Assembly: GCA_016934265.1 (NCBI GenBank)
Contig: JAFGTF010000145.1
Coordinates: 5,643 to 69,642 of the forward strand
DNA: 64,000 bases
Origin: Spirochaetota bacterium
Lineage (GTDB): Bacteria; Spirochaetota; B62-G9; DRHN01
Direction of reading: 5' to 3'
In this document: positions 1 through 64,000 of the stretch, piece by piece
Layout of the letters: each line of letters starts with the position of its first letter
Position numbering within the stretch: position 1 is the first letter of the stretch
Notes under the pieces: model-generated
The model's input: the letters and a program-made list of their open reading frames with translations, nothing else
What the model was told of the DNA's origin: nothing
Databases searched by the model: none
Position numbers and translations under genes: made by a program

Positions 1-110
1 CTTGGGAGACGGTAACGGGATCAGGATCCCGGTCGCGATTTTCGTCGGATCGTATGCCGAATTTAACCGGGAGAGTAACGTTCGATGAAACCACCGAAAG
101 GATTGCGATT

Positions 111-857
111 ATGAAGAACAAAGGCTCGAGGGTATGTGCGGTAACGGGCGGAGCGAGCGGAATAGGACTGTCCATCGCCGAGTATCTATGCGGGAACGGG
201 TATACGGTCGGCATCGTGGACCTGAAGATCGATTCCCTTAATTCGCTTTTTAAGAGCGAGATAAAAAGCGGGAAAATAGCGGCGGCGAAAGCGGATATCA
301 CGAGCCAAAAGGAGGTTGAAAACGCTTTCGACGCAATACGAAACGATCTCGGCGGTGTGGACGTTTTAATAAACAGCGCGGGTGTTCTCGTAAGTAAAAG
401 CTTTTTAAAAGAGGATGAAAACGATTGGGACCGGGTCGTGAACGTGAACTTGAAGGGCGCGTATCTTTGCTGCAAAGCGGTTGTTCCGGGAATGATTAAA
501 AACAACTTCGGTAGAATAGTGAGCATATCATCCATCAGCGGCTTGAAACAGGCCGTTTTTTCCAGCACTGCGTACTGTGCTTCGAAAGCGGGGATCATCG
601 GATTCAGCAGGTGTCTCGCGGCCCAGCTGGCCGGAAACAATATCCGGGTCAACTGCGTGGCGCCGAGCACGACACTGACGCCGATGATAGATGTGTTGGA
701 TGAAAAAACCAAGAACGATTATAAAGAGGCCGTTCCTTTGGGCCGTCTCGCGAAACCGGAGGACATCGTGTACGCGGTCGATTTCCTCATCTCCGACAGG
801 TCGGACTATATCACGGGAGAAACGCTGAATGTAAACGGCGGTTTGCTTATGCGATGA
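111..857 (+). CDS. SDR family NAD(P)-dependent oxidoreductase
   Basis: Gly-rich dinucleotide motif TGGASGIG near the N-terminus, NSAG, and catalytic Y-x3-K (YCASK). The ATG at 111 is preceded by an AAAGGA RBS; the ORF frame opens at 54. Confidence 0.8.
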   Translation: MKNKGSRVCAVTGGASGIGLSIAEYLCGNGYTVGIVDLKIDSLNSLFKSEIKSGKIAAAKADITSQKEVENAFDAIRNDLGGVDVLINSAGVLVSKSFLKEDENDWDRVVNVNLKGAYLCCKAVVPGMIKNNFGRIVSISSISGLKQAVFSSTAYCASKAGIIGFSRCLAAQLAGNNIRVNCVAPSTTLTPMIDVLDEKTKNDYKEAVPLGRLAKPEDIVYAVDFLISDRSDYITGETLNVNGGLLMR

Positions 858-885
858 AACCGGCTCGCCCTGCAAAACGCGCAGG

Positions 886-1989
886 TCAAAAGAGGGGGAT
901 TGCGATCCGTTTCCCGTCCCGAAGCGCCGATTCATGCGCACAAATCCCCGTGCAGGTCCAGTTTGCGGCTTTTTCGGCGTCTATGTAGGAATCTCTATTC
1001 TCCACGATCGAATTGACGAATTCGTTGACCAGGTGGGGATGAGACCCTCCATGATATCCCTTGCCTTGATTGAACGATCGGTGCGGCGTGTCTTCGTCGT
1101 ATACTCCCTCTTTCGTGAATCGCGCTATTTCTTTCGGGAGCATGTCCGCCGTATCGGGCACCTGAATCCGTTGTGCGGTTTCTCCGCCCGTATGTAAAAC
1201 GGGAAGTCCGTCTTCGAGAAGATTCCATTCGAACGACAGTTTCTCGCCGTACACGTCGAAGCTTTCTATATATTGACGGGCAACGTCATAAAGCTCCCTC
1301 GTCACCTCGGCGATGATATCCGAGTCTTTGATACCGATATGCGCTGTTTCCACCGCATAGGGTGAGTTGTGAATTTTGACGAGTGATTCGTTGATCCGCC
1401 CCGAGCCGTGACAAACCACCCATTCCGCTTCCTTGTCCAGGAGAGAAAGAAGAGGGCTCACCGCATGCGTTGCGTAGTGCATGGGAGGAAGGCCGTTCCA
1501 GTAGTCGGGCCAGCCGTACATATCCTGGAGATGCGCCCCCCTGATGAACTGTACCTTTCCGAGCTTGCCGGCGGTATAGAGTTTTTTTACATGGAGGAAC
1601 TCCCGCGTGTACACGGAGGTCTCCATCATCATATACACTTTTTTCGCTTTTCTCCTGGCTTCGATAACCGTCCTGCAATCTTCGACTGTTGTCGCCATCG
1701 GTACCGTACAGGCGACGTGCTTTCCCGCGGAAAACGCGTCGACTGTCATACCGGGGTGATAGGATATTGGAGTCACTATATGCACGGCGTCGAGCTCTTT
1801 TATTTTCAGCATATCCCGATAGTCCGTGAATCTGCGTTCGACGCCGAAACTTTCTCCCCATCGGTTCAAAATCTCTTCGTCGGTATCGCAAACCGCGTAC
1901 AGCTCGCTGTTCGGATGATGCTGGTATATTTTTGCGAAGTTGGCTCCGAAACCGAGGCCCGCCACTCCTACCCGAACTTTTCTTTCCAT
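886..1989 (-). CDS. Gfo/Idh/MocA family oxidoreductase
   Basis: N-terminal Rossmann motif VGVAGLGFGANF is typical of the Gfo/Idh/MocA family. Length about 367 aa. An AAGGAG RBS lies 6 nt upstream of the ATG. Confidence 0.8.
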   Translation of the reverse strand: MERKVRVGVAGLGFGANFAKIYQHHPNSELYAVCDTDEEILNRWGESFGVERRFTDYRDMLKIKELDAVHIVTPISYHPGMTVDAFSAGKHVACTVPMATTVEDCRTVIEARRKAKKVYMMMETSVYTREFLHVKKLYTAGKLGKVQFIRGAHLQDMYGWPDYWNGLPPMHYATHAVSPLLSLLDKEAEWVVCHGSGRINESLVKIHNSPYAVETAHIGIKDSDIIAEVTRELYDVARQYIESFDVYGEKLSFEWNLLEDGLPVLHTGGETAQRIQVPDTADMLPKEIARFTKEGVYDEDTPHRSFNQGKGYHGGSHPHLVNEFVNSIVENRDSYIDAEKAANWTCTGICAHESALRDGKRIAIPLF

Positions 1990-2111
1990 ACATGCTCCTT
2001 ATTTCTCACTTCGGATTTCCGGTGAGCGGCACGGCGCCGTACGAACGATACCGGCGATTCGGCTTTCCGATTCCACCGTTCGGGGTGATGATTTTCACAT
2101 CGGCAAAAAAA

Positions 2112-3518
2112 TCATCCCGGTTTTTTATCTTCCCTGAATCCCTGGTACAGCGATTCCGAGACGTACTCTTCATGCTGCTCCACCGGCGACATCGTGGAGA
2201 TCTCCTCCCAGGGCTCGCGATAGTCGATCGATCCGGCGTATCGAACGACCTCATCCATGTTTTCGAATACTTTCCTGAACGCGTCTATCATCATGTCAAT
2301 GACTTTTTTCGATGTGCTGGGATAGGTAAAGCGGGCGTCCAATGCGAGCGAGCGGCGCAACACATCCAGGGTGTTCGGATAATCCTCTATTCTATACGCC
2401 ACGTCACGTCCGTACGGGCAGGTCCAGGGGCACCCCTTCCCATAGCCGCGCTTGACCTGAAACAGGGATTGTCCAGGAACCGGCGTATGCTGCGATAATC
2501 GAACGAACACGCCTTCGGCACGAAGGATATCCTGTACCGCCTGGCGGAACCTTCCCGCAGGGATTTTTTCTGCCCCCGCCGCTTGCGGATCGACTTTGAA
2601 GTAGTAGATATAATACGCGTGTGTTCTATCCAAGGGAACATACGGCGGTATAACGCCGTCGATCTCTGCAAGCGCGCCGGAGATATATGCGCCGTTTTCA
2701 TGGCGGACACGTACGTTGTCGTCCAATCTCTTCAGCTGGCTTCGAATCATCGCGGCGACGAGCGGATTCATTCTGTAATTCCATCCCATGGTATACGCAT
2801 TGTATTGTCTTTGCCGTCCTGCTTCGATGATCTCCCCGAACATCCTGACCATATCAGCCAGATCCCGGTATCCCTTGTCGTTCGTACAAACCAGCCCTCC
2901 TTCGCCCGCGCCGGGCAGCGGCTTCAGGGGCATTGTGCTGGCGCCGCTGATGTCGCCGAGGTTGCCCGCTTTCCGGCCTTTGTACGTCGCGCCGCCGGCC
3001 TGTGCGGCGTCTTCTATCACTACGAGATCATGCGCCCTGGCGATGGGATATATCTCATCGTAATCGGCGGGCAGACCGTGATAGTCGACCGGCATGATCG
3101 CTTTCGTTTTATCCGTGATCTTTTCAGCAATCTTCCTGTAATCGATGTTGTACGTTTCGGGATCGATATCCACGAACACCGGAATTGCATTATGATGCAT
3201 CACGCTCGTCGCAGAGGCGAGGAATGTGAGAGAGGGGATGATGACTTCGTCACCGGGTTCTATCCCGATCCCCGCGACACAGCCGTGAAGAGCCGACGTG
3301 CCGCTGTTGAACGCCAGGCAGTATTCGGTGCCGGTATATTCCGCGTATTCCTTTTCCAAGGCCGCCGTTTCAGGGTGGTCTTTGCCCCAGAAATTTCCGC
3401 TGTCGATAACACGTATGAGCGCGGCTTTGTCTTCTTTTGTGACTACCGGCCAGTCCTTCGCAATTTCGATGTCCTCCGGTATGGATCTCGGACCCCCGTT
3501 GATTGCAAGTTTCGCCAT
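2112..3518 (-). CDS. DegT/DnrJ/EryC1/StrS family PLP-dependent sugar aminotransferase
   Basis: N-terminal LAINGG, an FNSGTSAL-like segment, and the DAAQAGGA...G motif are characteristic of sugar aminotransferases. Start chosen at the ATG with a GGGAGG RBS; the ORF track extends to a GTG at 3566. Confidence 0.75.
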   Translation of the reverse strand: MAKLAINGGPRSIPEDIEIAKDWPVVTKEDKAALIRVIDSGNFWGKDHPETAALEKEYAEYTGTEYCLAFNSGTSALHGCVAGIGIEPGDEVIIPSLTFLASATSVMHHNAIPVFVDIDPETYNIDYRKIAEKITDKTKAIMPVDYHGLPADYDEIYPIARAHDLVVIEDAAQAGGATYKGRKAGNLGDISGASTMPLKPLPGAGEGGLVCTNDKGYRDLADMVRMFGEIIEAGRQRQYNAYTMGWNYRMNPLVAAMIRSQLKRLDDNVRVRHENGAYISGALAEIDGVIPPYVPLDRTHAYYIYYFKVDPQAAGAEKIPAGRFRQAVQDILRAEGVFVRLSQHTPVPGQSLFQVKRGYGKGCPWTCPYGRDVAYRIEDYPNTLDVLRRSLALDARFTYPSTSKKVIDMMIDAFRKVFENMDEVVRYAGSIDYREPWEEISTMSPVEQHEEYVSESLYQGFREDKKPG

Positions 3519-3613
3519 CTCCTGTACCTCCCGTATTGTATGATAAAAAGCTGTTTCGTCCGGCACGGCGAATCAACCCGCTTTTACCGGCCGCCTATCT
3601 TCTTCTTCGCAAT

Positions 3614-4639
3614 TCAAACGGACTTTCGTACGTTTTTATTGTAATGGTCGATTGCGTGCAGCATCTCCTTTATGTTCTCGAGAGGAGCTTCCGGGGGAAA
3701 ACCGCATGAGGCGGCCAGAAAATCGACTCCTGCATGAATACACTCGAGAGAACTGTCGAACACCTCCCGCTTCGTGCCTTCGAGTATGTGCGTGACGGTC
3801 GGGACCGAGCCTATCAGTTTCATTCTGTTCCCGAGTACGTTTTTAACCTGTTCGACGCTGACCGGCGGCGAGTCGAATGAAAAACCGAAAAATCCCGAAT
3901 CGGGGATATGTTTCAAGAGCGGGCTCGTATTGCCGCATATATGAAGATACACCGGCCCCCGTATGCTGTCGGAGAGCTTTCTGTATACCGGAATGATAAA
4001 CCGCTTGAACGTCTCGCCGGTCAGCCCCTGGCAGAACGGATCGCTGAGATGAATTACATCGCCCCCGCTTCGCAACGCCTCGTTTCCGAACAGTATGCAC
4101 AGGTCCGACAATTTGTCCAGCACTTCGACCGCCCGGGCAGGCTCTTTTATCATCATTTTATACATCTTGTTTACGCCGACGGACAGGCAGGCCACGTCCA
4201 GAGGCCCGCACACCACGGGCACTATTACGATGTCGTCTTTATACCTGTTCCTGACGATACCGATCGCCTTGAATATTTCCGGGAACCTGCCTTTTTTCAA
4301 GATACCGCCGTCTACTCGTATTTCATCGATATCGGAAAACGCGGGCTCTTTGGGCTCTGGAATATCCGTTATCTTGTCTCCGAGGGATGAGGTCCCACCC
4401 AGCGCCTCCAATTCGGCGCAGTGATCCCAATGCAGCATCACCGAGTTGAATCCGGTCGTATCGTGAATGGCCCCCGCGATTTTAGCCATCTCTTCTCCAT
4501 CGTAGTGGCCTTTCGGCCAATACGCGCCGGCGGATTTCATCATATCGACCACGGGGGTGCTGAAAATAATGGTACGGGGGAAATATCCGGGCTCCTCACC
4601 GTTGATAATCCCGAAAACCTCTTCTTTTGGGCTCAGCAT
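3614..4639 (-). CDS. uroporphyrinogen decarboxylase (URO-D) family protein, MtaA/CmuA-like
   Basis: About 340 aa with URO-D-like N-terminal organisation (GEEPGYFPRTI...MMKSAGAYWP) and overall (beta/alpha)8 URO-D family pattern. Confidence 0.55.
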   Translation of the reverse strand: MLSPKEEVFGIINGEEPGYFPRTIIFSTPVVDMMKSAGAYWPKGHYDGEEMAKIAGAIHDTTGFNSVMLHWDHCAELEALGGTSSLGDKITDIPEPKEPAFSDIDEIRVDGGILKKGRFPEIFKAIGIVRNRYKDDIVIVPVVCGPLDVACLSVGVNKMYKMMIKEPARAVEVLDKLSDLCILFGNEALRSGGDVIHLSDPFCQGLTGETFKRFIIPVYRKLSDSIRGPVYLHICGNTSPLLKHIPDSGFFGFSFDSPPVSVEQVKNVLGNRMKLIGSVPTVTHILEGTKREVFDSSLECIHAGVDFLAASCGFPPEAPLENIKEMLHAIDHYNKNVRKSV

Positions 4640-4765
4640 GTCGGTGCGTATCCTTTATTGGTGGTAATGGTTGCGACAGTTTCAATAACAGATTATAACT
4701 CCTTTCAGGGCGGAACACGCCGTGTATTCGTACCATATGTCGACGGTTCGCCAATGGACGGGTTC

Positions 4766-5860
4766 TTATTTACAGCCGTTTTCTATGAACTTCTTCATGC
4801 TCGCGGTCTCTTCTTTGTTCAGATAGCCGGATGTAACCGAAAGCCGGACGGACTTACCCCCTGGTATACTCTTGACATTGCCCTTTTCTTTCTCCCGTGT
4901 ATAGCCTGCCGGGTCACAGGTCGACGGCAGCACCAATCCGAGCACCTCATAGTCCTCATTCCTCCATATCCAGCGTACCGCGTGATCGAGAAGATCCGGC
5001 TTATAATTGACGTAGTTGCCGGATCCGTCTTCGAGGATTTGTAAAAAATGCGCCCAGCCGTCTTTATCCACCTTCGGTTTACGGATGAAGTAGTTTATCT
5101 CGGGGTCGTAAATATCATCCTTTTTGAATTCCTGCGTCAACGAGGGGTTACGTTTCAGGTTGTCGAGCAGCTCGCGCTTTTGTTTCGACAATTTTTCCTG
5201 CTCGTGCAGATGGTCGGTGCTTAGTACGATATCCTTATCCGACCAGCCGAGGCTCTGAACGATGGAACAGCCCGCTTCCGCTCTGAAATTGATATGGCAC
5301 ATGTACATGAGATCCATAGGCTGGTGAAGCAGGTTGCGGATCTCGATCGAGATATCCAGCACATCGCTGTTTTCGTACAGCTTGACGAGCGGTCGTGCAT
5401 GATAATTCGGCGCGAAGGTGGGCAAGTGCTCGTAGGTACCGGAGACTCCCATATATCCGCCTTTGGCATCTTCTCCGATCACGAGTTCCGCACTTTGATA
5501 GTCCGCATATGGAAGCTCCCCGTGCAGGGGGTGGTCGTCTTCCGGTCCGGGACATCCCATTCTGAGGGCGCCGCAGTGCATCATGAGGCAGCCGTAGGAA
5601 TCGAGAAAGAAATCCGTCTCTATCGGCTCGTTTATCACCGTTTTCATTTTCAAGCTCCTGCTATTGAAAACGGCATCCCAAATCTGCTGGCCTTTAAACG
5701 GCAATACGGTAATAAAACCATCCGAGTTTTTGATTCGTACGGCATGGATTCCGCTTCGGTATTTGAAGAGAGAAGCTTCCAGCGTATGAAATTGCAGCAG
5801 GGTCTTCTCCTTCTCGCCGAAAAAGTTTTTTTCAAGGTTTATGACAGTCTCATCTTTCAT
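4766..5860 (-). CDS. hypothetical protein, possibly DUF4432/aldose-1-epimerase-like
   Basis: 364-aa ORF with a GGAGAG RBS, separated by 17 nt from the upstream gene. The family assignment is tentative and based on size and context only. Confidence 0.35.
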   Translation of the reverse strand: MKDETVINLEKNFFGEKEKTLLQFHTLEASLFKYRSGIHAVRIKNSDGFITVLPFKGQQIWDAVFNSRSLKMKTVINEPIETDFFLDSYGCLMMHCGALRMGCPGPEDDHPLHGELPYADYQSAELVIGEDAKGGYMGVSGTYEHLPTFAPNYHARPLVKLYENSDVLDISIEIRNLLHQPMDLMYMCHINFRAEAGCSIVQSLGWSDKDIVLSTDHLHEQEKLSKQKRELLDNLKRNPSLTQEFKKDDIYDPEINYFIRKPKVDKDGWAHFLQILEDGSGNYVNYKPDLLDHAVRWIWRNEDYEVLGLVLPSTCDPAGYTREKEKGNVKSIPGGKSVRLSVTSGYLNKEETASMKKFIENGCK

Positions 5861-5877
5861 TTGTTCTCTCCATTCTT

Positions 5878-6978
5878 TTAATCCTGCAGCTCATGCAGCG
5901 TTTCGGACATCGTTTCGAGGAACGGGGTGCACATCTCTTCGAAAATATTCCCCATGTTGCCGATCTGAAAGAGGTTTAGGTCTTTGAGGTGTCCCTTTCC
6001 GGGGTATACGGTATAGCCCTTAACCTCCATCCTTTGCACGAAGTCGTCCATATCGATATATTCCGGCAGCAGTACCGATGTTATGGTATTCGACGCGTCC
6101 TTCTCGTCGATGAACATCCGAAGCCCCATTTTCTTTACGCCATCACGCAGTATCCGGGCGCATCTTTTGTACCGTGCAATACGCTCCTCCATACCCTCGT
6201 CGAGAAGTTCCTTTACGGCGGCATCCAGCGCAAAAAACTGTGTCGTCGAGGGAGTATTCGTGGTCTGGTGGTACTGTTCGGACATATCGTACAACCGCAG
6301 AAGATTGAGATATGCCGTTTTCGGCCTGTTGTTTCTCATCTCCTCCAGTTTCGACCTCTTGGCACATATTATGCCCACGCCCGGGAGGCTGCCGAGGCAT
6401 TTGTTCGAGGAGCATGTGCAGAAATCTATGTTGTCTCTTAAAACGTCGACGTCCTCTCCCCCGAGCGCGCTCACCGCATCGACGATATACGTCTTATTAT
6501 ACTTACCGGCCAGCGTTCCGATCTCCTGCACCGGATTTATAAAGCTCGCAGCCGATTCCTGAAACGTCATGATGATCGCGCTGATTTTCGGATTTTTCTT
6601 CAGCAGTTCTTCTACTTCCGCCGGGTCCGGTCTCACCCCGTACTCGTACCGCAGCACGGTTTTTTCAATACGATGAATATCGAGCATCTCTTGTAGGCGA
6701 TCGCCGAACTCGCCGTTAGTCAGAAGCAGGGCGTGATGCGTATTTCCGAAATACGATGAAATCACCGCTTCATTGGCGGCGGTTCCCGATCCGGTGATCA
6801 GAAGGACTGTATAACGATCGTCGGCCCTGTATACCTTCAGCAGGTTTCTCTGCAGGTTCTGCAGCACCGCCGTGAATTCAGGCACCCTGTGCCCGATATC
6901 GTCGTGCAGCAGCGCGTTTCGAACGTTGTCCGAGACCATGACCGGTCCCGGTGAAAACAGAAAATGTGTTTTGGCCAT
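5878..6978 (-). CDS. class V aminotransferase (PhnW/AGXT-like, PLP-dependent)
   Basis: FSPGP near the N-terminus and a PLP-lysine motif SSNKCLGSLPGVG resembling the PhnW SANKC...PG.G motif. Confidence 0.65.
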   Translation of the reverse strand: MAKTHFLFSPGPVMVSDNVRNALLHDDIGHRVPEFTAVLQNLQRNLLKVYRADDRYTVLLITGSGTAANEAVISSYFGNTHHALLLTNGEFGDRLQEMLDIHRIEKTVLRYEYGVRPDPAEVEELLKKNPKISAIIMTFQESAASFINPVQEIGTLAGKYNKTYIVDAVSALGGEDVDVLRDNIDFCTCSSNKCLGSLPGVGIICAKRSKLEEMRNNRPKTAYLNLLRLYDMSEQYHQTTNTPSTTQFFALDAAVKELLDEGMEERIARYKRCARILRDGVKKMGLRMFIDEKDASNTITSVLLPEYIDMDDFVQRMEVKGYTVYPGKGHLKDLNLFQIGNMGNIFEEMCTPFLETMSETLHELQD

Positions 6979-7082
6979 GCGAAGCCCTTTTAAAATCGAG
7001 ATTTTAGTCGATGAAACCGTTACACCGCCTCAAACCAACCGTCTCACGGCGCCTCTATCGGCACGATATTCTCGTACCGACG

Positions 7083-8573
7083 CTATGTGTATACTTCGAT
7101 GGTCTTTTTCAGCGCATTCGACCACCCGCTGTACAGTTCTTCCCTCTCCGATTCGGCCATGGATGGTTCATACGTCTTGTGAATTTTCCAGACGGATTGT
7201 ACTTCTTCGAGGCTTTTCCAAAAGCCGACTTTCAGTCCGGCGATGAATGCGGTTCCGAGACACGTCGTCTCCGTCACCTCGGGGACAATGACGGGTATGC
7301 CTAAGATGTCCGCCTGAAACTGCATGAGGAAGGCATTTCGAACCGCGCCGCCGTCCGCTTTCATCCGCGATACCTTAAGACCCGTATCATCTTCCATCAT
7401 GCCGATCATATCCCGAACCTGGTACGCGATTGATTCGAGAGTCGCACGCGCTAGGTGCGCCTTCGTGACGGCACGTGTCAAGCCGATGATCGTTCCCCTG
7501 GTCCGGTAATCCCAGTAGGGAGCGGTTACCCCGACGAATGTCGGGACGAAATACACTCCCATGGTGTTCTTTACGCTTACCGCCAGTTTTTCTATGTCGG
7601 ACGCGGAATCGATAATTCCGAGCCCGTCTCGCAGCCACTGGATCGCCGCGCCGGTGATATATACCGCGCCTTCCTCCGCATAAGTAATCTTATTCTCGAG
7701 GCCCAGGGCGATGGTTACCGTCATTCCGTTTTTGGAAGAGGTTATCTCGTCACCGGTGATGAGATATATACCGCAGCTCGTGCCGTACGTCGTCTTGGAA
7801 TCGCCCTTCTCGAAGCATGCCTGGCCGAAGATCGCACCCTGCTGGTCTACGACGATGCCGGTTATCGGAGCCTCTATACCGAGGAAGATCTTCGGGTCAG
7901 TGGTACCGAAATAATATGAGGAAGGCTTCGGATCCGCCAGAATTTCACGGGGTATCGAAAATTCACGAAGCAGCGCATCGTCCCATTGTTTCGTTCTGAG
8001 ATTGAACAACATGGTCCGAGACGCGGACGTGTAATCGGTAAAAAAGCCCGCCCCTCCGGTCAACCGCCATACAACCCAGGTATCAAGGGTGCTTGCCCTG
8101 ACGCGTCCTTTGGGTAATCCGGCCCGTATTTCGGGCACATTCCGTAAAAGCCACTCGATTTTCGTACTCGAAAAAACGGGATCGATATTCAGACCCGTTT
8201 TTTCAGTAATTTCGGCGGAGAGTTTCTCGCCTATTTTATCGCATCTGTCCGCGGTTCTTCTATCCTGCCACACGATATTATTGTAATACGGAGTACCGGT
8301 TTCGGGGTCCCACGCGACGACGGATTCTCCTTGATGGCTGATTCCCACCGCTTCGATCTTTCCCTTGTCAACTTTTGAAACGGACAGAGCCTCCTGCACG
8401 GTATCGAGGAGCAAATTCCATATCACATCCGGATCCTGCTCCACCCAATCCGGGTGCGGGAAGACGAGCGATATTTCCCTGCTTCCGGAGCCTTGGATAT
8501 TGCTTTCTCTGTCGACGATAATCGCTTTTATTCCCGTCGTCCCTATGTCGATTCCAAGAATATACCCCGACAT
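7083..8573 (-). CDS. FGGY family carbohydrate kinase (glycerol/xylulose kinase-like)
   Basis: The N-terminal YILGIDIGTTGIKA motif is the actin-like ATPase signature of FGGY kinases. About 500 aa. ATG at 8573 with a GGAGG RBS; the ORF frame extends to 8615. Confidence 0.8.
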   Translation of the reverse strand: MSGYILGIDIGTTGIKAIIVDRESNIQGSGSREISLVFPHPDWVEQDPDVIWNLLLDTVQEALSVSKVDKGKIEAVGISHQGESVVAWDPETGTPYYNNIVWQDRRTADRCDKIGEKLSAEITEKTGLNIDPVFSSTKIEWLLRNVPEIRAGLPKGRVRASTLDTWVVWRLTGGAGFFTDYTSASRTMLFNLRTKQWDDALLREFSIPREILADPKPSSYYFGTTDPKIFLGIEAPITGIVVDQQGAIFGQACFEKGDSKTTYGTSCGIYLITGDEITSSKNGMTVTIALGLENKITYAEEGAVYITGAAIQWLRDGLGIIDSASDIEKLAVSVKNTMGVYFVPTFVGVTAPYWDYRTRGTIIGLTRAVTKAHLARATLESIAYQVRDMIGMMEDDTGLKVSRMKADGGAVRNAFLMQFQADILGIPVIVPEVTETTCLGTAFIAGLKVGFWKSLEEVQSVWKIHKTYEPSMAESEREELYSGWSNALKKTIEVYT

Positions 8574-8659
8574 GACGCCTCCGTAACCGTTAGCCGTGTA
8601 CCGCAATCCTCCCAACCGCCTGTTTCCTCGATCCGAAATACCACCGCATAAAACCGGTA

Positions 8660-9460
8660 TCAGTGCGCGGGTTCCGGAAACGTCTCTTCGACGTACCAGT
8701 TCGCGGTAAGCCCGCAGTCCACCACAAGATACGATCCCGTTATCGCCGACGCGTCGTCGGAAGCGAGGAACGCGAACGCCGCCGCAACCTCTTCGACTTT
8801 CACCATCCGGTGCATCGGCGTGCGTTTGAAATCTCCCTTCAGATACTTCAGATTATTCACGCTCACCGAATTATCGAGCATCGGGGTGTACGTCCAGCCC
8901 GGACACACGGCGGCGACACGAATATTATGCTCGGCGAGCTCTATGGCCATCATCCTGTTGAGGCCCAAGAGCCCCGCTTTCGAGGAGTTGTAGCTCGCGA
9001 TGAGCCCGTCTCCTCCGAGCGCGTCCATGGAAGCGTTTATGAGGATGACGCCGCCGCCCGTTTTCGCCATTTCACGTCCCACGCGCTGCGACCAGAGGAA
9101 CGTTCCCTTAAGGTTCGTATCGACGACCATGTCCCAGTTTTCCTCGATTACTTCGAGGAAGGGTGCCGCGTGATCCACGCCTGCGTTGTTGATCAGGATG
9201 TCGATACGTCTCCACCTTTTCATCGCCGCATCCACGGCTGCCTGGACCTCGTCTGATTTGGTAACATCGGAGGTGTAATACCAGGCCTTTTTTCCTTGCG
9301 CCGTGATTTTCGATACCGTATCCTCCAACGGTTTTTTTCTCCTGCCGGTAATCAGCACTTCGGCTCCCTCGTCGGCAAAACGAAACGCGGTCGCCTGCCC
9401 GATGCCGGTTCCGGCGCCGGTGATTATTACGTTTTTTCCGGTGTACCTTTTACTGTCCAT
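8660..9460 (-). CDS. SDR family oxidoreductase
   Basis: VIITGAGTGIGQA dinucleotide motif, NNAG, and a Y-x3-K catalytic signature. Confidence 0.8.
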   Translation of the reverse strand: MDSKRYTGKNVIITGAGTGIGQATAFRFADEGAEVLITGRRKKPLEDTVSKITAQGKKAWYYTSDVTKSDEVQAAVDAAMKRWRRIDILINNAGVDHAAPFLEVIEENWDMVVDTNLKGTFLWSQRVGREMAKTGGGVILINASMDALGGDGLIASYNSSKAGLLGLNRMMAIELAEHNIRVAAVCPGWTYTPMLDNSVSVNNLKYLKGDFKRTPMHRMVKVEEVAAAFAFLASDDASAITGSYLVVDCGLTANWYVEETFPEPAH

Positions 9461-9716
9461 CGTACCCTCCTCTGTGTACGGATAACCCTGAAACGATATA
9501 TACGCGCGCGGCCAGCCGCTGCATGTTCGTACGGCAAACGCGCAACGCCCCCCTCTTTCTTGTGGGATGATATAGAGACATAGATTGATGCCGTCTCTAT
9601 ATGATACTATACATCCTCAAGACCGGCCTCAGAAACGATCTGTCTGTTGCCGCCGTATACTATGGGTATTCTCTCAATGAAACACGAGCTTTTTTATTGC
9701 CGCTTGTCGTTTCCGC

Positions 9717-10703
9717 TCACAACCCGGGGAACAGGTCCTTGAGCCTCACTCCCGTCATCGTGGCCAGCCCTATCTGGGAATAGCCTTCCACGTCGAAAGA
9801 CGAGTCGCGTTTGACGCCGTGCCCGTATCCCTCGTACCACATGTAGTACGTATCCTTTACCCTGACGAATGTGGAGTACCAGAGCCCTCCTTCGTCCCAG
9901 GCGCCGTCCTCACCCCTCGGATATATCGGATTTTTAGAGTATTTCGTCCAATGGATCAGGTCTCTCGACGCCGCCAGCCACAGATTTTTCGAATAATCGT
10001 AATGGGTATCGTCGCCCGCATATATCATGAAGTAGATACCGTCCTCGAACAGAATCCTGGGAGTGGTGTGATAGACGTCCCACTCTCCGGGTGGGAGGAC
10101 GGGCTCGGTACCGTACTCTTCGAAATGATATCCATCTTCGGATATCGCGAGATGAATATGGAATGGGCCGTTGATGAAATACCCGCGGTGCTCGCTTTTG
10201 AGATAGATGAGATAGAACTTCCCGTCTTTGAATATCATCTCCGGAGATCTTCCGACGAAAACGGGGTTCTTGTCGTACTTCGTGAAATGATATCCGTCGG
10301 AGGATACGGCGAGCCCGATGGAATCCGGATGCTTGCCTTCCTGCCTCGTGCCCGATATTCCGGTATAGTAGAGCATGATTTTTCCGTCTTTATCCAAGGC
10401 CGCCGGGTCCAGTACGTATTTGCAATCGAAAGATCCGGGCGGTCCGACGTCGATAACGGGATTATTCTTGTAATCGTCGAAATGTTTCCCGTCGAATTTG
10501 TCCTTTTTAACCGTCATCACTCCTATTCGGTCTTTTCCGTCGGTTCCCTGTCCTCTGTAATAGAGAAAGTAGGTATCCCCGATCAGCAATAGATCCGGAT
10601 TGGCGGTCCATGCGTGTTTCCATGTGCCGCGAACGACAGGGAAAACCGGGTTGCCGGGGTCTCGTTTCCAGGGCAAATAGTCATGATCATTTTTTACGCT
10701 CAT
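9717..10703 (-). CDS. glycoside hydrolase, 5-bladed beta-propeller type (GH130/GH43-like)
   Basis: Repeated DG-x-Y/F-x-hydrophobic-Y blades (GDTYFLYYRG, DGKIMLYYTG, DGKFYLIYL, DGIYFMIYAG), typical of GH43/GH130/DUF377 propellers. Confidence 0.55.
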   Translation of the reverse strand: MSVKNDHDYLPWKRDPGNPVFPVVRGTWKHAWTANPDLLLIGDTYFLYYRGQGTDGKDRIGVMTVKKDKFDGKHFDDYKNNPVIDVGPPGSFDCKYVLDPAALDKDGKIMLYYTGISGTRQEGKHPDSIGLAVSSDGYHFTKYDKNPVFVGRSPEMIFKDGKFYLIYLKSEHRGYFINGPFHIHLAISEDGYHFEEYGTEPVLPPGEWDVYHTTPRILFEDGIYFMIYAGDDTHYDYSKNLWLAASRDLIHWTKYSKNPIYPRGEDGAWDEGGLWYSTFVRVKDTYYMWYEGYGHGVKRDSSFDVEGYSQIGLATMTGVRLKDLFPGL

Positions 10704-11198
10704 TTCAAACCCCCTCGTTAAAGTTGAATTACAACTATTCTACAGAATAACTTTTTAATGTCAATACAATTAAGTGATTGTTTTGGTGATTGCTTACCAA
10801 TAGCGGCACGAGCCGTCACTGGCACGTGTCCCTCAGTGAATTCGAAGATGATTTCAGGATTCACAATCGGGCCTTCAGCTTCCGTATTTAGTGAAAACGT
10901 AAGAATCCTCTCATCGTCCTCGATCGTGCAAATTTCCGTCTTTGATTCATAAAAGCCATACGACACGGGTCTTGCTCTTTGGCTTCGCAGTATGCGTGTC
11001 GGCCCGGGCGGCGGGAAACAACGGCGGGTTCAGCCTCAAGCGGCGGTATTCTCTCGGGATAAACATGAAAATAAGCTTGAAGGAAGTCATTGATGAATGT
11101 ATAAAGACTGTAAGGAAATGGTTTCCCGTTACACGCAGTCGCAAACTGCTGTTTTCAATACGGGATGGATATGAAACAAGGAATATACGGATACCGAT

Positions 11199-12071
11199 AT
11201 GAGCCGGAAACAAGAGACGAATTTTGAAAAAAAGCCGCCCCTTATTTTTCGTATCAAGGAGAAAAATACGATCAGGAAAGCTGCTAAGGTCTCAAAGAGT
11301 ATCTTCAGCCTTTTAAACAAGGAATACTTGAACCGGATCATTCTCGCAAACTGCTCGTTCTCCGAAGGCCATGGGGCCCGGGCTAATTATCTCGGGCTGG
11401 GAATGCTGTATTACAGCTTCGTGCATTTATTGAAGGCAAAGGTCGCCGTCTGTCTGGGGTCAGGGGGAGGGTTCGTCCCGCGTATAATGAGGCAGGCCCA
11501 GAGAGACCTCGATATCGAGAAATGCTCGAGAACGATTGTGATAGATGCTGACAAGCCGGAATTGCGGTATGGCAATCCCGATTATCTGCATGAAGGGTCT
11601 TTTCTCAGGACGTTATTTCCGCACATCGAGATCATTGTCAAGCCGACGAAAGAGGGGGCTTGTTATTTTGTGGAAAACGGTATAAAGATCGATTATCTCC
11701 ATATCGATGCTGACCATTCTTACAGCGGCTCTTTGTCCGATTACCAGGCGTACAGGCCCCTCATGGCCGATAATTTCATAATAACGCTCCATGATACCAA
11801 TCTCGAGGGAGTGGCTAAGGCCGTCGAGCATATTCGTAATAAGGAAGATCTCGAGGTAATGGATTTCAACTATCTTTGGGGGGGGCTGGCCATTGTGAAG
11901 CCTAAAACGGCCCCCGATATTCCGATATCCCCTCAAGACTCTTTCCCGGTGAGTATTGATCAAAGCAGGCGTTTTATAATTTTTTTACTGAAGAAACACG
12001 CACCGAAGCTGTATGACAAGCTGAAAGAAATTGATGAGTCTATAAGGCGGGATGAGAGCTCAATGGTCTGA
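11199..12071 (+). CDS. class I SAM-dependent methyltransferase (TylF/CmcI-like)
   Basis: The HIDADHSYSG motif and the preceding Gly-rich segment are typical of the macrocin O-methyltransferase/CmcI family. Lies in the AT-richer segment. Confidence 0.55.
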   Translation: MSRKQETNFEKKPPLIFRIKEKNTIRKAAKVSKSIFSLLNKEYLNRIILANCSFSEGHGARANYLGLGMLYYSFVHLLKAKVAVCLGSGGGFVPRIMRQAQRDLDIEKCSRTIVIDADKPELRYGNPDYLHEGSFLRTLFPHIEIIVKPTKEGACYFVENGIKIDYLHIDADHSYSGSLSDYQAYRPLMADNFIITLHDTNLEGVAKAVEHIRNKEDLEVMDFNYLWGGLAIVKPKTAPDIPISPQDSFPVSIDQSRRFIIFLLKKHAPKLYDKLKEIDESIRRDESSMV

Positions 12072-12152
12072 CCGTCACGGACTCTGTTCGCAGGTACTGC
12101 CGTTACGGTGTATCGTTCACTCGATGCCTGTAGATTTCACACAATCGGTGAT

Positions 12153-13064
12153 TCAAAGCGGTTTTTCAGCTTCGTCTTGTTGTTCTGTTGCGATGGCTGT
12201 ATGATATCCTTCCTTTGGGCTATTATACAGTCTGTATTTTATCTTGTAGGCTATTGGGAGAAAACTCTTGGGGAGCATTCTCATCAATGAAGAGATGATG
12301 CTGAAGGGAAAGAGCAGAGGATACCTGTAGACAGGTACCAGTTTCAATGCGTAGAGCTTATTCAGAATGTCACTGAGAGCCTTCTCGACTCCTCTCCTGC
12401 GGATATAGAAATCCGGTCCCCTCCTGAAAAAAAGAAGTTTTTCGTCCATGTTCTCGATCTTGTATTCCTGCCGCAGCAGAGTAATACAGAGTCTGTAGTC
12501 TTCACCGAAATGGAAGCGTTCGTCATAGTGTATGTTCTTCAGCACTTCGGATCTGGCAAATATGGTCGGTCCGTTTACCGGAGAAAAAAGAGGGGCCGTC
12601 TTTTTCACATCCGCATGCCGTAACGTCATGTTTTTTTCCCCTACGACAGCACCTTTTTCGTCTATCTCGTAGTATGCCGAGCCTATCAGGTCGGCTTTGC
12701 TTTTTTGGATATATATAAGCTGCTTCTTCAACCTGTCCGTAACCGATATGTCATCGGCATCCATTACAGCTATATAATCGCCTTTCGCTTGTGAGATCCC
12801 CACGTTTCGCGCACCTGAAGGACCGATACTACTGACCGAAGAAAGAATACGGATTCTTTTGTCTTTGCTTTTTGCTCCGTCGAGGTATTCATTCTTTTCA
12901 AAATCGAGCTCACCGTCGGTTATTATCAAGAATTCGAGATTGCGATGGCTCTGATGAAGAATGCTTTCAACGGCTTCGGTGAGGAACCCGGGTGAATCCT
13001 CCCGGTTTGTCGCCATGATGACGCTTATCAGCGGGTCTGGGATGTCGGTATCAGGCTTCGTCAT
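12153..13064 (-). CDS. glycosyltransferase family 2
   Basis: ISVIMATNRED, a DAD-like acidic motif (MDADDIS) and the overall GT2 pattern. The start is uncertain: ATG at 13064 is preferred (12 aa before ISVIM), with alternative ATG at 13118 and TTG at 13133. Confidence 0.7.
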   Translation of the reverse strand: MTKPDTDIPDPLISVIMATNREDSPGFLTEAVESILHQSHRNLEFLIITDGELDFEKNEYLDGAKSKDKRIRILSSVSSIGPSGARNVGISQAKGDYIAVMDADDISVTDRLKKQLIYIQKSKADLIGSAYYEIDEKGAVVGEKNMTLRHADVKKTAPLFSPVNGPTIFARSEVLKNIHYDERFHFGEDYRLCITLLRQEYKIENMDEKLLFFRRGPDFYIRRRGVEKALSDILNKLYALKLVPVYRYPLLFPFSIISSLMRMLPKSFLPIAYKIKYRLYNSPKEGYHTAIATEQQDEAEKPL

Positions 13065-13478
13065 AGTATGTTCGATACGTGAACGGCGGCCTTTTCCCGG
13101 TCCGCCCTGTCCTTTCATACGTTCTGCCGGCAAACGGCATGTGAAATGGGCCTGATATGAAAATCATTCTCCCGGGCCGTCGGCACCCCAAAACCGCCTT
13201 TTCGAGCCATGGAGGATTTATTCAGCGGTTCATCCGGCGATTTCGTGACCTGGCCTTTCCGCGACACCCTGAAAAATTATTATACTATTAGCGAATGTTC
13301 ATGTCACGCAGTTTAAACGGGCAGCTTTTTCATCGAGCTGTTATTTGTTGTGGATATAGTATGGTTTTATGGTATTATACCGGTATCAATCCGGTCTTGC
13401 AGCATGTTTTGTACCGCTCTATTGTTATGAATTCTGCAATTTCGTTTTGAAATATGAAGACGGTGTGTAAAGTACTGT

Positions 13479-15068
13479 ATGTCGTTACTTACAAAGATCC
13501 TAAAGTACTGGCGGTTTGCCTCGGGGCTCAGGGGCTTTCTCGGTGAGAAGCTGAGCGCAAAGCGGTGTTATGAGATAATCAAAAAAAGTCAAAAGAACAG
13601 GGAGCAGAGCTTCTTAGACGTGGTACGGAAGGCCGTATATGGGAATAAAAAAAGCCCCTACCTGAAGCTGCTTCGGCTTGCACGGCTCGGATACGACGAT
13701 TTGGAACGAATGGTACACTCTGAGGGCATCGAATCGGCGCTCCATATGCTGAGGGATAAAGGCGTCTATATCGGCAGCGAGGAGTTCAAGTGCAAGAAGA
13801 GCGTGGTCAGGGACGGCAAGGTCTTTACCTTCAAAGAGAGCGACTTCAATAATCCCCTGATTGCAAGCAACCTCGAATACAAGACGGGGGCAAGCCGGAG
13901 CAGCGGCACGAAGGTCACGATGAATTTCGCCCGGTACGAACGGTATGCCGCCTATAACCGGATTGCAGCCGATGCGCACGGCGTTTCGGACAGCCCGGTG
14001 ATACTCTGGCTGCCGATTCTGCCTTCGGCGGCGTGTCTTGTAACCCTGCTCCGCCTGACGAAGATCGGCAATACGCCGGTACGGTGGTTTTCCCAGATTA
14101 CCGCGGAGAAAGTGAAGCCCGCTGTCGCCAAGCGGCTTGCGATGCTCTATTTTGTTTTCGCCGGAAGGCTCTTCGGCGCCTCCTTCCCGAGACCGGAGTA
14201 TGTCGGCCCGGACAGAAGTTACAGGGTCTGTGAATACATAGCGGAGGTACTGAAAAAGGGGCATGGCTGTGTAATAGAGACGTATACGAGCTCCGCTGTC
14301 AGGGCATGCCAGGCGGCGAGGGAGCGGAATATCGATATCTCCGGTGCGACGTTTTTCGTCGCGGGAGAACCGCTTACCGAAGCGAAGCACGGGGAAATAC
14401 TCGATGCCGGTGCCCGCGCGGTCAACATGTACGCAGGAGTCGATATCGGGCTCATCGGTTACAGCTGCGCTGCGGCTGAAGCTTCGGGCGAGGTGCATGC
14501 CTTGACCGACCGCCAGGCCGTAATCCAGCACACCCGAAGGGCCCCTTTCGGCGGAGAGGAGATCGATGCGTTTCTCTTTACCTCTCTGTGCCCCACGTCG
14601 GCAAAAATATTGCTCAATGTGGAAAGCGGCGATTACGGAACCATCAGAAAAAGGAACTGCGGCTGCGGGCTCGGGAAGCTCGGCTTTGATAGCCATATCT
14701 ATGACATCAGGGGGTTCGACAAGCTAACGGGGGAGGGGATGACCTTTATCGGTACCGATCTGCTCAGGATCGTCGAGGAGGTGCTGCCCTCCGTATTCGG
14801 AGGCTCGTCCATCGACTACCAGATGGTCGAGGAGGAGGACGGGGCCGGCCGTACCTGCATGAGCGTGATCGTAAATCCGGATATAACCCCACTGGACGAA
14901 AAAGAGCTCATCAGGATCATTATGCTCGAATTGCGAAAGGGCGGGGACACGCGCCGGATGATGGCCGAGATGTGGTTCCAGGCGGGGACGCTGAAGGTGG
15001 TTCGGAGACGGCCATATATCACCGATGCGGGCAAGTTTCTGCCCCTTTACATCAGAAGAAACGTCTGA
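13479..15068 (+). CDS. hypothetical protein, possibly adenylate-forming (PaaK/CapK-like) enzyme
   Basis: 529 aa. The GASRSSGTKVT segment resembles a degenerate AMP-binding core motif. Its context next to GT2 and methyltransferase genes is like that of capsular CapK proteins. Weak call. Confidence 0.3.
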   Translation: MSLLTKILKYWRFASGLRGFLGEKLSAKRCYEIIKKSQKNREQSFLDVVRKAVYGNKKSPYLKLLRLARLGYDDLERMVHSEGIESALHMLRDKGVYIGSEEFKCKKSVVRDGKVFTFKESDFNNPLIASNLEYKTGASRSSGTKVTMNFARYERYAAYNRIAADAHGVSDSPVILWLPILPSAACLVTLLRLTKIGNTPVRWFSQITAEKVKPAVAKRLAMLYFVFAGRLFGASFPRPEYVGPDRSYRVCEYIAEVLKKGHGCVIETYTSSAVRACQAARERNIDISGATFFVAGEPLTEAKHGEILDAGARAVNMYAGVDIGLIGYSCAAAEASGEVHALTDRQAVIQHTRRAPFGGEEIDAFLFTSLCPTSAKILLNVESGDYGTIRKRNCGCGLGKLGFDSHIYDIRGFDKLTGEGMTFIGTDLLRIVEEVLPSVFGGSSIDYQMVEEEDGAGRTCMSVIVNPDITPLDEKELIRIIMLELRKGGDTRRMMAEMWFQAGTLKVVRRRPYITDAGKFLPLYIRRNV

Positions 15069-15239
15069 ATATAGAATGCCGGGAGATCGTACCGCCCCCC
15101 AAACCGCCGGGAGGCGGAGCAGGGGGAGTACCGCAGGCTGTTCTCTTTCTATTTCACTGCGGGGCGGGCTCCTTCGGAACCGTAACCGGAAGCAATCCGG
15201 AAGACGCATATGAATGTAGACAAAAGGAGAGATCGGACA

Positions 15240-16274
15240 ATGAGGAAAAAAAGCCTGAAAAAAGTTTTAGTCGCGGCGTCGCTTTTAGCGATGCTTTCAT
15301 TTTTTCCTGTTTTCACAGGTTATTCCCAGACCGTCCGGAACCCGTATACGATAGAGATATACGGCGGCAAGGCGGGAATGACATCCTATACGGCGGCAAT
15401 AGCCCTGGCAGAGCTGATAAACAAAAACAGCTTGTGGCTGAAAGCCACTGCGATAGAATCGATAAGCATAACGGCGAACTTCATGCTCCTTATGAATGAG
15501 CCTGCACGGAGGCCCGATACCCTCATAGTAAGCATGGTTTCATTCCACTGGCTCGCCAGCAGGGGTAAAGAGCCGTTTACCACACGATACGACGGGCTCC
15601 GCTTCATAGCCACCATGGGATATCACATGCAGGGGTTCATAACGCTTGATCCTGCATTAAAGACCGTTCGCGAATTTGCGGGGAAAAGGGTATCGATAGG
15701 CGACAGGTCTTCGGTGTCCAGGGTGGAGATTATGAAAGCGGTGTTGCGGTCGGCCGGCGTGCTGGATAAAGTGAAGCTCGAGTACCTGAGCGCACCCGGG
15801 GGCGTGAACGCCCTGAGGGACGGGCTGATAGACGCCACTCTCGGCTCCGCCACCCTGGTGCGTCCGCCTGGAAAGTACGCCCTTCCGTCCTACCTGACCG
15901 AGATCACGTCGACGAGGGACGTATACTACGTCTCTATGGACAAAGCCGATATCAGGTTCATGAACGACCTTATGGGGCCCCTCGAGACTGCGCATACCGT
16001 GCCTGCAGGAAGCCTGGGGGAGACCCAGACCGCGCCCTGGACGGGGCTGGGCAAAGCGATGGGTTGGGCGGCGGACAAGGATATGCCGGACGAGGTGGTA
16101 TACGAGATATGCCGCATCATCCATGAGAATGCCGACGAGTTTGCCGCGTACAGCCCGTCGCTGGCATTTGTCAACAGCGACACAATGGCCAAGTGGGACA
16201 CCGCCAGGGAAAATATTCACACAGGCGCGTTGAAATTCTTCGCCGAGCACGACATAGTGCTCGGCAGGTTCTAG
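15240..16274 (+). CDS. TAXI family TRAP transporter solute-binding subunit
   Basis: Signal peptide MRKKSLKKVLVAASLLAML, about 340 aa, TAXI-like sequence, and immediately followed by a fused TRAP permease. ATG at 15240 with an AAAGGAGAG RBS. Confidence 0.7.
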   Translation: MRKKSLKKVLVAASLLAMLSFFPVFTGYSQTVRNPYTIEIYGGKAGMTSYTAAIALAELINKNSLWLKATAIESISITANFMLLMNEPARRPDTLIVSMVSFHWLASRGKEPFTTRYDGLRFIATMGYHMQGFITLDPALKTVREFAGKRVSIGDRSSVSRVEIMKAVLRSAGVLDKVKLEYLSAPGGVNALRDGLIDATLGSATLVRPPGKYALPSYLTEITSTRDVYYVSMDKADIRFMNDLMGPLETAHTVPAGSLGETQTAPWTGLGKAMGWAADKDMPDEVVYEICRIIHENADEFAAYSPSLAFVNSDTMAKWDTARENIHTGALKFFAEHDIVLGRF

Positions 16275-16286
16275 CGCTTTTAATCG

Positions 16287-18203
16287 ATGCAGGACGAGAT
16301 GGGAAAAGTCGCTTTTGGAAAACTACGCATACTTACGGCCTCCGTGGCGTTGTGTATGGCGCTCTACCATATGGTTTCCACTCAGGTGCTGCTGCAGGGG
16401 ACGGTAGAGCACAACACCACGCACCTGGGTTTCGCCCTGGTCCTGGTTTTTCTGACTGCGCTCGAAGGACGGGGTAAAAGATCACGGCGAATATACCTGA
16501 CGGTGCTGGTACTGTGCTCGATAGTAGTGCTGGGATACATACGGGTTTTTTCGAGAGAGCTGCAGCTTCGTGCCTGGTTCAATACGGTACCGGACCTGAT
16601 AATCGGTGCCGCGCTGGTCCTGCTCGTGCTGGAAGCGACTAGACAGACTTTCGGTTGGCTCGTGCCCCTTTTAGCCGTTTTGGTCGTCATATATCCCTTT
16701 TTCGGAAGCCTTCTGCCCGAGCCCTTCCATACCACATCCTACGGGCTTAAAAGGACCATCTCCAATCTGTCCGTCAGCCTGAACAACGGCATCTACGGAG
16801 AGGTGCTGTCTGTATCGGCCAACTTTATCTTCCTTTTCGTGGTCTTCGGAGGGGTGCTCCAGGCGACGGGCGCAACGAAGTTTTTCATAGAGCTTGGAAA
16901 GCTGATCGGCAGGGGATTGCGGGGAGGCCCGGGATTGACGGCGGTGGTCTCCAGCGCGGCGGTAGGATCGGTCACGGGAAACATAGCCGCGAACATCACC
17001 ATTACCGGTTCTTTCACCATACCGTTGATGAAGAAAACCGGCTACACGCCGGAGCAGGCCGCAGCGATAGAAGCCGCGGCTTCCAATGGAGGCCAGATCA
17101 TGCCGCCGGTAATGGGCATAGTCGCATTCGGCATGGCGGGTATGACCGGTATACCCTACGTCCGGATTATGGCCATGGCGGTAGTGCCCGCGTTTCTGTA
17201 TTTTTATTGCGTCGGGACATACGTGCAGCTCAATGCCAGGAAGCTCGGCCTAAAACGTTACTCAGAAGAGGTCGACCTGAAGGCGATGCTGTCTGCGGCG
17301 CCGCGGTTTCTCGTTCCGCTCGGCGTCATCGTGGCGATGCTCGTCAAGGGATACACGGTATGGTATGTTGCCTTCTGGGCGATCGTGAGCGCGGTGCTCG
17401 CAAGTCTTTCGGTGTGCGTGTTAAAAAGGGAGAAACCGCCTCCGGTTTCGGAATATCTGGAAGGGTTTGTCAAGGGAGCGAAATCCGGCGCGCAGATCGC
17501 CGCCATGAGCGGGTGCATCGGACTGATCCTTGCCACCATTACCATGAGCGGCCTGGGGGTGAAGCTGTCGTCCGGCATCGAAGTATGGAGCGGGGGCCGT
17601 CTGCTGCCTGCGCTTTGTATTGTTGGCGGTATATGCGTGTTCATGGGCATGGGAGGACCTTCTTTGACCGCCTATATTATCGCCTCACTGTTTGCTGTTC
17701 CTGCCCTTATGACTATGGGGGTAGGCTTCGAACAGGCGCATTTTTTCACTATGTTCGCAACCATTTTCGCCTACCTGACCCCGCCTGTGGCCATAGGGGC
17801 GGTGATCGCCTCAAAGCTTGCGGGCGGCGGATATACTAAGACCGCAGTGGAGGCGGTGAAGGCAGCAGCAGCAGGATTTCTGCTTCCGCTGCTGTTCATT
17901 TATTGCCCCGTCCTGCTGCTTCTACCGCAGAGGCCTATAGCCGCCGCTGCCGGGGTCTCTGCCGGCATGCTGATGCTTTTTTCGCTGCAGGTGGCGCTGA
18001 CAGGCTATTTCCTGACAGAGTGCCGCTTTACGGACAGAGTCTTGGCGCTGCTGTCGTTTGTGTTTTTTCTGATTTATTTTCCACTGCAGCGCTATATTCT
18101 ATTTGCTTCAGGTGTTATCATTTTCATTATCCTGATCTTCCGGCAGGTTCAGGCGGTTCGGAAAGGCCGGCACCTTCTTTCGAAGGATAATGCGGGCGCG
18201 TAA
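16287..18203 (+). CDS. TRAP transporter fused permease subunit (DctQ-DctM fusion, TAXI-associated)
   Basis: 638-aa polytopic membrane protein with many hydrophobic helices, located directly downstream of the TAXI receptor gene. Confidence 0.8.
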   Translation: MQDEMGKVAFGKLRILTASVALCMALYHMVSTQVLLQGTVEHNTTHLGFALVLVFLTALEGRGKRSRRIYLTVLVLCSIVVLGYIRVFSRELQLRAWFNTVPDLIIGAALVLLVLEATRQTFGWLVPLLAVLVVIYPFFGSLLPEPFHTTSYGLKRTISNLSVSLNNGIYGEVLSVSANFIFLFVVFGGVLQATGATKFFIELGKLIGRGLRGGPGLTAVVSSAAVGSVTGNIAANITITGSFTIPLMKKTGYTPEQAAAIEAAASNGGQIMPPVMGIVAFGMAGMTGIPYVRIMAMAVVPAFLYFYCVGTYVQLNARKLGLKRYSEEVDLKAMLSAAPRFLVPLGVIVAMLVKGYTVWYVAFWAIVSAVLASLSVCVLKREKPPPVSEYLEGFVKGAKSGAQIAAMSGCIGLILATITMSGLGVKLSSGIEVWSGGRLLPALCIVGGICVFMGMGGPSLTAYIIASLFAVPALMTMGVGFEQAHFFTMFATIFAYLTPPVAIGAVIASKLAGGGYTKTAVEAVKAAAAGFLLPLLFIYCPVLLLLPQRPIAAAAGVSAGMLMLFSLQVALTGYFLTECRFTDRVLALLSFVFFLIYFPLQRYILFASGVIIFIILIFRQVQAVRKGRHLLSKDNAGA

Positions 18204-18351
18204 AGGCGCGTAAAAAAGAAGTTCTTCTCCGATTTAAGTGCAATAATTCAATGAAAATTACTTGCTACCTATAAGCATTACCGTGAGTCATATCGATCTC
18301 TTCCTGCATGATATCTCGCATAGTATTGAACAAACGTTATGGGTGTCATTT

Positions 18352-18384
18352 GCTTTTGAAAACTCCTACGGAGTTTTCAAAAGC
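18352..18384. promoter_or_regulatory. 33-bp near-perfect palindrome (two 15-bp arms, 3-nt spacer) in the katA leader
   Basis: GCTTTTGAAAACTCC-tac-GGAGTTTTCAAAAGC read directly from the sequence. No T-run follows on either strand, so it is more operator-like than terminator-like. Confidence 0.35.
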
Positions 18385-18720
18385 AATCTAAAAAAAGGAC
18401 AATGAATGACTGTAGTAAGAGATTACTTCGTCGATTGAGGCATAAAGCCTCGATTTGAGCCATAGGCGACTTTTGCCTTCTGTAGTAAAGACAACATCGG
18501 ATGAGGTTGTCTTTCACCTCGTAATGACACAGTATGATCAATACGTCCATATTTACTGCAACTAATTTGGAGATGAACCAAAAAAGAAGACGGTCCCTAT
18601 TTTCTGGAAGGCACGGGCTGTGCAGGTAATCCGCCGTAGGCCGGGTCTTCCCTTTTTCAATGCTTTCATTACTCGATATGCCGGAAGCAAAATCTCAATT
18701 GCCTCTCGCTCAAAAGCAGG

Positions 18721-18739
18721 TTATAGTCATAGTTTATAA
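18721..18739. promoter_or_regulatory. AT-rich partial palindrome overlapping the katA RBS and -10 region (candidate Fur-family/PerR-like box)
   Basis: TTATAGTCATAGTTTATAA lies immediately 5' of the AAAAGGAGG RBS and the ATG at 18757. It resembles the 7-1-7 TTATAAT-n-ATTATAA PerR box but is imperfect. Confidence 0.25.
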
Positions 18740-18756
18740 GAAAAGGAGGACCGATT

Positions 18757-20202
18757 ATGAGTAAGGAAAAGAAGCTGACGACCGCCGCCGGCATACCGGT
18801 GGGCGACAACCAGAATTCGCTCACTGCGGGGAAAAGCGGCCCGACCCTGATACAGGACCATCATCTGCTCGAGAAGCTGGCGCATTTCAACCGCGAGCGT
18901 ATTCCGGAGCGCGTCGTGCATGCAAAGGCCGCGGGCGCGCACGGCGTTTTTACCGTTACAAACGACATCACGAACTATACCAAAGCCAAACTTTTTTCAA
19001 AGGTGGGCAAGAAGACCGAGATGTTCGGCCGTTTTTCGACCGTGGCCGGTGAGAAGGGGTCGGCGGATACGGTCCGCGATGTCCGGGGTTTCGCGCTGAA
19101 GTTCTATACGGAAGAGGGCAACTGGGACATGGTAGGGAACAACACTCCCGTGTTCTTTATCAGGGACGCGATAAAGTTCCCGGACTTCATTCATACCCAG
19201 AAACGCATGCCTCAGACGAACCTTCGTTCCCATACCATGTGGTGGGACTTCTGGAGCCAGGTGCCTGAATCGCTGCATCAGGTCACCATTCTCTTTTCCG
19301 ACCGCGGCATCCCGATGGGGATACCGTACATGAACGGCTACGGCAGCCACACCTACAGTTTCCTTAATGCAAAGGACGAACGCTTCTGGGTCAAATTTCA
19401 TTTCAAAACGAATCAGGGGATCCGGAACATGATGCAGCAGGAGGCGGACCGCATAGTCGGTGAGGATCCGGATTACCATACAAGACAGCTGTTCGAGACG
19501 ATCGAACGAGGCGAATACCCCAAGTGGACCTTCAAGGTGCAGATCATGCCGGAAAAGGACGCGGAGCACTACCGGTGGAACCCGTTCGACCTGACAAAGG
19601 TATGGCCGCATGCCGACTATCCCCTCATCGAGGTAGGGGTGCTCGAATTGAACAAAAATCCCGATAACTACTTCGCCGAGGTCGAGCAGGCCGCCTTTTC
19701 GCCTGCAAACGTGGTGCCCGGCATATCCTTCTCCCCGTGCAAGATGCTGCAGGCCCGTATCTTCGCGTACGCGGACGCGCACCGGTACAGGCTCGGCGTC
19801 AACTTCGAGAGCCTGCCGATAAACCGTCCCCGTGCCGCCCAGGTCAGCAACTACCAGCGAGACGGGCATATGAGGTTCGACAACAACGGCGGGCCGTCCG
19901 TGAACTATGAGCCGAACAGCTTCGGGGGACCGAAGGCGGATCCGGCATTCAAAGAGCCGCCCTTGAAGATATCCGGAGACGCGGACTGGTACGAGCAGAA
20001 GCGGGGAGTGGACGAGGATTATGTCCAGCCCGGAGACCTCTACCGGTTGATGCCGCCGGACGAGAAGAAGCGGCTTGTCGACAACATCGTCGGGTCTCTC
20101 AAACAGGTGCCGAAAGAGATCCAGAAGAAGATGATCGTGCATTTTAAGAAGGCGGACGAGGCGTACGGCGATGGCGTAGCCAAGGGTCTCGGCCTTTCGT
20201 AG
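18757..20202 (+). CDS. katA: catalase (monofunctional heme catalase)
   Basis: Hallmark catalase segments [43 protein letters not shown] and [14 protein letters not shown]. 481 aa with a perfect RBS. Confidence 0.95.
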
Positions 20203-20515
20203 AAATCTACCGGCCCGGGTGTGTGGGCAAGCGAGACCTCTAGAGGGTACTGCGAGAGCCAACACGGTTCTCGGAATATCCGTTTCATTAAAGAGGGGGA
20301 GAATGCGTGCAAGCCACCGGTTTCACCGAACAAGAGAATATGGTGATTCAATAGGCGTACGATGAATCATTCTGCCTCGAGCACCCCCGATGTTGAAATG
20401 TACTGTTCTATTCGCAGATGGTAATCAAGGGCCCGGTGCTCTTGCTGGCGCTCGGCCTGGATATCCTGAGCCAGAAATCGATCAAGTTCGTGGAATAGAC
20501 CGGGGGAGAGAAAAG

Positions 20516-21382
20516 GTGATTAAGAAGTCGATAAACAGGTGGGCGTACGGATCGGACGTTTCGATGGAAGAGTGCGTACGAATCGCCGGCAGGTACGGTT
20601 TCGACGGGGTCGAATTGAACCTCGAGGAAAAGGGGGATTTCTCACTTGATACGACAGAGAAGGAGTGCTCGGCGATAGGGGACATATTCCGAAAGCACCG
20701 CCTTGAGATAAGCAGCCTGTGTTCTCTGCTCTTCTGGAAGCACCCCATCACCTCCGGCGAAACGGATATCAGGGATGCGGGGATACGGGTCATACGAAAG
20801 ATGGTCGATTTCGCTTCGATACTGGGAGTCGAGAACATACTGGTCGTTCCTGGGATGGTGCATGCGGACCCGCCTCTCGATTTCGGTAACAAGCCGATCA
20901 AGTATTCGGAAGCGTACGAAAGGGCCTTGCAATATATCGGCGAGCTGGCCGACTATGCGAAGCCGAAGGGTGTAGTCATCGGTCTCGAAAACGTATTTTA
21001 TAACAAATTCCTCATCACTCAGATGGAGTACAAGCGATTTTTCGAGGACTTGAGCAAGGAAAACGTAAAGCTCTATTTCGATGTCGGTAATACCATGCTG
21101 TGCGGGTTTCCGGAGGACTGGATTGAATACCTCGGTGAATATATTTGCAGCATTCACCTGAAGGACTTCGATAAAAACATCAATACGCTCTACGGGTGGA
21201 AGAACATCTTCCAGGGGCATATCGATTGGGCGAACGTCGCCCGGGCGTTGAAAAGGATCGGATATGACGGCTATCTCGTCGGCGAGCCCTCTCTCACGCC
21301 TTTTTTATTCCAGCAGGAAGAGCTGATCAAGACGACCGCCAGCGCAATCGACAGGGTTAGGGAGATGATCGACGGCGCTTAG
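20516..21382 (+). CDS. sugar phosphate isomerase/epimerase (xylose isomerase-like TIM barrel)
   Basis: Xylose-isomerase-like TIM-barrel pattern (GFDGVELN, conserved E/H/D metal ligands). GTG start at 20516 with a GGGGGAGAG RBS; the ORF frame opens at 20390. Confidence 0.65.
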   Translation: MIKKSINRWAYGSDVSMEECVRIAGRYGFDGVELNLEEKGDFSLDTTEKECSAIGDIFRKHRLEISSLCSLLFWKHPITSGETDIRDAGIRVIRKMVDFASILGVENILVVPGMVHADPPLDFGNKPIKYSEAYERALQYIGELADYAKPKGVVIGLENVFYNKFLITQMEYKRFFEDLSKENVKLYFDVGNTMLCGFPEDWIEYLGEYICSIHLKDFDKNINTLYGWKNIFQGHIDWANVARALKRIGYDGYLVGEPSLTPFLFQQEELIKTTASAIDRVREMIDGA

Positions 21383-21689
21383 AGTCTCCGACCGTAGAAC
21401 CGCTGTCCGTTATCGCAACGGCATGCTTCTTTCTTAGTATTGCGTATTACAAAGCATACGACCCGCATCATAAAACAGCTTTTTCCCGTATAGTGCCCCT
21501 TAACATATCGATGGATAATACCACACCGGAGAAACAATCTCGTGCTTCATGGGATTCTGAATGGATGAGGCACCCGAAACCTGTTGTTGACGCGAATGTA
21601 CCGGCGGTTCTACATTGTTGTATCGGAAAAAAAAGACGCCGGATGCTCTGCGTCATTATGGCATATTTGTTGAACAGGGGGCTTCGACA

Positions 21690-22076
21690 GTGAGATATCC
21701 AACGGTTTCGGCGATATTCTCGATCTGTATCGGAATTCTAATGGTGGGGATGTGGACCTTCTTCCTATTCGCCGGAGAGGTGCAGGAATTCGAAAGCAGG
21801 CCCGCCGAGATATTGCTGCATCTCACCGCGGAGTATCTCACCGCAGCCGGGCTGATAACCGCCGGTATCGCGACCTATAAGAGGCGCAGGTGGGGCGTTT
21901 GGTTGTTGCTTTTTTCTTTCGGTATGCTTACCTATACTCTCATACTGAGTCCCGGATACTATGTGCAGCGTGGCGAGACCGCGTTCGTTTTGATGTTCGC
22001 GGGGATTTTTGCGGCAACGGCGGTTTTTACCCTGCTTGCCGTAAAAAACCTTCTTGCTTCGGGCGAGCGGGTATAG
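21690..22076 (+). CDS. hypothetical small membrane protein
   Basis: Four predicted hydrophobic helices. GTG at 21690 with an AGGGGG RBS; the longer frame opens at 21615. Confidence 0.3.
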   Translation: MRYPTVSAIFSICIGILMVGMWTFFLFAGEVQEFESRPAEILLHLTAEYLTAAGLITAGIATYKRRRWGVWLLLFSFGMLTYTLILSPGYYVQRGETAFVLMFAGIFAATAVFTLLAVKNLLASGERV

Positions 22077-22131
22077 CCGCGGTGACGAGCGGGGTATTGA
22101 AGAGGGGAACCGTCACTACGGCGGGGGAGAG

Positions 22132-22626
22132 ATGAGACTTCGTATCATAATAACAGGCGGCACCTTCGACAAGCAGTATGACGAGATACGCGGGGTTCTC
22201 ACGTTCAAAGACTCCCATCTTCCGGAGATATTGAAATACGTACGCTGTACCGTACCGGTTACGCTGGAGATAAACCAGCTCGTCGACAGCCTCGATATGC
22301 GGCGTGCAAACCGCCTCAAGATCCTCGAATCGTGTAAAAAGGCCCCTGAGAGAAGTATCGTAGTTACTCACGGAACCGACACCATGACGGAGACCGCTCA
22401 GGTGCTGGGACGGGCTGGCCTGGATAAAACGATCGTACTGACTGGAGCGATGGTACCGTATACATTCAGTAATTCCGATGCGGTATTCAACCTGGGCTGT
22501 GCGGTAACCGCGGCGCAGTGCTGCGACCCGGGTGTGTATATCGCGATGAACGGAAGAATCTTTGCATGGGACAATGTGCAAAAGATCAGGGAAAAGGGAG
22601 AATTCGAAGAAAAGACGGGTAGATGA
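22132..22626 (+). CDS. asparaginase N-terminal-domain-like protein (single domain)
   Basis: ITGGTFD (TGGT catalytic-Thr motif) and VVTHGTDTMTETA, which is the THGTDTM signature of L-asparaginases, but only about 164 aa. ATG with a GGGGGAGAG RBS. Confidence 0.5.
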   Translation: MRLRIIITGGTFDKQYDEIRGVLTFKDSHLPEILKYVRCTVPVTLEINQLVDSLDMRRANRLKILESCKKAPERSIVVTHGTDTMTETAQVLGRAGLDKTIVLTGAMVPYTFSNSDAVFNLGCAVTAAQCCDPGVYIAMNGRIFAWDNVQKIREKGEFEEKTGR

Positions 22627-22758
22627 TACCGGCGGCAAACGGGCGGATTAAACCACGGCGTACGTCGGCTGCTGCGATATATTGTTAAATATTTTTCAGA
22701 TACGCGGGAAAATATGTGATTATAGACGGTTTTACCCGAACTACGCAATGGAGGGGGC

Positions 22759-23229
22759 ATGAACGGACCGTTTCGGCTCCTCGGTTTTTGCGGATTATAC
22801 TGCGGCGCGTGCAATCACTACCGCGCTTCGTACTCGGAGGGGTCACACCTGTACGGGGCCGGTGATCTCGAAAGGTTCGTATGCAGAGGATGCCGCGGAG
22901 AGACCGCGCTCCTTCACGAGGGATGTGATGTCTGCGGAATAAGGCTCTGTGCCGAAAAAAACGGCCTCATACATTGCGGGCGGTGTGAGGAGTTTCCCTG
23001 TGATCAGCTTATCGAATTCCAGCACGATGCACGGCACATCCATCACCTCGATATCGTCGGCAACCTCCGTAAGATAGAAGAAAAGGGTCCGTCCCCCTGG
23101 CTTGAAGCCCAAGAGGAGAGATGGACCTGTGAATGCGGTCTTTGTTACAGCTGGTATGAGGTACGGTGCAACCGCTGCGGTGCCGGTTTGATTTCCTACG
23201 GCAATGGGCTTGAAGAAGAAAACCGCTGA
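22759..23229 (+). CDS. DUF3795 family Cys-rich protein
   Basis: GLYCGACNHY... followed by multiple CxxC pairs is typical of DUF3795. RBS GGAGGGGG. Confidence 0.55.
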   Translation: MNGPFRLLGFCGLYCGACNHYRASYSEGSHLYGAGDLERFVCRGCRGETALLHEGCDVCGIRLCAEKNGLIHCGRCEEFPCDQLIEFQHDARHIHHLDIVGNLRKIEEKGPSPWLEAQEERWTCECGLCYSWYEVRCNRCGAGLISYGNGLEEENR

Positions 23230-23327
23230 CTTCGAGCGCGCCCGCCCGTCCGGTACCGTCTGCCGGTTTTCGAATAGATGGATAGGCACGACGAGCGGGA
23301 TACTATGAGGACTATGGGGATTCTGTC

Positions 23328-23582
23328 TTGAAATGCAGGCCGGGATGCGGCGCATGCTGTATCGCGATATCGATCTCCTCCCCGATACCCGGCATGCCGC
23401 ACGGAAAGCCGGCCGGCGTTCGGTGCGTGAATCTTACGAAAAACAACATCTGCGCGATCCATGGGAGGGGTGACTATCCCGAAGTCTGCAGGGATCTCGT
23501 TCCTTCAAAAGAGATGTGCGGGGGCTCCTTTGAGGAGGCGTTTCGATATCTATCCGATCTGGAATTTCGGACACGGCCGTAA
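23328..23582 (+). CDS. YkgJ family cysteine-cluster protein (putative Zn/Fe-chelating domain)
   Basis: N-terminal C-x3-C-x2-CC cluster (CRPGCGACC) of the YkgJ/UPF0153 family. 84 aa. Confidence 0.55.
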   Translation: MKCRPGCGACCIAISISSPIPGMPHGKPAGVRCVNLTKNNICAIHGRGDYPEVCRDLVPSKEMCGGSFEEAFRYLSDLEFRTRP

Positions 23583-23837
23583 ACGATCGAATAGGTGCGC
23601 CGTCGAATCCTTTTTTTTGATATGATTCCGGACCGTTTTATTCGGCAGGGAAAATGGGTTTGTTTTTATTAAGAAAGAAAGCGCATACATGTAGATGTGG
23701 AAGCCTTTCTTAAAAGAAGGATCGTTCTACATCTCAATGGGGTATATTTCCGGCGTTCATTATACGCTGCCGTACCGTACGATCCGCGATCGGACCGGTA
23801 TGCTCCGATATTCAAAGACTGAAAACAAGGGGTTTTA

Positions 23838-24299
23838 ATGAGGAGAAAAGAAAAGGCGATAACGGATGAGTCCGAGATCGTCGATCTGCTGTCTTCGGAG
23901 ACGATCGTACGGCTCGCCCTTGCCGAGAAAAACGTTCCCTATATGGTCCCGGTAAACTACGGGTACAGAGACGGGGCGCTCTACATACACTCGGCACCAG
24001 AAGGGAGAAAGCTTTCGATTATCGGGAAGAACGATCTCGTATGTTTCGAAGTCGAGAGCGGCGTGAGAATGATTCCTGCAGACAGCGCATGCGGTTTCTC
24101 CATGGCATACAGGAGTGTAATCGGATACGGCAGAGCCCGGATCGTACGCGACCGCGAGGGGAAAAGAGAAGCGTTTGAGATCATAATGAAGCAGCTGACG
24201 GGCAGTGAGGGTTGGACCTATTCCGATAAAGCGCTCGATAAAACGGTTGTCATCAAGGTCGTGATCGAATCGATGAGCTGCAAGAAGTCCTCTTCTTAA
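23838..24299 (+). CDS. pyridoxamine 5'-phosphate oxidase family protein (FMN-binding split barrel)
   Basis: About 150 aa with the VRLALAEKNVPYMVPVNYGY...LYIHSA pattern typical of the PNPOx-like split barrel. Confidence 0.65.
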   Translation: MRRKEKAITDESEIVDLLSSETIVRLALAEKNVPYMVPVNYGYRDGALYIHSAPEGRKLSIIGKNDLVCFEVESGVRMIPADSACGFSMAYRSVIGYGRARIVRDREGKREAFEIIMKQLTGSEGWTYSDKALDKTVVIKVVIESMSCKKSSS

Positions 24300-24721
24300 T
24301 GGGATGATATGTAATTGAAATGGGCGGTGGGAGATACGGTGGCGGATATAGAAGAGGGGAAAAACGCCGGGACCTGGACGGAGGCGGTTTTATCGGGAAG
24401 CCAGACGGAAGAGATTTTGAAGGAGGCCGAGCCGGATTTCATTCTTGCAGGCGTTGTGGAAATCCCCCGGCTTTTCGACTCCGATACGGGCGTAGGGCGC
24501 CATTGGATGGTATCGTAACCTCTGAAATCATGAGTTGGAATGCTGTCATTTTCCCACGTTCAGCTGTGTAGGAAACAGCAGGCGGCCATAGAAGATCCGT
24601 TGCGAGGAGAGAGAATTTCTTTTCGCCGTTTTTTACATTCATTCCCGGTAAGATTTCATGGACCGGCTAAATGCGAAGTTCAAAAATAAACGGCCTGACC
24701 CTTCGAGGTGGTGGTTCGAAT

Positions 24722-25759
24722 ATGAGACTATACACTGCATTTGTCATCATGTTCTGTGTTGTTTCCCCTGCGGGATTCGGTCCTGGGGCGGCGGCGAAAG
24801 AGGCCGGCGATACCGATCTCGAGCATGTCTTGCCGCAAACGGTCGGCTGGTCGGCCGAGAGACTCGAAGAGGCTCGTACGTATGCGGAGAAGATCGGTTC
24901 CTCAGCGGTCGTGGCCCTGTATGACGGGAAGATTTTCTTCTCTTGGGGGGACATAGAGCGCAGGCTTCCCTGCCACTCGATACGGAAGCCGTTTTTAGGA
25001 GCCCTGTACGGAATATACAGAGATCGCGGCGAGCTGGATTTAGCGCTCACCGTCGGAGAGATCGGTATTGACGATACTCCTTTCCGCCTGACGGAAACCG
25101 AGAAGAGCGCGGCGGTACAAGACCTCTTGATGTCCCGTTCCGGGGTCTATCACGAGGCCGCAGGAGAGGTACAAAGCATGCGAGACAAGCGTCCGGTACG
25201 AGGCAGCCATCCTCCCGGTATGTTTTTTTTCTACAACAACTGGGATTTCAACGTGCTGGGAACGATTTTCGAGCAGCAGACGAGAGAGAAAATATTCACG
25301 GCGTTCAAGAGGGAGATCGCGGATCCCATCGGCATGGAGGATTTCCTTGTATCCGACTGCAGGTATTATTATGAGAAGGATAAATCGGTGCATCCCGCGT
25401 ACTTCTTCTCCGTGTCGGCTCGTGACATGGCACGCTTCGGCCTGCTTTACCAGAACGGCGGCAGGTGGGGCGGGCGACAGATCGTTCCGGCGGACTGGAT
25501 CACGGAAAGCACCAAACCCCATACGGCAAAGGGCCTGAGCGGCGACGGGTACGGATATATGTGGAGCATCATTCCCGAAGAAGCGGGGTACGGCAGCGGG
25601 TTCTATCATACAGGATACGGTGTACACCTTCTTGCGGTGCTTCCTGAAAAAAAGCTCGTCCTGGTTCACCGGGTCGACACCACCCGTGAATTCGACATCA
25701 GGTGGCCGCAGATCAGGACACTGATGCAGATGATAGTAGCGGCGCGAATACCTGATTGA
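24722..25759 (+). CDS. serine hydrolase, beta-lactamase/transpeptidase family
   Basis: Signal peptide, an S-x-x-K motif (SIRKPF) and class C-like architecture. ATG at 24722; the ORF frame opens at 24671. Confidence 0.65.
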   Translation: MRLYTAFVIMFCVVSPAGFGPGAAAKEAGDTDLEHVLPQTVGWSAERLEEARTYAEKIGSSAVVALYDGKIFFSWGDIERRLPCHSIRKPFLGALYGIYRDRGELDLALTVGEIGIDDTPFRLTETEKSAAVQDLLMSRSGVYHEAAGEVQSMRDKRPVRGSHPPGMFFFYNNWDFNVLGTIFEQQTREKIFTAFKREIADPIGMEDFLVSDCRYYYEKDKSVHPAYFFSVSARDMARFGLLYQNGGRWGGRQIVPADWITESTKPHTAKGLSGDGYGYMWSIIPEEAGYGSGFYHTGYGVHLLAVLPEKKLVLVHRVDTTREFDIRWPQIRTLMQMIVAARIPD

Positions 25760-25841
25760 CAGCTGAAACGGTCGAATCAATCCTCGTTTGTATTAATTGG
25801 CAGTAGTGGTATAATTGAGGAAGCCCAAAAGGAGGTGTGAA

Positions 25842-26549
25842 ATGGCAAAAAGCGTCATAACGACCGTATTCGTCCTGTCGCTCGTATGCATTTCATTCGG
25901 GACCTTGGGCGCCGCGGAGATATCGGACTGTTATCCTATTTCTTCGACGTCTTCTGGAGTGGCGGCGATTACCTTGGAAGGGTCGGAAATTTCCACGATA
26001 CAGGAATCCCCGCACGAGCAGGGGTTCAGGAAAAACTTAGGATTCGAGGCGAGCACCGGTATTCAGGGGATACTGTCGTTCGTTCAGCTCGGGGTGCTCT
26101 TTCCTCTCGTGGGAGAGAGCCTTTTTATCGATCTCAAGCTGAAGTACCTCTCAAGCATCACCTGGGCGACCTATGTGGATACCGAGGGAAACAGTGTTTC
26201 GTTTCATCCCACGGTTATAGGCGGCGCGGTATCGTTCGGCGGATACAGCCCTCTTTTATTCGACTGCATACGGCTGTACGGCGGTACCGACCTCTTTCTC
26301 GGCTACTCATTTACTCCGTACGACAGCTGGATCAGACAGACCGGCAACCTCATAGGCGACAACGTTACCTTTGCGGTGCTCGGGTTCTTCGGTCTGGAGT
26401 TCTTCACCTCGCCGCACATGTCGATTATCCTAGACGCAGGCGGAGGGTACAAGAGCCTTTTCGGTGACAAGAACAACCAGTACGCGGTCGCGAGCAGCTG
26501 GCTCGGCAGCGGATTCGGAATCAAGATGGGAGTACGGTATTATTTGTAA
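25842..26549 (+). CDS. hypothetical secreted beta-rich protein
   Basis: Signal peptide MAKSVITTVFVLSLVCISFGTLGAA, a Gly/Ser/Tyr-rich beta-strand-like composition, and a perfect AAAAGGAGG RBS. Confidence 0.4.
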   Translation: MAKSVITTVFVLSLVCISFGTLGAAEISDCYPISSTSSGVAAITLEGSEISTIQESPHEQGFRKNLGFEASTGIQGILSFVQLGVLFPLVGESLFIDLKLKYLSSITWATYVDTEGNSVSFHPTVIGGAVSFGGYSPLLFDCIRLYGGTDLFLGYSFTPYDSWIRQTGNLIGDNVTFAVLGFFGLEFFTSPHMSIILDAGGGYKSLFGDKNNQYAVASSWLGSGFGIKMGVRYYL

Positions 26550-26561
26550 CGGTGAGAAGCG

Positions 26562-27578
26562 ATGGTATTTCGGTACAAGACATCGATCGTATATCTGCTG
26601 CTGTTCGTTACGGCGGCCGTATTTTCGTGCAGATCAACGGGGACGATCACAGAAAAGCTTCGGTCTTATCCCTACAAGCGGCTTGAGCACTACCCGTTCG
26701 ACCCTGCTTCTTCGCTCGTCTCCCGTGTGAAAGAGGTCCCGGATATTATTCTGTCGTATTACAGGGAAATGGACGAAACGCCCTCGTATGCACCGTATAC
26801 TCCATCCCAGGTAGAGATGAGTGAGATCGCTCGTTGCCTCTCGACGCTTCCGGCAGTACATGCTATGGTTCTTAAAGAAAGACTAATCGGTATATACTTC
26901 ATCGAAAACTTCCATGGGAGCGGTATGGCAGATTATGTGCTCGGTACGAATGGGGATATGTACCTGTTTCTCGTGTTCAACCCCCTCACCCTGAAGTCCA
27001 CCCTTGCCGAATACGTATCGTACAAGGAAAACAGCTGTTTTATCATGGACGACCCGGACACCGAGATCACGATCGAGCTTTCCGACCGCTACACGGGGTT
27101 TTTATACATATTGCTGCACGAAGCCACGCACTGCATCGATTATATTGAGAGATATACACCGTTTGTCGAGCCTCATCTCGCCGGTTTGCAGGACAAGGGA
27201 AGCCGCGATACTTCGTTCTCAGACACGGTATGGGCCGGATACGACGAGCTTAGGGAGATTGTGGTATTTACTTTTAGAGACCGTATCACCTTTTACGGGT
27301 TGGGCGGCGGTCCGAAGCTGAAGATATCCGAAGCGATGTTCGTTTACGAGCATCTCGCACACACGCCGTTTGTTTCCTTGTACGGCACTTTCAACTGGGC
27401 GGAGGATTTTGCCGAGTATGTCACGTATTATTATCTTGTATACGGACTCGGTATCGAGTATCGCATAACCGTACTAAAAAACGGCAGAATCGTCTATCGA
27501 TACGAGCCGCTTATAAGGTCCGATGTTCGGAATAGAATCGGGCAGATCGATACAGAGCTCGCTGGGTCGCTCCGATAA
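26562..27578 (+). CDS. putative lipoprotein with HExxH zinc-metallopeptidase-like motif
   Basis: Lipobox-like AVFSC after a signal sequence; HEATH motif (ILLHEATHCIDY) with downstream acidic residues. Confidence 0.4.
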   Translation: MVFRYKTSIVYLLLFVTAAVFSCRSTGTITEKLRSYPYKRLEHYPFDPASSLVSRVKEVPDIILSYYREMDETPSYAPYTPSQVEMSEIARCLSTLPAVHAMVLKERLIGIYFIENFHGSGMADYVLGTNGDMYLFLVFNPLTLKSTLAEYVSYKENSCFIMDDPDTEITIELSDRYTGFLYILLHEATHCIDYIERYTPFVEPHLAGLQDKGSRDTSFSDTVWAGYDELREIVVFTFRDRITFYGLGGGPKLKISEAMFVYEHLAHTPFVSLYGTFNWAEDFAEYVTYYYLVYGLGIEYRITVLKNGRIVYRYEPLIRSDVRNRIGQIDTELAGSLR

Positions 27579-27790
27579 ACTGTGTGTATGGTCCGGTCTT
27601 TACACGTGAGCTCGCGGCTTTATTTTCACCGTATGGTTATGGAATAAGAATTGGAAATCGGCATCTGATCATACTCTTGACACCTGAGATCGGATATAGT
27701 AGAGAGGGAATCGGCTGAACGGTATTTCATTAACAATTAAAGTTTTATCGAAAATAGTATTATAAATTATAACAACACCGGGGGAAGAGG

Positions 27791-28621
27791 ATGAAGGGTA
27801 AAATCGGTTTACAGCTATACTCCTTGAAGGAGATAATTGATGAAAAGAGCTTCACCGAGGTTTTGAAAAAGGTCAAGACTATCGGGTACGAGGGAATCGA
27901 AGGAGTAGAGCGTGACGGGGATCCGGACACCGTACACCTGTTCTGTGGGAAAAAAGCGCAGGAGGTTCGATCGATCCTCGACGACGTGGGACTTTTAATG
28001 GTATCGAACCATATAGGATTCTACGATCTCAAAAAGAATTTCGATACAATAGTACGGTTTCACAAGGAAATCGGCTGCAATACGCTCGTCGTCGCAGGTA
28101 TTCCCGGGATACTTTTCAAAGACCGCAACGCCGTTCGGAAGACGGTGAAGGAGATGACCGAGCTTTCGGCAACGGTGTCCCAAGAAGGGATGGAGTTGGC
28201 GCTTCATAATTGTCCCTTGAATTTCGTCAGCATAGCGAGCTACGAATTGTTCGCTCAAGAAGCCGGAAATGCACTCGCCGTTCAGCCTGATGCGGGTAAT
28301 GCACGTATCGTAGGAGTCGACCCTGCCCGGTATTACGGGAAGCTTAAAAACAGGTTCGTTTCCCTGCACATAAAAGACGGTAAAAAGGGAAGTGCCGATA
28401 TGCTGCCGCTTGACAAGGGGGAGGCCGGAAAGGAAAACGAAAACATCTGGAACAGGTACAAAGAGCTTTCCACCACGGTAGGAAACGGAGATACAAACAT
28501 CAAAAAGTTCGTCAGGATGGGCGAAAAGAAGGGTATTTCATGGTTTATCGTGGAGGAGGAGGTGACTGAGGATCCCCTGAAAACGGTGGAGGACGCATAC
28601 GCATACCTCGCTTCGCTGTGA
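27791..28621 (+). CDS. sugar phosphate isomerase/epimerase (xylose isomerase-like TIM barrel)
   Basis: Xylose-isomerase-like TIM-barrel pattern with GYEGIEGV near the N-terminus. 276 aa. Confidence 0.65.
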   Translation: MKGKIGLQLYSLKEIIDEKSFTEVLKKVKTIGYEGIEGVERDGDPDTVHLFCGKKAQEVRSILDDVGLLMVSNHIGFYDLKKNFDTIVRFHKEIGCNTLVVAGIPGILFKDRNAVRKTVKEMTELSATVSQEGMELALHNCPLNFVSIASYELFAQEAGNALAVQPDAGNARIVGVDPARYYGKLKNRFVSLHIKDGKKGSADMLPLDKGEAGKENENIWNRYKELSTTVGNGDTNIKKFVRMGEKKGISWFIVEEEVTEDPLKTVEDAYAYLASL

Positions 28622-28887
28622 TCAAAGGCAAGCGGTATAGTATCTGATCCGTACCCATGCAAAATAAGATGAAGAGCCGCGGTATCTGCCTTAAATTACC
28701 CGGTGCGCATGCAATAACGGTAGCAAGAAATATATTGTTGATATGAGAACGGTCGGTCGATTACATACGCCGTTTTATACGTATCGTCCGGCCCTGTAGA
28801 TCCTCCGTACTGGTGGGCTGCTGCAGGTATAAGGCAAAGATCCGACACCGCGTTTCCGCCCGTTTTTCGTGCTCAAGGCCGGTTCGG

Positions 28888-28921
28888 TCGGCGTATCGAT
28901 TCGTACGGCCGACTTTTTTTG
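28888..28921 (+). terminator. orphan hairpin plus T7 run (terminator-like)
   Basis: GTCGGC-15 nt-GCCGAC followed by TTTTTTT, but about 260 nt past the nearest + strand gene end. Confidence 0.3.
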
Positions 28922-29160
28922 TTGTACGAAATCGTTACATCGTATCTGTAAAGCCTACTGCATGCAGATCTTGAAAAATGAATATCACGCCCGATAATCG
29001 CTTTAAGAAAGAACATGAGCCCTGCCGGCTCTCCATTGTTGGTACATGGCCCCCTTTAAAGCGAATGTTTCATTGCAGACCGCGGTTTATTACGGCGGCA
29101 GTGAAATAAGAAGATGCGATCGACGTCATGTTAAGGAAACGGTACAAAAGGAGACGGCGA

Positions 29161-29751
29161 ATGACGGAACAAGAGAAGGACTTCTGCGACGAAGATTTCG
29201 CAGCGCGCTATACGCTCCGCCATAAAAAGGTCGCGCGCAGGCTCGGGCTCGGATACGCGACGAAGCTTACCGGCCGGGGTTTCACGAAAGGCCGCATTCT
29301 CGACGCCGGCTGCGGGTTCGGCGGGATGGATCTCGTGCTCGCGGAAAGGCTTCCGGAATGCGAGATAACGGGAATCGATATTTCGGAACCGTTGATCCGG
29401 CGCGCGGTTTCGAGCCTGCAGGGGTCGGCGGCGGGGGGCAGGGTCGGTTTCGAGAGAGGAGATGCAAAAGATCTCCGGTTCGAGGAGGGCAGATTCGATA
29501 TCGTCTTCTGCATCGGTGTGCTGCACCTCACCGACGAGCCTCTTATCCTGCTGGACGAGATGGAACGGGTCCTTGCTCCCGATGGAACCCTGTTTGTCGC
29601 TGACCTCAGGCGTTCCGTGGCCCGTATCTTCGAGAGGGAGTGCGCCCGGGCGTTCAGTTTTGAAGAAGCGAAAGAGCTTATCCGAAGCTCTTCGGTACGA
29701 GGCGGCCGGTTTTCAAAGGACCTTTTGTGGTGGCGCTTCGAGACCGAGTGA
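29161..29751 (+). CDS. class I SAM-dependent methyltransferase
   Basis: Motif I ILDAGCGFGGM and the following acidic motif II. ATG with an AAAGGAG RBS; the frame opens at 29128. Confidence 0.7.
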   Translation: MTEQEKDFCDEDFAARYTLRHKKVARRLGLGYATKLTGRGFTKGRILDAGCGFGGMDLVLAERLPECEITGIDISEPLIRRAVSSLQGSAAGGRVGFERGDAKDLRFEEGRFDIVFCIGVLHLTDEPLILLDEMERVLAPDGTLFVADLRRSVARIFERECARAFSFEEAKELIRSSSVRGGRFSKDLLWWRFETE

Positions 29752-29866
29752 ACCGGCCCGTTTCGATGTTGCATACGGATATTCATCAGATCGTTCCCAT
29801 ATATAAGCGATCATACGTAATTTACTGACATCGGTCGATATCGCTGATAAATTGTAGTGGAAAGCG

Positions 29867-30598
29867 GTGGAGATGAAAAATGGTCGGGGTATGAAAACGA
29901 GACCGAAAGAGTACGGCGTAAGCCCGGGTATAGGGGAGTTGAACGAATATTCCATTCATTCCGAGCTCAAGTCCCGCTACGGTGGAGAAGACGCCACGTA
30001 CGAAGGTGTTGTGGACGGATATGTCGTCGATGTCGTACGAGAGGGTCTCCTCATAGAGATACAGACATCGAACTTCTCACAGATCAGGGGAAAACTGACG
30101 GGCCTTCTGAAGGGACACAGGGTGACTCTCGTTTATCCGCTGGCGGTCGAGAAGCATATCCTCGTCTACGACGAGCATATGCAAAACCTTCTCTACCGAC
30201 GGCGTTCCCCGAAGCGGGGGACCCCATACCACATCTTCGAAGAAGTCATATACATACTTCCCCTGCTGCTCGAGCCGGATTTCACACTCGAGGTACTCTT
30301 CACACGGGAGGAGGAAATCCGCTGTAAGGATGGTCTCGGCAGTTGGAGACGCAAAGGCGTCAGCATTCACGACAGGCGGCTGCTCGAGATAGTCGGCACA
30401 CGCATTTTTTCCGGCAGGGAGGACTACAGGGCGCTGCTGCCGGAATCGCTGCCCGATTTTTTTACCAACAGAAACCTGTCGAATATCATCGGCCTGCCTC
30501 GGGCCAAGGCCGGCAAGATAACCTACTGTATGACGCGCCTTGGGATACTGCGGGTCAAGGGGAAAAAGGGAAACGCGAACGTTTTTGCAGTCGTGTGA
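29867..30598 (+). CDS. hypothetical protein, possible PD-(D/E)xK nuclease-like fold
   Basis: The arrangement E...D(x)VVD...EIQ resembles a PD-(D/E)xK core. No confident family. GTG start with ATG alternatives at 29873 and 29891. Confidence 0.3.
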   Translation: MEMKNGRGMKTRPKEYGVSPGIGELNEYSIHSELKSRYGGEDATYEGVVDGYVVDVVREGLLIEIQTSNFSQIRGKLTGLLKGHRVTLVYPLAVEKHILVYDEHMQNLLYRRRSPKRGTPYHIFEEVIYILPLLLEPDFTLEVLFTREEEIRCKDGLGSWRRKGVSIHDRRLLEIVGTRIFSGREDYRALLPESLPDFFTNRNLSNIIGLPRAKAGKITYCMTRLGILRVKGKKGNANVFAVV

Positions 30599-30631
30599 CG
30601 CCCGATACGAATTTTTTTAGAGGAAAGGGGT

Positions 30632-31141
30632 ATGCCCAAGCTTGTCAAGGGAGGAAAATGGGTGTACGGGTGGTCGGTCGTGGGAATGGATTGCAGGGTT
30701 CTGGTCCCTCCGGATGCGAGAGATGAGTACGGATTCGCTTTAGAGGAGGATGTTCTCGTAATGAGCGGGAGCAGACGATCGATGGGGTTTGCCGTAACGA
30801 CCGAAGCGCTTCTTTCCGGAACGCCGTTTCAGCGTCATTTCGAAGGATATCTCGAATTTTTGGAATATTACGAGAAGAATTCGATGACGGGAGAAGACCC
30901 GCGCGCGGTGTTCTCTCAGAAAGGTAAAGCCTTGAGCCGGGTTTTTCTTGATGAGCGCGGCTGCCTCCAAATGTGGCGCGCCCTGCTCGAACGGTACGGA
31001 GTCTCTCCGTTCGACAGGCTTCTTGGGGTCCGAGGAAGCGGAATAGCACTCGGGTTCGTTGTAAAAGGGCCTATCGTGAAGGAAGCGGAAAAACACCCAG
31101 AGATACGGGTATTCGAAGAGGGAGCGAACGCGAATTTATAG
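30632..31141 (+). CDS. hypothetical protein
   Basis: 169-aa ORF with a good RBS (GAGGAAAGGGG). No recognisable motif. Confidence 0.35.
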   Translation: MPKLVKGGKWVYGWSVVGMDCRVLVPPDARDEYGFALEEDVLVMSGSRRSMGFAVTTEALLSGTPFQRHFEGYLEFLEYYEKNSMTGEDPRAVFSQKGKALSRVFLDERGCLQMWRALLERYGVSPFDRLLGVRGSGIALGFVVKGPIVKEAEKHPEIRVFEEGANANL

Positions 31142-31279
31142 ACGCTCATATGCCCCCGATTGTGGTCAACGGCTCCTTTACTCATGGTGTCCGCCCTTTT
31201 CAACGATATACGTTGTCCCTCATGAGAATCCATGATAGTATTAAGGGTGCTGAAATCCCACAGCAAGCGGAGGCTCCGG

Positions 31280-31723
31280 GTGAAGAAGATCGGGATAGTG
31301 ATATGCGGAAGGTACCAGACGTGCGGGGGCGGTAAGTGCCTCAGAGCGATGAGGGAGCGCGTCGGCGGTTTTGTACGATATCCGAAGAACGAGGAGCTTT
31401 CGCTCGTCGGGTATTCGTTCTGCGGCGGATGTCCCGGGGGCAATGTCGAATACGTGCCGGAAGAGATGAAGAAGAACGGGGCCGAGGTGATACATCTGGC
31501 GACCGGCCTCGTCGTCGGATACCCGCCGTGTCCCCGGATACGTGCGTTCAAGTCTTTCATAGAGTCCTTCTACGGGATGGAGGTCGTGATCGGGACGCAT
31601 CCCATTCCGTTGAAATACCTCAAGGCGCATGAGGCGCTCGATTTCTGGAAGACGATGAACATGGCCGAAATCGCGGGCGGGCTCATGGAAGAGGACCGCT
31701 CGATAATGAAAGCGTACGATTAG
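31280..31723 (+). CDS. CGGC domain-containing protein
   Basis: KKIGIVICG start, a CGGGKC motif and a CGGCPG motif, which are hallmarks of the CGGC family. GTG start with an AGCGGAGG RBS; the frame opens at 31232. Confidence 0.6.
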   Translation: MKKIGIVICGRYQTCGGGKCLRAMRERVGGFVRYPKNEELSLVGYSFCGGCPGGNVEYVPEEMKKNGAEVIHLATGLVVGYPPCPRIRAFKSFIESFYGMEVVIGTHPIPLKYLKAHEALDFWKTMNMAEIAGGLMEEDRSIMKAYD

Positions 31724-31969
31724 TTTCCAGTGAAAAACTCTCCGGAAACATGAGCTCTTCGTACGTTATAGCCCTTTGAGGGTACGGTAATACGTACCGA
31801 TGCTCTGATTTACAAAACGCAATATCTGCGCATACATGATTGATTGGAATCTCCTCACCGATAACCGGTCGGCATCCGGGTCCTGTTACATAGACCGTGA
31901 TCGTATGAATCGGGAAAAAGGTTTTTTGAATACGCCGGTGGCAGAGAACCGTAGGGAGGAGGTATCCCG

Positions 31970-32794
31970 ATGAGTACGGAAACCGTCGGGAAGGGGGGCA
32001 CGTCGACGGTCCTCTACCTTTTCATCGCGACCTCGGCGCTCTTTTTCATGTATGTGGAAAAGTATACCGGGGATACCCTCTGTTTCGCGATGTACGGCAT
32101 CGGCGCCGTGTCGTTATCCGTCGGTACCGTTTATCTGGTACGCCGTCGTCCGGCTCTATTTCGATCGGTACTGTTCTTCGACATCATGTTCATCCTGATG
32201 CCGCTTTTTTCGATACAGGACCGTGTGCTGGAAATTTCCTTTCCGGGCGTGCATTACGCTGCAGTGGTACTGCTCTATGCTGCGATAGTCTTCTGTTCTC
32301 CGCGGCTTCGGAGAACGGTTGCGTGGCTCGCCGCCGGGCGGTTTGACGCGGTGTCCGCAGCGCTTACCGGGGCCATGATCGCACTATCGGCTGCGGGCCT
32401 TATCGGCTGGGCGTTCGGGCTGGGACCGGAGCTCGACAGGTTTTTGGCGATGCTTCCCGAGTGGAGCAAACCGGCACTGTTGCTCGGGGGCCTCGGCTTT
32501 TCGGTATCGAATTCGATTGTAGAGGAGCTCGCGTTTCGCGGGGTTCTTACGGACGGATTGACGGTACTCCTGGGATGCCCGGGTGCCGTCATACTCATTC
32601 AGGCAGTGCTTTTCGGCTTGTGGCACTGGGAGGGATTTCCCGGCGGTACGATCGGCGTGACGATGGTTTTCGTCTGGGGAATATTCCTCGGCATATTACG
32701 GACTCGGTCCGGGGGTATGATCGCTCCGATTGCAGGCCATATCTTCGCCGATCTCACGGTATTTTTCATTCTGTTTTCGATCACAGGAGCGTGA
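31970..32794 (+). CDS. CPBP family intramembrane glutamic endopeptidase (CAAX protease/Abi)
   Basis: Motifs EELAFRG, FGLWH and HIFAD within a polytopic membrane protein. Confidence 0.8.
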   Translation: MSTETVGKGGTSTVLYLFIATSALFFMYVEKYTGDTLCFAMYGIGAVSLSVGTVYLVRRRPALFRSVLFFDIMFILMPLFSIQDRVLEISFPGVHYAAVVLLYAAIVFCSPRLRRTVAWLAAGRFDAVSAALTGAMIALSAAGLIGWAFGLGPELDRFLAMLPEWSKPALLLGGLGFSVSNSIVEELAFRGVLTDGLTVLLGCPGAVILIQAVLFGLWHWEGFPGGTIGVTMVFVWGIFLGILRTRSGGMIAPIAGHIFADLTVFFILFSITGA

Positions 32795-32828
32795 ACAGTT
32801 TTTACCTATTTCCCGGCGGGAGGAGGGC

Positions 32829-33611
32829 ATGAAATTATTCGGAGTTGACGCCTTTACCGAGGTTCCATTCAGGGGGAATCCGGCATGCGTCTGTATCCTC
32901 GATGAAGAGCGCCCCGACGGCTGGAAGCAGAGTGTCGCCTCCGAGATCAACCTTTCCGAAACGGCGTTCCTTCGGAATAGGGGTGCCTCGTGGGGGCTCA
33001 GGTGGTTTACTCCCCAAGTGGAGGTGGACCTTTGCGGTCATGCAACGCTGGCAAGCGCTCATGTCCTGTGGGAGACGGATATTGTCAAGAAAACAAAAGT
33101 CATCGCTTTCGAAACGCGAAGCGGATCGCTCGGCGCGACGAAAAATGGGGAATGGATCGAGCTCGACTTTCCACAAGAGCCGCCGCAAACGGCTGCGGCT
33201 TGTGACAAATTGATGGCTGCACTCGGTATTGAAGCGCTGTTGGTGGGGAAAAACCGGTTCGATTATATCGTAGAGATCGACTCCGAAGAGAAGCTGAAAA
33301 CCCTTGCACCCGACTTCGCGATGCTCAAAGAGGTGCGAACGAGGGGTGTAATAGTGACTAGCAGGTCGGCGGGGGGGCGGTATGATTTCGTGTCGCGGTT
33401 TTTTGCTCCGGCGGTGGGAGTCAACGAGGACCCTGTAACGGGTTCGTCGCACTACTGTCTCGGTCCCTACTGGAAAGAGAAGACGGGGCTCGAAACTCTT
33501 ACCGCGTACCAGGCTTCCAGCCGTGGAGGGCTCCTGAAACTGAGGGTTTCGGGCGGAAGGGTCTTTATATCCGGAAAGGCGGTTACCGTATGGCGTGGTG
33601 AGATCGAGTAG
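32829..33611 (+). CDS. PhzF family phenazine biosynthesis-like isomerase
   Basis: N-terminus MKLFGVDAFTEVPFRGNPACV is the classic PhzF start. About 260 aa. RBS GGAGGAGGG. Confidence 0.8.
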   Translation: MKLFGVDAFTEVPFRGNPACVCILDEERPDGWKQSVASEINLSETAFLRNRGASWGLRWFTPQVEVDLCGHATLASAHVLWETDIVKKTKVIAFETRSGSLGATKNGEWIELDFPQEPPQTAAACDKLMAALGIEALLVGKNRFDYIVEIDSEEKLKTLAPDFAMLKEVRTRGVIVTSRSAGGRYDFVSRFFAPAVGVNEDPVTGSSHYCLGPYWKEKTGLETLTAYQASSRGGLLKLRVSGGRVFISGKAVTVWRGEIE

Positions 33612-33646
33612 AGTAATAGGACAATTATACTGAAGGAGAAGATACA

Positions 33647-34378
33647 ATGTCGAAGAAACTGCTTATAACGGGGGCAAGCACCGGAATCGGTGCGGATACG
33701 GCGATCGAGTTTGCAGAAGGAAATTTCATATTCGTTCACTATAACAGCTCCGAGGATGCGGCGCGGAAAGTCGCAGAGAGGGTACGGGAGCGGGGAGGGG
33801 ACGCGGTGACGGTACAGGCGGACCTTACGAGCGAAGCGGGCTGCAAAAAACTGTACGCCGAGGTGGCGGACCGTACGGACGCGCTGGACGTGCTCGTCAA
33901 CAACGCCGGTGGGCTTGTCCGACGCGAAACGGTCGATCGGGTGGGGTGGGATTCCATGCTCGAGATTTTCTCTCTCAATACCTTCTCCGTCGTCATGATG
34001 ACGAGGCTTTGCATTCCCCTTTTGAGAAAGGGACATGATTCCTGTATCGTGAACCTTACTTCCGTTGCGATGAGGACCGGCGCCCCGACCGCCACGATCT
34101 ACGGCGCCTCGAAGGGGGCCGTGGACTCGTTCACACGGGGTGCGGCGAAAGAGCTTGCGCCGGATATCAGGGTCAATGCGGTCGCTCCGGGCGTGATACC
34201 CACACCCTTTCATGAAAAGTACACGCCTCCGGAACGGATGGAGCAGTTCCGTGAAAGCACACCGGTGAAGCACCACGGGAGTGTGAATCAAATCGCGTGC
34301 ACAATCCGCTTTCTTGTAGAGAACGACTACATAACGGGAGAGACGATCGATGTGAACGGAGGCCTGTTCATGCGGTAG
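33647..34378 (+). CDS. SDR family oxidoreductase
   Basis: LITGASTGIG motif, NNAG, and a C-terminal Y...K catalytic segment. Confidence 0.8.
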   Translation: MSKKLLITGASTGIGADTAIEFAEGNFIFVHYNSSEDAARKVAERVRERGGDAVTVQADLTSEAGCKKLYAEVADRTDALDVLVNNAGGLVRRETVDRVGWDSMLEIFSLNTFSVVMMTRLCIPLLRKGHDSCIVNLTSVAMRTGAPTATIYGASKGAVDSFTRGAAKELAPDIRVNAVAPGVIPTPFHEKYTPPERMEQFRESTPVKHHGSVNQIACTIRFLVENDYITGETIDVNGGLFMR

Positions 34379-34470
34379 GGATTGTGCCCAATCCGCTTTC
34401 TTGTAGAGAACGACTACATAACGGGAGAGACGATCGATGTGAACGGAGGCCTGTTCATGCGGTAGGGATT
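34297..34470 (+). repeat. tandem direct duplication (2 x 87 bp, 1 mismatch) of the 3' end of the SDR gene including its stop codon
   Basis: GTGCACAATCCGCTTTCTTGTAGAG...CATGCGGTAGGGATTG occurs twice back-to-back with a single A/C difference at the 5th base. Confidence 0.85.
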
Positions 34471-34662
34471 GGGCGTATCATTTCAGATAATGATTGGCGA
34501 TATTCGTCATATTACTGATTATGAAACGGGGAAAGGTATGGACGGGACCCGTAAGATTTATAAATTTCTAGTATAATACAGTGGATCTGTGCCCAAAGAG
34601 TTAAATCTTTTTCAATCAATGGAGATACAAGCAAAAGACCGTTTCTCCGACCGGATGGAGGG

Positions 34663-35133
34663 ATGATGTCCGAAACGTTCGAAAGGATCGAATCCCTTAT
34701 TCGCTCCTCCGGGGCCGACTACGAAACGGTTCATCATACGCCGACGAGAACATCGAAGGAGTCGGCACTGGCGAGGGGGGAAACGCTCTCTGTCGGAGGT
34801 AAGGCGCTCGTACTGAAAGTGGATAAAAGATTCATGCTTTTCGTTCTCAGTGCGGCTCAAAGGCTTGATTCCGTAAAGATCAAACGACGTTTCGGTGCGA
34901 AACGCATCAGGTTCGCATCCGCTCCCGAGCTTTTGGAGCTCACCGGGCTGGTTCCCGGTTCAGTTCCGCCTATCGGGAGGCCGCTGTACGACATCGATCT
35001 GTACGTGGACGAAAGTGTCACACATAACGAGCGGATTGCATTCAACGCCGGATCTCTCACGGACTCGGTGATAATGGCCGTATCCGATTATCTCGAGATT
35101 GCGAGACCGGTAGTCTTCGATTTTTCAGAATAA
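34663..35133 (+). CDS. YbaK/EbsC family aminoacyl-tRNA deacylase
   Basis: The conserved core GGKALVLK...LVPGSVPPIG is typical of the YbaK/ProX editing domain. Confidence 0.7.
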   Translation: MMSETFERIESLIRSSGADYETVHHTPTRTSKESALARGETLSVGGKALVLKVDKRFMLFVLSAAQRLDSVKIKRRFGAKRIRFASAPELLELTGLVPGSVPPIGRPLYDIDLYVDESVTHNERIAFNAGSLTDSVIMAVSDYLEIARPVVFDFSE

Positions 35134-35177
35134 AAACATGAATTTTCAACCTTTTTCAACACTGAGGAGAGAATAGC

Positions 35178-35525
35178 ATGAAAGATAATAAAAACCACCT
35201 CGTCGTGATCTGGAGCAGCGGAGACAGGGATGTGGCCCTGAAGACGGCGTTTATGTACACCTATAACGCCAAAAAGCACGGATGGTGGGAGAAAGTGACC
35301 CTCGTCGTCTGGGGGCCTTCGGCCGAGCTTCTTGTAAAAGACGGGGAGCTTCAGGAGTATGTGAAAAAGATGAAAGAGGGCGGGGTCGAGCTCGAGGCCT
35401 GCAGGTCCTGTTCCGATATGTACGGCTGCTCGAAGGCGCTCGAGAAGCTCGGAATAGACGTGAAGTATATGGGCGTTCCGCTTACCGATTACCTGAAGGG
35501 GGGAAGCAGCGTATTGACGTTCTGA
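35178..35525 (+). CDS. DsrE/DsrF-like family protein
   Basis: 115 aa with an N-terminal LVVIWSSGD segment and conserved Cys, resembling DsrE-fold sulfur-relay-like proteins. Confidence 0.5.
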   Translation: MKDNKNHLVVIWSSGDRDVALKTAFMYTYNAKKHGWWEKVTLVVWGPSAELLVKDGELQEYVKKMKEGGVELEACRSCSDMYGCSKALEKLGIDVKYMGVPLTDYLKGGSSVLTF

Positions 35526-35639
35526 GGTTGTTTCGTCGGGTTTAACATGCGCCGGCCGGATATATGAGGTGAGCGCCCGGAGAGAGGCGAAAAATACACG
35601 AACGGCATACCGGTGCCGTATAAAGCGGGAGGAAGAAAG

Positions 35640-36683
35640 ATGTATACCGTTGTAATGGTAATCGTCGGAGCGTTATTCGCCGCGCTTCTTGTCGCAGTGC
35701 TCGTCCGCCAGTCGAAAACCGGCCTTCTTCATGTGCAGATAATGGACCTGAAGAAAAGAATGGAGGATATGCGTGAGCGGCAGCTCGAAACGAGCACTCG
35801 AAATCTCGAAAACCAGCAGGCCTTCTACCGGCAGTCGCAGCAGATCATGAGCGATGTTCACAGGAAGCTCGGATCGCTCGAGGAGTCATCGAGAATGATC
35901 CAGGAGATCGGGAAGGATATCTCTTCGCTTCAGAACATACTGAGGGCCCCGAAGATACGGGGAGGGCTCGGCGAATACCTTCTCGAGGATCTCCTGCGGC
36001 AGATCCTCCCGAATGAGAACTTCGAGATGCAGTACGGTTTCAAGGACGGGTGCGTCGTGGACGCGGTCATACGGCTCGGAGACGGCCTTGTTCCCATAGA
36101 CTCGAAGTTTCCGCTCGAGAGCTTTCAGCGGCTTGTAGACACCGGTGCCGCAGACGAGAAGTCGCGGGGCGTCTATAAACGGGAGTTCATCAAAAGTGTG
36201 AAGGAGAGAATAGACGAGGTCGCGGGAAAGTATATCAAACCGGACGAGGGCACGTTCGATTTTGCGATGATGTACATACCGGCCGAGAACGTTTTCTACG
36301 AGATTATCATCACGGACAACCTCACCGATAAACGGTACGAGCTGTTCAATTACGCGCTCGAACGGCATGTTATTCCGGTATCCCCCAACAGCTTCTACTC
36401 GTACCTCATGGCAATCGTGTTCGGTCTGAAGGGTTTCAGGATAGAGCAGCAGGCCAAAACCATAATAGGTGAGCTTTCGAAGGTGCAGAGCACCTTCAGC
36501 GAATTCTACGGCGATTTCTCCGTGCTGGGGAGGCATATCAAGAACGCCTCGGCCAAGTATGACGATACGATACGAAGAGCGGACCGCTTCAGTGAACAGG
36601 TCGGAAGAATTACCGGGGTACAGCGGCGGATCGGTGAGGATGACGATGAAAAAAGCCGGACCTCGCAGGATCCGCTCGGATAG
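35640..36683 (+). CDS. rmuC: DNA recombination protein RmuC
   Basis: N-terminal TM helix, coiled-coil region, and the RmuC signature KIRGGLGEYLLEDLL. ATG at 35640 with a GGGAGG RBS. Confidence 0.8.
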   Translation: MYTVVMVIVGALFAALLVAVLVRQSKTGLLHVQIMDLKKRMEDMRERQLETSTRNLENQQAFYRQSQQIMSDVHRKLGSLEESSRMIQEIGKDISSLQNILRAPKIRGGLGEYLLEDLLRQILPNENFEMQYGFKDGCVVDAVIRLGDGLVPIDSKFPLESFQRLVDTGAADEKSRGVYKREFIKSVKERIDEVAGKYIKPDEGTFDFAMMYIPAENVFYEIIITDNLTDKRYELFNYALERHVIPVSPNSFYSYLMAIVFGLKGFRIEQQAKTIIGELSKVQSTFSEFYGDFSVLGRHIKNASAKYDDTIRRADRFSEQVGRITGVQRRIGEDDDEKSRTSQDPLG

Positions 36684-36924
36684 GAGGAGACGGATTCATT
36701 ATTAGAGACCTATCGGGCACCGGAGCTTTCGAGAGGAATGTCGCTTTGCTTATGGGGCAGATACCGGTATCATCGTCGGGAGATGCATAAGAGACAAGAG
36801 AAAATATGGAAGCGAATTGTGATGTTTAAAAGGTCGACCGGTGAATACTATGAGGGGTGAGAATATTTCGGCGCGGCGAGCAGGTGAGAGAGATGATTCT
36901 AAAATTAGGAAACGGCAAGAACCC

Positions 36925-37458
36925 ATGCTCCTTCACACCTGCTGCGCGCCGTGTGCGGCCGGCTGCATGGAAAGGCTGCGTAACGAGGAGCTCACGGTTA
37001 TTTTGTTCTACAGCAACTCCAACATTTTTCCCCGTGGGGAATACGAAAAAAGGCTTCGGGAGGCGGAAAGGCTCGCGTCGATTTACGGGCTCGACCTCAT
37101 CCGCGACGAATACAATCACGACGGATGGCTCGAAGCGGTGGCCGGTCTCGAAAAGGAGCCCGAAAAGGGAAGAAGGTGTCTTGTATGTTTCGAGTACAGC
37201 CTGCGGCGTTCTTCCCTTCGCGCGAAGCAGGAAGGAATATCACAATTCGCCACTACGCTTACTCTGAGCCCTCATAAGGTTTCCGCCATGGTATTCGAGG
37301 CAGGGAAGAAGTTTTCGGGGTTCGTCCCGATGGATTTTAAAAAAAAAGGCGGGCAGGTCAGTAGCAGAAAAATCAGCGTTGCGCACGGCCTGTACCGTCA
37401 GCGATACTGCGGCTGTGAGTTCAGCCTTCAAACCGGAAAGGGGAACGTGATACAATGA
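36925..37458 (+). CDS. queH: epoxyqueuosine reductase QueH
   Basis: LLHTCCAPCAAGC start and a downstream CLVCF Cys pair are typical of QueH (DUF208). Confidence 0.8.
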   Translation: MLLHTCCAPCAAGCMERLRNEELTVILFYSNSNIFPRGEYEKRLREAERLASIYGLDLIRDEYNHDGWLEAVAGLEKEPEKGRRCLVCFEYSLRRSSLRAKQEGISQFATTLTLSPHKVSAMVFEAGKKFSGFVPMDFKKKGGQVSSRKISVAHGLYRQRYCGCEFSLQTGKGNVIQ

Positions 37459-38108
37459 GTCTTTTTAAAATACTTGACAGTGCGCTATCCGGAAAGCGTC
37501 CCTGCTCGGTGCTCATGCGGCATGCGGAGCGGTTTCCGTTTGCGGATTATGGAGACGAACCCCTGCTCACCGAGCGCGGTCACAACGACGCATACGAGCT
37601 GGGCAAAGAGCTCGTACCGCTTTCCCCCTTGCGAATATTTCACAGTCCCATAGAGCGGTGTCATCAGACGGCGTGTGGAATCTGCAGAGGCGTACGGAAG
37701 CGGAAGAAGGGCTGCGAAATTTCGGGAGTGATCGAGATGCTCGGCCCGTCTCTCTTCATAGTCGACCGGGAAGGTATCATGAGATCCCTCGAAAAAAACG
37801 AAGCCGGGTTCCTGCGGCTCTGGTTCGATGGGAAGATGCCGGAAAACGTCATCCTGCCCGTGGAAAAAGCCGCCCGGCGGATGCTTTCTTTCATGGTCGA
37901 CCAGCTTTCCGGGGATTCCGTTTCCACGATCAACGTATCGCATGACTGGATCATCTTGGCACTGCTCGAGAGGTACTTCCCACTCAGGTATGAAGAGATG
38001 GAGTACCCCGGATTCTTGAGCGGGGTCGTTGCCTTGAGGGACGGAGAAAAGATACATCTTCAATACGGGGAGCACAGCTGCCGTATAGATCCTGTACACG
38101 GTTTGTAA
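37455..38108 (+). CDS. histidine phosphatase family protein (phosphoglycerate mutase-like)
   Basis: RHAER (a variant of the RHGE motif) and a downstream SHD motif. Overlaps the queH stop by 4 nt (ATGA). Confidence 0.5.
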   Translation: MSLFKILDSALSGKRPCSVLMRHAERFPFADYGDEPLLTERGHNDAYELGKELVPLSPLRIFHSPIERCHQTACGICRGVRKRKKGCEISGVIEMLGPSLFIVDREGIMRSLEKNEAGFLRLWFDGKMPENVILPVEKAARRMLSFMVDQLSGDSVSTINVSHDWIILALLERYFPLRYEEMEYPGFLSGVVALRDGEKIHLQYGEHSCRIDPVHGL

Positions 38109-38192
38109 AAAAACAACCGATAAAATTTGTATTCACCGATCCACTTCGATACATTTTAACAGTACGGACTGGAATCGGGACGAGGAGGGCGT

Positions 38193-38396
38193 ATGGAACT
38201 GACTGCCGACGAGCTTCGCTTCAAGCTGTTCAAACTGTATCAGGACGGGCTTGTGATTCAGGATTATGAAAAAGTCGTGCAAAAGCTGGCCGAGCTCGAG
38301 AAAAAGACAGGCGGCAAGAGAATGAGTATCGACGGTTGGTGCGATATATTGGCTGAGCTTGAAGTCTGCAGGGGCGCGTTGGACACGGCCGGGTAA
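38193..38396 (+). CDS. hypothetical small protein
   Basis: 67-aa ORF in a short intergenic gap. No motif. Confidence 0.25.
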   Translation: MELTADELRFKLFKLYQDGLVIQDYEKVVQKLAELEKKTGGKRMSIDGWCDILAELEVCRGALDTAG

Positions 38397-38428
38397 CGGC
38401 CGATGCCTCGCACGGATCGGATCGGAGA

Positions 38429-38797
38429 TTGAATCTTCCTTCAAACCGTATGAATGATGGCGGTAAAAGAAGCGGGTTCTGCCGGAAGGTTTGTGAGATC
38501 GTTCGTAACATTCCACCGGGTAGGGTCGCTACATACGGTATGATCGCGGCGTACGCTGGAAATCCGCGTGGGGCCAGGACCGTTGCGTGGATCCTGCACT
38601 CCTGTTCAAAGAAGGAGAAGCTCCCATGGCACAGGGTGGTGAACAGGATGGGAACCGTATCGCTTCGCCACGGAAGGGGGCGCGAGATACAGAAAGGTCT
38701 TCTCGAAGGGGAGGGGGTTTTTTTCGACGGTAAAAGCCGAATCGATTTCGACAGGTACCTATGGAGGCCCGGGTCGATTGGAATTCGGGCCGAATAG
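38429..38797 (+). CDS. MGMT family alkyltransferase-like protein (ATL, YbaZ-like)
   Basis: Ogt DNA-binding domain pattern VPPGRVATYGMIA...PWHRVV. The active-site Cys of the PCHRV motif is replaced by Trp, as in ATL proteins. Confidence 0.65.
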   Translation: MNLPSNRMNDGGKRSGFCRKVCEIVRNIPPGRVATYGMIAAYAGNPRGARTVAWILHSCSKKEKLPWHRVVNRMGTVSLRHGRGREIQKGLLEGEGVFFDGKSRIDFDRYLWRPGSIGIRAE

Positions 38798-38830
38798 AAT
38801 TCGGGCCGAATAGAATATGGAGGACGGAAC

Positions 38831-39373
38831 ATGATAAATCAGAGGTGGTTGCTCCTGCCGGCGGCGTTGTTTTTGTTTTCCTGCGCGAGCGTTGCAGACA
38901 GGGAGGGGGGCGCGATAAGGGTCGTGAAGCGTGTCGATCTCGACCGGTATATCGGCAGGTGGTACGAGATAGCCCGTCTCCCCAACAGCTTCGAAAAGGG
39001 GCTCGTCTGCACGACCGCGACCTACTCGATAAAGAAGAATGGAAAGATCGGTGTCGTTAACGAAGGAAGGAAGGGATCGAGCGAGGGGCGATCGAGCCGT
39101 GCGACGGGGACCGCATGGGTTGTCGATCCGGAAGAGCCCGGAAAACTGAAGGTAACTTTTTTCTGGCCCTTTGCGAGCGATTACTGGATCATCGCGCTCG
39201 ATTCCGAGGAGTATAGGTACGCGATGGTCGCGGGTTCGGACAAGAAGTACCTCTGGATCCTCTCGAGAGAGCCGGTTATGGATGGCCGTCTCTATGACGA
39301 GCTCGTGGAATCGGCACGAATGATGGGTTTCGAGACGGACCTTTTATACAAAGTACCCCAGGTCTGCGACTGA
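38831..39373 (+). CDS. blc: bacterial lipocalin (Blc family) lipoprotein
   Basis: Lipobox LFSCAS and the lipocalin SCR1 motif DLDRYIGRWYEIARLP. Confidence 0.75.
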   Translation: MINQRWLLLPAALFLFSCASVADREGGAIRVVKRVDLDRYIGRWYEIARLPNSFEKGLVCTTATYSIKKNGKIGVVNEGRKGSSEGRSSRATGTAWVVDPEEPGKLKVTFFWPFASDYWIIALDSEEYRYAMVAGSDKKYLWILSREPVMDGRLYDELVESARMMGFETDLLYKVPQVCD

Positions 39374-39753
39374 ATAGGTAGAGGCCAGGCGGTCAGGGTC
39401 GTTATAGCAACCGTAATCCATGGGCCGGTGTGGCATCGTTTGTTTTCTTCCTACTATTTTACAGGCATCTCCCCGCTCTTTCGAGGTCTGCGATTGTGTT
39501 CTGGTATGCAGGGCTCATACGCGTTTTCTCTTGGATACTGTTTTTTTCCACGCTGAAGCGGATCGAGACGTGCCGGGCGTTCGCAACCTCGGGACCATTA
39601 TTTAGTGAAAGCCGGACATGGAACAGAGTGCCCGGCGGCTTTTTGATCGTCTTTTCCCTAATATTCTGATAGGTGCGAAGAGGGAAGGATAAAAATCCTT
39701 TCTTTACAATATTCTATTAACTATAATAGTACCAGAACCTAATAACGGAGAAG

Positions 39754-40071
39754 TTGGGGAGTTTATCGTTGTTCGACTATGTGGATTTTACCGAGGTTCC
39801 CGGCGATTCGAGAGGTCACGAGTTGAAGCTGTTTGCTCTCTCGACATGCGGTTTCTGTAAACGGGCGATCGCCTTTTTAAAGGAGAATGAGGTCGGGTAC
39901 TCGTATGTATATGTCGACAGGTTGCAGATGGGAGAAAAGAAGAGGGTAAAAGACGAGTTCTATAAACGTTTCATGACGCAGATGCTCTATCCCGCCCTGG
40001 TGATCGACGGCAACGATACGCTTGTCGGTTTTACCGAGGAAGCGTGGAAACAGAAACTCGGAGTGGAATAG
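39754..40071 (+). CDS. glutaredoxin-like/thioredoxin-fold protein (CGFC active site)
   Basis: C-x-x-C motif STCGFCKRA in a Grx-like fold of about 100 aa. The start is ambiguous: TTG at 39754, TTG at 39769 or GTG at 39781. Confidence 0.6.
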   Translation: MGSLSLFDYVDFTEVPGDSRGHELKLFALSTCGFCKRAIAFLKENEVGYSYVYVDRLQMGEKKRVKDEFYKRFMTQMLYPALVIDGNDTLVGFTEEAWKQKLGVE

Positions 40072-40095
40072 CGCCGCCTCCGGAGGGAGAGGGGG

Positions 40096-40440
40096 ATGAA
40101 ACATAAGAGGAAAACAAAAGAGGATGTGAAGCTGTTCGTCGAGCAGGTTTCAGTCCATAAGGGATGGAAGCTCCATCCCGACCCCTTGTTCCTCGATTAT
40201 CTCATGGAGGGACTCACGGTCAATTACAACAGGTACGGGTATTTCCAGTGCCCGTGCAGGGATTCCTGGGGAGAAAGGGAAAAGGACGGCGACATCGTAT
40301 GCCCCTGTGACTACTGTGTGCCGGACCAGTCGGATTACGGGCACTGTTTCTGCGGCCTCTTTCTGACCGTAGCGTTCTCGGAAAGCGGTAAAATCCCGCA
40401 GAGCATCCCGGAACGGAGACCGCCCGAGCGGTATCCGTGA
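40096..40440 (+). CDS. ferredoxin-thioredoxin reductase catalytic-subunit-like protein
   Basis: CPC-x(n)-CPC-x2-C-x(n)-C-x-C pattern (QCPCRDSW...VCPCDYC...HCFCGLF), diagnostic of the FTR beta fold. Confidence 0.6.
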   Translation: MKHKRKTKEDVKLFVEQVSVHKGWKLHPDPLFLDYLMEGLTVNYNRYGYFQCPCRDSWGEREKDGDIVCPCDYCVPDQSDYGHCFCGLFLTVAFSESGKIPQSIPERRPPERYP

Positions 40441-40525
40441 TCGGACCCGGGTTCGACGGGGGTTTCTACCGTCTTCGGCATTCTCAGATCGGTACCACAC
40501 CACATGACGGGAGGATAAAATAAGA

Positions 40526-41749
40526 ATGCAAGATTTCGAGTTTCAGAATTCGACAAAAATCATTTTCGGCCGCGGCAAAGAAAAAGAGGTGGGTGACGTC
40601 ATAGCGGGGACACGAGATCCGTCCGACGGTCGAGTACTCTTCCATTACGGGGGGGGAAGCATCAAACGCGTGCCACAATCGAAGCAGGGCGAAAAGAAGA
40701 GCCTCTATGACCGTATATGCGCTTCGCTCGATTCGGCGGGCATCGAGCGAGTGGAGCTTGGCGGGGTCAAGCCGAACCCGAGACTGGGCCTCGTAAAAGA
40801 GGGGATCGAAATATGCCGTGAAAAAAAGATCGGTTTCATACTCGCGGTCGGAGGAGGGAGCGTTATCGATTCTGCCAAGGCCATAGCGGCGGGGGTCCCG
40901 TACGGCGGCGATGTGTGGGACCTGTACTGCGGGAAAAAGATGGAGGCGGCACTTCCCATCGGTGTCGTGCTCACGATCCCGGCGGCCGGCAGCGAATCGA
41001 GCAACGGGTCCGTTATAACCAACGAGGATGGGTGGTACAAGCGCCCAGCCATTTCGGAGCTTTTAAGGCCCAGGTTCGCGATATTGAATCCCGAGCTCAC
41101 CTTTACCCTGACACATGAGCAGACGATGATCGGAATCGCGGATATTACCGCTCATCTCATCGAGCGATATTTTACCACCGTATCCCATGTGGACGTCTCG
41201 GACCGGTTGATCGAGGGAACGATGCTGGCGGTGGTGGAGAATTCGTACAAGCTCCAGAAAAACTCCGAGGATTACGATGCGCGTGCCGAGATCATGTGGG
41301 CGGCGACCCTTGCGCATAACGACCTCTTTTCGAGCGGACGGATCGGGGACTGGGCCTCTCACAATATCGAGCACGAGCTGAGCGGGATATATGACGTACC
41401 GCACGGCGCGGGGCTGAGCGTCATTATACCGGCGTGGATGAAACATATAGTACGGAAAAACCCGGCACGGACGGCTGGTAAACTCGCCCAGTTCGCCGAG
41501 CGGGTGTGGAACGTCGAGCCTGCCGGTACGAAACCGGCCGACCAAGCGTCGGTCGCGGACGAGGGCATCGACAGGCTGAAAGCGTACTACCACGGCCTCG
41601 GGCTTCCAACATCCCTTCGCGAGCTCGGTGTTCCGTCCGACAGGTTCGAAGAGATGGCCAAAAAGGCCACCGAGAACGGGCCTCAGGGCAACTTTTTTGC
41701 GTGTGACGAAGAAGATATCATGGAGATATTCCGATTTGCGGAAAAATGA
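40526..41749 (+). CDS. iron-containing alcohol dehydrogenase
   Basis: Fe-ADH family pattern (GGGS.D.AK...). About 407 aa with a strong RBS. Confidence 0.85.
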   Translation: MQDFEFQNSTKIIFGRGKEKEVGDVIAGTRDPSDGRVLFHYGGGSIKRVPQSKQGEKKSLYDRICASLDSAGIERVELGGVKPNPRLGLVKEGIEICREKKIGFILAVGGGSVIDSAKAIAAGVPYGGDVWDLYCGKKMEAALPIGVVLTIPAAGSESSNGSVITNEDGWYKRPAISELLRPRFAILNPELTFTLTHEQTMIGIADITAHLIERYFTTVSHVDVSDRLIEGTMLAVVENSYKLQKNSEDYDARAEIMWAATLAHNDLFSSGRIGDWASHNIEHELSGIYDVPHGAGLSVIIPAWMKHIVRKNPARTAGKLAQFAERVWNVEPAGTKPADQASVADEGIDRLKAYYHGLGLPTSLRELGVPSDRFEEMAKKATENGPQGNFFACDEEDIMEIFRFAEK

Positions 41750-41882
41750 CGGTAAACGGTGGATGACAGAGGGGCATGCGTGCGTCGGAACAGCAGCAGG
41801 CGGTCGGCGGTTTTCCGGGTAGCGGTAGCGCGCCTTTGGGGGCGACGCGGGCACCTCGCGGCGGAGGGTGGGGAGGGAACGG

Positions 41883-42266
41883 TTGAATACCTATACGATC
41901 GTACGGCCTGAGCATCTCAATCATCACGGATACCTGTTCGGCGGTCAGCTCCTCAAGTGGGTCGATGAGAATGCATGGCTCACCGCGGCCCGCGATTTTC
42001 AGGGGTACGTGCTCGTCACGCGGGCCATGGACAGGATAGAGTTCGCAACGCGGGTGGCGAACGGGTCGATCCTCAGGTTCAGCATACTCCCCGAGCGGCA
42101 GGGGAGCACCTCCGTAACATACGGTGTGGAAGTCTTTGCAGACGAGCCGGGGGCTGCCCGGGAGAAGCGCGTATTCTCCACCAGAGTGGTCTTCGTCTGT
42201 GTGGATAAAAGCGGGAAAAAGAGAAGGCTGCCGAAAAAAGAGAGTTACAGATCCCGTGTAGAATAG
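41883..42266 (+). CDS. acyl-CoA thioesterase (hotdog fold)
   Basis: HLNHHGYLFGGQLLKWVDE matches the YciA/4HBT-type hotdog motif. TTG at 41883 with a GGGAGGG RBS; the frame opens at 41868 (GTG). Confidence 0.65.
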   Translation: MNTYTIVRPEHLNHHGYLFGGQLLKWVDENAWLTAARDFQGYVLVTRAMDRIEFATRVANGSILRFSILPERQGSTSVTYGVEVFADEPGAAREKRVFSTRVVFVCVDKSGKKRRLPKKESYRSRVE

Positions 42267-42369
42267 TCTTTGCCGCCCGTATGTCACGTGCATCTTTACT
42301 TTTAGGGTAATATCGTATATATTTCTTTTTGGGGATAGACAGGCATCGGATAGGACAGAGGATGAAAGG

Positions 42370-43104
42370 ATGAAGAAGACGTTTGAAAAGCTGAAAGTAC
42401 TTCAGGAGATACTTCTGAAGGAGTTCGGAGTCGAGGCGGAGCTCGAGGAGATACCGAGGGAGCTAAACGAGCTGAAGCGCAGGTTCGCAAAGGCGGAGAG
42501 AAGCATCAGCGAGATGGAAACCGCCCGGAAGGACAACGACAAGAAGCTTAAGGAGCTGGAAAAAGAGAAGGGCGAGCTTTTACGCGGCAAGGAGAAGTAC
42601 GAAGGACAGATCGCTCTTATCAAGACCCAGAGAGAGTACGAGGCGATAACGAGTGAGATCGCCCAGATCGACGAGAAACTCGGGATTATCGATGAGGGGG
42701 AGCTGGGTGCGGTCCAGGAGATAGAAAAAGTCGACAAGGAGATCGACGAGAAAAAACAGCTGTACGAAGACCTCAAAAAGGATATAGCGGAGAAGGAAAA
42801 GGAGGTCAAGCAGCTGTCCTCCAAGAAACAGAAAGAGCTTGACAAGCATCTGAAAGAGAAGGATAAGACCTCTTCCGGCCTCGATGAGGAGATCATGTAC
42901 AAATTCGAAAAGATCGTGAAAAAGAAGGACGGAGTAGGAATCGTATCGATACGGAATGGAGTGTGCATGGGGTGCAACATGCTGCTGCCGCCCCAGTTCG
43001 TTAACGATGTGAGGAGAGAGGAGTCTATCATCTTTTGTCCGAACTGTTCCCGGATACTCTACTACCATGATCTTGACACTGCGGCTGAAGAAGTCGTGCT
43101 GTAG
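42370..43104 (+). CDS. zinc-ribbon domain protein with long coiled coil (COG1579-like)
   Basis: Extended heptad/charged coiled coil, then a C-terminal C-x2-C...C-x2-C ribbon (CMGCNM...CPNC). Confidence 0.6.
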   Translation: MKKTFEKLKVLQEILLKEFGVEAELEEIPRELNELKRRFAKAERSISEMETARKDNDKKLKELEKEKGELLRGKEKYEGQIALIKTQREYEAITSEIAQIDEKLGIIDEGELGAVQEIEKVDKEIDEKKQLYEDLKKDIAEKEKEVKQLSSKKQKELDKHLKEKDKTSSGLDEEIMYKFEKIVKKKDGVGIVSIRNGVCMGCNMLLPPQFVNDVRREESIIFCPNCSRILYYHDLDTAAEEVVL

Positions 43105-43122
43105 ACGAAACGGGAATATTCG

Positions 43123-43542
43123 ATGATCGAGGTATATATCGACGGCGGCAGCAGGGGAAACCCGGGAGACGGTGCGGTCGGATACGTGGTTCTTAAAGAC
43201 GGGGATGAGGCGTACCGGTACGGGGAAAAGATCGGACGGTGCACCAATAATGTGGCCGAGTACAGCGCACTGATAGGCGCACTCGAATATCTTAAGAAAA
43301 CGGCCTCCGGCGGGGGGGAGCCTGTTATCGTCTATTCCGACAGCGAGCTTCTCATTATGCAGATGACGGGCAGGTACAGGGTGAAGAGCGGGATGCTGAA
43401 ACCGCTGCACGGACGGGCCGCAAAGCTGCTTGAGGAAATGAAGGATGTGCGCCTGGTTCATATCGGGCGTGTAAAGAATAAAACCGCCGATTGGATCGTC
43501 AACAGGGTTTTAGACGGCCGGGAGTATAAAACAGACCTGTAG
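43123..43542 (+). CDS. rnhA: ribonuclease HI
   Basis: RNase H fold motifs: DG-s-x-GNPG near the N-terminus, NNVAEYSALI, and a C-terminal catalytic D. 139 aa. Confidence 0.85.
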   Translation: MIEVYIDGGSRGNPGDGAVGYVVLKDGDEAYRYGEKIGRCTNNVAEYSALIGALEYLKKTASGGGEPVIVYSDSELLIMQMTGRYRVKSGMLKPLHGRAAKLLEEMKDVRLVHIGRVKNKTADWIVNRVLDGREYKTDL

Positions 43543-43951
43543 ATCGGTCGCTTGAAGATCGAGATCGCGGCCTGCAGGGTTTCTACCCCGCAGTCTGTCA
43601 CCTGCTTCGCAGGGAATCCGCTTCGCGGATTTTTTCGATCTTTTAGAGGAAAGTCCGGGCTCCTAAAGGGCAGGGTGCTGGGTAACTCCCAGGGGGAGTG
43701 ATCCTACGGAAAGTGCAACAGAAAACACACCGCTTGTGTTATGTGACTTCCGGTCACATACACTACAGGTAAGGGTGAAAAGGCGAGGTAAGAGCTCACC
43801 GCCTGGAATGGCGACATTCCAGTGGCTTGTAAACCCCACCCGGAGCAAGGCCAAATAAACAGGCATAAAGTGGTCCCGCTTATGCCTCACGGGTAGGCCG
43901 CTTAGATAGATGACCGTTGAAACAGAACCCGGCTTACTACAGGTCTGTTAT
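43528..43951 (+). ncRNA. rnpB: RNase P RNA (bacterial type A)
   Basis: Universally conserved P4 strands AGGAAAGUCCGGGCUCC (about 43646) and ACAGAACCCGGCUUA (43922-43936), and the J11/12-P12 AGGGUGAAAAGGCGAGGUAAGAGCUCACC. A perfect 13-bp P1 helix pairs 43530-43542 with 43937-43949. Confidence 0.85.
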
Positions 43952-44005
43952 ATTTTCCACGCTTTCTGAAACTGCGCTTCCCACTATTACCGACAGGAAA
44001 CCGAC

Positions 44006-44947
44006 ATGTCCGATTACCGCATAGAGGAAAACATAGAGACCGGCCGCGTCAAAGAAGACGACCGCTTTTTCTTCGAGCACCTGTCAGAAAAGGGCCGCTC
44101 CGAAGGCCGGTTCGTCAGGCCCCCGCTTTTTGTATCGGAGAAAAAGGAGTATCTGTTAGTCTCCGGAAGCGATGCAGTCGAAAGAAGCAGATCCGGGAAT
44201 ATCCCGATACGGTACGGTTTTGTCGTCGTTCCCGGTTCCGACAGGCGGGAGCTCGTACGATCGCTCGTTCGTATGAAGAGGGAGCTTTACGGATTCAACC
44301 ATGTCGAAAAGGCGCTTGCACTCAAGAGTTACAACGAGGCTTGCGGGGAGGTGGATGAGGGGTTTCTTTCGCTACTTGATATACCGAAGAGCGAAAAGTA
44401 CATACAAGGGTACCTGTCGCTCGCCGAAGCCCCCGGTGCGCTGAAGGAACTAGTAGTAACGGGCGAGGTGGACCTCCTTACGGCGTTCGAAATATTTTCA
44501 TTCGAAAGGGAGCACTGGGACGCCGCCGCCGGGTTCATATCGAAAATAAAACTCGGCACCAAGAAAAGGAACAGGATTCTGTCGATGATCAGGGATATCG
44601 CTCTTCGGGACGGGACGAAACCGGAACGTATCATGGGCTCGCCCTCGATACGGCGGATACTGGCGCTCGAGATCGATCCTCCGCATAAGGGGCAAAAAGT
44701 GTCGGAGGCGATAGAACAGATACGGTATCCGGAGATGACGGCGTACGTAAAGAAGTTTTACGAACGGTTGCGAAAGGTGGATCTCGACCCGGCCTTGACC
44801 CTTACCGTGCCGCAGGACTTCGAGCAGTGGAGATTTTCGATCAGTTTTACGTTCTCTTCGATAGACGAGTTTGAGAAGAAAACGGCGCTTCTCGAACGCC
44901 TCGGTTCAGGGAGCGCCTTCGGCGAGCTCTTGGGATTCAGATACTGA
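44006..44947 (+). CDS. hypothetical protein (weak ParB-like N-terminal resemblance)
   Basis: 313-aa ORF. The LLVSGSDAVERSR segment vaguely resembles the ParB GERRWRA motif. No confident assignment. Confidence 0.3.
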   Translation: MSDYRIEENIETGRVKEDDRFFFEHLSEKGRSEGRFVRPPLFVSEKKEYLLVSGSDAVERSRSGNIPIRYGFVVVPGSDRRELVRSLVRMKRELYGFNHVEKALALKSYNEACGEVDEGFLSLLDIPKSEKYIQGYLSLAEAPGALKELVVTGEVDLLTAFEIFSFEREHWDAAAGFISKIKLGTKKRNRILSMIRDIALRDGTKPERIMGSPSIRRILALEIDPPHKGQKVSEAIEQIRYPEMTAYVKKFYERLRKVDLDPALTLTVPQDFEQWRFSISFTFSSIDEFEKKTALLERLGSGSAFGELLGFRY

Positions 44948-45302
44948 GGTTCTTTTCGACCTCGGAAAGGAGCTCGCTGAGATCTTTTTTCAGCTCGTCC
45001 AGTATCTGTTTGACAGAGCTGTCCTGTTTTCCGAGCAGTATCTTCCACAACACTTTCTTTGCCCCCGCTATGCTGTACCCCTTCTGATAGAGAAGGTCCT
45101 GAATGCTTCGGATGATAAATATATCCCGTTTTGTGTATAGACGGTGCCCGGCTTTGTTCTTCATGGGCTGGAGAAAGGGGAACTCTTTTTCCCAGTATCG
45201 CAGGACGTACGGTTTTATACCCGTAAGGTCCGAGACATCTCCGATTGCGAGAAAGCTAAGAGAGTCAGCCCTCTCGTTTTCCAATTCTACTTTCTTCACC
45301 AT
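44937..45302 (-). CDS. MerR family transcriptional regulator
   Basis: HTH region LAIGDVSDLTGIKPYVLRYWEKEF is the MerR signature. ATG at 45302; the ORF frame extends to 45440. Overlaps the plsY 3' end by about 38 nt. Confidence 0.65.
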   Translation of the reverse strand: MVKKVELENERADSLSFLAIGDVSDLTGIKPYVLRYWEKEFPFLQPMKNKAGHRLYTKRDIFIIRSIQDLLYQKGYSIAGAKKVLWKILLGKQDSSVKQILDELKKDLSELLSEVEKNLSI

Positions 45303-45885
45303 GTAACAGTCTCTGTATATTCGAGATATGCCTCGCAAATACCGCAGCTGTGAGGAGCAGGGAGAACACGATTGTATACACGTCCGTTTTGCCTCTGAAG
45401 TAGAGGACGGCGTTGTAAATTGAAAAGACAAACGCTGCACACAGCGATCCCACGGAAACGTATCGGAAGGCTGCGAGGAGTATACCGAACGTTATGAGGG
45501 CGCACAGCGCTGCAAATGGGCTGATCGCGATAGCGACGCCGAGACCGGTGGCGACCCCCTTTCCTCCCTTGAAACGTAAAAAAGGGTTGAAGATATTGCC
45601 GATGAGCACAAAAATCCCCATGACAGGTCCGGAAATAGCGGGGAACTCGAAAAAAGGGGACAGGTACCGTGTTGCGGCCCAGGCTTTAGCCACATCGACG
45701 ATCAGAACGACGAGCCCGAGCGTGACCCCTGATGTGCGGAGGACATTGGTAAAGCCTATATTTCCGCTTCCGTGCTCCCGTATATCTATTCTTTTAAAAA
45801 GCTTGGCGAGCAGGTAGCCGGTGGGTATCGCCCCTACGAGCAGGGCGATAACGACCGGCAGGACAATACGTACGGTCACGATCAT
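45265..45885 (-). CDS. plsY: glycerol-3-phosphate acyltransferase PlsY
   Basis: HGSGNIGFTN and FKGGKGVATG motifs in a membrane protein of about 200 aa. Confidence 0.9.
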   Translation of the reverse strand: MIVTVRIVLPVVIALLVGAIPTGYLLAKLFKRIDIREHGSGNIGFTNVLRTSGVTLGLVVLIVDVAKAWAATRYLSPFFEFPAISGPVMGIFVLIGNIFNPFLRFKGGKGVATGLGVAIAISPFAALCALITFGILLAAFRYVSVGSLCAAFVFSIYNAVLYFRGKTDVYTIVFSLLLTAAVFARHISNIQRLLHGEESRIGKREG

Positions 45886-47186
45886 TTCCTTAAAATGACT
45901 TCTATCGGGACTCCGCTGAAAGGAAAGCTCTTTCTTATGGCATTGGTCATGAATCTGTTAAAATTATCGCTCTGTTTCACCGATTTATTAACGAAAAACT
46001 CGAAAATCGGAGGGGAGACCGCCTTCTGGTACCCGTATTTGATGCCCAGACCGTGATGAGTATATTCCTTCAAGAGATCGTTCAGCTCCGACGTTCGTAT
46101 CGACCTCGTATAATTCCGGTAAACCGTTATAATAGCATTCAACAGTGTGGTTTTATTATACCCCGTCTTTGCAGAGACCGGAATCACATCGGCGTATCGA
46201 ATATGAGGAAAGTTGTAGTAGACGGTTTCCACGAACTCTCGAAGTTTTACACCCTGCTTTTTTGCGATATCCCACTTGTTGGCTGCGATAACAAGCCCCT
46301 TTTTCTCCCTGGCAACTACCGATGCGATCTTTTTGTCTCCCGTAGTAATGCCGCTGGTTGCATCGATAAGGAGTACGGCGACTGATGACTGCTTTATCGC
46401 CGCTTCCGCCCGCACGATGCTGAAGAACTCGACGCTTTTGAGGTTTTTTTTCTTTTTCCTGATCCCTGCGGTATCGATTAATGTCAGAGTCGTGCCGGAA
46501 AAAGCCACCATCTCTTCCACGGTATCACGCGTGGTGCCCGGTTCGGGTGCGACGAGGGATCTTTCATGCTGGACGATGAGATTGAGCAGTGACGACTTGC
46601 CGACATTCGGCTTTCCGACTATAGCGACGGTGATCCCGCTTTCTTTCTGAAAGGGCAGCCCGCCCTGCTTTTTTGTCTCGTCGCCGCACCCGATTTTTAC
46701 AAGCTCCCGTCCGATCGCCTCATACAGCTTTTGGATGTTTCTCCCGTGCTCGGCGGAAACCGCCAGGGGCGCGCCCGTAAGCCCTAGCTCGTAGAATTCG
46801 ATCGCGGTCCGCTCGAGTTTTTCGTTGTCCGCCTTGTTGACGAGCAAAAGGTACGGTTTTCCGCTTTTACGGATGAGGCCGGCGATTTCGTAGTCCTCGC
46901 CGGTAGGGCCGTTGGTGTCGCAGGTAAAAATAACGAGCTGCGCCTCTTCGATCAGCTTTCGGTTGATCCGTACCGATAATTCTTTGTTATTCACGAATCC
47001 CGTCGAATCGGCGATCGTATAGGTAAGGTCTTCATGCAGGACGGTGCCGTAGTTTACATCTATCGTTACGCCCGGCTCGTCGAATACTATCGCCTTGCGC
47101 CGTCCGAGCAGACGGTTGAAAACCGAGGATTTCCCTACGTTGGGTTTCCCCACTATGGCTACTATAGGAAGGGTGCATTCATACAT
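45882..47186 (-). CDS. der: ribosome biogenesis GTPase Der (EngA)
   Basis: Two tandem GTPase domains (GKPNVGKSS twice, DTAG twice, NKxD twice) and a KH-like C-terminus. Confidence 0.9.
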   Translation of the reverse strand: MYECTLPIVAIVGKPNVGKSSVFNRLLGRRKAIVFDEPGVTIDVNYGTVLHEDLTYTIADSTGFVNNKELSVRINRKLIEEAQLVIFTCDTNGPTGEDYEIAGLIRKSGKPYLLLVNKADNEKLERTAIEFYELGLTGAPLAVSAEHGRNIQKLYEAIGRELVKIGCGDETKKQGGLPFQKESGITVAIVGKPNVGKSSLLNLIVQHERSLVAPEPGTTRDTVEEMVAFSGTTLTLIDTAGIRKKKKNLKSVEFFSIVRAEAAIKQSSVAVLLIDATSGITTGDKKIASVVAREKKGLVIAANKWDIAKKQGVKLREFVETVYYNFPHIRYADVIPVSAKTGYNKTTLLNAIITVYRNYTRSIRTSELNDLLKEYTHHGLGIKYGYQKAVSPPIFEFFVNKSVKQSDNFNRFMTNAIRKSFPFSGVPIEVILRK

Positions 47187-48948
47187 TCTGTCTGAAATAA
47201 TCCTCCATAGAGCTGAATCGGCGGATCATCTCCTCATGTATGTATCTTCCGACTTTTTTCTTCGAGGAAAGCTCGAGCGCGTTTTTGGCCATTGTCTCTG
47301 CGTCGCCCAGTGTAGAGTTTACGATGATGTTCTTCACGACGGGGATGCTCATCAGGCTCATGCTCATCTTTCTGTAGCCCAGGCCTATGAGAAGGAGGGT
47401 ATTGAGCGGATCTCCGGCCATTTCACCGCAGATACTCGTTTCGAGGCCCTTTTCGGCCGCGATGTCGGAAATTCTCTTTAATGAACGGAGTATCGCCGGA
47501 TGGATGGGGTCGAATTCGGAGGCCACCATGCCGTTGCCCCTGTCTATCGCAAGGGTATACTGGATGAGGTCGTTGGTTCCGACGCTGACGAAATCGACGA
47601 GATCGGCGATCCGGTCGAGCAGGATGATACTCGACGGAGTCTCCACCATGATGCCGAGCGGCAGGTCGCTGTTGTAGGGGACTCCCTGTTTCGACAGCGC
47701 TGCCTTACACTCTTCCATAACCTTGAATATTTCCTCGATTTCGTCGATATCGCTGACCATCGGAAACATGATCCGGGCGTTTCCGAAATAGGAGGCCTTG
47801 AGGATCGCGGTTATCTGTGTTTTCAGGATCTCTTTGTGAGAGAGGGCGTACCGTATGCCGCGCCACCCCAAAAAGGGGTTTTTTTCCTCGTAATAGTCCA
47901 TATACGGCGGCTTCTTGTCCCCTCCGATGTCTATGACCCTGATGGTCACCTCATATGGATTGAGCTTCTTGATAATTTCCCTGTAGATCAGAAACTGCTC
48001 CTGGGCTGTCGGGGACTGGTTTCTGTTGAGAAAGAGGTATTCGGTTCTGAAGAGCCCTATGCCGGTGCAGTTACGCTTGTCGATGAGCGCGAGCTCCTCC
48101 TCGACGTCCATATTGGCGAGAAGCAGGACCTCCACGCCGTCCTTGAGCTCGGATTTCTTCTCCTCGAGCTCCCCGAGTTTTTTCTCATATTGCTCGTATT
48201 TCTCCTCCCTATAGGTATAGAGGGAGATCGTGTCACGTTCCGGGTTTATGACGACGGTCCCGATGGTCCCGTCTACGATCAGCGAATCACCGGTAGTAAT
48301 GTGCTTGGTAATATCCTCGATGCCGACCACAGCGGGAATTTTCAGGTCACGTGCCATGATCGTGACGTGTGAGGTCTTTCCGCCTATTTCTGTAACGAAC
48401 GCCTTCACGTTTTTCTTATAAAGGTTGACGATTTCGGGAGGGGAGAGGGTATGGGCAACCACGACCGGGTTCTCCACATCATTCGGAATATCGAACTCTT
48501 CGCTCCCAAGGAGATTCTTTAGCACCTTGCGCCCGACGGAGATGACGTCCGGCGCCCTCTCTCTGAAGTAGTTGTCGTCGGAGGCCGAGAGTTTGTCCGC
48601 GATATCCTCGATCACCTCGTTGAAGACCCATTCGATATTGAGATAGCTCGAAATGATATGATTCGAGACCTTTTCCTTGATCAGGGGATCGTCAAGCATG
48701 AGTATCGTCGTGTCTATGTAGCCGGTTTCGAGCGGGGAATGATCCTTCTGTAGCTCGAGCTTCAGCTCCTCCAGCTCGTTCTTTGTCTTCATGAGGGCCG
48801 CTTCGAGCTTTTCTATCTCCTGCTCGACGGTTTTGGGATCCTGCTCTATCCCGTAACGGGGTATGAAGATGTTGGATTTATGGAACACCACGGCATTGCC
48901 GAACGCGATGCGTCCCGATCCTGGAATCCCCTTGAAGAATCGCTCCAT
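47179..48948 (-). CDS. ptsI: phosphoenolpyruvate-protein phosphotransferase (PTS enzyme I)
   Basis: Phospho-His region GGKTSHVTIMARDL and PEP-binding C-terminus CGEMAGDP. ATG at 48948 gives the typical GSGRIAFG N-terminus; the frame extends to 48975. Confidence 0.85.
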   Translation of the reverse strand: MERFFKGIPGSGRIAFGNAVVFHKSNIFIPRYGIEQDPKTVEQEIEKLEAALMKTKNELEELKLELQKDHSPLETGYIDTTILMLDDPLIKEKVSNHIISSYLNIEWVFNEVIEDIADKLSASDDNYFRERAPDVISVGRKVLKNLLGSEEFDIPNDVENPVVVAHTLSPPEIVNLYKKNVKAFVTEIGGKTSHVTIMARDLKIPAVVGIEDITKHITTGDSLIVDGTIGTVVINPERDTISLYTYREEKYEQYEKKLGELEEKKSELKDGVEVLLLANMDVEEELALIDKRNCTGIGLFRTEYLFLNRNQSPTAQEQFLIYREIIKKLNPYEVTIRVIDIGGDKKPPYMDYYEEKNPFLGWRGIRYALSHKEILKTQITAILKASYFGNARIMFPMVSDIDEIEEIFKVMEECKAALSKQGVPYNSDLPLGIMVETPSSIILLDRIADLVDFVSVGTNDLIQYTLAIDRGNGMVASEFDPIHPAILRSLKRISDIAAEKGLETSICGEMAGDPLNTLLLIGLGYRKMSMSLMSIPVVKNIIVNSTLGDAETMAKNALELSSKKKVGRYIHEEMIRRFSSMEDYFRQNV

Positions 48949-49261
48949 TTTTGAGGTATCCTTTGCCGAAGACATCGTTCTCCAACGAGTAACGCCGCCT
49001 AAGGAGTCTCGATGCAGGTGCGATATCTTCTCGCCCTGTTATCGGTTCGTCATATTCCATGAGCGAACAGGTGCTCTGAAGCACCTTCGCCCGGGCTGCA
49101 CACATTCGCTCCGTACCGGCTGAATGTCGAAAGATTAGAGACTACTAAATATTTTAAATACCATGCTATTAGTATTATAATATATTAGAGTTATGTTTGA
49201 ACAACAATCTCCTTTTTAACGTCGAAGTGGCAGACACTTCCGCGTTCAGGGAACACAGCGG

Positions 49262-50809
49262 ATGAAGGGTACACATAGACTCTGGCTGGTGCTCTTTTTG
49301 TTCTCCGGCGCGTTCGTATTCTTTTCTTTCCTCGCCAATACGGACGGTAAAAAGAAAGAGGACCTCGTGGTCTTCTATGACGCCGGAATCGAGGAATACG
49401 GCGTAGTGGTCGATCACGTGACGGAATGCCTTGAGGAAGCGGGATACTCGGTGCGGGTACATGAGTTCGACCCGGGCGATATATCCCGTTTTATCATGTC
49501 GCATCCCGATGCCCTCTACCTCACGCGGGATCCCGTCGATTGCCCGCTCTATGAGCTTTTAAGTCACGACTACCTGCTTGTATACGTCGCCTCGACTGAA
49601 ACCCCGGCCGGGCGAGGCGGTTTGACGGGAGAAGAGTTTGACGAGATCATGAAAAGGGGGCGCGGTCAAAAGACAAGGGGGACGAAAGGCCTGCACGTTC
49701 TTTCCTACCCGGATATCGGCCTCGACCGCCATCCCGTCGCGGTGGACGGGATTCTTCCGAGTCTGTACAACATCAGAACCGGGACATATCCGAAGATGTA
49801 CCGGGCCCGCATGCACACGGCAAAACGGGAACTGTTCGATACCGGTGATGGGGATACGCTCCTGTATGAATTCGGCGGATGGCTGAAAAGCGCCTTCTCG
49901 ATCGTCGCGGGTGGAGATATCATGCTTGCGCGGGGCACACGGCGATACATGGAACGATACGGCTGTACCTACCCGTTTGAGAAGATCGTACAAGAGGTCT
50001 CGAGGGCTGACGTCTCGGTGGCGAACCTGGAGTCTCCGATCTCAACGAGGGGATCGAAGTTTTTTCCGTTCAAAGGTATCTACTTCAGGGCGGACCCGTC
50101 CTCACTGCAGGGGCTTGTATTCGCCGGTTTCGATGTTCTGGCCCTTGCGAACAACCACGCGCTCGACTGGGGAGTGGAAGCGATAGAAGACACCATGACG
50201 CTTTTAAAGCGGGAGGGGATACTGTATACCGGGGTGGGACAGACTAGACAACAGGCGCTCGAGCCTGCGATTGTGCGCGTGAACGGCACGAGCATCGCGT
50301 TTTTGTCATACAACTGCATATATCCGTTTTCCGTAGATGGAGGGGGTACGCGCATGGTCACCCTCACCCTGAATGAGGAGAGGGCGCGGCGGGAGATCGA
50401 GGTGGTGAAGGCCTCCCACGACGTGCTTGTCGTGCTCGTTCACGGCGGGAAGGAATATCTGATGCATCCGGAAGTGGAAAAGGTGCGGCTGCTGAGGCGG
50501 CTGGTCGACTTCGGTGCGGACGTCGTACTTGGTACTCATCCGCATGTCATACAGGACATGGAGGTGTACCACGGCGGGCTGATATACTATAGCCTCGGAA
50601 ACCTCGTATTCGACCAGAACTGGTCCGTCGAAACGAGTCGGGGGCTTTTGGTTGAGATATCCTTTATCGGCGATCGGCCCGTGTGCTGTGATACGAGAGT
50701 CGTACAAATTGATCACACACAAGCCGGGATTATGGAACCGGATGAAGCGAAAGAGGTGCTTTCAACGTTATATTCCGAAAGGAGCAGGTATGCGTATGCG
50801 AAAAGGTAA
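49262..50809 (+). CDS. CapA family protein (PGA_cap metallophosphatase-like) with N-terminal extension
   Basis: Signal peptide; the C-terminal 300 aa carry CapA motifs (GGDIMLAR, NLESP, NNHALDWG, HGG.EY, GTHPHV). An N-terminal domain of about 180 aa has unknown function. Confidence 0.7.
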   Translation: MKGTHRLWLVLFLFSGAFVFFSFLANTDGKKKEDLVVFYDAGIEEYGVVVDHVTECLEEAGYSVRVHEFDPGDISRFIMSHPDALYLTRDPVDCPLYELLSHDYLLVYVASTETPAGRGGLTGEEFDEIMKRGRGQKTRGTKGLHVLSYPDIGLDRHPVAVDGILPSLYNIRTGTYPKMYRARMHTAKRELFDTGDGDTLLYEFGGWLKSAFSIVAGGDIMLARGTRRYMERYGCTYPFEKIVQEVSRADVSVANLESPISTRGSKFFPFKGIYFRADPSSLQGLVFAGFDVLALANNHALDWGVEAIEDTMTLLKREGILYTGVGQTRQQALEPAIVRVNGTSIAFLSYNCIYPFSVDGGGTRMVTLTLNEERARREIEVVKASHDVLVVLVHGGKEYLMHPEVEKVRLLRRLVDFGADVVLGTHPHVIQDMEVYHGGLIYYSLGNLVFDQNWSVETSRGLLVEISFIGDRPVCCDTRVVQIDHTQAGIMEPDEAKEVLSTLYSERSRYAYAKR

Positions 50810-51545
50810 ATATATACTGATATTTACGGTGATGGTCGTGCTGGCGGCCTATGGGATGCTGCTGTCATTCAACTTGGCGCCCTATTTTCTCACCAGCGAA
50901 GATCTTACGCTTGTTCTGTTTCTACTATTGGCGATTTTCCTGCTCGCGCTCTCTTATGACGTGTGCCGTCTCGCCCGAATCGGCGGCAAAAAAGAGTACG
51001 GCTGGGATCTACAGCTTCCCGGCGAAGAGATCGACATAGGCCCGCTTAAAATGAAAGACATATCGTTCTATACACGGGTCCAGCGGTACTTCAAGGGATG
51101 TGAGAACGAGACCGACGTCCTTTCAAGGCTGCTCGTCGCGGCGGCGAAGCTGACCGGAACACAGCGTGCGTCGATACTCCTGTACAGCGGGAAAACCGAC
51201 GAGCTCTTCATCTTTCGGACCGTCGGGTGGGACAGGAATGAGATGAGGATGCTGCGAGATACGAGGATAAAGCCCGGCGAGGGGATTACCGGACGGGTGT
51301 TTCTGGATGGAAAGGCGCTTGTGGTAAGCGACGTCTCAGAAAACGACGAATTCGAAGCAAAGGAGAAGTACAGCACCAAGGCGTTCGTTTCGGCTCCGCT
51401 GTACGCCGGAAACGAGATCGTCGGAGTCATCAACCTGACTGAAAAACAGAATGGGGCGTATACCGAAAAGGAGCTCGGTGTACTCGATTTCGCCGTAACG
51501 ACGGCATCTCTGCTCCTACGTGACACACAGTCCGTCGAACGGTAA
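50790..51545 (+). CDS. GAF domain-containing membrane-anchored protein
   Basis: Two N-terminal TM helices, then a GAF-like core (ASILLYSGKTDELFIFRTVGWD...GITGRVFLDGKALVVSDV...PLYAGNEIVGVINL). Confidence 0.55.
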   Translation: MRMRKGKYILIFTVMVVLAAYGMLLSFNLAPYFLTSEDLTLVLFLLLAIFLLALSYDVCRLARIGGKKEYGWDLQLPGEEIDIGPLKMKDISFYTRVQRYFKGCENETDVLSRLLVAAAKLTGTQRASILLYSGKTDELFIFRTVGWDRNEMRMLRDTRIKPGEGITGRVFLDGKALVVSDVSENDEFEAKEKYSTKAFVSAPLYAGNEIVGVINLTEKQNGAYTEKELGVLDFAVTTASLLLRDTQSVER

Positions 51546-51617
51546 GGATTGCTTTGTTTCTTTACCGGTACCGGGTCTTGTGTTATCTTAGGCGGTACGA
51601 ATTTTTTTAGGGATGCC

Positions 51618-52628
51618 ATGAGGAAAGTACTGAAGCTTATACCGGCGTTCGCGGCTTTTGCCGTGCTATTATTCCTTTTTTCCTTCTACCGCTTCCTGAA
51701 CGGACCGGTTTCGGGAACTACCGATTCGTCGTTCTTTACGATAGCGCACGGCGAGAGCATAAACTCCATCGCGGATAGACTCGAAGATGACGGGCTGGTC
51801 CGTTCGAGGGTATTTTTCAGGGCCATCGTCCGTATTACGAACAGCTCCCGGTATATCAAGGCGGGCGTGTATGACATAAACGGTGGAATGCGCAGCACAA
51901 AGATACTGCGGGTGATCCGTCTGGGAATGGTGGCGATGGAGAAGTTCACGATTCCGGAGGGGCTATATATACGGCAGGTCGCCCGGCTGCTCGACGAAAA
52001 AGGCATCGTCGACGAGGAGGAGTTCGTTCGTGCCTGTTCCGACAGGCGAATCCTGGACCGATTCGGTATCCCCTTTGATACCGCCGAGGGCTTCATATTT
52101 CCGGATACCTATATCGTCGCGAAGGATTTTTCCGAGGAGCAGATCGTGGAGGTCGCTATCGGACGATTTTTTGACGCCCTGAAAGAGGTCCCCTTCACCG
52201 GGTACTCGAATGAAGAGCTGAAACGGATCGTGATAGTCGCGTCGCTCGTCGAGAAGGAGGCCAAACTCGACGAGGAGCGGGCGCTTGTCGCGGCGGTGTT
52301 CTACAACAGGCTAGAAAACGGAAAGAGGCTGGAAGCCTGTTCCACGATACAGTACATACTGGGGAAATCGAAGGAGCGTCTTTTGTACAGCGATCTCAAG
52401 ATCAGTTCTCCATATAACACCTATCTCAACGGCGGACTTCCTCCCGGGCCTATCGCGAGTCCCGGCTTGAGCTCCCTTCGGGCGGCGGTGTTCCCCTCAG
52501 ATGTCGATTACCTCTTCTTCGTGTCGAAACGGGACGGTTCCCATCATTTCTCGACGACCTATGAGGAGCACCTGAAGGCGATAGAACGGTACAACGGCGT
52601 AAAAAGATTTACCCATCAGACGAGCTGA
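51618..52628 (+). CDS. mltG: endolytic murein transglycosylase MltG (YceG family)
   Basis: N-terminal TM anchor and the YceG core (VASLVEKEA...AVFYNRLENGKRLEACSTIQY). Confidence 0.8.
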   Translation: MRKVLKLIPAFAAFAVLLFLFSFYRFLNGPVSGTTDSSFFTIAHGESINSIADRLEDDGLVRSRVFFRAIVRITNSSRYIKAGVYDINGGMRSTKILRVIRLGMVAMEKFTIPEGLYIRQVARLLDEKGIVDEEEFVRACSDRRILDRFGIPFDTAEGFIFPDTYIVAKDFSEEQIVEVAIGRFFDALKEVPFTGYSNEELKRIVIVASLVEKEAKLDEERALVAAVFYNRLENGKRLEACSTIQYILGKSKERLLYSDLKISSPYNTYLNGGLPPGPIASPGLSSLRAAVFPSDVDYLFFVSKRDGSHHFSTTYEEHLKAIERYNGVKRFTHQTS

Positions 52629-52728
52629 GACAGGGTGATAAAGGGATTGTCTGATCGGCTGCAGAAAATTATATTAGCAGTTGCTTTAGCGATTTTAAAG
52701 AAACCATACCGAAGAGCCCCTGAATAAA

Positions 52729-54516
52729 TTGAATATCTCCGAATCCACAATAAACAGGATAAGAGAGAGCGTCGATATCGCCGGTGTCATCGGCGAGTAT
52801 GTGCCGCTGAAGAAAGTGGGACAGAGCTACAAGGGCCTATGCCCGTTCCATTCGGAGAAGACGCCGTCGTTCATCGTCAACCCCAAGAAGGGCATCTTCC
52901 ACTGCTTCGGGTGCGGTATAGGGGGCAATGTATTCACCTTCCTCATGAGGTTCAAGGGCATAAGTTTTCCGGATGCCGTCCGGATGCTCGGCGAGAAGGC
53001 CGGTATCAGAGTCGAGCAGGCGAGGGTGGACGATAGAGAGCAGCGAAAGAGGGAAGCGCTGTACAAGGTAAACGAGATCGCCGTCTCTTTCTTTCAGAAA
53101 GCGCTTTTCAGTGAGGGCGGGGCCTCTGCGCGTGAATATCTGAAGGGAAGAAAGATAGATAAAGAAACAGCGATACACTATAAGCTGGGATATGCGCCCA
53201 GTGCGTGGGACTCGCTGCTTCTGCATCTCGACTCGAAGGGCTACGGGCACTCGCTGCTCGAGGAGTCCGGCCTCGTGTTGAAGAAAAAAAAGGGTGTGGG
53301 ATACTACGACCGTTTCAGAAACAGGATCATGTTTCCGATACAGGATTCTATAGGAAGATATGTGGGGTTCGGTGCGAGGATACTCGAGGGCGAAGAAGGT
53401 CCGAAGTATGTCAACACGAACGAAAACGAGCTGTTCCACAAGGGAAAGAATCTCTTCGGATTTTACCACGCAGAGGAATGGGTGAGAAAGGAAGATGCGG
53501 TCTTTATCGTCGAGGGCTATTTCGATGTCATACGAGTGTGCAGGGAGGGTATACGGAACACGGTCGCTCCGCTCGGTACCGCTCTCACCGAGGACCAGGT
53601 AGCGCTTTTATCAAGGTATACGAGAAACGTATATCTCGCATTCGACCCCGACGAGGCGGGTAAGAAGGCCGCGCTGCGAAGCATAGGGCTTTTGAACGGC
53701 AGGGGTATAGACCCGGTGATACTGCGGTTTCCGTCAGAAACCGATCCGGGAGATTTCTTCGATAAGTATGACAGGAAGGATTTCGACAGGCTGCTCGAAG
53801 ACGCGGTTCCGGGAGTCGAGTACATCGTATCTTCGCATATAGATGTGAAAAAAAAATATACCGCAAATGAAAAAATTGTTATATTACAGCGTCTCGCTGA
53901 GTTTTATAACGGGATGGAGAGCACTATCTTACAGGATGACCTGATCAGAAGGATCTCGTCCGCGCTGGATACCGACGAGTATATCCTTAGGAACGAAATT
54001 GAGAAGCTCACCGGCACTTCAAAACGCACTCAGAAAATACCGTCGTTTACGGAAAATAAAAGACACGCACGGGTCACTACCGAATTCAATCTGCTTCTCT
54101 TTATCCTGAGCAATCCTGAGCATTTTTCGATTGTCGAGTCTCGCGTCGATGAAAGCTACTTTCAGGGAAGATGGACGAAGCAGCTCTACAACGCGCTGCT
54201 TAAGGCGAAGAATACGGGGTCCTGGGATTCCGGTACCGTGCTGGGGTACATCAAGGACGATAAGTTCGTCGAGTATATTTCCGGACGCCTGATGGAAGAG
54301 GTGTGGAACCTCAACTCCAAGGAGGCCGTTATTGACCTCATGAAAAAGCTCATAACACGCAGGATACAGGATCATATAGAGGTCATCAATAAAAAGCTGC
54401 AAAAAGCGGTCCTCGAGAACGACGAAAAGGTAATCGGAGAGCTCAACGTCGAAAAACAGGCGCAATCTAACGAACTGAAGAAGTGGAAAGAGCTAAAGAC
54501 GGTCAACCTCTCTTGA
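52729..54516 (+). CDS. dnaG: DNA primase
   Basis: Zinc-binding CPFHSEKTPSF...HCFGCG, the RNA polymerase core, and the Toprim motif VFIVEGYFDV. Confidence 0.9.
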   Translation: MNISESTINRIRESVDIAGVIGEYVPLKKVGQSYKGLCPFHSEKTPSFIVNPKKGIFHCFGCGIGGNVFTFLMRFKGISFPDAVRMLGEKAGIRVEQARVDDREQRKREALYKVNEIAVSFFQKALFSEGGASAREYLKGRKIDKETAIHYKLGYAPSAWDSLLLHLDSKGYGHSLLEESGLVLKKKKGVGYYDRFRNRIMFPIQDSIGRYVGFGARILEGEEGPKYVNTNENELFHKGKNLFGFYHAEEWVRKEDAVFIVEGYFDVIRVCREGIRNTVAPLGTALTEDQVALLSRYTRNVYLAFDPDEAGKKAALRSIGLLNGRGIDPVILRFPSETDPGDFFDKYDRKDFDRLLEDAVPGVEYIVSSHIDVKKKYTANEKIVILQRLAEFYNGMESTILQDDLIRRISSALDTDEYILRNEIEKLTGTSKRTQKIPSFTENKRHARVTTEFNLLLFILSNPEHFSIVESRVDESYFQGRWTKQLYNALLKAKNTGSWDSGTVLGYIKDDKFVEYISGRLMEEVWNLNSKEAVIDLMKKLITRRIQDHIEVINKKLQKAVLENDEKVIGELNVEKQAQSNELKKWKELKTVNLS

Positions 54517-54586
54517 CGCTTTGAACGGGAGTAGAGCATGAAGTAGAAAACAGGGATACATAAAGATCGGCGAGCCTTTCATTCTA

Positions 54587-56377
54587 ATGTCAACTCTATG
54601 GAGCGTGCGCAAAGTGTCTGACATGAAAAACCTACCTGAGGTTGAATTGCTTCTCAAACTTGCGGCCGAACAGAACAGCACCATCACGTATGACCAGATC
54701 AACGAAAACCTGCCGTATACGATAGTAAGCACGGATAAGATCGAGGAGCTGTTCGTCCTCTTTTCCAAGTCGAATATCAGTATAGTGGACAGGATAGAAG
54801 CCGAGGAGGGGGGGAACGGGTCCGCAGGTATAATAAAAAAGGATAAAGCGGAAAAAAAAGACAGTGAAACCGATACCGAGGAAGAGGAGGTAGACGAAGA
54901 GGACGAGGGGGCGGAGAAGAGGGTAATCAACTACGACAGCAGCGCCCATACCGACGATCCGATCAGGCTCTATCTCAAGGAAATAGGAAAGGTCCATCTT
55001 CTCAACGCTGAGGAGGAGGTGAAGCTCGCAAAGGAGATAGAGAAGGGCGAAAAGGTCATCGAACGCGAGCTGTTCTACTCCAACATATTTCTCAAAGAGA
55101 TAAAGAAAACGATCGACAGGGTGAATGGAAAAAAGACCGATATACAGTGTCTTCTCGAATACCAGAAGTTCTATAATATCTCCTCGGAGGACAAACGCAA
55201 GCTAAAGAGAAAGTTCCAGAACCTTGAAAAGCTCCTGGCGGAGAAGGTCATGTTCCCCGTCGAAGGGACGCTGCCGGAATCGGTGCGGAAGGAGCTGTAT
55301 CGCACGTTCAGGCGGGCGAACATCAACAAGGAGGAGATCGAGAGAATATCCAAGAAGGTCGACGACTGTTTTTTTCAGGCGAATGCACTCGAGGAGCTGC
55401 TTTCCGATATCGAGGCGACCGTCGGGAGGAAAGTGCGGGAGATCAAAACGATATACGGCCATATCGAGAAGGGCAAGGGAATCGAGAAGATAAAGGACAG
55501 GTATTTTCCCAACGTAGATCAGATAAAGGAGATATATAACAGGATAAAGGGAGTCGAACGAAAGCTAAAGAAGATCGAGCTCGATACGGGAGAGACGACA
55601 CAGAGCCTGAAGAAGCTCCATCACGCCATCGAAAAAGGAAGAGCGATAATATGCAGGGCGAAGGACAAGCTCATTCAGTCCAACCTTCGTCTCGTGGTGA
55701 GCATAGCGAAGAAGTACACAAACAGGGGCCTTCATTTTTTCGACCTCGTCCAGGAGGGAAACATAGGACTGATCAAGGCGGTCGAGAAGTTCGAGTATAA
55801 GAAAGGGTATAAATTCAGTACGTATGCGACATGGTGGATACGGCAGGCGATAACGAGATCAATTTCGGATCAGGCGAGAACGATCAGGATACCGGTCCAT
55901 ATGATCGAGCAGATCAATAAGGTGATAAAGGAATCCAGACAGCTCATGCAGATGTACGGGAGGGAGCCGACGACAGAGGAGATAGCCAAGAAGCTCGGGT
56001 GGAGTATCTCGAGGGTAAAGGGCATTCGGAGCGTGGCGAGGGACCCGATTTCCCTCGAGACGCCGATCGGCGACGACGAGGAAACGCTCCTCGGAGATTT
56101 CATAGAGGACCGCGACAGCGATAATCCCGCGACGAAGACTTCGTATACGCTGCTGCAGGAGCTTATCACCGAGGTTTTGAATACCCTCCCGGTGAAGGAG
56201 CAGAAGGTTCTGAGGATGAGGTTCGGTCTCGATGACGGATACTCGCATACGCTGGAAGAGGTGGGGTATGTTTTCAACGTAACGAGAGAGAGGATCAGGC
56301 AAATCGAGGCGAAGGCCCTCAGACGGCTTATGCATCCGACACGAAGCAAGAAGCTTCGCGACTATCTCGAAGGTTGA
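54587..56377 (+). CDS. rpoD: RNA polymerase sigma factor RpoD (sigma-70)
   Basis: Region 1.2 [11 protein letters not shown], region 2 [34 protein letters not shown], region 4 [24 protein letters not shown], and an acidic spacer. Alternative start at 54626. Confidence 0.9.
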
Positions 56378-56476
56378 AAAAATCGAGAAATGCGATACGG
56401 TACTCCTCAAAACTCATTTTGATTATGTATTCATTAAGGCCACCGATAATATCTAAAAAGAGTGGGGAGGTGCATA

Positions 56477-56701
56477 ATGTACCTTGTCCTGGTAAAGGAA
56501 AACGGCGAACATACTCTCACGGGAATCGGTGAAGATATCGGTGAGGTCAGGGCAATCATTGACAGGGAAAATCTGAAAAATAAGATAGAGACGGGCAAGG
56601 CATATCTCGTAGAGGGGGTGATACGGCTGATCAGACCGGAAACGACCCCCGAATTGCTCGATGTGAAGACGAAAAAGAAAAAAACTGACAAGTATTACTG
56701 A
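56477..56701 (+). CDS. hypothetical small protein
   Basis: 75-aa ORF with a GGGGAGG RBS and a Lys-rich C-terminus. Confidence 0.3.
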
Positions 56702-56799
56702 CACGGTACCCGCGGTGGGAGGGAGCCCTGAAATCATATAGAGAAGAACTCTGGTTCGATATCCCCGACAGATTCGGGCTGGTCAATATCACGGACGAG

Positions 56800-57147
56800 G
56801 TGGAAAAAACGCTCGATCAGTCCGGGATTCGCGAGGGATTATGCCTCGTCAACGCAATGCACATTACCGCGAGCGTCTTCATAAACGATGACGAGAGGGG
56901 GCTGCACGAGGACTACAAAAGGTGGCTTGAGCGGCTCGCACCACATGAACCCGTCTCGCAGTACCTTCACAACCGCACCATGGAGGACAACGCGGATGCC
57001 CATATGAAGCGACAGCTCATGGGAAGAGAGGTGGTTGTCGCGGTTACCGACGGGAAACTCGATTTCGGACCGTGGGAGCAGATCTTTTACGGGGAGTTCG
57101 ACGGCAGAAGAAAAAAGCGTGTGCTCGTCAAGATCATCGGAGAATAA
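56800..57147 (+). CDS. YjbQ/UPF0047 family protein (secondary thiamine-phosphate synthase-like)
   Basis: [19 protein letters not shown]...[14 protein letters not shown] core of the YjbQ family. The conserved N-terminal region continues upstream in-frame to about 56728 without a canonical start codon. Confidence 0.6.
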
Positions 57148-57254
57148 CAGAGAGGCGGCACGCATTGTGAGAACGCGTCTCAACATCCTTCAGGGTTTTT
57201 TAATGCCCTCCCATACTAAATGCAGGCGGCAGATCAAACATCGTTCCGAAAAAA

Positions 57255-57385
57255 AACCTTGACAGTCCCTTGCGACAATTTAAATTTAATTCAAAACTGT
57301 AATAAAAGCAATCTATACGGATTATGATTGAAATATTGCGAGACGGCAACATTGATAAAAAATTGTCTATAATTTGAGAGGGTAA
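57255..57385 (+). promoter_or_regulatory. strongly AT-rich putative promoter region upstream of cooC
   Basis: TTGACA hexamer (about 57260) and a perfect TATAAT (about 57372) inside a 250-bp AT-rich island that contrasts with the GC-rich background. Confidence 0.3.
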
Positions 57386-57501
57386 ATATTGTTAAAATAT
57401 TATTTATATTGATTTTTTAAGGGATTTTGTTTAAGCTAACGCCAGCTCAACAATAGCAAAAAATAAACAAAGACCAGCAATTATATATACTGGATCGCTT
57501 T

Positions 57502-58278
57502 ATGAAGCTTGCAGTGACCGGGAAGGGAGGAGTCGGGAAGACGACGTTCTGTGCACTCTTGTCCCACGCACTGATAAAGAAGGGGCACAAGGTCTTGCTC
57601 ATAGACGCCGATCCCGACATGAACCTCGCAACAGTCATCGGAATCCCCGAAGAAACGAAAATTACACCAATAGTCGAGCTAAAGGAGCTCATTGCGGAGC
57701 GGACCGGGGTGGAGCCCGGAAAACCCGCGCCGCTTTTCAAGATGAATCCCCGGGTGGACGATATACCGGACCGGTTCTGCGTTTCCCACAACGGGATGAA
57801 GCTCATCGTAATGGGAACGATCCGTTCCGGAGGTGGGGGGTGCGCCTGTCCGGAAAATGCGTTTCTAAAAAGCCTCCTCTCGTATCTCGTGGTGGCCACC
57901 GATGAATGGGTGATCCTCGACATGGAGGCGGGCATCGAGCACTTGGGCCGCGGTACGGCCATCGGTGTGGACTGCATGATCGTCGTCGTGGAGCCGAACC
58001 GAACGAGTATCGAGACGGCGGACCGAATAAAACGGCTCGCCGGTGAGATAGGGATTAAGCGCGTGCTGCTCGTGGGAAACAAGACGGAAACAAAAGAGGA
58101 GAGAGAGTATCTCTCGAAGCATACGGAAGGTCACGAGATCATCGGTTTTTTAGATATTTCAGACGGCATTCGAAACCTGAGCCGTACCGGAGGCTCGTTC
58201 GAAGACCCGGGCGGCAGATCGATGCAACAGGTCGATCTGATTTTGGAACAACTAACGGCTGTCGGGGCGGCGAAGTAG
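57502..58278 (+). CDS. cooC: CO dehydrogenase nickel-insertion accessory ATPase CooC
   Basis: MKLAVTGKGGVGKTT Walker A of the MinD/CooC family. 258 aa, adjacent to cooS. Confidence 0.8.
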   Translation: MKLAVTGKGGVGKTTFCALLSHALIKKGHKVLLIDADPDMNLATVIGIPEETKITPIVELKELIAERTGVEPGKPAPLFKMNPRVDDIPDRFCVSHNGMKLIVMGTIRSGGGGCACPENAFLKSLLSYLVVATDEWVILDMEAGIEHLGRGTAIGVDCMIVVVEPNRTSIETADRIKRLAGEIGIKRVLLVGNKTETKEEREYLSKHTEGHEIIGFLDISDGIRNLSRTGGSFEDPGGRSMQQVDLILEQLTAVGAAK

Positions 58279-58584
58279 CGCCCCGCTCCCGCTGTAATTT
58301 TGGGGGGATGTAGCACCCTATATGCTCGTAACCGGTTCATAGAGAAAGGTTAAAGGCCCTTTTTACATAAAAGTGGTTTAACCCCCTCCTTTTTACAGAA
58401 AGCGGGATGAGCAGCCAAGGTGCACTAGAGCGATATCACAAAACACAAGAGAGAGCCGGTATGTATGGCAAAACAGCTCTATCTTCTGAACTGTTAATGT
58501 TTTATCAATGTAACGTTTCTTACCAAAGAGGTATGACAAAGGTACACTTTACATAAACCAAATATCAGGTATGGAGGAGAACTA

Positions 58585-60510
58585 ATGGCGAAAGAGCTGA
58601 AGTATGCTGATAAGGCATCACAGGCCATGGTTAAACGGGCGTGCGACGAAGAGATAAAGACGGTATGGGACAGATACGAGGATATGCAGCCGCAGTGCGG
58701 CTTCGGCACACTCGGTATCTGCTGTAAGAACTGTAGCATGGGACCCTGCAGGATAGACCCGTTCGGAGACGGACCGCAGGAGGGGATATGCGGGGCCAAC
58801 GCGGACACGATAGCGGCGAGGAATCTAGTGCGTATGGTCGCCGGAGGAGCGGCAGCGCATTCCGACCACGGACGTGATATCGCGCATACGCTGTTGATGG
58901 CAGCAGAGAACCCGGAGAGCGACTACAAGGTGAAGGACGCCGACAAGCTCAAACGGGTAGCGGCCGTCTACGGTATCAAAACGGACGGGAGAGAGATAAA
59001 AGAGATCGCAGCGGATGTCGCACGGGCCGCGCTTGAAGAGTTCGGGCGACAGGAGGGCGAAGTTCAGATGATAAAGAACGCTCCCGCCGCCAGGCAGAAG
59101 GTGTGGAAGGATCTCGGGGTGACCCCCCGTGCGATAGACCGTGAGATCGTGGAGATTATGCACCGCACGCATATAGGTGTGGACACGGAGTACAAGAACA
59201 TCGTCAAGCAGGGCATACGAGCCTCGATCGCCGACGGATGGGGCGGCTCCATGGTAGCGACCGAGCTCTCGGACATACTGTTCGGCCTGCCCAAACCGAT
59301 CAGGGCTACGGCAAACCTCGGAGTAATCGACAAGGACTACGTGAATCTCATCGTTCACGGGCACGAGCCCACCCTGTCGGATATCATCGCAACGGTGTCA
59401 CAGAAAAAAGAGCTCGTCGAAAAGGCGAAGAAGGCCGGGGCCAAGGGCATCAATCTCGCAGGGATCTGCTGTACGGCCAACGAGATACTGATGCGGCACG
59501 GGATAGCAGTCGCGGGGAGCGTTATGCAGCAGGAGCTCGCGGTGCTCACCGGCGCTGTCGAGCTGATGCTCGTCGATGTGCAGTGCCTCTATCCCGGACT
59601 CGAAACGGTGACCAAATGCTTTCACACGAAGCTCGTCACGACGTCGCCGAAGGCGAAGATGCCGGGCGCGGAGCACATTGAGTTTCACGAAGACCGTGCG
59701 GTCGAGATTGCAACGCAGATCATAGAGGCCGCCATCGACAACTTCAAGAACAGGAACAGTGAAAATATTCATATCCCGAAGAACACTGAGCGGCTCGTCG
59801 CGGGGTTTTCGGCGGAGTCGGTCTTCGATTTTCTCGGCGGAAAGTACAGGTCGACCTACCGCCCGCTCAACGACGCGGTAATAGCGGGGAGGATTCGCGG
59901 CGCGGCCGGCGTGATCGGCTGCTCCAATCCGAACGTTCCATACGAGGAAGGCCATATAAAAATGGTGAAGGAGCTCATAAAGAACGACGTGATCGTCGTT
60001 ACCACCGGATGCAACGCGATCTCGTGCGGCAAGCACGGGCTCTTACAGCCGGAAAGCGCGTTCAAGTATGCCGGAGAGGGACTCCAGGAGGTATGCAGGG
60101 CGGTGGGCATTCCTCCGGTACTGCATCTCGGGTCGTGCGTCGACAACTCCAGGATTCTCATGGTGCTCGCAAACGTTGTAGCCGAGGGAGGGCTCGGTAG
60201 TGACATCTCGGATCTGCCGGTTGCGGGAGCGGCACCCGAGTGGATGAGCGAGAAGGCTGTTTCGATCGGCATGTATTTCGTCGCCTCGGGAGTGTATACG
60301 ATGATCGGGCATCCGCTGCCGGTCATGGGGAGCAAAAACCTGTACAAGTACCTCACAGAAGAGATGGAGCAGGAAATAGGCGGGAAGTGGGCGTTCGAGC
60401 TCGACCCCATAAAGGCGGCACACAAGATGATCGAGCATATCGACAAGAAGAGGGCCGCGCTAAAGCTGAAGCCTTTGATGTACGCGCAGGCGTTCGAGCC
60501 TGTCGCATAA
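58585..60510 (+). CDS. cooS: anaerobic carbon-monoxide dehydrogenase catalytic subunit CooS
   Basis: N-terminal B/D-cluster Cys motif CGFGTLGICCKNCSMGPCRI, about 640 aa, and CooS-typical internal Cys/His motifs (GICCTANE, GCSNPN, TGCNAI, HLGSCVDNSR). Confidence 0.9.
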   Translation: MAKELKYADKASQAMVKRACDEEIKTVWDRYEDMQPQCGFGTLGICCKNCSMGPCRIDPFGDGPQEGICGANADTIAARNLVRMVAGGAAAHSDHGRDIAHTLLMAAENPESDYKVKDADKLKRVAAVYGIKTDGREIKEIAADVARAALEEFGRQEGEVQMIKNAPAARQKVWKDLGVTPRAIDREIVEIMHRTHIGVDTEYKNIVKQGIRASIADGWGGSMVATELSDILFGLPKPIRATANLGVIDKDYVNLIVHGHEPTLSDIIATVSQKKELVEKAKKAGAKGINLAGICCTANEILMRHGIAVAGSVMQQELAVLTGAVELMLVDVQCLYPGLETVTKCFHTKLVTTSPKAKMPGAEHIEFHEDRAVEIATQIIEAAIDNFKNRNSENIHIPKNTERLVAGFSAESVFDFLGGKYRSTYRPLNDAVIAGRIRGAAGVIGCSNPNVPYEEGHIKMVKELIKNDVIVVTTGCNAISCGKHGLLQPESAFKYAGEGLQEVCRAVGIPPVLHLGSCVDNSRILMVLANVVAEGGLGSDISDLPVAGAAPEWMSEKAVSIGMYFVASGVYTMIGHPLPVMGSKNLYKYLTEEMEQEIGGKWAFELDPIKAAHKMIEHIDKKRAALKLKPLMYAQAFEPVA

Positions 60511-60560
60511 AAAGACCGCATCCTAACGGTGCGATTTCAAATATGAAGTGAGGAAACGCG

Positions 60561-61097
60561 ATGGCTAAAACAATAGTGATAGAAATCGAAAGGTGCATGG
60601 GATGCAGGTCCTGCGAGTTCGCGTGTGCGGTGGCCCATTCCGGTTCGAAGGACCCCGAAACGATCGTCATAAGCGGGGATAAGCCCGGTTATAGGATCAA
60701 TATCGAGTCATACGGGCGTAACGCGGTTCCCGTGCACTGCAATCACTGCGAGGAGGCGGCATGCCTGCTGGCCTGTCCGACGGGAGCCATCCATAGGGAC
60801 AGCGATAAAGGCCCGGTGCTATTCGAGACGGAGCGGTGCATAAGCTGCAGGATGTGCGTCCAGGCTTGTCCCTTCGGTGTCATAACGATAAGCCCCTCGG
60901 GAAAAGGCGTCTTGAAATGCGACCTCTGCATCGAGCGGCTAAAAAAGGGTCAAGATCCCGCCTGTGTCGTGCACTGCCCGACCGGGGCGCTCCGCTTCAT
61001 CGAAGAGGAGGACGCCAGCAAGGCGAAACGGCAAAAGACGGCGAAGCGGCTGGTGGAGGCACGGCAGGCAACGGAAGGAATGGAGGGGGGAGACTGA
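60561..61097 (+). CDS. cooF: 4Fe-4S ferredoxin-type iron-sulfur protein CooF
   Basis: Four C-x2-C-x2-C-x3-CP clusters (CMGCRSCEFAC, CNHCEEAACLLACP, CISCRMCVQACP, CDLC...HCP). 178 aa. Confidence 0.8.
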   Translation: MAKTIVIEIERCMGCRSCEFACAVAHSGSKDPETIVISGDKPGYRINIESYGRNAVPVHCNHCEEAACLLACPTGAIHRDSDKGPVLFETERCISCRMCVQACPFGVITISPSGKGVLKCDLCIERLKKGQDPACVVHCPTGALRFIEEEDASKAKRQKTAKRLVEARQATEGMEGGD

Positions 61098-61099
61098 GA

Positions 61100-61372
61100 G
61101 TGAGCGAAAACCGCAAGATCATCGTGACGGTATGCGTGGGAAGCTCCTGTCATATCAAGGGCGCCCGTGACGTGATCATGCGCTTCAACGAGATGCTGAA
61201 AGAGGAGGGGATCGAAGACAAGGTCGAGCTGAAGGGGTCTTTCTGCATGGAGCGCTGCGGCGAGGGTATCAACTGGCAGATCGACGAAGAGCCGTTGACG
61301 AGCTCGTATGTGGACGACGCGGTAAAAGTCTTCCGCGAGAGGGTAATCAGGCCGGTTAAAGACGAAATGTGA
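61100..61372 (+). CDS. thioredoxin-like [2Fe-2S] ferredoxin (NuoE-fold small protein)
   Basis: C-x4-C (CVGSSC) and C-x3-C (CMERC) pairs in about 90 aa. GTG start 3 nt after the cooF stop, with a GGAGGGGGG RBS. Confidence 0.5.
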   Translation: MSENRKIIVTVCVGSSCHIKGARDVIMRFNEMLKEEGIEDKVELKGSFCMERCGEGINWQIDEEPLTSSYVDDAVKVFRERVIRPVKDEM

Positions 61373-61929
61373 TCATGCTCCGGCGCACGAAACGGGGGCA
61401 TATACGAGTGATGAAAGAAAAGAACGAACAGCAGAATACACCGTTGCACCAGAGCGCGATACTGGAACAGACGCCGAACGGTGTGCTGCTCGTAGACAGC
61501 AAGACGAATATCAGGTATGTGAACCCTTCGTTTCGCGAGATGTTTCACTGCAGCGGCGAGGAGCTCTTGAATCGGCCGGCGGCAAAGTTCGTTCATTCGG
61601 ACTGTTTTGAAAGGGCCATAGCGGTGGGCGGGAAGCTCATGGTCAAGGAAAGCGTTCCCGTTCACAAGGTGAGCTACCGTGTCGGGATATTCCCGATAGA
61701 GGGGGAGGATCTCTACTGCGGGATCTTCATCGATATTTCCGAAGAGGAGGACGCAAAGAAGCATTACCGCGAGCTGAGGGCGCAGACGCTGGAACGGGCC
61801 CAGGAGGTGATCTCCAGGCAGATGAAAACGGCCCAGGAGATCGCACGGCTTCTTGGAGAGACCACGGCGGAGACGAAGGTACTGCTCGTCAAGCTCATGT
61901 CACTGTTCAAGGAAGAAGGCACCCCATGA
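61369..61929 (+). CDS. PAS domain-containing sensor protein
   Basis: PAS-like core (ILEQTPNGVLLVDSKTNIRYVNPSFREMF...) with three conserved-looking Cys. GTG overlaps the upstream stop (ATGTGA); alternative ATG at 61411. Confidence 0.45.
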   Translation: MIMLRRTKRGHIRVMKEKNEQQNTPLHQSAILEQTPNGVLLVDSKTNIRYVNPSFREMFHCSGEELLNRPAAKFVHSDCFERAIAVGGKLMVKESVPVHKVSYRVGIFPIEGEDLYCGIFIDISEEEDAKKHYRELRAQTLERAQEVISRQMKTAQEIARLLGETTAETKVLLVKLMSLFKEEGTP

Positions 61930-63077
61930 AGCTGTTTTATGAATGGGGGACGAATCAGATCAGGAAGCACGGCGAGGAGTTGTGCGGAGACAGTATCGCG
62001 GTGTCGAGGCATCAAGATTCCGTGACCCTGGCGTTGTCCGACGGCCTGGGGAGCGGCGTGAAGGCGAATATTCTCGCTACGCTCACGACGAGCATCGCCA
62101 TGCACATGCTCGAAAACGATCTGCCCTTAGGCGAGGTGGTGCAGACGTTGAGTGAAACGCTGCCGGTGGACAGGGTCAGAAACCTCGCTTACAGTACCTT
62201 TGCAATAGCGAAGTTCCAGAGCAATGGACCGGCGTGGGTGGTGGAATTCGATTCTCCCTCCGCGATGCTGTTACGGCGGCGGAAGGTTGTTCCCCTCGTG
62301 TACGAAGACAGGGTGATCGACGGAAAAATGATACACGAGTCGGTCATCGACCTCGAGATCGGAGACTGGGTCGTATTCGTCTCGGATGGAGTGTTGAACG
62401 CGGGCATTGGGGGCGTATATCCGCTCGGCTGGGGATGGGAGCAGGCTGCCCATTTCCTCGAGGAGCACGCGCACAGGGAATTGACGGCCACCGCCCTGGC
62501 GGAAAAGATGTCGGAGGCCGTAAACGGGTTGTATGCGGGTGCTCCCGGCGACGACGTGAGCATCATCGTAATAAAGGTCCGTCACAAGGTCGTGACGAAT
62601 GTGTTCACGGGGCCGCCGGCGAACAGGGCCCTGGACTCGGAGATCGTATCGAAGTTTCTCAAGCGGTCGGGCACGCACGTGGTATGCGGCGGCACGACGG
62701 GAAAGATCGTTTCCCACCACATGGGGCAGCCGCTGGTGGTCGATCTGAATACGATGACCCCCGACGTTCCGCCTATCGCGCGGGTGGAAGGAATCGACCT
62801 GGTTTCGGAAGGCATTCTCACCCTCACCAGGGTGAACGATCTTCTGCGCTCAGGCGTGGACAAGGACACGGTGAAGTTCAATACGGACGGCGCGGCGAAC
62901 CTGATACGGTTCTTTCTTGACGCTGACCACATTCACTTTCTCGTCGGGCACGCGGTCAATCCCGCGCACCAGAACCCCGAGCTTCCGAACCAGCTCGGTA
63001 TCCGCATGCTGGTCGTCCAGGAGATCGGAGAGGAGCTTAGAAGGCGCGGCAAGGAGGTCAGCGTAGAGGCGGTGTGA
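61926..63077 (+). CDS. SpoIIE/RsbU-type PP2C serine phosphatase with C-terminal domain of unknown function
   Basis: PPM motifs CGDSIAV, LSDGLGSGVKA, FVSDGVLNAG and DDVSIIVI in the N-terminal 215 aa. The C-terminal 165 aa match no known family. ATGA overlap with the PAS gene. Confidence 0.55.
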   Translation: MKLFYEWGTNQIRKHGEELCGDSIAVSRHQDSVTLALSDGLGSGVKANILATLTTSIAMHMLENDLPLGEVVQTLSETLPVDRVRNLAYSTFAIAKFQSNGPAWVVEFDSPSAMLLRRRKVVPLVYEDRVIDGKMIHESVIDLEIGDWVVFVSDGVLNAGIGGVYPLGWGWEQAAHFLEEHAHRELTATALAEKMSEAVNGLYAGAPGDDVSIIVIKVRHKVVTNVFTGPPANRALDSEIVSKFLKRSGTHVVCGGTTGKIVSHHMGQPLVVDLNTMTPDVPPIARVEGIDLVSEGILTLTRVNDLLRSGVDKDTVKFNTDGAANLIRFFLDADHIHFLVGHAVNPAHQNPELPNQLGIRMLVVQEIGEELRRRGKEVSVEAV

Positions 63078-63088
63078 CGAAAGTCCGT

Positions 63089-63121
63089 CATGAGGTCTCG
63101 CGACCTCATTCCGGTTTTTTT
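63089..63121 (+). terminator. rho-independent terminator
   Basis: ATGAGGTC-tcgc-GACCTCAT hairpin followed by TCCGGTTTTTTT, 12 nt after the TGA at 63075-63077. Confidence 0.65.
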
Positions 63122-63372
63122 GCAGAAAACGACGAGGCCGAAGCCTCTTAACCGTTTTCTGCATACATGAATGACACTATATGTAAATGTCATTGCGAGC
63201 GAAGACCCTTCGGTCTTATATACACCACAATAGTCTTAAACAATTGTGGCTTGTACAGAAGCAATCGAATACTACCGGGATAAAAAGAATCCCGATAGTA
63301 TTACGGAAGAAAACGACGAGGTAGAAGCCTGTTGGCCATTTTATGTAAACATGACTGTCATTGCGAGCGTGA
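63118..63372. repeat. two copies of a roughly 70-bp direct repeat, the first forming a long perfect hairpin
   Basis: GAAAACGACGAGG(CC/TA)GAAGCCT at 63124 and 63309. GTCATTGCGAGCG at 63190 and 63355. Copy 1 forms TGCAGAAAACG...CGTTTTCTGCA (63120-63162) with a nested GAGGC-cgaa-GCCTC. Confidence 0.5.
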
Positions 63373-63458
63373 ATACTCAGCAGGAGTTTTTATGCGAAGC
63401 AATCTACAAATTTATATGATGACAAAAAACTTTGTAAAATAAAACAGGGGCATGCCCT

Positions 63459-63947
63459 ATGTCTGATAAACTTATCGAAGAGATTATACGACGTTACGAT
63501 GGGGACTCGGGAATGCTGATACCCATGATGCAGGATTTGCAGGCCGACAAGGGCTATCTGCCGCCGGAACGGCTTCGTACTCTGGCGAAGGAGCTATGTG
63601 TCCCGCTCGCCAGGATTTACCACGTTGCAACGTTTTATGCCTCTTTCCGGCTGGCTCCCAGGGGGCAGCACGACGTCACCCTCTGCATGGGTACGGTGTG
63701 CTACTTGAAAGGGGCCGGGAAGATCTCCGAGGCCATTTGCGAGGAGTACGGGATAGAGCCGGGCGGCACGACGGCGGACAGGCTTTTTACATTGCAGGCG
63801 GTCAACTGTGTGGGGGCCTGCGCACTCGCACCGGTTATGATAGTGGACGGCAAGTACTACGACGGGGTGACATCCGAGTCGGCGCTGAAGATAATTTCCG
63901 GGCTCAGCACGGAAGCCCCAACTGCGGAGGCGGAGGCTGGAGGGTGA
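63459..63947 (+). CDS. NuoE-like [2Fe-2S] subunit (HydC/HndA-type, hydrogenase or NADH dehydrogenase 24-kDa subunit)
   Basis: C-x4-C (CMGTVC) and C-x3-C (CVGACALAP) pairs and the NuoE-family pattern LQ..Q...GYLP in about 160 aa. Confidence 0.75.
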   Translation: MSDKLIEEIIRRYDGDSGMLIPMMQDLQADKGYLPPERLRTLAKELCVPLARIYHVATFYASFRLAPRGQHDVTLCMGTVCYLKGAGKISEAICEEYGIEPGGTTADRLFTLQAVNCVGACALAPVMIVDGKYYDGVTSESALKIISGLSTEAPTAEAEAGG

Positions 63948-63959
63948 GCATGAAAGTTG

Positions 63960-64000
63960 AGGGGCGCATTGCAAGCAAGGCGGAGTTCGAGCGACTGCAG
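63960..64000 (+). CDS. partial CDS (5' end only), next gene of the hydrogenase-type operon
   Basis: ATG at 63960 (MKVEGRIASKAEFERLQ...) 13 nt after the previous stop. Truncated by the window edge. Confidence 0.3.

Follow-up and report, generated by a model that had tools for sequence, protein, structure and literature searches.

The window analysed here, a 64,000-nucleotide stretch of DNA from a Spirochaetota bacterium, carries an eight-gene minus-strand operon (886-10703) that matches no described pathway. Strong purifying selection acts on all eight genes, and the cluster is more than a chance association. Tentatively, and with somewhat less than even confidence, we read it as a lineage-restricted operon by which an uncultured anaerobic spirochaete breaks down or salvages a modified sugar or polyol.

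Layout and boundaries of the operon

The ORF list places eight long co-directional frames in this region. The preliminary description spoke of nine genes, although its own list also held eight names, and it gave the order as glycosidase, kinase, SDR, whereas the actual order is glycosidase, SDR, kinase. Its eight domain calls were each confirmed by Pfam and NCBIfam. The features are as follows.

10737..10764, minus strand: sigma-70-type promoter upstream of gene 1 (TTGACA, 16 nt, TAGAAT)
9717..10703, minus strand: gene 1, cytoplasmic five-bladed beta-propeller, 328 aa, glycosidase/phosphorylase-like and distantly GH130/GH43/GH32-like
9570..9602, minus strand: conserved hairpin in the 256-nt gene 1/gene 2 spacer, with no T-run after it
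8660..9460, minus strand: gene 2, classical SDR oxidoreductase, 266 aa (adh_short_C2, 208 bits)
7083..8570 (ORF up to 8615), minus strand: gene 3, GlpK-derived FGGY kinase, 495 aa (NF000756)
5878..6978, minus strand: gene 4, class V PhnW-related pyruvate-type aminotransferase, 366 aa (Aminotran_5)
4766..5860, minus strand: gene 5, DUF4432 protein with a galactose-mutarotase fold, 364 aa (PF14486, 56.8 bits)
3614..4639, minus strand: gene 6, MtaA/CmuA-like URO-D-fold methyltransferase, 341 aa, with a predicted His-Cys-Cys site
2112..3518 (ORF up to 3566), minus strand: gene 7, DegT-family PLP aminotransferase of the Fic25/AziC7 type, 468 aa (PF01041, 277 bits)
886..1989, minus strand: gene 8, atypical Gfo/Idh/MocA-fold protein, 367 aa (N-terminal Rossmann domain, 78 bits)
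54..857, plus strand: boundary SDR (adh_short match), convergent and outside the operon

The starts given for the kinase (495 aa) and the DegT protein (468 aa) are the likely true ones, chosen because of the gene calls in orthologous loci and the alignments with GlpK and Fic25. With these revised starts, the spacers from gene 1 to gene 8 are 256, 89, 104, 17, 126, 95 and 122 nt; the short spacing described earlier thus holds for some gaps but not for the overall range of 17-256 nt. Spacers of up to 256 nt in the window, and of 322 nt in the related locus L002, leave room for internal promoters.

The promoter matches at 11 of 12 positions and is the best, and the sole 11/12, match in positions 1-11300. 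The related lineage L179 keeps the -35 box and the surrounding sequence, and a second lineage, L003, keeps the -35 box. A GAGGGGG ribosome-binding site precedes the ATG of gene 1. The hairpin has an 11 bp stem in the window; its counterpart in L179 (z = -5.6) is changed on both arms of the stem, and it is missing from the L003 lineage, where the gene 1/gene 2 spacer is 41 nt.

The SDR that had been placed divergently at the 5' flank sits 3' of the cluster and is convergent, with 28 nt between its stop codon and that of the last gene of the cluster. It is the last gene of a neighbouring arabinofuranosidase/ABC-transporter operon, the remainder of which is cut off by the start of the window. Its orthologue is kept tail-to-tail in L002, L179 and L181, where it is followed by a GH51 ArfA (768 bits), DUF362, and a YtfQ/RbsB-like binding protein and permease. 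The true divergent 5' neighbour is a Methyltransf_24 gene (11199-12071, plus strand); this gene and a GT2 glycosyltransferase gene lie directly upstream of the cluster in the window and in the L179 lineage. The eight-gene operon itself contains no transporter or regulator.

Comparison of the eight products with characterised enzymes

The earlier 'sugar kinase' call holds as to the FGGY family, and gene 3 is more exactly a GlpK derivative with an altered glycerol pocket. It clears the NF000756 cut-off (626 against 498 bits), falls just under that of the GlpK equivalog TIGR01311 (581.7 against 590.35) and aligns with E. coli GlpK at E = 1e-148. The catalytic Asp245, Glu84 and Trp103 are retained, whereas Arg83, Tyr135 and Phe270, which we take to be glycerol contacts in the E. 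coli enzyme, are replaced by Gly, Val and Gly, and the kinases of L179 and L003 have the same pocket residues. Judged from this alignment, the substrate pocket is remodelled, with three of six glycerol-contact residues lost.

Gene 4 shares the class V fold with PhnW (2-aminoethylphosphonate:pyruvate transaminase), which is also its best family and PDB match (1m32, AEP transaminase, 1.4e-52). However, it scores below all three PhnW cut-offs (295.5 against 360.8, 242.9 against 296 and 227 against 400.8), and the cluster contains neither a phosphonatase nor any other C-P cleaving enzyme; the phosphonate route proposed earlier is therefore unlikely.

The DegT plus Gfo/Idh/MocA pair of the preliminary description is present, but its DegT member is nearest to Fic25 and not to the nucleotide-sugar or inosose aminotransferases. 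Gene 7 aligns end to end with Fic25 (8gyh, 8.6e-100) at about 45% identity with the PLP lysine aligned, far closer than with WbpE (8e-50) or NtdA (7.5e-29). The full-length match to the Fic25/AziC7 enzymes of ficellomycin and azinomycin biosynthesis (PDB 8gyh-8gyj) includes the C-terminal extension. Fic25 aminates a ketose-like hydroxyketone, in which the keto group lies within a hydroxylated chain (PMC11726168). The Fic25 substrate is tethered to an amino-group carrier protein in an actinomycete secondary-metabolite cluster, whereas gene 7 stands among carbohydrate genes in a spirochaete. Pfam and NCBIfam detect no carrier-protein, LysX-type or transketolase domain in the eight genes, and the checked 256-nt gap holds no obvious small carrier-like ORF.

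In gene 8, the C-terminal domain falls under its Pfam cut-off, and the PDB matches span residues 4-177 only, all of them carrying EKP where gene 8 has T-V-P. The motif is unchanged in L179 and L003. The subfamily has 237 representatives at E<=1e-30; among 28 aligned members, xVP occurs in 26 (consensus ACxVPMA), and a GSHPHLVHEF motif is also present. By its sequence, gene 8 is a member of a small subfamily with TVP/AVP replacing EKP, and its oxidoreductase role is not certain because the EKP lysine is missing. A Gfo/Idh/MocA and DegT pair is the classic module for converting a hydroxyl through a ketone to an amine. Adjacent genes of these two kinds, with that expected logic or its reverse, encode NtdC/NtdA (kanosamine), RifL/RifK, WbpB/WbpE and IdhA-like/MosB (rhizopine synthesis); gene 8 differs from its counterparts in lacking EKP and in matching through its N-terminal domain only, and the cluster has no phosphatase and no nucleotide-sugar enzyme.

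Gene 6 passes NF004889 (255.5 bits against a cut-off of 244), and its top PDB match is 4ay7 (1.4e-50). All 17 homologues share H233-x-C235 and C312, so the protein is predicted to keep the His-Cys-Cys zinc site; such a His-x-Cys...Cys triad is assigned to S- or Se-methyltransferases (Kountz and Balskus, PMC10418091). The URO-D fold, NF004889 and the triad are shared with the MtaA/MtbA/MtsA corrinoid:thiol methyltransferases and the 'Mlp' proteins of type 1 mlp clusters (PMC10418091). In contrast to those systems, gene 6 lies among carbohydrate genes and has a DegT aminotransferase as its partner, and no corrinoid protein, reductive activase or second Mlp is encoded in the 64 kb window. The subfamily is rare (17 matches below 1e-20). 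Relatives at 41-49% identity have B12-binding corrinoid proteins alongside in five of about 11 loci, and those at 50-53% identity also adjoin a DegT gene (L097 and L098); in L097, the homologue (50% identity) and the DegT gene directly follow a CUT2 ABC transporter.

Gene 1 shares the five-bladed beta-propeller with the GH130 mannoside phosphorylases and hydrolases and with the wider GH43/GH32/GH117 propellers. The likeness is at the fold level: Pfam GH130, GH32 and GH43 matches are weak and partial, covering short stretches and lying far under NCBIfam cut-offs, whereas the AlphaFold model (pLDDT 90.8) finds GH130 beta-1,2-mannobiose phosphorylases as its best Foldseek matches (TM 0.70, 18-21% identity). 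The N-terminus shows no hydrophobic signal-like stretch. At about 50% identity, family members are widespread; homologues at 63-70% identity lie inside monosaccharide-type CUT2 (ribose-type) ABC-transporter operons, one set with a LacI regulator, and not in oligosaccharide loci. Gene 2 clears the 'glucose 1-dehydrogenase' subfamily cut-off NF005559 (229 against 215 bits). The gene 5 model (pLDDT 85) is closest in fold to the putative aldose 1-epimerase 3ty1 (TM 0.76), with GalM enzymes next, and the DUF4432 family alignment has His, Asp and Glu residues shared by all members. The commonest neighbours in 68 DUF4432 loci are CUT2 permeases, FGGY and PfkB kinases, fucose isomerase and LacI, and the closest homologues outside the cluster (68-71% identity) are located after CUT2 ABC genes.

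Conservation of the block and its coherence

The same eight genes occur in the same order in two other related metagenomic spirochaete lineages, at 73-95% amino-acid identity, and dN/dS is 0.04-0.09 in every gene, the atypical ones included. In both, the neighbour adjoining the cluster is a GH51 arabinofuranosidase and furanose-type ABC operon. The L003 lineage has another upstream flank, in which transaldolase-family, UxaE-like and glycyl-radical enzyme genes stand and the GT2 and methyltransferase genes are absent; because one flank differs in this way, the eight-gene block moves as a unit. We looked for the set in 80 DUF4432 loci of named genomes and in 78 more metagenome loci with an MtaA-like gene, and it was absent from all of them. 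As stated earlier, we found no standard pathway that the combination fits, and the neighbourhood comparison places it only in close relatives.

Among the roughly 160 related loci in other organisms, no gene pair recurs except the DegT/URO-D adjacency, and because no other pair does, functional coupling is drawn only from co-location in one narrow lineage. The cluster may be two modules and not one pathway. Such a mosaic, with the propeller, SDR, GlpK-like kinase, class V aminotransferase and DUF4432 genes on one side and the MtaA-like, DegT and Gfo-like genes on the other, two or more unrelated units adjacent and co-oriented by chance, is in our judgement rather unlikely. It would agree with the DegT/MtaA-like adjacency of L097 and L098, the only one to recur outside the lineage, with the 80 DUF4432 loci, which hold no other cluster member at comparable similarity, with weak promoter-like matches inside the cluster, and with the DUF4432/MtaA-like spacer, which is among the longest (126 nt; L179, 165 nt; L002, 322 nt). 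Against it stand the single strong promoter, the finding that no internal terminator in the cluster exceeded shuffled expectation, and the persistence of all eight genes together in three lineages despite the changed flank; moreover, the MtaA-like, DegT and Gfo-like genes on their own would lack a kinase or any other route into central metabolism.

Catabolic and biosynthetic readings

The direction of the chemistry could also be reversed, the operon building a sugar-polyol that carries amino and/or methyl groups, for example a compatible solute, glycolipid head group or envelope decoration; the propeller would then be a synthase or reverse phosphorylase and the MtaA-like protein a methylating enzyme. 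We regard this as improbable. Gfo/Idh/MocA and DegT pairs are best known in biosynthesis (NtdC/NtdA, RifL/RifK, WbpB/WbpE), Fic25, the closest solved DegT relative, is itself biosynthetic, and a mannoside synthase is among the GH130 structural relatives of gene 1; the upstream GT2 and Methyltransf_24 genes, the near-consensus promoter and the missing transporter and regulator point the same way. However, the L003 flank replaces those two genes, the propeller, DUF4432 and DegT/URO-D homologues are located in uptake or catabolic operons, and a mutarotase-like protein is typical for free-sugar catabolism.

A divergent copy of a described route (inositol/rhizopine, moc/mos; 2-aminoethylphosphonate; kanosamine; sulfoquinovosyl-glycerol or C2/C3-sulfonate) is very improbable: the pair resembles MocA/MosB and NtdC/NtdA, weak NCBIfam IolG matches occur, gene 4 is PhnW-related, the L097 DegT/URO-D pair has a CuyA-like PLP enzyme (302 bits) and an SftI-like isomerase (115 bits) nearby, and a glycerol-type kinase with a mutarotase would suit a glyceryl glycoside, but all equivalog cut-offs are missed (IolG, PhnW, NtdA-type; SftI/CuyA in L097), the cluster has no iolBCDE, mocC/DE, phnX/phnA/phnY, NtdB-type phosphatase or sulfoglycolytic isomerase, aldolase, lactonase or dehydratase, the Gfo-like protein lacks EKP, and the kinase pocket is predicted no longer to fit glycerol. 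The inositol, phosphonate, kanosamine and sulfoquinovose routes were rejected on gene membership; for the inositol route suggested earlier, the cluster offers only the divergent Gfo/Idh/MocA protein and no other iol function.

Catabolism or salvage is favoured because several of the genes have relatives within sugar ABC-transporter operons; this reading is weakened because the operon encodes neither a transporter nor a regulator and the MtaA-like protein has no corrinoid partner within 64 kb. In the catabolic reading, one promoter would drive the operon, and a small imported decorated sugar or polyol would be turned into a phosphorylated intermediate of central metabolism. The propeller would cleave a small glycoside by hydrolysis or phosphorolysis, and the reducing sugar set free may have its anomers equilibrated by the DUF4432 protein. 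Hydroxyl/keto redox steps would fall to the SDR and the EKP-less Gfo/Idh/MocA protein, the Fic25-type DegT enzyme would interconvert a ketose-like C=O, with CH-OH groups on either side, and the corresponding amine, and the class V aminotransferase would interconvert a terminal amine and aldehyde with pyruvate and alanine. The MtaA-like enzyme may remove or transfer a methyl group at a zinc-bound heteroatom, a step that would probably need a corrinoid protein encoded elsewhere. Finally, the kinase, its pocket presumably widened by R83G, Y135V and F270G, would phosphorylate a polyol or ketose larger than glycerol. Overall, the substrate most consistent with these enzymes is a sugar, polyol or cyclitol glycoside with amino and/or methyl-(thio) substituents.

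Layout, conservation and distribution of the cluster

Between positions 886 and 10703 the minus strand holds eight long ORFs and no ninth, one fewer than the nine genes of the preliminary description. Domain assignments were taken from Pfam and NCBIfam, and each of the eight domain types named in that description is upheld by them. The starts of the DegT and kinase genes were set further in on the basis of gene calls in orthologous loci and of alignments with GlpK and with Fic25, the DegT-type aminotransferase of ficellomycin biosynthesis.

Genes of the cluster in 5′ to 3′ order
9717-10703, minus strand: gene 1, propeller, with weak, partial GH130/GH32/GH43 matches, 328 aa
8660-9460, minus strand: gene 2, SDR, 266 aa
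7083-8615 (ORF), minus strand: gene 3, FGGY, GlpK-like kinase; the likely start gives 7083-8570, 495 aa
5878-6978, minus strand: gene 4, class V aminotransferase, PhnW-related, 366 aa
4766-5860, minus strand: gene 5, DUF4432, 364 aa
3614-4639, minus strand: gene 6, URO-D fold, MtaA/CmuA-like, 341 aa
2112-3566 (ORF), minus strand: gene 7, DegT; the likely start gives 2112-3518, 468 aa
886-1989, minus strand: gene 8, Gfo/Idh/MocA, 367 aa

With the revised starts, the spacers from 5′ to 3′ are 256, 89, 104, 17, 126, 95 and 122 nt; the spacing had been described as short and ranges from 17 up to 256 nt. The order is propeller, SDR, kinase, and not kinase before SDR as first read. The SDR gene that had been placed as a divergent 5′ neighbour lies at 54-857 on the plus strand, on the 3′ side of the cluster, which makes it convergent; on the 5′ side the divergent gene is Methyltransf_24 (11199-12071), with a GT2 gene after it.

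The only near-consensus promoter within positions 1-11300 is TTGACA-16-TAGAAT at 10764-10737 on the minus strand, directly upstream of the GAGGGGG ribosome-binding site and ATG of gene 1. It is kept with its surroundings in the related spirochaete lineage of loci L179-L182 (86-95% protein identity to the window), and its −35 box is also kept in the second such lineage, L002-L004 and L100 (73-89%). Terminator-like sites do not exceed the shuffled expectation in number and none stands out within the cluster, and Rfam (E ≤ 0.1, positions 1-13500) returned no riboswitch or other known RNA. With L179 as the reference, dN/dS is 0.04-0.09 in each of the eight genes at a dS of 0.67-1.0; all eight are evidently maintained by selection.

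The 256-nt spacer between the propeller and SDR genes contains an 11 bp hairpin at 9570-9602 on the minus strand, AUAUAGAGACG...UGUCUCUAUAU, without a T-run after it. The equivalent stem in L179 has changes on both arms (z = −5.6), and in the L003 lineage the spacer is only 41 nt and the hairpin is absent. It might act as an operator, or else in the processing or stability of the RNA.

Both related lineages carry the eight genes in identical order. The upstream flank is common to the window and the L179 lineage (Methyltransf_24, GT2, a 529-aa protein and a TAXI-type TRAP binding protein), and the L003 lineage has at this place genes for a transaldolase-family protein, a UxaE-like protein and a glycyl-radical enzyme. 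On the downstream side, the two lineages share the convergent SDR, the GH51 arabinofuranosidase ArfA (768 bits), DUF362 and a 256-aa protein, then a YtfQ/RbsB-like binding protein and permease. The window starts at the convergent SDR, so the rest of this neighbouring arabinofuranosidase operon lies outside it.

A DUF4432 profile scan with one genome per species gave 80 loci, mostly from Spirochaetota, Chloroflexota, Synergistota and Christensenella, with the best matches in uncultured Spirochaetaceae/Spirochaetia (68-71% identity), which assigns the window to a spirochaete. By tblastn with all eight proteins, none of these 80 loci holds the whole cluster, and the other seven genes are absent beside DUF4432 except for unrelated FGGY kinases (23-29% identity) and SDRs (28-38%). 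An MtaA-like profile scan of metagenomes also gave 80 loci, in which cluster genes appear only in L099 and L100, partial copies belonging to the same two lineages. The sole adjacency recurring in distant organisms is DegT beside an MtaA-like gene, at identities of 50% and 38% in L097 and 53% and 44% in L098. As far as these searches reach, the eight-gene combination appears specific to one narrow lineage.

In L097 (1-16400) CUT2 ABC transporter genes precede the pair. The surrounding genes encode a CuyA/XcbE-like PLP enzyme (302 bits, sub-threshold), RidA, an SftI-like isomerase (115 bits, also sub-threshold), a Zn-ADH and an SGL lactonase-like protein; the opposite strand carries a second URO-D gene, genes for sulfur transport and Se/S carriers, and one for a cysteine desulfurase that is SclA-like. 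This gene set hints at sulfur chemistry.

The other 50 kb of the window is ordinary chromosome (der, ptsI, dnaG, rpoD, yceG). The transporter nearest the cluster in the window (15210-18203, plus strand) consists of a TAXI-type (NMT1_3) binding protein and, after it, a fused TRAP permease of DctM type (638 aa); the pair lies upstream in the L179 lineage and not in the L003 lineage. The 529-aa ORF (13479-15068, plus strand) has no Pfam or NCBIfam match and keeps its position beside the TAXI-TRAP binding protein in L179, L180 and L182. The window also holds a catalase gene (18757-20202) and, at 25815-27578 on the plus strand, two adjacent ORFs of 244 and 338 aa without a Pfam match, with a gene of the beta-lactamase family on one side and one for a xylose-isomerase-like TIM barrel on the other; another gene of the latter type is at 20390-21382. 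At 57502-60510 a CooC-like P-loop ATPase precedes a CooS-type CO dehydrogenase (596 bits, Prismane family). These genes are consistent with anaerobic life and perhaps CO/C1 metabolism, and have no direct bearing on the cluster.

Comparison of the enzymes with their characterized relatives

The AlphaFold model of gene 1 (pLDDT 90.8) is a five-bladed β-propeller, the fold expected of GH130. Foldseek places it closest to the GH130 β-1,2-mannobiose and oligomannan phosphorylases (7fip/9fj8; TM 0.68-0.70, 18-21% identity), with GH43, GH32 and GH117 as the next fold matches. In sequence, PF04041 matches residues 179-235 only (30.5 bits) and the NCBIfam GH130 model gives 64 bits against a cut-off of 450. 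No hydrophobic signal-like stretch is seen at the N-terminus. The family at about 50% identity is common in Bacteroidota, Ignavibacteria and Planctomycetota; homologues with 63-70% identity belong to ABC operons of the ribose type (CUT2), in one set together with a LacI regulator, and one 50% homologue is upstream of a glycyl-radical enzyme, its activase, a URO-D protein and a sugar ABC transporter.

Gene 3 matches E. coli GlpK at E ~1e-148; it misses the GlpK equivalog TIGR01311 (581.7 versus 590.35 bits) and passes the broader subfamily NF000756 (626 versus 498 bits). We take Arg83, Glu84, Trp103, Tyr135, Asp245 and Phe270 (E. coli numbering) to be the glycerol-contact residues of GlpK. The kinase is GlpK-derived, yet three of these six are replaced in the alignment (R83 by G, Y135 by V and F270 by G), with E84, W103 and D245 retained, and all six sites are identical in L179 and L003. 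The side-chain losses should widen the pocket, and we infer a substrate larger than glycerol. A glycerol kinase for a glyceryl glycoside was dropped as a candidate, the pocket residues being altered.

Gene 7 scores 277 bits with PF01041, and its best solved relative is Fic25 (PDB 8gyh; 8.6e-100, aligned from residue 17 to 446), with its PLP lysine aligned to ‘ATKNIP’ of Fic25; nucleotide-sugar and inosose aminotransferases score far lower. Fic25 aminates the keto group of a carrier-protein-bound hydroxylated chain (PMC11726168). The substrate of Fic25 is borne by an amino-group carrier protein; the eight cluster genes contain no carrier-protein (LysW-like), LysX-type or transketolase domain, and the 256-nt gap, the only spacer checked for a carrier, holds just short ORFs of chance appearance.

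Only the N-terminal Rossmann domain of gene 8 matches known members of its family (PF01408; 78.1 versus 24 bits). The EKP motif of Gfo/Idh/MocA oxidoreductases carries the catalytic/cofactor lysine; where DgpA, 3moi, 9m3d and 3q2k have EKP, gene 8 has C-T-V-P-M-A, and its orthologues in L179 and L003 have the same T-V-P. An exhaustive search of 1.84 billion proteins found only 237 cluster representatives of this subfamily at E ≤ 1e-30. At the EKP position, xVP is present in 26 of 28 aligned members (consensus ACxVPMA), and GSHPHLVHEF is also conserved. The subfamily is small, with an apparently different active site.

Gene 4 is closest to the AEP transaminases (1m32, 1.4e-52) and falls below all three PhnW cut-offs (295.5 versus 360.8, 242.9 versus 296 and 227 versus 400.8). 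The cluster contains no HAD phosphonatase or other C-P enzyme (PhnX, PhnA, PhnY/Z). A 2-aminoethylphosphonate route was rejected on these two grounds, the missed cut-offs and the lack of a C-P cleaving partner in the cluster.

Gene 5 passes PF14486 (56.8 versus 32.5 bits). A sequence search of this DUF4432 protein against the PDB gave nothing; the fold search alone gave matches, in which the model (pLDDT 85) has a galactose-mutarotase fold, with 3ty1 best (TM 0.76) and GalM structures next. Invariant positions of DUF4432 include His, Asp and Glu residues, which, set against those of GalM, are compatible with a mutarotase-like site. Among 133 same-strand neighbouring proteins in 68 DUF4432 loci, 20 are CUT2 permeases, 15 FGGY, 15 PfkB and six fucose isomerases; LacI and, in a few loci, URO-D proteins are further neighbours.

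The MtaA-like methyltransferase and other URO-D proteins

Gene 6 passes NF004889 (255.5 versus 244 bits), misses TIGR01463 (220.2 versus 235.4 bits) and matches 4ay7 at 1.4e-50. The group is rare (17 proteins at E ≤ 1e-20 in a word-indexed search); across 17 homologues H233-x-C235 and C312 do not vary, and they line up with HICG...GCG of 4ay7, the closest solved structure, which carries the same His-Cys-Cys triad. We take 4ay7 to belong to an O-demethylase system and to bind methyl-tetrahydrofolate. The triad is the zinc sphere of the superfamily's S-methyltransferases, and the O-methyltransferases replace one or both Cys (Kountz and Balskus, PMC10418091). O-demethylation of a methoxy sugar or cyclitol (rhizopine-like), which we first favoured, was downgraded on account of the His-Cys-Cys zinc ligands, which that study assigns to the S/Se type. 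The rule may not be absolute, as 4ay7 shares this triad.

Compared with the MtaA/CmuA family, gene 6 has the family-model match and the zinc ligands but stands in the window without a nearby corrinoid protein or partner methyltransferase. Its relatives at 41-49% identity have a B12-binding corrinoid protein adjacent in five of about 11 loci, often with a second paralogue. The 64-kb window yielded no corrinoid protein by tblastn with the L008 corrinoid protein as query, and its scanned ORFs no B12-binding domain.

In L008-L010 (~4500-12200), two MtaA-like paralogues (47% and 40% identity to gene 6) accompany a B12-binding corrinoid protein. Around them lie two PFL-like glycyl-radical enzymes, two ureidoglycolate-lyase-like genes, BtpA/SgcQ, sugar ABC transporters and a PfkB kinase; the arrangement resembles a corrinoid methyltransferase system whose surroundings are carbohydrate-like. 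URO-D-fold proteins also recur in sugar operons of other phyla: L021 (13117-14304; FGGY-DUF4432-fucose isomerase-URO-D), L078 (12471-16578; CUT2 ABC-FGGY-DUF4432-LacI with up to three URO-D) and L015 (12496-13596; propeller-glycyl radical enzyme-URO-D-ABC). Their zinc-ligand positions hold His with Cys/Asp and Asp/His, the O-methyltransferase pattern (PMC10418091), and we regard these proteins as candidate anaerobic demethylases for methoxy sugars.

Possible readings of the cluster

Judged from its sequences, the cluster is real, conserved and selected and matches no described pathway. It appears to be a carbohydrate-type operon made from at least three neofunctionalised enzymes, joined by a methyltransferase of methanogen type whose setting is unusual. 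A catabolic or salvage role fits best: sugar uptake operons house relatives of the propeller, the DUF4432 protein and the DegT/URO-D pair, and in the related lineages the cluster adjoins an operon with an arabinofuranosidase and a furanose-type ABC transporter. That it is a lineage-restricted catabolic or salvage operon for one pathway is possible, and we hold this tentatively, since no pair except DegT/URO-D recurs elsewhere and no substrate can be named. In such a pathway, a glycoside would be cleaved first and the anomers of the released sugar equilibrated; a ketose-like carbon would then undergo redox and transamination steps, followed by exchange between amine and aldehyde, methyl transfer at a zinc-bound heteroatom and, last, phosphorylation by the altered kinase.

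Two rivals to this catabolic reading are serious. It is unlikely that the cluster is a mosaic of two modules and not one pathway, as the independent occurrence of the DegT/URO-D pair elsewhere and the long spacer before the MtaA-like gene would suggest. A biosynthetic operon is less likely again; it would agree with a cluster that has neither transporter nor regulator, with a promoter close to consensus and with the GT2 and methyltransferase genes adjoining it in two of the three lineages.

The earlier statement that no standard pathway matches stands, with inositol/rhizopine, phosphonate, kanosamine and sulfoglycolysis routes each missing defining features. For the myo-inositol/rhizopine routes (iol, moc), IolG scores 78 versus 355 bits and the IolB/C/D/E and MocC/MocDE functions are absent from the cluster; two AP_endonuc_2 genes lie 10-17 kb from it on the opposite strand. 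For sulfoglycolysis or a sulfonate route, the SQ isomerase, kinase, aldolase, transaldolase, dehydratase and sulfolyase are all absent from the cluster, and a sulfonate or sulfoquinovose substrate was rejected as the main reading because the L097 matches are all below cut-off and outside the window. Literature searches on DUF4432, on URO-D/corrinoid enzymes with methylated sugars and on spirochaete O-demethylases yielded no such pathway.

A narrower form of the catabolic reading, which we consider improbable, is an as yet undescribed pathway by which an anaerobe degrades a sugar or aminopolyol that bears sulfur or methyl decorations, with an MtaA-type zinc (His-Cys-Cys) methyltransferase acting directly in carbohydrate catabolism. 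The partners of this enzyme would be a Fic25-type transaminase, an EKP-less Gfo/Idh/MocA protein and a kinase that derives from GlpK and has a new substrate. On a wider view, URO-D-fold methyltransferases in sugar operons would do under anoxic conditions what the P450 carbohydrate demethylases do with oxygen; the cases in point are gene 6 with its His-Cys-Cys site and the His/Cys/Asp proteins that neighbour DUF4432, FGGY and fucose isomerase genes in L021 and L078.

The practical value is limited for now, the lineage being narrow and apparently uncultured; the composition is unusual and experimentally tractable, and the function is one that we infer. Should the eight enzymes act in a single pathway, this would be a catabolic route absent from current databases, and would give first functions to the widespread GH130-like propeller family, DUF4432 and the EKP-less Gfo/Idh/MocA subfamily, together with a GlpK paralogue of new specificity and a corrinoid-type methyltransferase acting on a carbohydrate-derived substrate. 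We know of no described route for the anaerobic removal of methyl or methylthio groups from sugars. Carbohydrate demethylation has so far been known only from oxygen-dependent P450 enzymes (PMC6292453), and such a methyltransferase would bear on the problem of how sugars are demethylated anaerobically.

Follow-up and report, generated by a model that had tools for sequence, protein, structure and literature searches.

The question raised by this locus is why genes for a small ferredoxin, a PAS protein and a PP2C-type phosphatase should stand directly behind CODH genes, and what they might do there. The window, i.e., the whole stretch of DNA analysed, comprises 64,000 nucleotides of contig JAFGTF010000145.1 from a Spirochaetota bacterium, and all features described below lie on its forward (+) strand. 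The interval of interest opens with a cooC-like gene (57502–58278), which an earlier sequence-only reading had left unnamed; it encodes a Ni-insertion P-loop ATPase with Pfam matches to CbiA, AAA_31 and ParA, a GKGGVGKT P-loop and a CAC motif. After a spacer of 306 nt comes cooS, encoding the Ni,Fe-CODH catalytic subunit (58585–60510; Prismane, E 1e-178; TIGR01702, 682 bits against a cutoff of 478), followed by genes for a cooF-like poly-[4Fe-4S] ferredoxin (60561–61097; Fer4_11, E 1.6e-23), a 90-aa thioredoxin-like [2Fe-2S] ferredoxin (Fd; 61100–61372; PF01257, E 3.6e-5), a 173-aa PAS protein (61408–61929; PAS, E 2e-10) and a 383-aa SpoIIE/PP2C phosphatase (61926–63077). These family matches agree with the identities that had been proposed for cooS, cooF, Fd, PAS and SpoIIE/PP2C.

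The same reading had described the five genes as chained by overlapping or abutting start and stop codons. This holds for two of the junctions: cooF ends with TGA (61095–61097), not with the TAA that had been given, and is followed by 'GA' and the GTG of the Fd gene at 61100, and the PAS and PP2C genes do overlap in an ATGA junction at 61926–61929. It does not hold for cooS and cooF, separated by 50 nt, and probably not for Fd and PAS. The 3' end of the Fd gene reads ...ATG TGA (61367–61372), so the proposed ATGTGA is present, but an overlap there needs GTG 61369, merely the most upstream possible start of the PAS gene. Since the identical contig L001 has the gene called from 61408 and the Fd–PAS spacers of relatives are 16–26 nt long, this junction is probably a spacer of about 35 nt, and the PAS start is probably 61408/61411.

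The arrangement was then compared with 80 species-level loci from at least seven phyla, as labelled in the titles of the MAG records. Synteny was based on tblastn; longest-ORF gene calling was abandoned for this purpose, having yielded antisense ORFs in GC-rich loci (families 1, 13, 35, 37, 41 and 42). As far as the contigs reach, the core order cooF-Fd-PAS-PP2C-nuoE-nuoF-bfuA is invariant in all 80 loci, bar the decayed L062, whose cooF copy is truncated; because the order recurs in these loci of other species, a chance arrangement is ruled out. The spacings are short as well: cooF lies immediately 5' of the small Fd gene in 70 loci, with a gap of no more than 30 nt in 66 of them; the Fd–PAS gap is equally short (≤30 nt) in 68 of 75 loci; and the PAS–PP2C spacing ranges from −4 to +21 nt in 76 of 76 loci, 59 of which have an overlap of 4 or 1 nt. 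Gene order and spacing together show that Fd-PAS-PP2C truly belongs to the CODH gene set and is closely coupled to it, and, as the earlier reading had it, the layout is not that of a canonical coo operon. Two layouts were found, with cooS either before cooF (36 loci) or after bfuA (22 loci), and in both of them cooF remains with Fd-PAS-PP2C; in most of the 80 loci a cooC gene stands ahead of cooS or cooF. Complete genomes with the cluster include CP070841.1, CP070696.1, CP070830.1, CP070728.1 and CP070715.1.

Downstream, the relatives carry acsB-acsD-RACo-cooC, which identifies the whole as a Wood-Ljungdahl CODH/ACS cluster; in the source organism these genes would lie past the window end, and the downstream content was taken from close relatives (PP2C 83% and 73% identical) and from contig L001. 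The best explanation as a whole, to which we assign a probability of roughly 0.6, is that the 5' portion of a conserved CODH/ACS supercluster, belonging to an uncultivated Spirochaetota bacterium, lies in the window, in the order cooC / cooS-cooF-Fd-PAS-PP2C / nuoE(bfuC)-nuoF(bfuB)-bfuA-like-acsB-acsD-RACo-cooC2, and that a putative redox-sensing module with a phosphatase output has moved from hydrogenase to CODH and a Bfu-type complex. An Rfam scan of 56300–64000 gave no match at E ≤ 1, and therefore no riboswitch or known leader; a search for the Rex operator (TTGTGAAnnnnTTCACAA, up to 3 mismatches) gave 4 matches against 1.8 expected, none of them in the intergenic regions of the cluster; and an alignment of the long cooC–cooS spacers of 22 loci contained no conserved block.

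The phosphatase gene is followed by an intrinsic-terminator-like hairpin with a T-run (63090–63121; hairpin 63090–63109; dG −20.1 kcal/mol, z −3.95, with 0 of 200 shuffles folding as well). The strong terminator that had been noted after the phosphatase is thus real here, but a comparable site occurs in just 7 of 81 loci, and it is a lineage-specific peculiarity, not a general feature. It nevertheless counts against the preferred reading, as in this genome it splits the triad from the bfu genes. The spacer between PP2C and nuoE, widened by a two-copy direct repeat (63124–63369), measures 381 nt, the longest of 81 loci, 40 of which have a gap of 55 nt or less. Beyond it lie a nuoE/HydC/BfuC-like gene for a [2Fe-2S] subunit (63459–63947; PF01257, E 9e-48) and the 5' end of a nuoF/HydB/BfuB-like gene, which leaves the window (63944–64000). 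On the identical contig L001 the latter runs for 229 aa and is 80% identical to a 617-aa protein of L002, composed of an N-terminal 2Fe-2S domain, an FMN domain, NADH_4Fe-4S and a C-terminal 2x[4Fe-4S] part; what is seen of the source organism downstream is therefore bfuC and the first 229 aa of bfuB, the remainder being supplied by relatives. Their bfuA-like gene encodes a 261-aa Fe-S protein resembling the N-terminus of HydA, with Fer2_4 and 2x[4Fe-4S] domains and without an H-cluster domain. In 82 related loci, a tblastn search with HydA matched at residues 0–200 alone; none of these loci has an H-cluster domain, and there is no catalytic [FeFe] hydrogenase next to the triad. The hydrogenase operon once placed 380 bp downstream is accordingly replaced by nuoE/nuoF-like (BfuC/BfuB) and bfuA-like genes, and the suggested tie to an [FeFe] hydrogenase context falls with it.

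The closest described system for this part is Codh-Bfu, which was proposed from four Firmicutes sequences and read as CO oxidation (Schut et al. 2022, PMC9304861). It shares BfuC, BfuB (N-terminal 2Fe-2S, C-terminal 2x[4Fe-4S]) and a BfuA-like protein interleaved with CODH genes; unlike it, the genes described here are joined to acs genes, over Spirochaetota, Planctomycetota and other phyla, and they include the Fd-PAS-PP2C triad, of which the Codh-Bfu paper makes no mention (PMC9304861).

A relationship of the triad to hydrogenases does exist at another level, one which the sequence-only reading had missed. A set of Fd (80–130 aa), HydS (571–593 aa) and PP2C (384–400 aa) genes was found in six other contexts, beside HydA, rex-hydCBA or hydEFG, where HydS combines Fer4, Fe_hyd_lg_C, FeS and PAS domains. 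The small thioredoxin-like [2Fe-2S] Fd stands upstream of HydS in all six of these loci, the PP2C members adjoining HydS align over their full length, and the Fd of the window is 35% identical to that upstream of Clostridium botulinum HydS (E 4e-20). The PAS protein matches residues 406–562 of the 574-aa HydS of L086 (33% identity, E 1e-22), the match being confined to the C-terminal PAS domain and helical tail of HydS; this tail is kept in all eight proteins of the PAS protein/HydS alignment. The triad is, by these likenesses, an evolutionary relative of Fd-HydS-PP2C of the group C 'sensory' [FeFe] hydrogenases (hfsABC-type), a comparison made with the HydS proteins of the sampled loci and, for Thermoanaerobacterium Hfs, by description. 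Like Thermoanaerobacterium hfs and Ruminococcus albus HydS, it has the order small Fd, PAS/tail protein and 380–400 aa PP2C with the same C-terminal domain, with similarly overlapping stop and start codons and a NuoEF/HydBC-type complex alongside. Unlike HydS, the PAS protein lacks the N-terminal Fer4, the H-cluster domain and the Cx2Cx4Cx16C FeS motif and has three new invariant Cys; the neighbouring complex is without an H-cluster, and the catalytic partner is CODH/ACS. The homology could be taken to mean that the module senses H2, as HydS does, but with no H-cluster domain in the PAS protein or in the 82 loci this has next to no probability.

The literature on the relatives points to a regulatory role. 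The hfs operon has a genetic regulatory effect that requires hfsC/D, and deletion of hfsB alters adhE expression and ADH activity (PMC5707799). HfsC is a serine phosphatase by description, and HfsA is described in the same paper differently from a small ferredoxin, which counts against the preferred reading (PMC11837493); how sensory [FeFe] hydrogenases pass on their signal has yet to be worked out (PMC11376134).

The Cx4C...Cx3C cysteines of the Fd are invariant across 75 loci. In the PAS protein, a PAS domain in which three Cys are invariant is followed by a conserved helical tail of about 45 aa (76 loci); the same tail likewise precedes the phosphatase on the short contig of P0129. Pfam searches of the PAS protein returned PAS matches alone, with no H-cluster domain (Fe_hyd_lg_C) and no DNA-binding domain, neither CRP nor LytTR HTH. 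A weak match of the tail to a designed helical repeat (E 0.009) had raised the idea of an HTH, which was dropped because even a threshold of E ≤ 10 brought up no HTH family from Pfam. None of the three triad genes belongs to a two-component or chemotaxis system. The ORFs of 56.3–64 kb and ten further ORFs of the window include neither CooA nor RcoM, in line with the earlier statement of their absence, and no factor of this type is recurrent among the 80 loci. A PAS domain is found in RcoM too, and in coo operons with CooA or RcoM the sensor is encoded with the CODH genes, as here; these systems differ in that the PAS protein of the triad is without a DNA-binding domain and the output is a phosphatase. 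The PAS protein gave no evidence of haem.

The phosphatase comprises a SpoIIE/PP2C (PPM) domain (61926–62585) and a Rossmann-like C-terminal domain (CTD) of about 163–165 aa (62586–63077). The metal-binding Asp motifs of the PPM active site are all kept in at least 98.6% of 436 members, and the predicted fold is that of PP2C; the enzyme is thus putatively intact in its catalysis. This bears on the view that the triad is non-regulatory and consists of extra electron-transfer or scaffold subunits of the CODH-Bfu complex, PP2C being a pseudo-enzyme. The triad sits among structural genes within a single conserved unit, and such overlaps of stop and start codons would suit stoichiometric production; on the other side, along with the retained Asp motifs, PAS and PP2C have no Fe-S motifs beyond the three Cys, and hfs genetics indicate regulation (PMC5707799). 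Such a structural role seems very improbable.

For the C-terminal 164 aa, no Pfam family matched at E ≤ 0.01, in agreement with the earlier remark that this part resembles no nameable family, and the best match of a CTD profile to PDB sequences was no better than E 0.2. The domain occurs in at least 932 clusters at 50% identity, C-terminal in proteins of 380–400 aa, and is a hallmark of the phosphatase family. In a confident model, its invariant residues (GPP, CGGT, EG, DG and G..NPAHQNP) are placed at the C-terminal ends of strands or at the N-termini of helices, the usual ligand site in Rossmann-like folds; the pattern is pocket-like, and a ligand site is predicted.

The sequence-only reading had the PAS protein sensing CO or redox state and PP2C acting, as RsbU or SpoIIE does, on an anti-sigma antagonist, thereby controlling a sigma factor that serves CO metabolism and the adjacent operon. 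The catalytic domain is indeed that of RsbU and SpoIIE. In the RsbU/RsbV/RsbW and SpoIIE/SpoIIAA/SpoIIAB systems, however, the phosphatase works with a STAS substrate and a GHKL kinase, for which no counterpart was found nearby: the gene families recurrent within ±10 kb across the 80 CODH-type loci include neither STAS nor RsbW-type genes, and the Pfam-annotated flanks of seven HydS-/LDH-type loci contain none; nor is a kinase or phospho-acceptor gene conserved in cis among the families recurring in the 80 loci. Sigma/anti-sigma control is therefore unsupported and, the family having a regulatory domain of its own that is C-terminal and unrelated to those of RsbU and SpoIIE, partner switching is unlikely, although its partners could be encoded elsewhere.

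A different source of the signal has somewhat more in its favour. The input may be a cytoplasmic metabolite, such as NAD(H) or some other nucleotide, to which the Rossmann-like CTD and/or PAS responds, in a general regulator of fermentation or redox balance for which CODH/Bfu is a local target or simply a neighbour. PAS(+tail)-PP2C-CTD is the sole invariant pair across contexts: in L092, where Fd, CODH and hydrogenase are all missing, its neighbour is an NAD-dependent lactate dehydrogenase, and in L091 Fd-HydS-PP2C has no adjoining catalytic hydrogenase. The pocket-like pattern of the CTD and the effect of the hfsB deletion on adhE expression and ADH activity (PMC5707799) fit the same idea. 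Against it, the CTD fold match is too generic for naming NAD(H), neither layout parts cooF and the small Fd from PAS-PP2C, not even the one in which cooS has moved, and the CODH-type PAS has gained three invariant Cys. Retention of cooF and Fd, together with the three Cys, indicates a local Fe-S/redox input, and a metabolite as the principal signal is possible but rather doubtful.

In the preferred reading, CooS and CooF, with the NuoEF/Bfu-type flavoprotein, would connect NAD(H) and ferredoxin with the CO2/CO couple; the Cys-bearing PAS protein would receive from the small [2Fe-2S] Fd a signal of how far this electron path is reduced; its tail, possibly together with a ligand of the Rossmann-like CTD, would switch PP2C; and PP2C would dephosphorylate a phosphoprotein encoded elsewhere, so that CODH/ACS-Bfu activity or expression would be tuned to redox balance. 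The three Cys weigh against it in one respect, as they are missing in HydS and in another PAS-only relative, and the Cys-bound cofactor is putative. A more specific version, drawn by analogy with the sensory hydrogenases, is a 'sensory CODH', in which electrons released by CO/CO2 turnover at CooS would pass through CooF and the small Fd to a Cys-liganded cofactor of PAS and thence, through PP2C, set the phosphorylation state of CODH-Bfu/ACS or of its regulator; this version is offered as a tentative possibility.

That CODH/ACS is so constantly paired with a NuoEF/Bfu-type flavoprotein suggests, for Spirochaetota, Planctomycetota and other uncultivated anaerobes, a putative coupling of CO2 reduction to NAD(H) and ferredoxin, and it extends the Codh-Bfu class, as predicted from genes, well past the four Firmicutes sequences. 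The CTD family, with its at least 932 clusters, merits a family model of its own, and the PAS tail with PP2C-CTD is the conserved output part, here free of hydrogenase and thereby shown to be a portable module. We know of no post-translational regulation of CODH/ACS. The presence of the triad in a widely conserved CODH/ACS cluster suggests a putative phospho-regulation of CO2 fixation; if true, it would be the first case in which Ser/Thr phosphorylation controls the Wood-Ljungdahl pathway, and the locus would offer a simpler, hydrogenase-free system for working out the unsolved signalling from HydS to PP2C.

On the forward strand, the 57.5–64 kb part of the window carries genes for a CooC-like P-loop ATPase (57502–58278), CooS (58585–60510; TIGR01702, 682 bits vs. 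a cutoff of 478), CooF (60561–61097), a thioredoxin-like [2Fe-2S] ferredoxin of 90 aa (61100–61372), a PAS protein (ending at 61929), a SpoIIE/PP2C protein of 383 aa (61926–63077) and a NuoE-like protein (63459–63947, 381 nt beyond the phosphatase gene), followed by the start of a further gene, about 50 nt of which lie inside the window. The gene set and layout described in the sequence-only reading were largely right, with small errors in junctions and gene calls: the ferredoxin gene does end in ATG-TGA and the PAS and PP2C genes overlap in ATGA, but cooF stops with TGA, not TAA, the cooF/ferredoxin junction being TGA-GA-GTG. The distance between cooS and cooF is 50 nt. The GTG behind the ATGTGA overlap is simply the most upstream candidate PAS start; in the identical contig L001, the gene call begins at 61408, and the ferredoxin–PAS spacers of relatives measure 16–26 nt. 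The cooC/cooS spacer (58279–58584, 306 nt) recurs in relatives, with a median of 299 nt where cooS precedes cooF, and contains neither a sequence block conserved among them nor an Rfam match. Further upstream, an ORF of 79 aa (56462–56701), with no Pfam family on record, lies between rpoD and yjbQ; it has an apparent same-position counterpart in the gene calls of the related loci L003 and L004, and a similar small protein occurs in loci L013–L016.

Distant relatives of the phosphatase (35–45% identity) were found in Clostridium and other anaerobes. Six of their contexts contain a thioredoxin-like ferredoxin (80–130 aa), then the sensory [FeFe] hydrogenase HydS (571–593 aa; Fer4, Fe_hyd_lg_C, FeS and PAS domains) and then the phosphatase (384–400 aa), and these modules adjoin HydA, rex-hydC-hydB-hydA or hydEFG. 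This order agrees with how the hfsABCD operon and R. albus HydS are described in the literature (PMC5707799, PMC11837493). The window's PAS protein matches a 574-aa HydS over residues 406–562 of the latter (33% identity, E 1e-22), and its ferredoxin matches the one upstream of the same HydS (35%, E 4e-20). The best-conserved element common to PAS-only proteins and HydS is a C-terminal helical tail of ~45 aa, A(Q/R)xVIxxQMxxAQxIAxLLGE..AE(T/S), ending in an always-present Ser/Thr; this tail (…AQEIARLLGETTAETK…) is found in the window's PAS protein (61750–61929) and at the HydS C-termini of loci L086, L087, L088, L089 and L091. Taken together, the two alignments and the shared tail indicate that the ferredoxin–PAS–PP2C triad is a HydS-type signalling module without the hydrogenase domain. 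Despite the tail's superficial likeness to a helix-turn-helix, it has no match among the HTH families of Pfam.

Three cysteines (in FHC, SDC and YCG) are invariant in 76 PAS proteins from loci with the triad in a CODH/ACS cluster and absent from HydS, and four ferredoxin cysteines are invariant in 75 loci. A second hydrogenase-less form of the module is represented by L092 (JGI 3300069939, 7493–9137), a locus without ferredoxin, CODH or hydrogenase, where a lactate dehydrogenase gene is followed by genes for a PAS-only protein (168 aa), which has the same tail and lacks the three cysteines, and for a phosphatase with the same C-terminal domain (CTD). This lactate dehydrogenase-linked relative favours a metabolite-sensing input to the PAS/PP2C module, which we nevertheless consider rather improbable.

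With each species represented by one genome, a scan revealed 80 loci with a phosphatase 62–83% identical to that of the window; their MAG record titles name Spirochaetota, Planctomycetota (Phycisphaerae, Pirellulales, Sedimentisphaerales), Fibrobacterota, Verrucomicrobiota, Kiritimatiellae, Anaerolineales, Sumerlaeota and Aegiribacteria. According to tblastn synteny, the order cooF-Fd-PAS-PP2C-nuoE-nuoF-bfuA-like holds as far as contigs reach, with the sole exception of L062 (CP070830.1, 8907–12943), where cooF (83 aa aligned) and nuoF (377/617 aa) are truncated, the bfuA-like gene and cooS are missing, and the triad is intact; the cluster seems to have degenerated here. In 36 loci, as in the window, cooS precedes cooF; in 22 it lies behind the bfuA-like gene, abutting acsB, and in both layouts cooF lies next to the triad. 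The PAS and PP2C genes overlap by 4 or 1 nt in 59/76 loci and are at most 21 nt apart in the others, and gaps of at most 30 nt separate cooF from the ferredoxin gene in 66/70 loci and the latter from the PAS gene in 68/75. A Pfam-confirmed DUF3786 gene lies directly upstream of cooC in the Planctomycetota-type loci L046, L048, L052, L060, L063, L070, L074, L075, L077 and L085, preceded in loci of this type by MoeA/MoaA/MoaC/MogA/MobA-like genes of molybdenum-cofactor biosynthesis, judged by eye from sequence. The Spirochaetota loci L009, L025, L026, L030, L035 and L066 contain, upstream of cooC on the opposite strand, a gene for a 645-aa sensor histidine kinase, and L009, L025, L026 and L030 have one to three receiver-domain genes as well; these genes, absent from the window, are possibly an additional, lineage-specific regulator of the cluster.

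The terminator noticed earlier after the phosphatase gene is present in the window (hairpin plus T-run, dG −20.1 kcal/mol, z −3.95), but a terminator-like hairpin occurs in this gap in just 7/81 loci. The gap itself, ≤55 nt in 40/81 loci, is largest in the window and contains a 53-nt direct repeat (63124–63176 and 63308–63360, 79% identical) and two exact copies of the 14-mer TGTCATTGCGAGCG (63188–63201 and 63356–63369), absent elsewhere in the window. Since the spacer is the longest among the 81 related loci, the repeat is suggestive of a local duplication or a small inserted element; together with the rarity of the hairpin, it marks the operon break as a peculiarity of the window rather than a general trait of the system.

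The content past position 64000 was inferred from relatives. From contig L001, which runs on past the window, 229 aa of a NuoF/HydB-like protein can be read, 80% identical to a 617-aa protein of the Spirochaetota chromosome CP070841.1, where, as in JGI contigs, the order is nuoE-like, nuoF-like, a gene for a 261-aa protein, acsB, acsD, RACo, a second cooC and acsC. The NuoF-like protein of relatives comprises an N-terminal 2Fe-2S domain, an FMN domain, NADH_4Fe-4S and a C-terminal 2x[4Fe-4S]; in the 261-aa protein, solely Fer2_4 and two [4Fe-4S] motifs are present. When 82 loci were searched by tblastn, the queries being one HydA and two HydS-type proteins, matches were confined to the PAS/tail region, short Fer4 motifs and HydA residues 0–200, and none covered the H-cluster domain. 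The downstream unit, read from sequence alone as a hydrogenase operon, thus appears to be a HydABC/Bfu-like flavoprotein module without hydrogenase, joined to a Wood–Ljungdahl CODH/ACS cluster. An enzyme of this kind, the uncharacterised 'Codh-Bfu', has been proposed on the basis of four sequences from Firmicutes (PMC9304861).

At the level of sequence, homology, architecture, conserved gene coupling, intact catalytic motifs and the absence of any H-cluster are demonstrated. H2 sensing by the triad is excluded by the missing H-domain, and a purely structural, non-regulatory role is unlikely, since the catalytic residues are conserved. In the reading we favour, the ferredoxin and the Cys-bearing PAS protein would sense how reduced the CooS/CooF/Bfu electron path is; PP2C activity would be set by the PAS tail, and possibly also by a ligand of the CTD, and the target of the phosphatase would be a phosphoprotein whose gene lies elsewhere. 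Partner-switch control of a sigma factor by the PP2C protein, the sigma/anti-sigma style suggested initially, is unsupported, since genes for STAS proteins, RsbW-type kinases or other kinases do not recur in cis at related loci, but might still involve partners encoded in trans. In the literature, the way in which sensory [FeFe] hydrogenases signal is described as unknown (PMC11376134; PMC8163306), and hfs genetics points to regulation dependent on hfsC/D (PMC5707799). Full-text literature searches found no description of cooS-cooF clusters that contain a SpoIIE/PP2C gene. We class the triad as a known but mechanistically unsolved module, the apparent novelty being its hydrogenase-free form and its metabolic context.
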